Shown here piece after piece: positions 1 to 64,000 of a stretch of DNA of 64,000 nt. How positions within the stretch are numbered: position 1 is the first letter of the stretch; each line of letters begins with the position of its first letter. Below the pieces are notes generated by a model, which saw only the letters and a program-made list of their open reading frames with translations, was not told where the DNA came from and made no database searches. This stretch comes from Macrostomum lignano (Eukaryota). Both the position numbers and the translations under genes were made by a program. The stretch is from NCBI GenBank assembly GCA_002269645.1, contig NIVC01001020.1, positions 124,001 through 188,000 of the forward strand. Direction: 5' to 3'.

Positions 1-487
1 CGAAATCCCCGCCGAGGATCATCACGGCGGGTTGCAGCGGCTGCTTGACCTTGGACGCGTAGGACTCGGAGGTCTTGAGCGGGGCCGCTTTGTCTTTGGA
101 AGGCGGTAGGCCGGCAGGGTTGCCCCCCTGAGAGCCCGAGGACACGGCGGTTCCTGACGGCCCAGCCGCGCCACCGGACTCCCCAGAGGGCCTCCCCGCT
201 GCGGTGGCTCCCGAAGGCCTCACCGCGGCTTGCGTGCCCTCCTCAGACGCAGCAGCAGCCCGCTTCTCCTGCCGCTTACGGTTGCGGCGGATGTTCCGCT
301 GTCGTCGAGACTCGGCCGTGCGCGGTCGGCTAGACTGGCGGCCAGGGTGATCGGCGGCAGCGTCAGCTGGCCCGGTTGGACCAGGTTGGGCGTTGGTGCT
401 ACCAGTGGTAGCTACCGGAGCGGCTGATCCCGGTGAGCCAGAGGCGACCGGGTCAGTTTCTTTAGGGATGGTGGCGTTAGTGGCCAT
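1..487 (-). CDS. N-terminal part of ORF1 (gag-like) of a non-LTR retrotransposon; runs off the window start
   Basis: Manual translation from the ATG at 487 is open to position 2: MATNATIPKETDPVASGSPG...RRQRNIRRNRKRQEKR...SYASKVKQPLQPAVMILGGDF. It has a low-complexity A/G/P/S N-terminus, a basic cluster and an SYAxxV motif typical of LINE ORF1. A GC-rich leader (~488-950) abuts AT-rich DNA. Absent from the ORF track because no stop lies in the window. Confidence 0.6.
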   Translation of the reverse strand, partial: MATNATIPKETDPVASGSPGSAAPVATTGSTNAQPGPTGPADAAADHPGRQSSRPRTAESRRQRNIRRNRKRQEKRAAAASEEGTQAAVRPSGATAAGRPSGESGGAAGPSGTAVSSGSQGGNPAGLPPSKDKAAPLKTSESYASKVKQPLQPAVMILGGDF

Positions 488-3352
488 AGCTGAAAAGCGG
501 GGGAGGGCTACTCGTTATGCGAGTTGAGTACCCGACTGGCCGACACCTCAAGCCAGCCGGTTTGAAAAAAGGACCGCTAGCGACCGGACTACTCCCCGGC
601 CTTCCAGCCCATCGGCACGGTCAAACACCTTAGGCATTAGAGGGTACGTTAAGCAGTACCACGGCCTGCAGGCTGGTGAGCCAGACCCGCATACCCAAAT
701 TCGGCCGAAGCCACTGGATAGGGTCGCCAGCGCCGGAGCCCAGTCTGTCCAGCAGCCCTAGGGTCTGCCTTGAACACACGCGGGGACGAGTACCCCTGGG
801 TCGACTTGCGAGACAGCGTGGGGGAGTCTGCGGCTGCCAGAGGCAAATAGAGGGTGCAGACCTCCCACCAGCCTTGACCTGCTGAAGATGGGGGCAGGCG
901 TGAAGCATCGCAGACCTTAGCTCGTAGGCCTAGTCTGTCTCATACTTCACTGGCATGCTGAATACGCCTTCGCGTGCACTACGTAATGCGTATAAAGTTG
1001 TTGATTTTCAGAATTTTGACGCAAAAAACGCAAATTATACTACTATCTGGAAATGAAGTAAGTAGTATATGAAAACGCTATCCTAAATTATAACCATTTT
1101 TCTTTAAAGGCTTAACCATGCTTAAGCTATTTTTCATGCACTGCCTTAAAATATGACACAAAATAACTCTTTAAATCCTAATCAGTCATATAGCCTACGG
1201 CTATAGCCTTATGTAAGATATTAAAATATTTGAAAAATTATATAAAAAGTAGTAGCAACTTCTTTGTTATAGTATTTTTCATCATGTTACTATTTATCAA
1301 AGCAGCGATCTGAAGACAAGATAACAGACAAGAGGTCAAGGCATTCTTTGTACAAAGATGTATAGACATAAGACATTCCCAGTTGTCTGAAACAAGACTC
1401 AAGAGAAATTGCACTCTGAGCCTTAAAATCGCACCTTGAAATTTGGCACAAGGTGCGATTTCGCACCTTGTCTCTGGCGAAAAAAAAACCCAGCTTACAC
1501 GCCTGTGCATACATTTATAGAAAATTATAGAAAAGTTACATCACATACGTTACACGTAAAAATGCGTACAAAATTAATTTTAATTATTCGTAGCTTTATA
1601 TCAACTTTCTAATTTTTACTTTGATATGTTGCTAGCGTTTCAGCCCCTAGCCGGGGCTCTTCCGCTAATAATATATTTGTTGCAATTACATTACAGTTTG
1701 ACCTTCTTTAAAACTTTGGCTGCTTTCTGCTTGTAAACTTTAACAAAGTTTTTTAGGTTAAATTTGACACAACCAAGGGAAACGATTTTTTAATATCTAT
1801 TAGATTAAAATTCTTCTTTGCCTTTAGGAAATACTTGTGACTTTTTTGATGAATACATTGGTCAATGCTTCATATATCAAACATTTCGATTTTTCCATTA
1901 TAATTTTTCGTTTTCGTTTTGTCTAAGTGAATTTACCCTTAGCCTTAACAGCTCCAACGGGTTATACGTCGTATTTGCGATCCAAAACTGTATTGCTCTA
2001 AATCAAACAGCGTTGTCTTACTCTTACGACTAGCTGTTTAAATTGAAATAGAGTACATACATTACATATACATTGCGTATATAGGCCGCTATATCTATCA
2101 TTTTTAGCATAAATTATTCGATGCATATATATATCGATTTAAATATATATATATTCTCTTTTGATTCGTTGCTTTGTCTGTTGGCTAGCTAGCTTGGCAT
2201 ATACACTCAGCAATATTTTAAAGTTTTCTATCCCATAGCCAGGGGTCAACAAGCGGCAATGTAACTTTAATTTATGCTATAACCCTATTATCTTATTAGC
2301 CAAAGCTATATATGCTATGGGCCTTATAATGCAATGCAAATGCCACTTGACTAAATTGAACACTGCATTGGATTCAGGGTAGAAACTTGAATATTTTACT
2401 GAGTACAATAAACGTATTTGATATTTGGTACACAACTAATTAAAATTAGGCCTATCATTATTTCATTTATATTTATATATGCATATTAGTAGTATCCCAT
2501 GTAGTAGGCCTATCAAGTAAATAACTTGACTTGACTGTCTAATGCTTATACATTAGACAATTTGAAAGAGCCTTTATAATTTAAAATAATTTGTAGTGTC
2601 ATTGTTATAGCTTTAACTATTACCAACATTATTTGCCTTATTCTAAATCCATAGCCTTAGGTACTATTTAATAATAGCCTTAATAATTAGTGGGTTTGTG
2701 TGTGAATGTATTGCTTTCTCACTGCATGCAGGCCTGGCTGCCACAGTAGTTTATTAATTATTATGTGTTATAAAAAATAGATTTTTTAGCATTTTAAATA
2801 AAGAATAACTTAAGCAATCAATTATATAACTTACTAATCATACAACAAGTTTTTTTATAGAAGTAGAAGTCAAATGATATTGTATGCTTATATAACATAT
2901 AGTGTATACTAGTAATGTCTAAATGTTTTTGTAATTAAAGTTCTAGATTTAAAGGTACTAGTATTCTGTGCTAGCTTTAACATAGCATCATTTTGCCTAT
3001 AATTTTTTGTATAGTAGCCAATAGCAGAGTAGCTACCTTTAATTAACTACTATATGCCAGTTGATTAAAAGTGAAATATTTAGCTTGAATAATATAGCTT
3101 GCTAAATAAAGAGTGAAAGAAATAAAGTAACTTATCAATATAAATGAGATAGGTATTTTTATTTTTAATGTGTTTTGTCTAACAATAGGGTATCACACAT
3201 AAGGCCCATTTAACAAAAAAAGAAAATTTATGTATAGTCTTAATCCAAGTATTTTACAATTAAGTTTGTGTTGCACAAATATTAGAACAACAATCATTAC
3301 ATTAAAATTTCATGTCCATATCATATTTCACATTCATGCATAGGCGCCTCAA

Positions 3353-6300
3353 ATGGAATCAGCAAATGTGGCAAATGCCAAAGCAGCTGCAAAAATCCAG
3401 TTTGCAGTCAGCCTTCTAGGCGATGGTATGTATTCGGTGCTCCAGAGACATTTTGGCTTAAAGAACCAACTGGATTTCAACGATTTGCTGAAGATGATGT
3501 CCAGCAAGGTCGATGAGGCTTTTTCAGGCTTGGAACCTCAAAATCGGCAGCTGCTGCAGCATCTTCTGGAGCGTGCGAAGGCAATCCGTGACCGACATTC
3601 TCGCCAAGACTTTGATGTGCACCGATCTGAGCACGATCTTGAGTGCTTATTAAAGCTCGCGTCCTTGATGGGATTGAGCGAGTGCCAGCAAGAAATTTCC
3701 AACTTTGCTGGAGTCTCAATCGGAGACTGGGAGAAGCTCAAGTCAGAGGGCAATGAGCATTATAAGAAAGGAAGATGGTTGGAGGCAATGAATTGCTACA
3801 CAAAGGCAATTCAATGTAATACAAATGTTGCTGTTCTGTACTCAAACCGAGCTCTGTGCGAAATCAATTTGCGCAAGTTCGATCTTGCTCGAGAAGATGC
3901 TGAAGATGCAATTGGACTTGACCCCAGCCAGATTAAGTTCCACAGAATTCTTTCTGAAGCTCTCTATAAGCTGCGGCTACATGAACCAGCCTTGGATGCG
4001 TGTCAGACTGGCCTCAGAATCGACTCTACAGACGAGACCCTTCTTCTACGAGAGCAACTTTGCACAGCTCTTGTTTTGGACAGCCAGCAGGATGTAGGTG
4101 CAGAAGGAAGCAGCCAAACCCAAAGCAGCGATCTCTACAAGAAGCTGCGAGATTGCCAAGTAGAGAGTATATCGGGAATTTCACCTGACGAAGTGAGCCC
4201 CATAGACAGCACCATTTTGCAGAGCATCAGCGAGCTGGATAAGGCCCACAAGATTCTGCAGTCCGGCAGAGGCGACATCACCGAAGAGCAGAAGGCATTT
4301 GAGATCTTTGAGTCCGTTGCAAAGCAAGGCAGTGCGCAGGGTCTGTACAACATGGCCATCATGTACAAAGACGGCAATGCAGGACTGGCTCGGGATCCAG
4401 CAAAGCATTTTCAGCTGTGTCTCCAAGCCGCCGAGCAGAAGCCGTACTTATCGGCCATGGACGACGTGTTTCTCAACATTGGTGTGGCGGAGGCGGAGAA
4501 CGCCCTCGGCGTGGCCTACAGAGACGGCATGGCCGTGGAGAAGGATGACAAGCTCGCATTCAAATGGTTTCTTAAGTCCGCTCGTCACGGCTACGCATCA
4601 GCCATGAGCAACCTCGGGCTGGCCTTCTACAACGGAGCTGGCTGCGAGCGGAGTCCGACCTCCGCCCGATGGTGGCTCCAGAAAGCCGCGGACCTCGGAC
4701 AGTCGGAGGCGCAGCTGAAATTAGCTGGGATGCTCATCGAAGGCGAGGGAGGACCAGCCGACTCTGAGAAGGCGGTTGAACTGCTCAAATCAGCTGCGGA
4801 CCAAGGCCTACCAGGCGCTCTGGAGGCGCTACAGCAGCAAATGCGGCGCGGAGCCATGAAGGCGAAGCGCATGAACTCAGCAAGAAAAATCGTGGAAGAG
4901 AAGGCAGCGGCTAACGACAAAGAGGCGCTGTTTCTCCTCGGAAGGAACTACTTGCACGGAGAAGGAGGATTCGAACAGGACTTTGAACTGGCCGAAATGT
5001 ATTTGAGGAAAGCTTCGGACCTGAACCATGAAAGGGCCTTTCCTGCTCTGGGCAAGCTGCTTCTGCAGCTAGGAAAAGAAGAAGATGCGGCTTTCTTTCT
5101 TCGAAAGGCTGCCGAGAGCGGTGATGCTGAGGCACAGTGGGTTTTGGGGTGCATGCTGTGTCTTGGACAAGGTTGTGAAAATAACCCCACTGAAGCTCGT
5201 AGATGGCTGCTCAGGTCCAAGAAAGACAGCCAAAAAGAAGTGGAAGAACTGTTGAAAGCTTCTTCTCAGATTTTGTTATTTGAAGCTGCTCGTGGCCTCT
5301 CTAAAGATGGTCTTAGTCAATATGAGAGATTTGCAAGGTATGTCGAATCCTTTGCATCAAGCCACAAGTCGAAGGAAGTGTTTCGTGACATTTTCCAGTA
5401 TTGTAAGCAGACGATGGGTGTGTCGCTGCATCCTTCGGGCTCCAATCATATGTCCACTATGCTGACTTCGGAGCAGTTGATGGCAAAAAAGGCTGCACAG
5501 GGGTCAAAAACCGCGCAAAAGTACTTCATCGGCTTCGAACTTTTGGACCAAATGCGCTCTGCTTTAGATAGCAACAACGGCCCAGAAGCTTTTCGACTCT
5601 ACCGACTGGCTGATAAAACCTGGCAGCCTCTTGTCATTGACATTTTTACCTGGAAGAAACTCTTTGATGCGGCCACTGCAGCCTTTGAGAAGAATCGTAA
5701 AGATTCTGAAGCTTATTTCGTCATAATTCATTACCATAGTGGTCGACAACTTTCAAATGTTGCTGAACTCCTTCGAATGGCGCTGGCTTGTACCAATCTG
5801 AACCCTAATGTGGCTGACTATTACAACTTGTTAGGCAACATGTACGGATTCAACGGAGATGGAATCAGCGCTTTAAGGGCCTTTGAGCGAGCTTTAGAGC
5901 TAGACTGGGAGCCCCATTGGCTTTACGGCAAAGCGTCGGCCATCAGGCATCATCAGCGGCTGAGCGATCGCAGAAGAGTCATCGAAGCGTATGAAGAGTA
6001 CATCTCTGCCAACGAAAAGGACGATCGTCACATTCCTGAGGCTTGCTATTGCATAGCGTTCGAGTATTTGGGCTTGAAAGACAAGGCAATGGCCAGGGAG
6101 TATTTCCGGAGAGGACTCCAGGCTGAGAGTCCCGAGGTGCGGCTGCCGTGCTTTGAACCCGTTAACGATTGCCCACCGAAAGAAATGCTGCAGAAGATGT
6201 TTCTGCTGTATGATCTGGAGAATTCCAGCCCGCTGAACTCCCAGTTGCCAAGTGAGTCGAGCCACGGAGACCGATGCAGCTCGTGTGGAAATCGGGACGC

Positions 6301-6397
6301 TTCGCAGCGCTGCAGCAGGTGCAAGAAGGCCTTCTACTGCAATAGAGACTGCCAGCTGAAGCACTGGAAGGCTCACAAGAAGCACTGTGTTAATTGA
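3353..6397 (+). CDS. Intronless 1014-aa protein: N-terminal Swt1-type HEPN-like domain, TPR repeats, multiple SEL1-like repeats, further TPRs, C-terminal zf-MYND
   Basis: TPR: EKLKSEGNEHYKKGRWLEAMNCYTKAI...VLYSNRALC. SEL1: AENALGVAYRDGMAVEKDDKLAFKWFLKSA, AMSNLGLAFYNGAGC, AQLKLAGMLIEGEGG. MYND: CSSC...CSRCKKAFYCNRDCQLKHWKAHKKHC. The N-terminal IRDRHSRQDF...DLECLLKLASLMG resembles HEPN. Pyrimidine tract plus AG at 3342-3343 just upstream of the ATG. Confidence 0.92.
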   Translation: MESANVANAKAAAKIQFAVSLLGDGMYSVLQRHFGLKNQLDFNDLLKMMSSKVDEAFSGLEPQNRQLLQHLLERAKAIRDRHSRQDFDVHRSEHDLECLLKLASLMGLSECQQEISNFAGVSIGDWEKLKSEGNEHYKKGRWLEAMNCYTKAIQCNTNVAVLYSNRALCEINLRKFDLAREDAEDAIGLDPSQIKFHRILSEALYKLRLHEPALDACQTGLRIDSTDETLLLREQLCTALVLDSQQDVGAEGSSQTQSSDLYKKLRDCQVESISGISPDEVSPIDSTILQSISELDKAHKILQSGRGDITEEQKAFEIFESVAKQGSAQGLYNMAIMYKDGNAGLARDPAKHFQLCLQAAEQKPYLSAMDDVFLNIGVAEAENALGVAYRDGMAVEKDDKLAFKWFLKSARHGYASAMSNLGLAFYNGAGCERSPTSARWWLQKAADLGQSEAQLKLAGMLIEGEGGPADSEKAVELLKSAADQGLPGALEALQQQMRRGAMKAKRMNSARKIVEEKAAANDKEALFLLGRNYLHGEGGFEQDFELAEMYLRKASDLNHERAFPALGKLLLQLGKEEDAAFFLRKAAESGDAEAQWVLGCMLCLGQGCENNPTEARRWLLRSKKDSQKEVEELLKASSQILLFEAARGLSKDGLSQYERFARYVESFASSHKSKEVFRDIFQYCKQTMGVSLHPSGSNHMSTMLTSEQLMAKKAAQGSKTAQKYFIGFELLDQMRSALDSNNGPEAFRLYRLADKTWQPLVIDIFTWKKLFDAATAAFEKNRKDSEAYFVIIHYHSGRQLSNVAELLRMALACTNLNPNVADYYNLLGNMYGFNGDGISALRAFERALELDWEPHWLYGKASAIRHHQRLSDRRRVIEAYEEYISANEKDDRHIPEACYCIAFEYLGLKDKAMAREYFRRGLQAESPEVRLPCFEPVNDCPPKEMLQKMFLLYDLENSSPLNSQLPSESSHGDRCSSCGNRDASQRCSRCKKAFYCNRDCQLKHWKAHKKHCVN

Positions 6398-8812
6398 GCA
6401 CCGCGAATATGCCTTTGTTTAAAGTGATGCTCAATTTTGGAAATTACTAAAATTTGAAGTGTTGATTTATAAATTAATTTATAAATTGAATTTAAATTAA
6501 ATTAAATTAAATTACTGTTAATTTATACATTATAACTTATTTGAATAAGTTATTTAACCAGGTCCGAAATCCTGAAACTAAGCTTAATATTATCGCCGGC
6601 AGTCCGATTCCAGAAGTTAATTTTCGTGCTTTCTGAAAAATCAGTATGAATTAAAGGTGTAAGTTTATGTTAAGCTTACGCTCTTATAACTATCTAGACG
6701 ACTATTTTTCTGTCATTCTGTTTCAAGTTTAACCATAAATTTCAATTTTCAGCCCCATGGGACAAAAGTAATTTCAAATGAGGCTTTTTTATGGCCTAAA
6801 TAGAGGAGCTTTGGCTTTCCAAAAAAATCGTTGCTGGTGAGGCTCTTTAAAAAAATCATTTTCAAGTAAGCAAAAATGTGGCGCTGTTTCAGTAGCTTAT
6901 TGCAGCAAAACCAGCCTAAAACAAACAAATGAGCACAAAGGACCAAAGCATGTCCTGGTGTATGCACCTCATGGGTACTGACGGTACCGTACAACTTGGC
7001 TGTCACTCCTGACAATTTTTCAACGTCATGTAAATTCAGGATGCCAAACTTCAGATCAAATCCATAGAGAAAGTTTGCACATTTGAAATTGCCTCTGCCA
7101 GTCAATGATTTATTACTAAATTGTTAACAGTAATGGAAGCCAGAAAATAATTGATTAATAGCCCTACAAATTAATTTTCCATGTTTTAATACGCTTTACA
7201 ATTCAGTTTTTGTTTTTCTTCGCTGTACTGATCGGTTTCGTTCCTTATCGGTTTTGAAAGGTGCTAAAGTTAAGCAGTTTACTGCTTAAACTGTTTATTG
7301 CTAAATGCTTCCAATTCTAATAAAGATTACAATTTTTCTATATACGAGCTAGTTGTTACCAGCAATCGCACTATTGATTATAACAAAGTTACCTGGTGTA
7401 AAAAACTAGGAATCAAAATTTTTAACGTTTTCTTAGAACTGAAGTATATTTGCAACTTCAAATACGAACTTATTTGTATCGGATTTGAAAATCACTGTAA
7501 TAGTGACAACTTGGTCGTATAAGCAATATAAAATTTGCCCAATACAACGCTTTAATCCAACTTCAAATAGTTGATTAGTTTTCACTTTTTTTACTTTTAA
7601 CCAAAAATATGGCTGGCTCTGTTTATTTATTCCTTTTTTATATTTCGTTATTGTTTCTTAAAATCTGTATCCGATCCAGTCCAGAACCCGACTTTGAAGG
7701 TGCCGACGACGTCAGGATGATAACGGAATGCTTGACAAACTAGTTCAGGATGCCCACCCTGCAAAATTCAAGTGTCTCATGGGTGCCTCCTCCGCCAGTA
7801 GAGGCCCAAGAAGTGTGCCAGTGCCAACAAATTGCCTTGATGAGCTAATACTTTCAAACGAATCTATGATGTAACCGCCCTTGTCGCCCGTCGGCTCCGC
7901 GGGGAGGCGAACGCATGTCCAGAGGGGGCAATGACCGTAGGCTGCCTATGACCGGGCAATGACCTGACGGACCTCCAGCACCAGACTGTCCCGCCCACAT
8001 GATTATAGCTTTGGTAGCGCTTTCGTAACCAGAGGGCCAATGACCCACATGGACCCCACCTGTAGCCAAGGTGCAATATTTAGTCACTCGGTCATAGCTG
8101 CCACCACTCTATGTGACCTGGCGCACCTGGATCTTACTTACTACCAGACCTCTCGAGGCTAGAGCCCCGCCTGGATTGATTACCAGGAGATTTAGGCTAA
8201 CAGGGGAGACGCATGCAGCCGAGTACAGGGACTCTGCTTGGGGCATGATCGGGAACTTTGGGCTCAATCTGGAGGATTTCTCAGCAGGGGATTCTTTGTG
8301 GCTGTGAGCGAGGCGGACTTGCGGCTTCAATTACTAAGAGTAGTGTGAGATAAACATGTACTAGCTATAGTTGAGATTGCTCAGGGCGAAGGGACGCGTC
8401 AGCATTGGGTTGCAACCTTCCTACTGCTATTCTGTGCCAAGACTCGTTAATCCCCTCTACTGCACGCACACTCGGACCCGCAGCACGCACACACAGGCGG
8501 GCTTTGCACGGGGAGAGGCCATTAGCTTGCCCAAACTTCCTTATGCTTTGCCACCCAGGGAGAAGGCTTAGCAAGCCATGAATGAAATGATAGTGAAAGT
8601 GTGAATAATGAGGAGGTTTAGTAATAGTTAACGATTAGGCCCTTAGGCAAAATAATCAGGCAATTAGGCGGCTTCACTATTGAATAAAATACAGCAAAAG
8701 ATACGGTATCACAATTGGTTCAGCTCTCTAATCAATCAATGGGAAATAAGCAAACCCCGGATAAGAAAAGGCAATTAGAGCACAAATTAGTAACAGGAAC
8801 TTACCGGCGGCT

Positions 8813-8816
<4 letters not shown>

Positions 8817-8851
<35 letters not shown>
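8817..8851. repeat. (AG)n microsatellite
   Basis: Direct reading of the sequence. Confidence 0.9.
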
Positions 8852-8856
<5 letters not shown>

Positions 8857-9076
8857 TGACCGTGGGCGGCTACTGACTGCAGTCAGGCAGACTGTGATGC
8901 GCTGAAGCGACGAGGCGCTGACGTAGTTCAGGCGATGCTGAAGATGCTGGGCGGTAACAGACCGCGGGCCGGCAGAGGTTCGTCCTATAGACGAATGGGT
9001 CAGATCAAGGTCTGACAGCGAGTCCAAAGAAGGACCAGAGGAGAGCCAAAGTCTCAAAAGTTGAGGATTCCCATGC

Positions 9077-9900
9077 TTAACTTAACTTAACTTGATAAGT
9101 AATTCCGGCGCCTCAGCCATTGAAAAAGGCTCTTACGCCACTAGATATAAATAAGTTTCCTGATAGGGAGTGTACTAATGTACACAAAAAGCCAAGTTAG
9201 ACTATAGAGGACTGTACAGGGCTGTATCAAAAAAACCAAACCTCCCCGGGGGACAGTAGCGGTTCGACGAACCAGTCAGGAGCCCGTGCCCAAAAACCAG
9301 GTTAGATAGACCCCTTAGCCTATTAGGAAGGCCCGAAGGCCAAGAGCCGTGGCATCCATGCTGGGGCCGACCGCCCCTCTACCCCCGGGTACAAATCATA
9401 AACCTCCCCGAGGCCCGTGGGGGTTGAGAGAACCAATCAGGGAAGCCCGTGCCTTCTCCTGGGTTAGATAAGCCAAATAAACCGGTCAGTTGACCGCCCC
9501 CACGGCCGTGGCAACCCGAAGGAGCCTCCCCCCCCCCAACTAGACCCCGGGTACTCTTGCCAGACAGTCTCTTATCTTTGAAGCGGCAGGAGGGCTATTC
9601 GCCGGGACTGTTTCACCCTTTGCTTCGCCAACCCGCCATTTCTATAGTGACCGTGCCAACGGTCTCGTCCTGCTCAGACTCAGTCCTGGTTCTGGCACAC
9701 TCCAGCTTTAATAGGGTCGCTGGCTGTACGCTCAGAGGGCGCCTGAGGGATACCGTCAGAGCACCTTGGTACAGGTATAGGCCTGCCTTCCTATACAGCT
9801 ACCCACAGCCCTTCCCGATCCACTATTACCCTCCAACCCAGCCTACTCACTCATTACAAGCTTTCAGCCAGGCAGAGACAAGTTTCACAGGAGTGACTGC
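9077..9900 (-). mobile_element. Probable degenerate 3' end of a non-LTR retrotransposon ending in a (TTAAG)n tail
   Basis: The minus strand ends ...GGCTGAGGCGCCGGAATTACTTATCAAGTTAAGTTAAGTTAAG, a short tandem tail as in LINE 3' ends. Upstream sequence is GC-rich with no intact ORF; the left boundary on the element is uncertain. Confidence 0.3.
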
Positions 9901-10852
9901 GGTTAAGCGTCTCTATGCGAGACAAAACCACGGCCCATGCCGAAAACCGCTTCCTTATATAGCCTTCCCAGCCGCCGCCTCAAGGTCGTTTGCATGACTC
10001 CCTCTCTCTGATTGGCTGCCGGAAAAATGACGTCAGAATGAGTCATAATGAGAAGCATGAGAACGGCATAGCAACATGATAAATGGGAAAATTGCGCAAT
10101 CTGGAGGTGGGGTGGGAGGATAATTGGCGCAGCGGGAGGTCGCGAAAGTGTTGCGCGAGCAAACATTGAGAACAATGGGGCTGGGGTCGAGAACAAAGGA
10201 AATGGAAATCGGGGATAATTGGGGAGAATCGATAACAATAGAAAAGTAAACATTACAGAAAAGGTGCTAATTGGGTGCGAAAACGAGAACAAAAGAAAGA
10301 GAAAATCGGAGAAAATGTGATAATTGGGTGCGAAGACGAGAACAAAAGAATCAAAAACGAGAACAATAGAAGCGGAGGTGGGGTGGGTGTCGCATGAGAA
10401 ATTTGGGGAGGAGAACAATGGCATGAGAAAAGGTTGCGCAAGAGAGGGTGATGAGTCATCGAGGGGAAAGAGGGCCGAGGGGTCACAAGACTTGCGTCAC
10501 CGTTTGGGAGTTTAAGTAAGGGATGGGGTGACGATGAGCGCACAAAGTACTGTCAGTAGGTACCAGAAGAGGGGGACAGCGCAGGAAAACAGTGCAAAAA
10601 GATGGGAAGCGGGAAAAGTACATGATAGATAGGGTAGAACGCCTGGGAAATAGGGTAGCGGGTGAGGTACAGAGAGGGATAGGGGCTCCTGAAAGGCATG
10701 CGTGGCGGCGTGGGAGACGGAGCCTAGGCAGCAGGGGGTGCAGCAGAGCGGGAGTCAGCAGGCCTGGTCAGAGACCTGGCCCAGTCTCGAAGGCTCTGCT
10801 CCGGAGGTGCACGGAGATCGGAGGTACTTTTGAAAAATTCCCTTGCCATATC

Positions 10853-10882
10853 CCGCGACCAGAGCGTGGTTACATCATCTAG
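10853..10882 (+). mobile_element. Helitron-like 3' terminus (hairpin then CTAG|T)
   Basis: CCGCG-accagag-CGTGG hairpin at 10853-10869, a 9-nt spacer, CTAG at 10879-10882, followed by T. The matching A|TC 5' end was not located. Confidence 0.4.
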
Positions 10883-12945
10883 TGTATTTAAAAGAAGACA
10901 ACTTATGGGCATTCTTGATCAAATGTGAGGCTTATAATTCGCATAGATCTGCGTTGGCATATATCATTTGCCCTACAAGTTTCCATACTTTGGTAAAAAT
11001 GACCATATTACCACTGTGTCGTAAGTGATTAAACAATTCTCATTTTCTTTCTACGCTCGTAATTGTTACTCCAAGTCAGTGGCCGTGGCATGACGTGAAT
11101 TTCGATTTTCGCAAAAATCCGATCCCAATACGCGAAAGCAAGCAAACCTTTGATTCCTTTGAATTGAACCATTTCGCAGTACTTTTGCATTTGTCGCTCA
11201 TTATGAAAGGGTGACAAGTAGTTCTAACTGTACGCTCGTAATGAGTAAGAGACAAATTAGTAGGCAAAGCGAAAAGTGGCCTCAATAAGTTAACAATGAG
11301 CCCGAGGGACCGAAAGTGTCCAATTTTCGGCCGATAGTAGACTTTCGAGCATATCGTCATCTGTCACTGGCTAAAAATGAATTTTTTTGGCATTCAGTTG
11401 GTTTTTTCTCATTCAACTTACTTTTAGTTATGTTTTATGGGCACTGACAAGGTGTCACTTTCGGCGCCAAAAGTGTTTGGAAGAGGAGTCCCTTTTGGCT
11501 AGCTTTTCCCTATTTTTTAATTAATATTTATGACCGAACCTGTCAAGTTCGGCCCTTGAGTTCAAGTTCAAGGTCGATGATCAAGAGGTCGCCCGCGGTT
11601 GCCTGGGCTGCACCAAATCAGAAAAATCGACTCTGGTTATAACAAATTGGCCACTGTAAGTTTATTTATATTGGCGACATTCAGTCATTTTAGACAGCCC
11701 TCTCGGCAGCCGGGGTTCTATATATCGTCGTGGGACTCCGTTGTCTTCTCCCCGAATCAACATTATCTGGGATCAGCGACAGCAGTCATAATCCAAGATT
11801 GGCAGCAGAAGTCATTCGCTAAGATCATAGTGTTACCTGGCCTGGTTGCTTCGGTCAGTCTGGGGTCTGGACTTCCTGGTCACCAGCAGCTTGATTGTTT
11901 GGATTTGATGAGTGGTGTCGGATTTCCATCCTCCAAATAATTGTACTTTCTGTTTTGCAATTCAGCCTCGTACTTTTCAGTTCGTCTACCATACTCTTCC
12001 GCGCAGACAATCTCAACCGTTAATTCACCATAAATAATTCAGCTAACCTGTTCATTATTGTTAGTATAAATACAACTTCAACCCGCGGCCTAGGCCCTCC
12101 ACTTCTTTTCTGCCCAGCTAATCACTTATAGCTTGTATTATTATTAGTTTATTGTCTATACGACAAGTGGCCTTCTTGACCTGCTTTACTGGATGCATTT
12201 TTGTCTGACCTTTTTTCAGTAGTCTTAGAAAAGAACCCCCTGCAAACGTCTTGTGTCCCTGCATGTGCAATGCGATCCAGTACCAGCAGTGTTGCTTCAT
12301 ATCGGCTACGACTTTAAGATTGACAAAAAAGGTTAACGAGTTTAGGATTAACTAAACTCCACCTTTCAAAATTCTTTCTGCTCTTGGGGCTGACCTTTAA
12401 GCAGGGGGAAGGCCAGAGCACTCAGCGATTAATTTCTGCACTCTGAGGCCCGAGAAGCCTTGCGATCCAAAAGCTCAAGAAGGCTGGACTTACTCGTATC
12501 TGAAGCGAGTGTTCAGTACCAATTTATAAGCATAAGTTTGAAAGGTTTGCAATGAGTTATGGAGCAAGTGCAGCATCATGGGATATTTTTAATTACCTCG
12601 CATTCCCTTCGCGCCCATTCCAGGGACAGAGTTGCAATTGCCTCCATTTTGTGAATTGCATTTCAGTTGATTGCCTAATATGACATTATTGCTGCCAGCA
12701 AGCCCTCGGGACTGGAATTTGCAACCGGTCTATTATCAATTGCTATCGTGAGAACACTGCATGGCTACCGCAGTTGTGGGGTGTGCGGCACTTCTATTAA
12801 TCATCTGTTTGTTGATCAGCTAAAAATGCAGAGCCATTACGTATAAAATGGGATGCAGCTTCAACAGACCTGCACATGCCGCTTCTGTCAGACAGCTCTC
12901 TGCGATTATTGCCTCCCTCTCTTTACTTTGTCCAAAGCCTCGCAG

Positions 12946-15663
12946 ATGAATTTCCTAATTGGAATCCTGGGCTGCCTGCTCCCAGCCGCGGTCCTTGGTC
13001 GGCAGTTCCATCTCACGCAGATCGGCTGCTTCAAGGATCTGGTTAACGGCACGCGAAGGGATCTGAGAGAGCTGAAGGACTTCGGCTTCAACAGGCTCGG
13101 AGATGCTGTCTTGCAGCATGGATCGTACGACAATTTCCTGTCGAACACGTCTGTTTTCAGCGCCTCGATGACTCACGAGCTGTGCGGCAGCGTCTGCGCT
13201 CTCGGAGGCAATGCGTTCATTGGCCTGCAATCGGGCTGGTGTCACTGCAGCAACTCCTACGGAAGCCAGGGAGCCGTCGCCCTGGCCGAATGCAGCTCAG
13301 GCTGCCCCGGAAATATGTCGCAAGTCTGCGGCGTTAACTACCGGAACATTGTGCTCAAGATAAGCTATGCCAGTGAGTTGGGGTACCCGCGTTGTCAAAA
13401 AGCGATTTTACACTTTGCCGAAGTTCCGCACTCAGACGTCTCAGACGTCAGACGTTTGTCACTATGTACAGGATGGGCTTTTCCTTTGACAATAAGAAGA
13501 TTTAGCTGTAGGGATGAGCATTTTGGTGTGTTTAGAGGCTGATGTACAAGTTTTCCTATATTTGCGTGTAAAGAGCGAGGATGTCAACTTAGTCCCTGGA
13601 ATGGAAGCGATGCATCAGAGCGACGCTTCCAGCAATGGCCGCTCAATAGGAAGGCTCTGTGGCTGTTTATTTGATGGAGCAATGGCAACTCAAGAGGGAC
13701 AACTGCCTCTGTGGTTAACCTCCCCATCCCACTTATCTTCCTAGCCCTCTCAGCCCTCTCATTGTGAATGGATTTATTTAAAAAATACATTAAAATTTAT
13801 GCATCCTGATTACAAGGACGACTTAAGTAGAAGGACGGGAAACCTCGTTTCTTAGAAAATTTTAGAAGGCAGGCTTTCCCGAAAAAATACACTGCGGAGA
13901 TAGGAAGTTTTCTTTTTTCAGCACAAAAATTGTTATTGCGTTTGATAGGAGGCAGATCCAGTGTTCATCTTTTGATATGCTGTGCTTTTCTTATTGCTCT
14001 ATCGATATTCATAAAGCTTTTCGTTCAAAGAAGTAGGATTCTATGTTAATTTTTATTCTACGTACATTTGCGCATGTCTTGTGCCTAAAAACCATTAGAA
14101 TAGCAAGGCTCAGCTCTTTGCTTTTATGAGTCTATTTTATCATTGTTATCTGACTGTGTAACAAATACGCGTAGCACAAATAATAAAATGGATTCATAAA
14201 ACCAAAGATTTAGAGCCGTGCAATGCATTTTTATTATTTTTAGGTACAGGAAATGTACGTAGAATAAAAATTAACATAGAATCCTACTTCTTTGAACGAA
14301 AAGCTTTGAATATCGATAGAGCAATAAGAAAGGCACAGCATATCAAAAGATGAACACTGGATCTGCCTCCTATCAAAAGCAATAGCAATTTTTGTGCTGA
14401 AAAAATGAAAACTTCAAACCTGCCTTCTAAAATTTTCTAAGAAACGAGGTTTCCCGTCCTACTTAAGTCGTCCTTGCCTGATTAATGATCGGCTCGTTCC
14501 GTCGCTGTAGACCAAAGATCATATATACACAAGATGGGCCACTCATTAACCGCTTATGCATGTGGCCACATAGAAGCCAATGTAAAAAATTTTGCATCTC
14601 GCGACAGCGCGAAAATCAACTACTGAAATCAATTTCGTCAGTAGTCTGTGCCGTGAATTCATGTGAATTCATCATTCCTAGTTCAATTGAGTAGCTTTTT
14701 AATTAATTCATGAGAATTTTTATTCAATTCTCCAAAAATAGCGTCTATGTCCCTAAGCTACTGAACTCAAATTTATAAGCGACCCATGTCGGCTTTTTTG
14801 CACAAGTGACGAAAAACAGCGTTCGCGCTTTCCCCATTGCCGAAATACAAAGTGGCCTATCTAGACAACACAAGATCTATACTGTAGATAGGAAAAATGC
14901 ATTCTTTCAATAGCAGCCTCTAATAAAATGGCACCCTATACTATACTGAAATGGCACTACAACTATAATAAAATGGCACCCCAACTATAATAAAATGGCA
15001 CCCCAACTGTAATGAAATGGCAACTCGACTATAATAAAATGGCACCCCAACTATAATGAAATGGCACCCCAACTATAATAAAATGGCACCCCAACTGTAA
15101 TGAAATGGCAACCCAACTGTAATAAAATGGCACCCCAACTATAATAAAATGGCACCCCAACTATAATAAAATGGCACCACAACTGTAATGAATGGCACCC
15201 CAACTATAATGAAATGGCACTACAACTATAATAAAATGGCACCCCAACTATAATAAAATGGCACCCCGACTGTAATGAAATGGCAACCCAACTAATGAAA
15301 TGGCATCCCAACTAATGAAATGGCATCCCAACTAATGAAATGGCATCCCAACTACTGAAGGTTGACCCTCGCTTGCTCATGGAGGCCACTGTCAGATTAA
15401 CCATGACGCACCAACCTCCACTTCCAGACAAAAACCTCTTCGTCCCTGGCAACCGCACCCTGATCGGCATGAATAAGCCGGAGGCGCCAGCCTTCTCGAC
15501 CGTTGGCGCTCGAACACTCACCGAATGCGTGTACCTGTGCGGTGCTGACTGCCAGGCGGTGATCTTCAGTCAGCAGCAGCGCCTGTGCCACCTGCTGGAG
15601 TATGCTGTGGTGCCAGCCGCCCTCAACAGCTCCAGCAGTGGCGAGTACTTTGTCCTTGGCTGA
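12946..15663 (+). CDS. Secreted WSC-domain + PAN/Apple-domain protein, 220 aa, 2 exons (12946-13372, 15428-15663)
   Basis: Signal peptide MNFLIGILGCLLPAAVLG. WSC motif QIGCFKD...MTHELCGSVC...CHCSNSYG...C...CPGNMSQVCG. Donor A|GTGAGT at 13373 and acceptor TTCCAG| at 15427 are both phase 1. Exon 2 has a PAN motif (TLTECVYLCGADCQAVIFSQQQRLCHL). 663 nt total, divisible by 3. Confidence 0.85.
13813..14476. mobile_element. Foldback MITE (664 bp) with long terminal inverted arms and an 8-bp TSD CCTGATTA (hAT/P-type), inside the WSC-PAN intron
   Basis: Arm 13813-14069 (CAAGGACGACTTAAGTAG...CGTACATTT) is the near reverse complement of 14251-14476. Identical CCTGATTA at 13805-13812 and 14477-14484. 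Confidence 0.9.
14921..15356. repeat. 22-bp minisatellite (AACTATAATAAAATGGCACCCC), about 19-20 copies, intronic
   Basis: Direct periodicity in the sequence. Confidence 0.93.
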
Positions 15664-16197
15664 CACAGCAAGAGTGCCCAGTCTACGGTCAGATGTTTTT
15701 GTAGGTTTTCAATGGAATTTGTCAATGGACTTAACTTATCTATTAGGAACCTGATTCTCTCCTCTGTTTTTCTAAAAACACAAAGGTCTATCTGTTAGTT
15801 ACTCTCGTAAACGATTTTTTAATAGTAGTACATTGTGCCAATTGAAAAAAGTCTAGTTTGACTGACGAAGCTAAGAGATCGAATTCCAGTGATGTGCTGA
15901 TCAAACTCCCATTCCTTGGTGTCCCATCCCTCAGTCTGGAAAGGGGCTTAAAAGAACTTTCTTGAAGTATTTCAACTCTCGGGTTATGGTTGTGTTTCAG
16001 ACCGCCAAAATCGGCCAGTTTGTTAGCAGGTTGAAGTCGAAGGCCCCTAGAGCTCTGTCTGCTGGTGTCATCTATCAATTTTGTTGCTCTGGTGATCAGA
16101 GCATTTCCTACATAGGAAAAACCAAAAGGCTAGGGCTAGGGAGCTAGGGCTAGGGCTCCTCCCTAGCCCTAGCTTTACACTAGGGCTAGGGAGCATA

Positions 16198-16398
16198 CAA
16201 CAACAACAAGGTACTGCTCCCGCCGGCCACGCAGTAGCCAGAAAGGGGGGAGCAGTCAGAAAGCGCGTCTCTGGGCCATTGCCCTCAGGAAGTCGCACCC
16301 CCCTGCTTGGTCCGGGGCGCCAGCGTCACTCAGAAGTCGGTCAGGGTATCGCACCGTTCGCCCTTGGCCTCGCCTCCGCGGTCCCTGCAGCTTGAGCA
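16198..16398 (-). mobile_element. 201-bp 3' fragment of an RTE-like LINE nested in the Penelope endonuclease
   Basis: Flanked by the 11-bp direct repeat TAGGGAGCATA (16187-16197 and 16399-16409). The minus strand encodes LKLQGPRRRGQGRTVRYPDRLLSDAG...RRAF* (RTE C-terminus-like) and ends in a (TTG)n tail. Confidence 0.75.
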
Positions 16399-16827
16399 TA
16401 GGGAGCATAGAATGAATAACTCTGCTGTGCATGATCACTTGCTTAGTTGCAATGCTTGTTGTGAGCATGAGCCGACTGAGCTTTTCACTGTTCTGGATAG
16501 ATGTACGAGCGTAGATTTGATGGCAAACCCAGAGTGCTGGAAGCCTTGCACATTCGTAAGCATCATAGACCTAGTTTGAATACTCAGCTTGCAGGTGGAG
16601 GAGCCAGTTTACAGCTCAAAGTTTTCTAGGCTTGGTGTGGGTTTGCGGCTCTCTCCCCGCCAATATTGTTTGCTCTGTGTTTGTTCTGTGTGATGGCCTA
16701 ATAATTTAATTTATTTTCGTCTGTTAATGTACAATTATCGACCGGACTGAAACCATTCGCTATTGCCCTGTACAGTTTTCTATTTATTTATTTATTTAAA
16801 TATACGGAATTGTGAACCATGAGTGCA

Positions 16828-16866
16828 AGCCCTGAAGATGACCGCTTGTGTCGAAACGCGTTGGCT
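16828..16866 (+). ncRNA. Minimal type I hammerhead ribozyme (Penelope-associated)
   Basis: AGCC-CUGAAGA-U-GAC[CGCUUGU]GUC-GAAA-C[GC]G-U-U-GGCU. Stem I AGCC/GGCU, conserved core CUGANGA and GAAA, stem II 3 bp, palindromic stem III ACGCGU, predicted cleavage after GUU at 16862. Confidence 0.8.
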
Positions 16867-17105
16867 ATAATAATTTACTTATATGTTGGTATTGGCCTTC
16901 ATTTTTCTATTATTTTTTAATTTTATTTTAAAGCAGACGAAACATATCAGTAAGTGTGCTTCACCTATAAGATGATATCCGGTACTGTCACTCCATGGTG
17001 ATAAAAAATATACCGAAATCAAAGAAACAATATAGTGTTTCCGATTCATTTCAACACAAACAGTTAGTACATGCTATTGCGGATCAGTGGCGAATGTAAA
17101 ATTTT

Positions 17106-19012
17106 TTATGCAATAAGTATCTCAATCGTTTCACAGTTCGGCAGCTGAAGAGTCCCTTCTTGTCCGCGAAGCGTCTGGTCTTTTAAGTCTTGAAAATTGC
17201 TGTCTTTGAGACCTCGCAGCTTTTTGCGAATGCTGAAAACCTGCTCCACTTGGGTGCAAAACGCATCAGCTACCAGCAGCTCCTGCTCGTCCGCATCAGC
17301 CCGCTGGGCCACATCCCGGATCCACGCCTGGGCGCTCAGTTCGCTCTCTGTTTGCCATTCGAGACGCAGGGCCCACAGCAATGCGTCAAAATTGATGTAG
17401 ACACAAAACTGATTATTGTCTAGCACTTTCGGAAAGCAGTGGGACAAAAAATCCTGACCTGGCAATGACAGTTTCGGCCTCTCCTGAAACTCAAAGCAGA
17501 ATTTCCACGCGCAGTCTTGGCCCGTCATCAGATGCCGCCAAACACAAGCAACAGTCGCCTCAGTCGCCGACCTCTCAGCAGACCAGGCGATGCCTCTGCT
17601 CACCGAGTGGCCTCTGCACTGACTCACGATTCTCTCCGCAGCTTTCCGGTCGCCAAACTTCAGGCAGGCCAGCGCTCTGAGAGCCTCCCGTGCTGAGCGG
17701 GCGCAGTCTGGCAGTCGGGCAGTCAGCTCTGTGAGCGACTCTCGAGATCGCGAGCTGCAGTCGCCGCGGCAGAGATGCTCCAGACACTCTCTTGCCAAAT
17801 CGTAAATCTCGTAATACTCAAGTCCACTATCCTTTCGGAGTGGCATTGGCTTTAGATCTGGCAGGGTTTGAAACGGATGGAAGTGGAATATCCCTGACTC
17901 GGTCACAGGTTCAAGACTGCCCATGAACTGTTGAAGCAGCTGAGGGAGCTGATCGATTGCTGTTCTCAATGTACTAGCAAGTGCCATAAGCTGTTTTTTA
18001 TCCTTCTGAGCTGCACTTTTTAAGTACACAGCGACGTCGCTCAGAAAGAAGTGCTCCATAATCCGGCCGTGAGCATTGTCGGACGAGCAGCTGCTCTCCA
18101 CACAGCAAAGCAGCATCTGCAGCGACATCCTCACGAGGCTCACGAGATTCTCCGGCTTCCATTGCTCGACCGGCGTCTCCTCCACCATTCGGAACGTGAT
18201 GGTCTTTACGTGGTACGGCTTGAGGCCTTGCTGGTTGAAGCCGTATTTGTTGCAGATGACCTTCTTGACCAGGTATTTCAGTGTGACGAACAGCTGACCT
18301 TGCAAGGTCGTGAGACTTCTGAGCATCCGCTTCTCTAGAAAGCTGGTGCTCACACGGAGCTCTTGGCCTCCACGCCCAGGAGAGGCCGCATGCACTACGT
18401 GACAGGGCGATGCATCGGAAACGAGACTCTGCTGGAGGGCCCGCAGTACTGACTTTGTGATGTTTGACTCGGAAAGTCGTCGAGGCTGGAGCGGCGCGAT
18501 AGGCGGGTAGCAGCAGAGACGACCGGCGGAAACTTCGTCAAAGGCCGGCCTCAAGGCGGATCCGGGATGCAGAACAGCAGGGTTCGAAGCTGAAAGGCAA
18601 CAAGTAAAGCAATTACCAATCTGCATTTCTTTTGTAACTTTGAATCCAACTTACCGAATCCGGGGCACTGAATGTGTCCATTATTCAGCTCATGCTGGTC
18701 TGTCGCACCGCTGCACTCGCACAGGCCCTTAGGATGGTAAAGTCTCCCTGGAATCAGCCTCATCACGTCAATATCGGACTGGATGTCAACTCTGCCGTCC
18801 AGTGTCGTCAGGCTGTTACCCCAGCCTTCTGAAAAGCTGCCAACAACGTACAGGTGATTGTAGTTCAGTCTTCTTCTCAGAATCTCTTGCAGAACATCAG
18901 CGACAGCACTTTGCAGGGCGGCTCTGGAGGCCACGAATCCGGAATTATTGAGGGCCGAGTGAAGCATTTGATTCAGCTCTGCGTCGCTGGGAACTTCTCT
19001 AAAATGGTGCAT
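17106..19012 (-). CDS. Mab-21/cGAS-like nucleotidyltransferase (cGLR-type) #1, 613 aa, 2 exons (19012-18655, 18589-17106)
   Basis: YVVGSFSEGWGNSL...QSDIDVM (G-S and DxD), third acidic residue in AFDEVSA, ELRVSTSFLEKRML...LFVTLKYLVKK...LKPYHVKTITF...MEHFFL (Mab-21 core). 65-bp phase-1 intron 18590-18654 (GTAAGT...TTTCAG). 1842 nt total. Confidence 0.9.
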
Positions 19013-19316
19013 TCATCGACAAATTTCTGTACTAAACAAATGTAAGGTCACAGCTAGCAAACAAAATTTTTATACATGATTTAGCATAGGATCAATTTTC
19101 TGCTCATAATGCATAGACTGTTTTCAAATGTCACTGCTAAATACTCGTACGAGCGTACCGGTATGAGATGACTAAGATTACAATTCACTAGCTAATCGAG
19201 CAGCGGCCATAACATTAAGGATCTTTCACACCGCTATCAAATGAAGATAAAATTTTGCCTGATCATACAGATTGTACACAAATTTTCGTCACTTTATGTT
19301 ACATAAATCACAGCTT

Positions 19317-20099
19317 TTAGTGTGAAAAGTTTAAGTGCTCAAAAATCATACTTTCGTACTTGATTGCCAAATCGCTCGAGTGATTGCGCAGAAGATTCAC
19401 ATTAGGATCCAACGGACTCTGCTGATTAGCCTCCGCTTTCACAAGTAAGTCCACAACCTTCTCGTGTCCGTTTTGCAATGCAATTTGTAGAGGAGTGAAG
19501 CCGTTGTTTGCTTGAAGACTGACATCAGCTTGGGCGTTTATGAGGGATTCCACGATTTGCAAATGGCCGTTCTGCGCCGCCACGTAGAGAGGGGATTCTC
19601 CGGTGTTTGTCTGAAGATTGACGTTTGCCTGAGCATTGATGAGCGTTTCCGTGACTTGCTGATGACCGATTTGCGACGCGATAAAGAGAGGCGAGTAGCC
19701 ATTGTTCTGCTGGCAATCCACTTCCGATTTTGCCTCGATGAGCTCGTTCATGACTTGAACTTGGCCATGCTGTGATGCAATGTGAAGCGGCGATGAGCCA
19801 TTTGCCTTTTCTAAACAGTTTATATCCGCCTGTGCTCCGATGAGCGAGTCGAAGACTTTCTGATGACCATTGATTAATGCGATGTGTAGTGGGGACAGGC
19901 CAGTTCTGGTGTAGACATCGACGCTTGCGAATGCCCCGATGAGTGTCTGAACCACCTCATGGTGACCAAAATGCGATGCTATGTATAGAGGTGAGCAGCC
20001 TTCGTCAGTGCATTGGTGATTGATGTCAGCTTGTACTTGCGAGAGTAAATCCACGACTTGCTGATTACCATTCTGCGATGCAAAGTAGAGAGGGGACAT
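19317..20099 (-). CDS. Ankyrin-repeat ORF (7 complete repeats plus a partial upstream one); possibly the 5' part of cGLR #1
   Basis: Repeated G.SPL.IAS..GH..VV..LI.A.AD.N units. The frame stays open upstream of the ATG to ~20170 with ANK-like QIAESLIEAQADVNLQTNNG, so the true start or upstream exon is unresolved. Confidence 0.88.
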   Translation of the reverse strand: MSPLYFASQNGNQQVVDLLSQVQADINHQCTDEGCSPLYIASHFGHHEVVQTLIGAFASVDVYTRTGLSPLHIALINGHQKVFDSLIGAQADINCLEKANGSSPLHIASQHGQVQVMNELIEAKSEVDCQQNNGYSPLFIASQIGHQQVTETLINAQANVNLQTNTGESPLYVAAQNGHLQIVESLINAQADVSLQANNGFTPLQIALQNGHEKVVDLLVKAEANQQSPLDPNVNLLRNHSSDLAIKYESMIFEHLNFSH

Positions 20100-20909
20100 G
20101 CCATTGTTAGTTTGAAGATTGACATCGGCTTGCGCTTCAATCAGTGACTCGGCTATTTGCGTAAATAATTATGAACACCGTGAAGAACCTCACGGGGTCA
20201 GTCATTGCTGCAAGTTAACTATCGATAATTGGATAAACTCGAGATATTTTCTGGGTCGAGAATATTCTGAGTCGGCTGCAGCCTTCCTTTTTTATAGGCA
20301 GCTTCAATCCGCCCACCCGCCGCCGCCAACGCGCAATTTCTTTCCATTTCTTCCAGTTTCACAACCGCCCGGCCCGTCCAAACTTCTGTTGTTAAAACGA
20401 GGTTGCCTGCGGAGTTTGCTGGGCTGCTTTACATGAGCAATGCATCTTATTGTTCTTTTTCACATATACTGGGATGGACTAGGGGCCGAAAGAATGAGTC
20501 ACCCTCTCGTCACAGTACCTTGTTTCGTCGTAAACGCGATTCCAATTAATTACTTTACGTGTTGCTCTGTGTCCTTGAAGGGCGCATTGATGCCTTTTTT
20601 CTTTTATTCTGCAATAAATATTCTTGTCTCAAATTGCACAAAATATTGCTTGACCCCTTAGCAAATATTGCTAATACATGAATGAGGGCTCTTGCTGTGT
20701 GTGCTGCTGTACGTGGGTCCACTAGGAGACAAGGGGTCAGCAAACTTTTTTACCTCAAGGTCCAGATAGAGAAGCTGGAGCATGACTGCAGGCCAGAGAG
20801 GGGAGAGAAGCGAAAGAGATTAGAAGGAGATTGGAGGATTGGAGAGAAGAGCGATAAGAAAAGACAGGCCTTCTCTGGTCTCAGCGAGTTCAGGTGCGAA
20901 CCTACTCAT

Positions 20910-21084
20910 TGTAATGACTCAGACTAGCTATTTAGTTTGGCGAGAGAAACGATGCACTTAAATGAGCCGACTGCTCAATTCAATATATTTATAGGCCCGA
21001 GAGCATTGCGTAATAAGAGTATTGCTACGAGTTAGTTCATCGACCAAGCCAAGTACATTATTACCGCGCAGAGCGTACACTACA
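20910..21084 (-). repeat. 3' LTR of the Gypsy element
   Basis: Matches 25414-25588. Confidence 0.95.
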
Positions 21085-21315
21085 TCTCTCCTCATTTTGG
21101 ATTAAAAGTTTTACTGCAAAAGGTTTTTTAAATACTGAAAATTACCACAAATACGAGTAAAATCTTGCAAAGAAGAAACATTAACAGAGAAAATGTTTCT
21201 TCTTGTACATGTAATGCCTTAGCTGGAGAATGAACAATTTTCTATCCGCAATCTCAAGACGCAAAAGCAAAATCAAACAAGATATTAGCGTCAGTCTGCC
21301 AAGCGCGAGTTATAG

Positions 21316-48525: not shown

Positions 48526-51500
48526 CAGGGGCGTCGCCACCGAGGGAGGGACAGTGGGACATGCCCCCCCCCCCAGTAAAATGAGTGCCTGCAGCGCAAA
48601 AATGAGTTGGGGCTAAAATGATCGTGCCTGCGGTGCAAAAATGAGTAGGCGCTAAAATGAGTGCCCACGGCGCTAAAATGAGTGCCTGCGGCGCTAAAAT
48701 GAGTGCCTGTGGCGCAAAAATGAGTTGGCGCTAAAATGAGTGCCTGTGGCGCTAAAATGAGTAGGCGCTAAAATGAGTGCCCACGGCGCTAAAATGAGTG
48801 CCCACGGCGCTAAAATGAGTTGGCGCTAAAATGAATGCCTGTGGCGCTAAAATGAGTTGGCGCTAAAATGAGTGCCTGCGGTGCAAAAATGAGTAGGCGC
48901 TAAAATGAGTGCCCACGGCGCTAAAATGAGTGCCTGTGGCGCAAAAATGAGTTGGCGCTAAAATGAATGCCTGTGGCGCTAAAATGAGTAGGCGCTAAAA
49001 TGAGTGCCCACAGCGCTAAAATGAGTGCCCACGGCGCTAAAATGAGTTGGCGCTAAAATGAATGCCTGTGGCGCTAAAATGAGTTGGCGCTAAAATGAGT
49101 GCCTGCGGTGCAAAAATGAGTAGGCGCTAAAATGAGTGCCTGCGGCGCTAAAATGAGTGCCTGTGGCGCTAAAATGAGTAGGCGCTAAAATGAGTGCCCA
49201 CAGCGCTAAAATGAGTGCCCACGGCGCTAAAATGAGTAGGCGCTAAAATGAGTGCCTGTGGCGCTAAAATGAGTAGGCGCTAAAATGAGTGCCCACGGCG
49301 CTAAAATGAGTGCCTGTGGCGCAAAAATGAGTTGGCGCTAAAATGAGTGCCTGTGACGCTAAAATGAGTTGGCGCTAAAATGAGTGCCTGTGGCGCTAAA
49401 ATGAGTAGGCGCTAAAATGAGTGCCCACGGCGCTAAAATGAGTGCCTGTGGCGCAAAAATGAGTTGGCGCTAAAATGAGTGCCTGTGACGCTAAAATGAG
49501 TTGGCGCTAAAATGAGTGCCTGTGGCGCTAAAATGAGTAGGCGCTGAAATGAGTGCCCACGGCGCTAAAATGAGTGCCCACGGCGCTAAAATGATTGCCT
49601 GCGGCGCTAAAATGAGTGCCTGCGGTGCAAAAATGAGTGCCTGCGGCGCTAAAATGAGTGCCTGTGGCGCAAAAATGAGTAGGCGCTAAAATGAGTGCCT
49701 GCGGCGCTAAAATGAGTGCCTGTGGTGCAAAAATGAGTTGGCGCTAAAATGAGTGCCTGTGACGCTAAAATGAGTTGGCGCTAAAATGAGTGCCTGTGGC
49801 GCTAAAATGAGTAGGCGCTAAAATGAGTGCCTGCGGCGCTAAAATGAGTGCCTGTGGTGCAAAAATGAGTGCCCACGGCGCTAAAATGAGTGCCCACGGC
49901 GCTAAAATGAGTGCCTGCGGCGCTAAAATGAGTGCCTGCGGTGCAAAAATGAGTGCCTGCGGCGCTAAAATGAGTGCCTGTGGCGCAAAAATGAGTAGGC
50001 GCTAAAATGAGTGCCTGCGGCGCTAAAATGAGTGCCTGTGGTGCAAAAATGAGTTGGCGCTAAAATGAGTGCCTGTGGCGCTAAAATGAGTAGGCGCTAA
50101 AATGAGTGCCCACGGCGCTAAAATGAGTGCCCACGGCGCTAAAATGAGTTGGCGCTAAAATGAATGCCTGTGGCGCTAAAATGAGTTGGCGCTAAAATGA
50201 GTGCCTGCGGTGCAAAAATGAGTAGGCGCTAAAATGAGTGCCCACGGCGCTAAAATGAGTGCCTGTGGCGCAAAAAATAAGTTGGCGCTAAAATGAATGC
50301 CTGTGGCGCTAAAATGAGTAGGCGCTAAAATGAGTGCCCACAGCGCTAAAATGAGTGCCCACGGCGCTAAAATGAGTTGGCGCTAAAATGAATGCCTGTG
50401 GCGCTAAAATGAGTTGGCGCTAAAATGAGTGCCTGCGGTGCAAAAATGAGTAGGCGCTAAAATGAGTGCCTGCGGCGCTAAAATGAGTGCCTGTGGCGCT
50501 AAAATGAGTAGGCGCTAAAATGAGTGCCCACAGCGCTAAAATGAGTGCCCACGGCGCTAAAATGAGTAGGCGCTAAAATGAGTGCCTGTGGCGCTAAAAT
50601 GAGTAGGCGCTAAAATGAGTGCCCACGGCGCTAAAATAAGTGCCTGTGGCGCAAAAATGAGTTGGCGCTAAAATGAGTGCCTGTGGCGCAAAAATGAGTA
50701 GGCGCTAAAATGAGTGCCTGTGGCGCTAAAATGAGTTGGCGCTAAAATGAGTGCCTGTGGCGCTAAAATGAGTAGGCGCTAAAATGAGTGCCCACGGCGC
50801 TAAAATGAGTGCCCACGGCGCTAAAATGAGTTGGCGCTAAAATGAGTGCCTGTGACGCTAAAATGAGTTGGCGCTAAAATGAGTGCCTGTGGCGCTAAAA
50901 TGAGTAGGCGCTAAAATGAGTGCCCACGGCGCTAAAATGAGTGCCCACGGCGCTAAAATGAGTGCCCACGGCGCTAAAATGAGTGCCTGCGGCGCTAAAA
51001 TGAGTGCCTGCGGTGCAAAAATGAGTGCCTGCGGCGCTAAAATGAGTGCCTGTGGCGCAAAAATGAGTAGGCGCTAAAATGAGTGCCTGCGGCGCTAAAA
51101 TGAGTGCCTGTGGTGCAAAAATGAGTTGGCGCTAAAATGAGTGCCTGTGACGCTAAAATGAGTTGGCGCTAAAATGAGTGCCTGTGGCGCTAAAATGAGT
51201 AGGCGCTAAAATGAGTGCCTGCGGCGCTAAAATGAGTGCCTGTGGTGCAAAAATGAGTGCCCACGGCGCTAAAATGAGTGCCCACGGCGCTAAAATGAGT
51301 GCCTGCGGCGCTAAAATGAGTGCCTGCGGTGCAAAAATGAGTGCCTGCGGCGCTAAAATGAGTAGGCGCTAAAATGAGTGCCTGTGGCGCTAAAATGAGT
51401 GCCTGTGGCGCAAAAATGAGTAGGCGCTAAAATGAGTGCCTGCGGCGCTAAAATGAGTGCCTGTGGTGCAAAAATGAGTTGGCGCTAAAATGAGTGCCTG

Positions 51501-54500
51501 TGACGCTAAAATGAGTTGGCGCTAAAATGAGTGCCTGTGGCGCTAAAATGAGTAGGCGCTAAAATGAGTGCCTGCGGCGCTAAAATGAGTGCCTGTGGTG
51601 CAAAAATGAGTGCCCACGGCGCTAAAATGAGTGCCCACGGCGCTAAAATGAGTGCCTGCGGCGCTAAAATGAGTGCCTGCGGTGCAAAAATGAGTGCCTG
51701 CGGCGCTAAAATGAGTAGGCGCTAAAATGAGTGCCTGTGGCGCTAAAATGAGTGCCTGTGGCGCAAAAATGAGTAGGCGCTAAAATGAGTGCCTGCGGCG
51801 CTAAAATGAGTGCCTGTGGTGCAAAAATGAGTTGGCGCTAAAATGAGTGCCTGTGGCGCAAAAATGAGTAGGCGCTAAAATGAGTGCCTGCGGTGCAAAA
51901 ATGAGTAGGCGCTAAAATGAGTGCCTGCGGCGTTAAAATGAGTGCCCACGGCGCTAAAATGAGTTGGCGCTAAAATGAATGCCTGTGGCGCTAAAATGAG
52001 TTGGCGCTAAAATGAGTGCCTGTGGCGCTAAAATGAGTAGGCGCTAAAATGAGTAGGCGCTAAAATGAGTGCCCACGGCGCTAAAATGAGTTGGCGCTAA
52101 AATGAGTGCCTGTGACGCTAAAATGAGTTGGCGCTAAAATGAGTGCCTGTGGCGCTAAAATGAGTAGGCGCTAAAATGAGTGCCCACGGCGCTAAAATGA
52201 GTGCCCACGGCGCTAAAATGAGTGCCTGCGGCGCTAAAATGAGTGCCTGCGGTGCAAAAATGAGTGCCTGCGGCGCTAAAATGAGTGCCTGTGGCGCAAA
52301 AATGAGTAGGCGCTAAAATGAGTGCCTGCGGCGCTAAAATGAGTGCCTGTGGTGCAAAAATGAGTTGGCGCTAAAATGAGTGCCTGTGACGCTAAAATGA
52401 GTTGGCGCTAAAATGAGTGCCTGTGGCGCTAAAATGAGTAGGCGCTAAAATGAGTGCCTGCGGCGCTAAAATGAGTGCCTGTGGTGCAAAAATGAGTGCC
52501 CACGGCGCTAAAATGAGTGCCCACGGCGCTAAAATGAGTGCCTGCGGCGCTAAAATGAGTGCCTGCGGTGCAAAAATGAGTGCCTGCGGCGCTAAAATGA
52601 GTAGGCGCTAAAATGAGTGCCTGTGGCGCTAAAATGAGTGCCTGTGGCGCAAAAATGAGTAGGCGCTAAAATGAGTGCCTGCGGCGCTAAAATGAGTGCC
52701 TGTGGTGCAAAAATGAGTTGGCGCTAAAATGAGTGCCTGTGACGCTAAAATGAGTTGGCGCTAAAATGAGTGCCTGTGGCGCTAAAATGAGTAGGCGCTA
52801 AAATGAGTGCCTGCGGCGCTAAAATGAGTGCCTGTGGTGCAAAAATGAGTGCCCACGGCGCTAAAATGAGTGCCCACGGCGCTAAAATGAGTGCCTGCGG
52901 CGCTAAAATGAGTGCCTGCGGTGCAAAAATGAGTGCCTGCGGCGCTAAAATGAGTAGGCGCTAAAATGAGTGCCTGTGGCGCTAAAATGAGTGCCTGTGG
53001 CGCAAAAATGAGTAGGCGCTAAAATGAGTGCCTGCGGCGCTAAAATGAGTGCCTGTGGTGCAAAAATGAGTTGGCGCTAAAATGAGTGCCTGTGGCGCAA
53101 AAATGAGTAGGCGCTAAAATGAGTGCCTGCGGTGCAAAAATGAGTAGGCGCTAAAATGAGTGCCTGCGGCGTTAAAATGAGTGCCCACGGCGCTAAAATG
53201 AGTTGGCGCTAAAATGAATGCCTGTGGCGCTAAAATGAGTTGGCGCTAAAATGAGTGCCTGCGGCGTTAAAATGAGTGCCTGCGGTGCAAAAATGAGTGC
53301 CTGCGGTGCAAAAATGAGTGCCTGTGGTGCAAAAATGAGTGCCCACGGCGCTAAAATGAGTGCCTGCGGTGCAAAAATGAGTGCCTGCGGTGCAAAAATG
53401 AGTGCCTGCGGTGCAAAAATGAGTGCCTGCGGTGCAAAAATGAGTGCCTGTGGTGCAAAAATGAGTGCCCACGGCGCTAAAATGAGTGCCTGCGGTGCAA
53501 AAATGAGTGCCTGTGGTGCAAAAATGAGTGCCCACGGCGCTAAAATGAGTGCCCACGGCGCTAAAATGAGTGCCTGCGGCGCTAAAATGAGTGCCTGCGG
53601 TGCAAAAATGAGTGCCTGCGGCGCTAAAATGAGTGCCTGTGGCGCAAAAATGAGTAGGCGCTAAAATGAGTGCCTGCGGCGCTAAAATGAGTGCCTGTGG
53701 TGCAAAAATGAGTTGGCGCTAAAATGAGTGCCTGTGGCGCAAAAATGAGTAGGCGCTAAAATGAGTGCCTGTGGTGCAAAAATGAGTAGGCGCTAAAATG
53801 AGTGCCTGCGGTGCAAAAATGAGTAGGCGCTAAAATGAGTGCCTGTGGCGCTAAAATGAGTAGGCGCTAAAATGAGTGCCTGCGGTGCTAAAATGAGTTG
53901 GCGCTAAAATGAGTGCCTGCGGCGCAAAAATGAGTAGGCGCTAAAATGAGTGCCTGCGGCGCAAAAATGAGTAGGCGCTAAAATGAGTGCCTGTGGCGCA
54001 AAAATGAGTAGGCGCTAAAATGAGTGCCTGTGGCGCTAAAATGAGTAGGCGCTAAAATGAGTAGGTGCAAAAATGAGTGCCTGTGGTGCAAAAATGAGTT
54101 GGCGCTAAAATGAGTGCCTGCGGTGCTAAAATGAGTAGGCGCTAAAATGAGTTGGCGCTAAAATGAGTGCCTGTGGCGCAAAAATGAGTAGGCGCTAAAA
54201 TGAGTGCCTGTGGCGCTAAAATGAGTTGGCGCTAAAATGAGTGCCTGTGGCGCTAAAATGAGTAGGCGCTAAAATGAGTGCCCACGGCGCTAAAATGAGT
54301 GCCCACGGCGCTAAAATGAGTTGGCGCTAAAATGAGTGCCTGTGACGCTAAAATGAGTTGGCGCTAAAATGAGTGCCTGTGGCGCTAAAATGAGTAGGCG
54401 CTAAAATGAGTGCCCACGGCGCTAAAATGAGTGCCCACGGCGCTAAAATGAGTGCCTGCGGCGCTAAAATGAGTGCCTGCGGTGCAAAAATGAGTGCCTG

Positions 54501-57266
54501 CGGCGCTAAAATGAGTGCCTGTGGCGCAAAAATGAGTAGGCGCTAAAATGAGTGCCTGCGGCGCTAAAATGAGTGCCTGTGGTGCAAAAATGAGTTGGCG
54601 CTAAAATGAGTGCCTGTGACGCTAAAATGAGTTGGCGCTAAAATGAGTGCCTGTGGCGCTAAAATGAGTAGGCGCTAAAATGAGTGCCTGCGGCGCTAAA
54701 ATGAGTGCCTGTGGTGCAAAAATGAGTGCCCACGGCGCTAAAATGAGTGCCCACGGCGCTAAAATGAGTGCCTGCGGCGCTAAAATGAGTGCCTGCGGTG
54801 CAAAAATGAGTGCCTGCGGCGCTAAAATGAGTGCCTGTGGCGCAAAAATGAGTAGGCGCTAAAATGAGTGCCTGCGGCGCTAAAATGAGTGCCTGTGGTG
54901 CAAAAATGAGTTGGCGCTAAAATGAGTGCCTGTGGCGCAAAAATGAGTAGGCGCTAAAATGAGTGCCTGCGGTGCAAAAATGAGTAGGCGCTAAAATGAG
55001 TGCCTGCGGCGTTAAAATGAGTGCCCACGGCGCTAAAATGAGTTGGCGCTAAAATGAATGCCTGTGGCGCTAAAATGAGTTGGCGCTAAAATGAGTGCCT
55101 GCGGCGTTAAAATGAGTGCCTGCGGTGCAAAAATGAGTGCCTGCGGTGCAAAAATGAGTGCCTGCGGTGCAAAAATGAGTTCCTGTGGTGCAAAAATGAG
55201 TGCCCACGGCGCTAAAATGAGTGCCTGCGGTGCAAAAATGAGTGCCTGTGGCGCAAAAATGAGTAGGCGCTAAAATGAGTGCCTGTGGCGCTAAAATGAG
55301 TTGGCGCTAAAATGAGTGCCTGTGGCGCTAAAATGAGTAGGCGCTAAAATGAGTGCCCACGGCGCTAAAATGAGTGCCCACGGCGCTAAAATGAGTTGGC
55401 GCTAAAATGAGTGCCTGTGACGCTAAAATGAGTTGGCGCTAAAATGAGTGCCTGTGGCGCTAAAATGAGTAGGCGCTAAAATGAGTGCCCACGGCGCTAA
55501 AATGAGTGCCCACGGCGCTAAAATGAGTGCCTGCGGCGCTAAAATGAGTGCCTGCGGTGCAAAAATGAGTGCCTGCGGCGCTAAAATGAGTGCCTGTGGC
55601 GCAAAAATGAGTAGGCGCTAAAATGAGTGCCTGCGGCGCTAAAATGAGTGCCTGTGGTGCAAAAATGAGTTGGCGCTAAAATGAGTGCCTGTGACGCTAA
55701 AATGAGTTGGCGCTAAAATGAGTGCCTGTGGCGCTAAAATGAGTAGGCGCTAAAATGAGTGCCTGCGGCGCTAAAATGAGTGCCTGTGGTGCAAAAATGA
55801 GTGCCCACGGCGCTAAAATGAGTGCCCACGGCGCTAAAATGAGTGCCTGCGGCGCTAAAATGAGTGCCTGCGGTGCAAAAATGAGTGCCTGCGGCGCTAA
55901 AATGAGTGCCTGTGGCGCAAAAATGAGTAGGCGCTAAAATGAGTGCCTGCGGCGCTAAAATGAGTGCCTGTGGTGCAAAAATGAGTTGGCGCTAAAATGA
56001 GTGCCTGTGGCGCAAAAATGAGTAGGCGCTAAAATGAGTGCCTGCGGTGCAAAAATGAGTAGGCGCTAAAATGAGTGCCTGCGGCGTTAAAATGAGTGCC
56101 CACGGCGCTAAAATGAGTTGGCGCTAAAATGAATGCCTGTGGCGCTAAAATGAGTTGGCGCTAAAATGAGTGCCTGCGGCGTTAAAATGAGTGCCTGCGG
56201 TGCAAAAATGAGTGCCTGCGGTGCAAAAATGAGTGCCTGCGGTGCAAAAATGAGTTCCTGTGGTGCAAAAATGAGTGCCCACGGCGCTAAAATGAGTGCC
56301 TGCGGTGCAAAAATGAGTGCCTGTGGTGCAAAAATGAGTGCCCACGGCGCTAAAATGAGTGCCCACGGCGCTAAAATGAGTGCCTGCGGCGCTAAAATGA
56401 GTGCCTGCGGTGCAAAAATGAGTGCCTGCGGCGCTAAAATGAGTGCCTGTGGCGCAAAAATGAGTAGGCGCTAAAATGAGTGCCTGCGGCGCTAAAATGA
56501 GTGCCTGTGGTGCAAAAATGAGTTGGCGCTAAAATGAGTGCCTGTGGCGCAAAAATGAGTAGGCGCTAAAATGAGTGCCTGTGGTGCAAAAATGAGTAGG
56601 CGCTAAAATGAGTGCCTGCGGTGCAAAAATGAGTAGGCGCTAAAATGAGTGCCTGCGGTGCAAAAATGAGTAGGCGCTAAAATGAGTGCCTGTGGCGCTA
56701 AAATGAGTAGGCGCTAAAATGAGTGCCTGCGGTGCTAAAATGAGTTGGCGCTAAAATGAGTGCCTGCGGCGCAAAAATGAGTAGGCGCTAAAATGAGTGC
56801 CTGCGGCGCAAAAATGAGTAGGCGCTAAAATGAGTGCCTGTGGCGCAAAAATGAGTAGGCGCTAAAATGAGTGCCTGTGGCGCTAAAATGAGTAGGCGCT
56901 AAAATGAGTGCCTGCGGTGCAAAAATGAGTGCCTGTGGTGCAAAAATGAGTTGGCGCTAAAATGAGTGCCTGCGGTGCTAAAATGAGTAGGCGCTAAAAT
57001 GAGTGCCCACGGCGCTAAAATGAGTGCCCACGGCGCTAAAATGAGTGCCTGTGGCGCTAAAATCAGTTGGCGCTAAAATGAGTGCCTGTGGCGCTAAAAT
57101 GAGTAGGCGCTAAAATGAGTGCCTGCGGTGCAAAAATGAGTTGGCGCTAAAATGAGTGCCTGCGGCGCCAAATGAGCGCTGACAACACCGATTCAAAAAC
57201 TAATGTACATGCACATGTAGAATTCTTGGCTTTGTCTCCACCATAAAATTCATGGCGACGCCCCTG
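48526..57266. mobile_element. Non-autonomous hAT-type element (14-bp TIRs, 8-bp TSD) carrying an ~8.6-kb internal satellite
   Basis: CAGGGGCGTCGCCA at 48526-48539 and its exact reverse complement TGGCGACGCCCCTG at 57253-57266. Flanks CATGTATC (48518-48525) and CATGTACC (57267-57274) match at 7/8 positions. Confidence 0.85.
48585..57175. repeat. Satellite array of interleaved 21-bp (GGCGCTAAAATGAGTGCCTGT) and 16-bp (GGCGCTAAAATGAGT[A/T]) monomers with higher-order blocks
   Basis: Direct reading. The rare variant GAGTTCCTG recurs at 55181 and 56256 (1075-bp period); ORFs at 54680/55755 and 55091/56166 show the same offset. Confidence 0.97.
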
Positions 57267-58990
57267 CATGTACCCAATTCTCATGCACATAATTTAGAAC
57301 GACATCCCCTTGATGTACTTGTAGAAGTAAACGAACCCAGTTCTGCAATCTCAAATCATCTGCAGTTAATCCTAACTACATGTAAATTGTACGCCTTTGT
57401 TTTTATGTCTTGTTTTCCATTCTACAGACATGTAGAGCTAGCTTCCTAATTGAATGTGTTTTCTGGGTCCATTATCGTATACGAGAAGTACGTGTTTACA
57501 AAAGTACAAGTAAGCATGTCGTATACACGAGTGCTAGCCTAAGTGTCAAATATATGTACTTGGTAGTTGATCATCGACGCGGTCGGAAAAATGGCTCATT
57601 GCTCCTAATGTACTTTTAACTGCATGGATTAACCACAGATATTCGGGAGGCAAAATGCAGTTAAAGAGCACAAAACGGTTTTGATACACTACCCAACTTG
57701 TGCATGTATTTTCCAGGTCCATTTATATGGAACTTATACATTTTGTACATATGCGCATGCGCTGCATCGCATCCCCACCAAAAGTTTATTTATAAAGCAT
57801 ATTTTTAATGTTCAATAATGCGTATCATCTGCTGATAAATGCTCAAAAAAGTTAATATACGAGTCGTCATTTCTTTTACGAAAAGCTTTTGGTCACCAAA
57901 TTTCTCTCTTGAGTGTTGCCTCTTTGTTGCCTCTTCATGATGTATCTACATGTCAAACGTACATATGTACATGTACATGTAGAAACAGCACATTTATAAA
58001 TATTAATATGAACTCTTTGGACGTACAAAGTGCTTTTTGAGTCCGAAAAATACCAAGTCAACGGCAATCGGCCTTCCGTGCGACCAGTGCCGTGCCTTGC
58101 ATGTGCAGCTGTGAGACGACGAGGCTGCAGACTGCCATCAAATGAGGGGAGGGACCAAATCACATATAAAATGTACAAATGAATCGAATTTGATGTTTAA
58201 GTTGAGTGATCACGTAAAATTTGGTCCTATTGATTGCAGTTTGAACGAGCCACCAATTGTGATCAATCGTATAAGTCTCGATCAAGGCTAGACAGCCGCT
58301 TCAAACGTAGCGCCGCCTTCAATTCCCTGAAACTTTAGCCGGAATTTGCTGCTATTTATTACTAGAGATAAATAGTTCTTGATAGAGATAGATATGATAG
58401 AAATTTCCTTTCTTTAGGCCTAAAAAATGCAATTCCGCCGAAGGATTGTAAAATCTGTGGGGATGTGCGGTGTACCTTGTCCTTAAGGTTAACGTGATTT
58501 ACGAGAAAAAATTGTGAAATTCATGTCACCGCAAGCCACCGCATGCATGTGGCCTCTTATTTTGTATTTTCCTTTTTATAATATATGACTATTTAGACAG
58601 GTACAGCGCTGACAATAATGAAAGGTTGAATCAAACAAGGTGTTCTGACTTCTGAGTAGGCCTAGCTTTGAATTTGTTGGAACGATAGGCCTATCAAATT
58701 TAATCCGAGTTTTTTGTTTTATACATTTTGGGCCCCTCTGGCTTTATGGCTTTATATTAGGCCCTATTATACTTATATCTGTGTAACGTCGTCGCTTCTG
58801 TATTGAAAATGCTTAATTTCGTATTTAAGGTTATTTTCGCAATTAATATTTAAAACTATATTTATTTTGGTCTAATTTCTATAACTATTTTAAGTTACTT
58901 TCCCATTTAGTTTAATTTTGTTTATCTAATTTTCAATTAGTGCGGTTATTCAAATTTTGATTCTTGATAGTTTTTGTCATTTGTGTGATT

Positions 58991-59202
58991 GCGCGCGCGC
59001 GCGTGTGTGGTCTTAGCGCCCGTAGGCTTAGTGGCATTAGCATTATTTTGACGTCTCAGATGACCCTTTGGTAAATAGTTGGCATTGCCATACTGTTCTG
59101 ACCTATCCGCCATTATTCAGACTAGCAATTGAGCGGTTAAATTAATAATACGTATATTGGCCTATGACAAGATTAGCACTAAGACTCAGCACGCGCACGC
59201 GC
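58991..59202. mobile_element. Small degenerate MITE-like element with ~27-bp imperfect TIRs
   Basis: GCGCGCGCGCGCGTGTGTGGTCTTAGCGC pairs imperfectly with GCACTAAGACTCAGCACGCGCACGCGC; ATT flanks both sides. Confidence 0.35.
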
Positions 59203-60729
59203 ATTAGTCCCATGTTCTCGAACTAAATAAACTCGTCACATCTGGTATTCTGTTATATTGCATTTTTGAACTACAATTTTAGACCCTGTCTGTGTTGCAT
59301 ATCCACTGTGATCCACAGGTTTTCTAGGCCTATACTTATATCAATAGAGGGGATTGAAATATCTTAGACTTAGCGAATCCAAAGATTGAAAGTTTCAATT
59401 TCTTGTTGATACAATTTTGTTTTATAAAGCCATCTAACCTAATTTTAAAATGCTTTTAACAATAATAGTACAATAGAATAAAATATTTTACAAACAATGA
59501 ACTAATATTGAGCTCTAAATTAGTGTAATAGCTATATACATGCTGGCATAATAGACATGCTTTTTAATGTGACAAATGACAATATCAGCTCAAGAAAATC
59601 ATACTTGATTGTAATATAACCTAGGAAACTATAGTTTACAAAGCTATAGCCCAATGTATTGATACTAAGGTAGAAAGAGATCAGACATTACTTTCCCAAG
59701 GGCACCTATCCTAGAAGATAAAGAATTAGTAGCTTGGTTTGTGGTCCAATAACAAGGTCCCACTGTTCTAGAGTTTTGAAAGTAGGAACTACCTAAAGTA
59801 GTTCTACAAATTATTATACCTTTCTTTATGACCTACTAATAGCTTTTTTATATCCCTGCAACCCTATACTATAATAGCTTTCTACTCATTAAGCTACATG
59901 CTTTAGTTTAAAGATTAAAAAAATCAAAATAAGATAACTAGGTTATGATTTTCACCTAACAAGTATCTTCATTGTAAGAGTTCAAATGTTCAATGCATGA
60001 TTTGGCAGTTGCACAAATAAGTATCAAAGCCACAGTGGGCGAAGCGATGCTATTTATTTAATATTTAGTCAACTATTGCATTGTGTGGGGTGGTGGTAGT
60101 AAATGTATACTTGCTTACTACGAGTACAGATAAGTCAAGTGGGCAAGAGTAAGAGAGAAAGAGAAAGCTGGCTAACATACGGGGCCAGAAAAATGGGGTG
60201 GGCACTCTATAGCAAATCAATGGCTCACATTAGCTATAGATACTACTACTTGAGAATAAATAATTGAGTTATTGCAAATTGGGATATTGATCCTGATGGT
60301 TAATCTCAAGATTTTAAAATCCATTTTAAAATCCTAAGACAAGTATGATCCCAGGATTTTGGCCTAATCAAAATCTTAAGATTTAGAATCCTAGGATTTA
60401 AGTCTAATCCTGGGATTTTGGGATCCTAGGATTGTAATACCCAGTGCAACCCCTTGATTTACACTAGTTGTGCAACTTACCTGTAAAAAACCCTTGAAAT
60501 CAAAATTTAATTCAATTTTGGATAAATGAAAAGAGTATATATGATTGTTTTATAAAGGCTAAATGTCGTATCATCTAATTAATATAGTCATATTTTTGGG
60601 TAGGCATTGCAAGTAACCTTGGCTCTGCCCCTTATCAGCCAGCTAGATTACCTAGGTCAGTCAAGGGTTAATGCATGTATATTACTAATTCCATTAACTC
60701 ATTTTCCTCTGTAGTGATCCGCTAGTTGA

Positions 60730-61432
60730 TGTTAGGCGTCCCACTTTGTCAGCAGTCTCCCTCGCCCTTGCCCTGGGTTGCTGTCTGCCACTGGTCAGCT
60801 TCCTGCCCCCCTTGGCCCATCTGTTGCTGCCCTTGGCCTGTTCTGCCCTTCTGTGTCTCTGTTCTCAGCCCTTAGCTTCTCTGCTGTGGGCTGTCTCTGT
60901 TTCGTTCCTGGCCCATTTTCCTCTGTCATGTGAGCAAGTCACATGACAGACTCTGCGTTCTTCGAGTCCTAAAGTGCAGTAAACATGTTTACTGCACTCG
61001 TTGGCCCTGTTTACCGGGAGAATCACGTGCTTTCGGAACCCTCCCTTCTCTAAGGAGAGGAGTGACTCATGTTGCTAAAAATAGCAACTGAGTCACAGCC
61101 ACATGTACTCTGACCGGAGACCTCAAGTGACGTCAGTTCTAAAAATAGAATGAGTCACAAGGTCTTGCACGCACTGAGACCCTGCCCCGAGACCTCAAGT
61201 GACGTCAGTTCTAAAAATAGAACAAGTCACGAGGTCTTGTGCGTGGGTGTTTCCCAGCTATAAATAGGACCCCTCTCCCCTTGTTTCCGTCAAGGAATGG
61301 CTTCTTATCTGCGGAGAATTCACTAAGATCCCGTGTGCGTCAGTGTCTAACTAAGTGCCCTTTGCGTACTGAATCCGTTTGTACTGGTCTGACTGAGACC
61401 CCACTAAAGCCTAAGCCTAAGGGAGGCTAACA
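60730..61432 (+). promoter_or_regulatory. LTR-like enhancer/promoter cassette (TGTTAG...CTAACA ends; AP-1, CRE, E-box, 72-bp-period direct repeat, TATA)
   Basis: TGACTCA/TGAGTCA at 61063, 61089 and 61151; TGACGTCA at 61128 and 61200; CACGTG at 61024; repeat GAGACCTCAAGTGACGTCAGTTCTAAAAATAGAA at 61117 and 61189; TATAAATA at 61259. No TSD found. Confidence 0.55.
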
Positions 61433-62056
61433 CTGCCTTCCCAGTCACCCCTGAGCCCGGCGGGGATCTGCTGATCAGGACGCCTTGTTCATTAATCTGC
61501 AAAGCTGCACGCTGTGCTGAGTTTGTTGACTTGTTTATTTCGTTCCGACGGGAAGCTCACCTCATTGAAGGCCGAGACCTGAAGGAACTGGTGGCAGCAC
61601 TACCTACGCTACTAAGAGCTAAGAAGGCTTCCGAGTGAGAAGACGGAGAGCCCAAATCACTGCGCTGTGCAGCAGAAAACCACAAGTACTTCACCTCTAA
61701 TTTTGTTAAACCATAATCTGGCCTTTTAAAAGTTGTTTTCTAATTAGGAGCAATAAAGCTAACCTATTGAAGAAGTAAAAACAATGAGAATTTTGTTCCT
61801 TTTTCTAGTAGGCCCTATTTATAGGCCTATCTAATATTTTTTATTCAAAGAAATAAAAATTATCAAATAGAAAAAGAGTAAAAATAGCTTTTAAAAATCT
61901 TATTGGACTCCTTATTTGGATGCAATTTAGCATTTTAAGTGCTAGTGAAAAAACCTAGTAGATGATTTATTTCTCTGATATGATTGATAAAGTTTGTCAA
62001 GATGGCCTAAATAAAAATAATGCATAGCTAAATTCTATTTTGCTTTATAGCCAATC

Positions 62057-63537
62057 ATGGATCATCCCTATATTTGTGAGTATGCCAAGAGCAATCGGTC
62101 TAGCTGCAAAGGCTGCAAGATGTCTATCTCAAAAGATTCGCTACGATTGGCTGTTATGGTCCAGGTAAGGCAATGGATTGTTTCAGCTGCTTATCCTAGT
62201 TGGCCAAAAAAACCATAGTTGCTGATATCTAGGTATTTAAGTCAAAGTTAGTCTTGCAATAACAAGTATCATTTTAAGGCATTCTTACTCTTGCCTTATG
62301 TGCTGTGCTAGGTTTTGTAGTGTCATTTAGCATTTTATATATATTTGTTTTTGTCCTTTTTTTGCCCTTGAATTTATAGTGCATAGTTAATTGGTTTGGA
62401 GACATATTTGCCTTTTCCACCCTGTTACCTAGGGCCTGTGCTATAAATTTAAGAAGGGGAACTAGGAGTCAGGAGTGCTCCTAGCAACGGGTGAATTGAT
62501 TTTGTCTGCTATAGAGTTCAAGAATCAGGAGTTAGAGCTAGGAGTTGTTCCAATGAGTGCAGCATAAAAGTGAGGAGGAGTTCTAAGGTAATTGGCTAAG
62601 GAGTCTACCAATCTGTGTGCTACGATATTAAACTCCTAAATGTGTGCATCTTACAAAGTAGTTCTACGAGTATTACTATGAAAAGCGGATGTTATTAGCA
62701 AAAGCAATAAAACATTTTAGGCTACCAGGTTGGGAATTTAATTAGGAGCAAAAGGGAGTGCATTTAATTAGTTGATAGACTAGACAATAAATAGGAGTTG
62801 GTTCAACTGCTATTAAAATAAATTTCTCTCATTTGATAAACAACTAACACTCAAATAAGAAATATCACACAAGGAGGGTCATTTAGAATTATGAATATAA
62901 TTTTTGATGGTTTAAGATGCAACATGTTTGTTGGAACTAGTGTACAAAATGTAGAAGTGCATTGAGAGGGAGAACAAACAAGGGGATAATTAGGGACTCG
63001 GCTCTTTGAGCTTAAGGTAACAGGCACTTTAGCTTATTCTATAGGACAGGAACTAAAATATACTCTTATACATGTACAGCAACTCCTAGCTCCTACTCCC
63101 TACTTATTCTGTAGCACGGGCCCCTCCCTGGTCGTTGGGTGTTGAGCGCATGTGTGGTCTAAATTCATAATGCCAAATAAACAAACCAGGACGTTGGCTA
63201 CCAAAACTAATTTGCATGGCCAGTGCAATTTCAATGTTGTGCACGTATGATAAGTCAATGACACACTAGGCGCACAAAAACAAGCTGACTGAAGTTCTAG
63301 GTTGTCCACACTTGCTGCTCTCAGGATGAGCATTCGTGGCCACACTGCAGGACCTAAGAATGGTTTCCACATCCATCATTTCTCCATTGTTCTAGTCACC
63401 GCATTTCGATGGCAAAGTGCCCAACTGGTTTCACTTTGCCTGCTTCTTCAAACGGCAACGACCAAAGAGTGTGGCGGACATTGGCCACTTCGACTCGCTT
63501 CGCTGGGGCGATCAAGGAAAAATTAGGGAGAAAATCG
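62057..63537 (+). CDS. PARP1: Poly(ADP-ribose) polymerase 1, exons 1-2 (62057-62164, 63396-63537), zinc finger 1; gene continues beyond the window
   Basis: [36 protein letters not shown]|[18 protein letters not shown]...[17 protein letters not shown] matches PARP1 Zn1 (CxxC...H..C). Canonical CAG|GTAAG and TCTAG| splice sites, with the intron after MVQ as in vertebrate PARP1. Confidence 0.93.
62432..63123. mobile_element. Old PIF/Harbinger-like MITE in PARP1 intron 1
   Basis: Imperfect TIRs GGGCCTGTGCTATAAAT...CTAGGAGT and ACTCCTAGC...TTCTGTAGCACGGGCCC, with internal CTAGGAG/CTCCTAG motifs. The TSD is not clean. Confidence 0.4.
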
Positions 63538-63556
63538 GTGAGCATGTTTCTGCGAA

Positions 63557-64000
63557 TCTCAGTTGCTGGGCCAGCCTCCCAGATCCCCAGTTGCTGGGCC
63601 AGCCTCCCAGATCCCCAGTTGCTGGGCCAGCCTCCCAGATCCTCAGTTGCCGGGCCAACCTCCCAGATCCCCAGTTGCTGGGCCAGCCTCCCAGATCCTC
63701 AGTTGCCGGGCCAACCTCCCAGATCCCCAGTTGCTGGGCCAGCCTCCCAGATCCTCAGTTGCCGGGCCAACCTCCCAGATCCCCAGTTGCTGGGCCAGCC
63801 TCCCAGATCCTCAGTTGCCGGGCCAACCTCCCAGATCCTCAGTTGCTGGGCCAGCCTCCCAGATCCTCAGTTGCCGGGCCAGCCTCCCAGATCCTCAGGT
63901 GCTGGGCCACCAGCCTCCCAGATCCTCAGTTGCTGGGCCACCAGCCTCCCAGATCCTCAGTTGCCGGGCCAGCCTTCCAGATCCCCAGTTGCTGGGCCAG
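63557..64000. repeat. 28-bp minisatellite (same family as 35717-36268) in PARP1 intron 2; runs off the window
   Basis: Unit CAGTTGCTGGGCCAGCCTCCCAGATCC[T/C]. Confidence 0.95.

What the first reader, a model, noticed from the sequence alone, without database searches (positions are those of the whole stretch)
17106..20170. cGLR #1 and the upstream 7x-ankyrin ORF become one gene if a single base is restored
Seen: splicing donor GAA A|GTATGA (19351) to acceptor TTTAG| (19032) gives ...KYE-IQKFVDECTILEKF; one extra base in the CCC run at 18989-18991 then continues in frame into PSDAELNQMLHSAL and the NTase. That reproduces the ANK-NTase layout of locus #2. The alternative is two separate cistrons 300 bp apart, with the AG at 19032 as a trans-splice site 20 nt before ATG 19012: a sensor/enzyme operon-like pair (operons are established in flatworms). 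Both readings are inference.
Basis: partly seen in the sequence, partly recalled or inferred. Interest (0 to 1): 0.72.

Follow-up and report, generated by a model that had tools for sequence, protein, structure and literature searches.

The report
Unannotated flatworm ankyrin-cGAS-like fusion gene

Summary
The window is Macrostomum lignano assembly Mlig_3_7, contig NIVC01001020.1 (window x = contig x + 124000).

That junction is not needed. The donor 8 nt upstream (ATCAA|GTACGA, exon ends 19360) joined to the acceptor 33 nt downstream (CATTTTAG|A, exon starts 18998) gives an uninterrupted 875-codon frame. It encodes 7 ankyrin repeats, then ...LAIK-EVPSDAELNQ..., then a cGAS-like nucleotidyltransferase.

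This junction matches the family's gene structure. Six paralog loci and locus #2 of this window all have a phase-2 intron at this exact codon, then a 344-350-nt exon (344 here), then a phase-1 intron. The closest paralog has the same TCCCAGCGAC, with three C, at the same distance from its acceptor, so there is no sign of a homopolymer error.

The operon reading lacks support: the gap holds no spliced-leader acceptor motif and no poly(A) signal, and an overlapping upstream ATG precedes ATG 19012.

The enzyme part has the complete GS / DxD / D active-site motif and a cGAS fold. Ankyrin-cGLR fusions are a published architecture.

Still open: no transcript evidence could be obtained, the gene has no annotated model, and its start codon is uncertain. 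Verdict: a new member of a known kind, of low interest.

The parts
20286..20296 (-). TATA-box-like CTATAAAAAAGG, about 80 nt upstream of ATG 20205. Candidate core promoter.
   Evidence: Read directly from the sequence. Function not tested.
20208..20213 (-). TTGCAG. The only match near the 5' end to the M. lignano spliced-leader acceptor motif [TC]TNCAG that lies next to a start codon. It ends 2 nt before ATG 20205.
   Evidence: Motif from PMC8629364. Use not tested.
20166..20219 (-). Decayed ankyrin repeat with three in-frame stops (VNLQQ*LTP*GSSRCS*LFTQIAESLI). It marks the 5' truncation of the ANK array relative to the longer paralogs.
   Evidence: the tblastn alignment of P0002 runs up to 20219. 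Comparison with paralog N-termini.
20194..20205 (-). Candidate first coding exon, ATGACTGACCCC (MTDP), donor CCC|GTGAGG. Tentative.
   Evidence: It is the only ATG upstream of 20099 that can be joined in frame to the ANK ORF.
20148..20193 (-). Candidate 46-nt mini-intron (GTGAGG...CCGAG) with a weak acceptor. Tentative.
   Evidence: No transcript evidence.
19360..20147 (-). Ankyrin-repeat exon with 7 repeats. It ends in phase 2 at donor ATCAA|GTACGA. An alternative start is ATG 20099 (MSPLY).
   Evidence: Pfam Ank_2 8e-51 and Ank 1.8e-45 with 7 stretches. Donor phase.
18999..19359 (-). 361-nt phase-2 intron.
   Evidence: Its position and phase are identical to those in 6 paralog loci and locus #2.
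18655..18998 (-). 344-nt exon encoding the start of the cGAS-like NTase (EVPSDAELNQ...GS...DID...CPGF). Entered in phase 2, left in phase 1. The CCC run at 18989-18991 is read as the Pro codon of V-P-S-D.
   Evidence: P0002 and the P0022 locus have exons of the same length, 344 nt.
18590..18654 (-). 65-nt phase-1 intron, GTAAGT...TTTCAG.
   Evidence: Conserved in all 8 loci compared.
17106..18589 (-). Last exon. It holds the third catalytic Asp (PAFDEV), the Mab21 helical lobe, a family-specific C-terminal domain of about 224 aa (17780-17109) and the stop TAA at 17108-17106.
43340..47562 (+). Locus #2, used for comparison. Exons 43340-44643, 44739-45085 (347 nt) and 46088-47562, with the same phase-2 and phase-1 introns. 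The annotated 709-aa product PAA73301.1 is an exact suffix of this model.

Best explanation
Window 17106-20205 (minus strand) is one cis-spliced gene of Macrostomum lignano. It encodes a protein of about 875 residues: 7 ankyrin repeats, a short linker, a cGAS-like (Mab21-family) nucleotidyltransferase with a complete catalytic motif, and a family-specific C-terminal domain.

The ANK exon ends at 19360 (donor CAA|GTACGA, phase 2). It is spliced to 18998 (acceptor TTTTAG|A), giving ...SSDLAIK-EVPSDAELNQ... with no change to the sequence. A second intron, 18654-18590, is phase 1.

The gene is an N-terminally truncated, unannotated paralog of a large M. lignano family of ANK-cGLR fusion genes.

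What is shown: the open frame, the domain content, the fold, the catalytic residues and the conserved intron positions.

What is inferred: that the junction is actually used, and that the protein is made. The working model is also inference: the ankyrin array binds a ligand or partner and controls synthesis of a nucleotide second messenger, as in other cGLRs.
For: - **Open frame.** Joining 19360 to 18998 gives 876 codons with a single terminal stop.
- **Paralog gene structure.** Four RNA-annotated paralogs (P0002, P0006, P0016, P0004) are three-exon genes: ANK exon, phase-2 intron, a 344-347-nt exon, phase-1 intron, and a last exon of about 1450 nt. P0024 has the same last three exons, with a 350-nt middle exon. 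The 5'-partial P0022 locus has the same acceptor and the same phase-1 intron. The split codon sits at the same alignment position in all of them, and the window's middle exon is 344 nt.
- **Locus #2.** It has the same two phases, and its model is confirmed by the exact match to PAA73301.1.
- **CCC run.** The closest paralog reads TTTCAG|ATGCAGTCCCAGCGAC against the window's TTTTAG|AGAAGTTCCCAGCGAC. Both have 7 nt between the acceptor and a run of three C.
- **Fusion is the family norm.** Many M. lignano proteins cover 94-98% of the fusion model as single ANK+Mab21 products.
- **Selection.** dN/dS of the enzyme part against 5 paralogs is 0.15-0.27.
- **cGLR identity.**
  - Motif VVGS-x20-DIDV-x53-FDE, conserved across the family.
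  - AF2 model with pLDDT 84.8.
  - Foldseek top hits are human cGAS (8.6e-8), Cv-cGLR1, MB21D2 and MAB21L1.
  - The profile search of the PDB returns only cGAS and a cGLR.
- **Literature.** Li et al. 2023 list ANK-cGLR as a domain architecture and cloned five M. lignano cGLRs.
Against: - No transcript, junction read or spliced-leader read from this locus could be examined.
- The gene has no product in the RNA-based Mlig_3_7 annotation, although locus #2 on the same contig has one. It may therefore be silent or very weakly expressed.
- The donor GTACGA departs from GT[AG]AG, which all six paralogs and locus #2 use.
- The start codon is unresolved. The ANK frame has no in-frame ATG before 20099. 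ATG 20205 needs a 46-nt intron with a poor acceptor.
- Relative to most paralogs the gene lacks the N-terminal leader and most of the ANK repeats.
Confidence: 0.75

Rival explanations
1. Decaying or silent partial duplicate. The locus is a 5'-truncated copy that is no longer transcribed or spliced productively. The open frame is a remnant, and which junction is correct has no consequence.
For: - No gene model in an RNA-based annotation, while locus #2 has one.
- A decayed ANK repeat with stops lies just upstream, and there is no clean start codon.
- The donor is non-consensus.
- A young LTR retroelement lies 700 nt upstream.
Against: - 875 codons across three exons carry no stop or frameshift, despite about 33% protein divergence from the nearest paralog.
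- dN/dS is 0.15-0.27.
- All catalytic residues and both conserved splice junctions are kept.
- The pairwise dN/dS averages over both lineages, so recent loss of function cannot be excluded.
Confidence: 0.15
2. The true junction is 19351/19032, and the assembly or the allele lacks one C at 18989-18991.
For: The arithmetic works. The assembly is PacBio-based, and homopolymer indels are typical of such data. The donor GTATGA and the acceptor TTTAG are as good by motif as the alternatives.
Against: - It places the exon start 11 codons upstream of the position conserved in 7 other loci, and it adds 14 linker residues with no counterpart in any paralog.
- The closest paralog has the same three-C run in the same frame.
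- The assembly was Pilon-polished with Illumina and RNA-seq data.
- An in-frame junction exists without any edit.
Confidence: 0.03
3. There are two cistrons in a spliced-leader-resolved operon: an ANK protein ending at 19317, and an NTase starting at ATG 19012 after trans-splicing at 19031.
For: About 15% of M. lignano genes are assigned to operons and about 30% are trans-spliced (PMC8629364). ATG 19012 opens a 613-codon spliced frame.
Against: - The gap holds no [TC]TNCAG motif and no AATAAA/ATTAAA.
- The M. lignano spliced leader ends in ATG. Joined at 19031 it opens a 12-codon upstream ORF, and ATG 19016 overlaps ATG 19012 out of frame (reading of the sequence; spliced-leader sequence).
- The NTase frame is closed by TGA immediately before ATG 19012, as expected of intron sequence.
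- In the paralogs the pipeline that cuts at spliced-leader sites left ANK and Mab21 in one mRNA.
Confidence: 0.04
4. A fusion through a different in-frame pair: the reader's donor (exon ends 19352, phase 1) joined to the second AG of the tandem TTTTAGAG (exon starts 18996), giving ...LAIKYE-KVPSDAEL.... It could be the only junction used, or an alternative isoform.
For: It is in frame without any edit. Donor GTATGA is comparable to GTACGA.
Against: A GAG| acceptor is disfavoured, because the first AG after the T-rich tract is normally used (general splicing knowledge). The intron phase would be 1, whereas all 7 comparison loci have phase 2 here.
Confidence: 0.03

Closest known systems
Annotated M. 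lignano ANK + Mab21 proteins, for example BOX15_Mlig016300g1 (P0002, 1148 aa), Mlig029835g1 (P0006) and Mlig031899g1 (P0016)
   Same: 49-61% identity over 94-98% of the fusion model. Same domain order. Same three-exon structure with phase-2 and phase-1 introns at the same codons. Same C-terminal extension.
   Different: The window gene has only 7 ANK repeats and lacks the non-ANK N-terminal leader of the long paralogs. Its start codon is unclear, its donor is non-consensus, and it has no annotated model.
Locus #2 of the same window (PAA73301.1, BOX15_Mlig014288g1, and its 98.3% identical copy PAA48234.1)
   Same: ANK-like N-terminus followed by a cGLR-like enzyme. Identical intron phases, with a middle exon of 347 nt against 344 nt.
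   Different: Only 29% identity to locus #1, so it belongs to a different subclade, near PAA93208.1 and PAA68676.1 of Li et al. The window copy carries an in-frame TAG at 44291-44293 where the other copy has Glu.
ANK-cGLR fusions described by Li et al. 2023 (bioRxiv 10.1101/2023.02.22.529553), for example in Stylophora pistillata
   Same: Ankyrin repeats fused to a cGLR nucleotidyltransferase core with a complete active-site motif.
   Different: A different phylum, and no detectable close sequence relation. The Macrostomum family adds a C-terminal domain of about 220 aa that matches no Pfam family and no PDB fold.
Human cGAS and Cv-cGLR1 (PDB 6ct9, 8gjw)
   Same: The bilobed NTase fold. Foldseek E 1e-7, TM 0.55-0.59 normalised to the target. 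GS, DxD and D catalytic residues.
   Different: 13-17% identity. No N-terminal ANK array and no C-terminal extension in cGAS. The ligand and the product of the flatworm enzyme are unknown.

Membership tests
cGLR (criteria of Li et al. 2023) | Active-site motif h[QT]GS X8-20 [DE]h[DE]h X50-90 h[DE]h | tested here: met
   VVGS-x20-DIDV-x53-FDE(V), with Val in place of Q/T before GS. The looser G[S/G] plus [E/D]h[E/D]...[E/D] form used in the paper's methods is fully met. The residues are conserved across family alignment A2 (criteria).
cGLR (criteria of Li et al. 2023) | Homology across both the NTase core and the C-terminal helix bundle | tested here: met
   Foldseek alignments span 364-401 columns of cGAS and cGLR chains that are 346-353 residues long. 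The sequence profile hits the cGAS helical lobe at E = 3e-4. Pfam Mab-21_C scores 21.1 bits, below its 24.1-bit cut-off.
cGLR (criteria of Li et al. 2023) | Predicted structural homology to known cGLR or CD-NTase enzymes | tested here: met
   AF2 pLDDT 84.8 and pTM 0.86. The top 50 PDB matches are all cGAS, cGLRs, MB21D2, MAB21L1 or MiD51.
cGLR (criteria of Li et al. 2023) | Ligand-dependent synthesis of a nucleotide second messenger | not testable with these tools
   Needs biochemistry. M. lignano is not mentioned in the main text of Li et al., although five of its proteins were cloned.
ANK-cGLR fusion gene (M. lignano paralog family) | ANK repeats and NTase in one reading frame, joined at the conserved phase-2 intron | tested here: met
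   The split codon is at the same position, and the exon is 344 nt as in P0002 and the P0022 locus.
ANK-cGLR fusion gene (M. lignano paralog family) | A single mature mRNA carrying both parts | not testable with these tools
   No reads or transcript assemblies for this locus were reachable. No protein more than 68% identical exists in the collections searched.
ANK-cGLR fusion gene (M. lignano paralog family) | N-terminal non-ANK leader and a long ANK array, as in P0002, P0004, P0006 and P0024 | tested here: not met
   The ANK frame opens inside a repeat. A decayed repeat with stops lies upstream. No further ANK exons occur in the window. P0016 is similarly short.
Spliced-leader-resolved operon (M. 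lignano) | Trans-splice acceptor motif [TC]TNCAG before the downstream cistron, and a poly(A) signal after the upstream one | tested here: not met
   Neither occurs between 19316 and 18990. Motif from PMC8629364.
Spliced-leader-resolved operon (M. lignano) | Spliced-leader-containing reads at the acceptor | not testable with these tools
   No read data available.
Pseudogene | Frameshifts, premature stops, lost splice sites or relaxed constraint | tested here: not met
   The 875-codon frame is intact and both conserved junctions keep GT..AG. dN/dS is 0.15-0.27. Loss of the promoter or start codon cannot be excluded.

The most novel reading that the evidence does not exclude
The two donors 8 nt apart (19360, 19352) and the acceptors 33 nt apart (19032, 18999) could act as a splicing switch. 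One pairing makes the full ANK-cGLR enzyme. The others make an ANK-only protein ending ...PATQS*, which could act as a decoy or regulator. This would sit within a flatworm-specific radiation of ANK-cGLR sensors that carry an uncharacterised C-terminal domain, in a phylum otherwise reported to have largely lost cGLR signalling.
Probability: 0.08. Interest if true: 0.5.

Novelty: new member of a known kind. Interest (0 to 1): 0.22.

Why it matters
The practical result is a corrected gene model. An unannotated ANK-cGLR paralog can be added to the M. lignano gene set without editing the assembly, and the apparent frameshift or operon disappears.

More broadly, M. lignano carries a large lineage-specific family of ankyrin-fused cGAS-like enzymes with complete active sites. 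The profile search found 84 cluster representatives below E = 1e-30, and all nine of these whose names were looked up are from this species. [quoted passage not shown] 2023). The family therefore offers a tractable model for asking what non-nucleic-acid-binding appendages do in cGLR sensing. That point is already visible in public annotations and is not specific to this locus.

Tried and rejected
Look-ups of the 506-aa ORF and of the retroelement pol ORF found nothing on record.
- **Two homology searches** found no protein more than 68% identical. No transcript-derived product could be used to read the junction.
- **Linker comparison.** The protein alignment of the linker in 53 paralogs could not separate the two junctions. 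The linker is hypervariable, and both readings keep PSDAEL.
- **Splice motifs** do not discriminate either. Both donors miss GT[AG]AG at position +4, and both acceptors are TAG.
- **The first PDB profile search** (alignment A1) was swamped by ankyrin columns. It was repeated with the NTase-only alignment A2.
- **Near-identical copy.** I fetched the copy of locus #2 on contig NIVC01004199.1, hoping to reach a duplicate of locus #1 and read its CCC run. The 10-kb flank reaches only the equivalent of window position ~33.9 kb.
- **Literature search** for Macrostomum with STING and cGAS gave nothing relevant.
- **Foldseek of the C-terminal 224 residues** gave no match.
- **Rejected idea.** The retroelement does not interrupt the ANK exon. 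Its 3' LTR ends at 20910, 700 nt upstream.
Full report
**Source and setting**

An exact look-up of the 1014-aa TPR/Sel1/MYND ORF (window 3353-6397) places the window on Macrostomum lignano assembly Mlig_3_7 (GCA_002269645.1), contig NIVC01001020.1. Window coordinate x equals contig x + 124000. The feature lies on the minus strand.

**Checking the observation**

- the donor GAAA|GTATGA has its intron G at 19351;
- the acceptor TTTAG| has its G at 19032;
- the CCC run is at 18989-18991;
- the ATG is at 19012.

Joining 19352 to 19031 reads ...LAIKYEIQKFVDECTILEKFPATQS*, one base out of frame with the enzyme. The upstream ORF carries 7 Pfam ankyrin stretches (Ank_2, E = 8e-51).

**A junction that needs no repair**

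Joining them, and removing the obvious 65-nt intron 18654-18590 (GTAAGT...TTTCAG), gives 876 codons with one terminal stop. The product runs ...NHSSDLAIK-EVPSDAELNQMLHSAL... straight into the enzyme.

**Which junction is the real one?**

Splice motifs do not decide. Both donors miss the M. lignano consensus GT[AG]AG at position +4, and both acceptors are TAG. The protein linker does not decide either, because it is hypervariable among 53 paralogs and both readings keep PSDAEL.

Gene structure does decide. I fetched six paralog loci and mapped their annotated proteins onto the DNA.
- P0002, P0006, P0016 and P0004 are three-exon genes: ANK exon, phase-2 intron, a 344-347-nt exon, phase-1 intron after ...PGF/PGY, and a last exon of about 1450 nt.
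- P0024 has the same last three exons, with a 350-nt middle exon.
- The 5'-partial P0022 locus has the same acceptor and the same phase-1 intron.
- The window's exon 18998-18655 is 344 nt. It is entered in phase 2 and left in phase 1.
- When the eight loci are lined up at the acceptor, the split codon falls at the same position before the conserved ...EL(S/N)xxLHSAL... block.
- Locus #2 of the window has the same two phases with a 347-nt exon. My model of it is confirmed because the annotated 709-aa protein PAA73301.1 is an exact suffix of it.

The closest paralog locus reads TTTCAG|ATGCAGTCCCAGCGACTCAGAGCTGA. The window reads TTTTAG|AGAAGTTCCCAGCGACGCAGAGCTGA. Both have 7 nt between the acceptor and a run of exactly three C, read as the Pro codon. 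There is therefore no sign of a lost C. The assembly was also polished with Pilon using Illumina and RNA-seq reads (PMC5730564).

It uses a disfavoured acceptor and the wrong phase. If it were used, it would still produce a fusion protein.

**The operon alternative**

M. lignano does trans-splice about 30% of its genes, and about 15% are assigned to operons (PMC8629364). The evidence at this locus points the other way.
- Between the ANK stop (19317) and ATG 19012 there is no match to the spliced-leader acceptor motif [TC]TNCAG and no AATAAA or ATTAAA.
- The spliced leader ends in ATG. Joined at 19031 it would open a short upstream ORF.
- ATG 19016 overlaps ATG 19012 out of frame.
- The enzyme frame is closed by TGA immediately before ATG 19012, as expected of intron sequence.
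- The Mlig_3_7 annotation is RNA-based, and its pipeline cuts transcripts at spliced-leader and poly(A) sites. It still reports dozens of paralogs as single ANK+Mab21 proteins that cover 94-98% of the fusion model.

**What the protein is**

- The enzyme part carries VVGS-x20-DIDV-x53-FDE. This is the GS loop plus the three catalytic acidic residues that define cGLRs in Li et al. 2023 (criteria). These residues are conserved across the family.
- A profile of the enzyme part hits only cGAS (E = 3e-4) and a cGLR in the PDB.
- The AlphaFold model is confident (pLDDT 84.8, pTM 0.86).
- Its best PDB matches are human cGAS (8.6e-8), Cv-cGLR1, Sp-cGLR1, MB21D2, MAB21L1 and MiD51.
- These matches cover only the first 380-400 of the 608 residues. 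The last ~224 residues form a separate domain conserved in the family. It is confidently folded but matches no Pfam family and no PDB fold.
- Li et al. list ANK-cGLR as a minor domain architecture and cloned five M. lignano cGLRs. [quoted passage not shown]

**Is the gene alive?**

In favour:
- 875 intact codons, despite about 33% protein divergence from the nearest paralog;
- dN/dS of 0.15-0.27 against five paralogs;
- conserved catalytic residues and conserved splice junctions.

Against:
- There is no product in the RNA-based annotation, although locus #2 on the same contig has one.
- The donor is non-consensus.
- The 5' end is unresolved.
  - The ANK frame opens inside a repeat, and a decayed repeat with three stops lies just upstream (20219-20166).
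  - The long paralogs' N-terminal leader is absent.
  - Possible starts are ATG 20205 with a 46-nt intron and a weak acceptor, ATG 20099 behind three out-of-frame ATGs, or a spliced-leader-donated ATG.
  - A TATA-like box (20296-20286) and a TTGCAG spliced-leader-type acceptor 2 nt before ATG 20205 are present, but neither was tested.

**Likely mechanism (inference)**

By analogy with characterised cGLRs, the enzyme would be held inactive until a ligand or partner is bound. It would then make a cyclic nucleotide signal for a downstream receptor. The ankyrin array and the unknown C-terminal domain are the candidate sensing or regulatory modules. Nothing here tests that.

**Verdict**

The two reading frames form one ordinary cis-spliced gene, an unannotated and N-terminally short member of a known, already annotated family of ANK-cGLR fusions. 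The single-base restoration and the operon are both unnecessary. Transcript evidence for this particular locus is still missing.

Noticed in passing
window 20910-25588 (minus): LTR retroelement with two 175-nt LTRs that are 100% identical (20910-21084 and 25414-25588). Its gag (zinc knuckle, aspartyl protease) and pol (RT, RNase H, integrase) ORFs are intact. It is a young Ty3/gypsy-type insertion whose 3' LTR ends about 700 nt upstream of the locus #1 ATG.
   Followed up: partly
window 44291-44293 (plus), locus #2: In-frame TAG inside an ankyrin-like repeat of locus #2. The 98.3% identical copy on contig NIVC01004199.1 (PAA48234.1, 1041 aa) has Glu there. The window copy is annotated only from a downstream Met (PAA73301.1, 709 aa). 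This is either a nonsense allele or copy, or a base error.
   Followed up: partly
window 17109-17780 (minus): The C-terminal ~224 residues of the enzyme are conserved across the M. lignano family (AWKFCFEF and YxNFDALL motifs). They fold confidently (pLDDT 81) into a mixed alpha/beta domain that matches no Pfam family and no PDB fold (best Foldseek E = 1.8).
   Followed up: partly
window 45104-46076 (plus): A (TTAC)n microsatellite of about 243 copies fills most of the 1002-nt phase-1 intron of locus #2.
   Followed up: no
window 25.7-42.9 kb and 48.6-57.2 kb: About half of the window is minisatellite and microsatellite arrays with periods of 4, 20-22, 29, 31, 32, 48 and others. One is an 8.6-kb array of a 21-nt unit at 48577-57176. 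These arrays create many long spurious ORFs on both strands.
   Followed up: no
window 20140-20213 (minus): The M. lignano spliced leader ends in ATG. Trans-spliced onto CCGAG|TCACTG (exon from 20147) it would be in frame with the ANK ORF (M-SLIEAQ...). Onto TTGCAG|CAATG (exon from 20207) it would read M-Q-stop just ahead of ATG 20205. Either could bear on the unresolved start codon.
   Followed up: no
window 3353-6397 (plus) and 12853-13542 (plus): A single-exon TPR/Sel1/zf-MYND gene (1014 aa) that is annotated in GCA_002269645.1, and a 229-aa ORF with a WSC domain (Pfam E = 9e-11) that was not examined further.
   Followed up: partly
locus L005 2400-5300 (paralog P0022, contig NIVC01001460.1): Upstream of the 5'-partial closest paralog lies a long tandem satellite with a period of roughly 300 nt, and no ANK exon within 3.6 kb. 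Its ANK part, if any, is displaced or lost.
   Followed up: no
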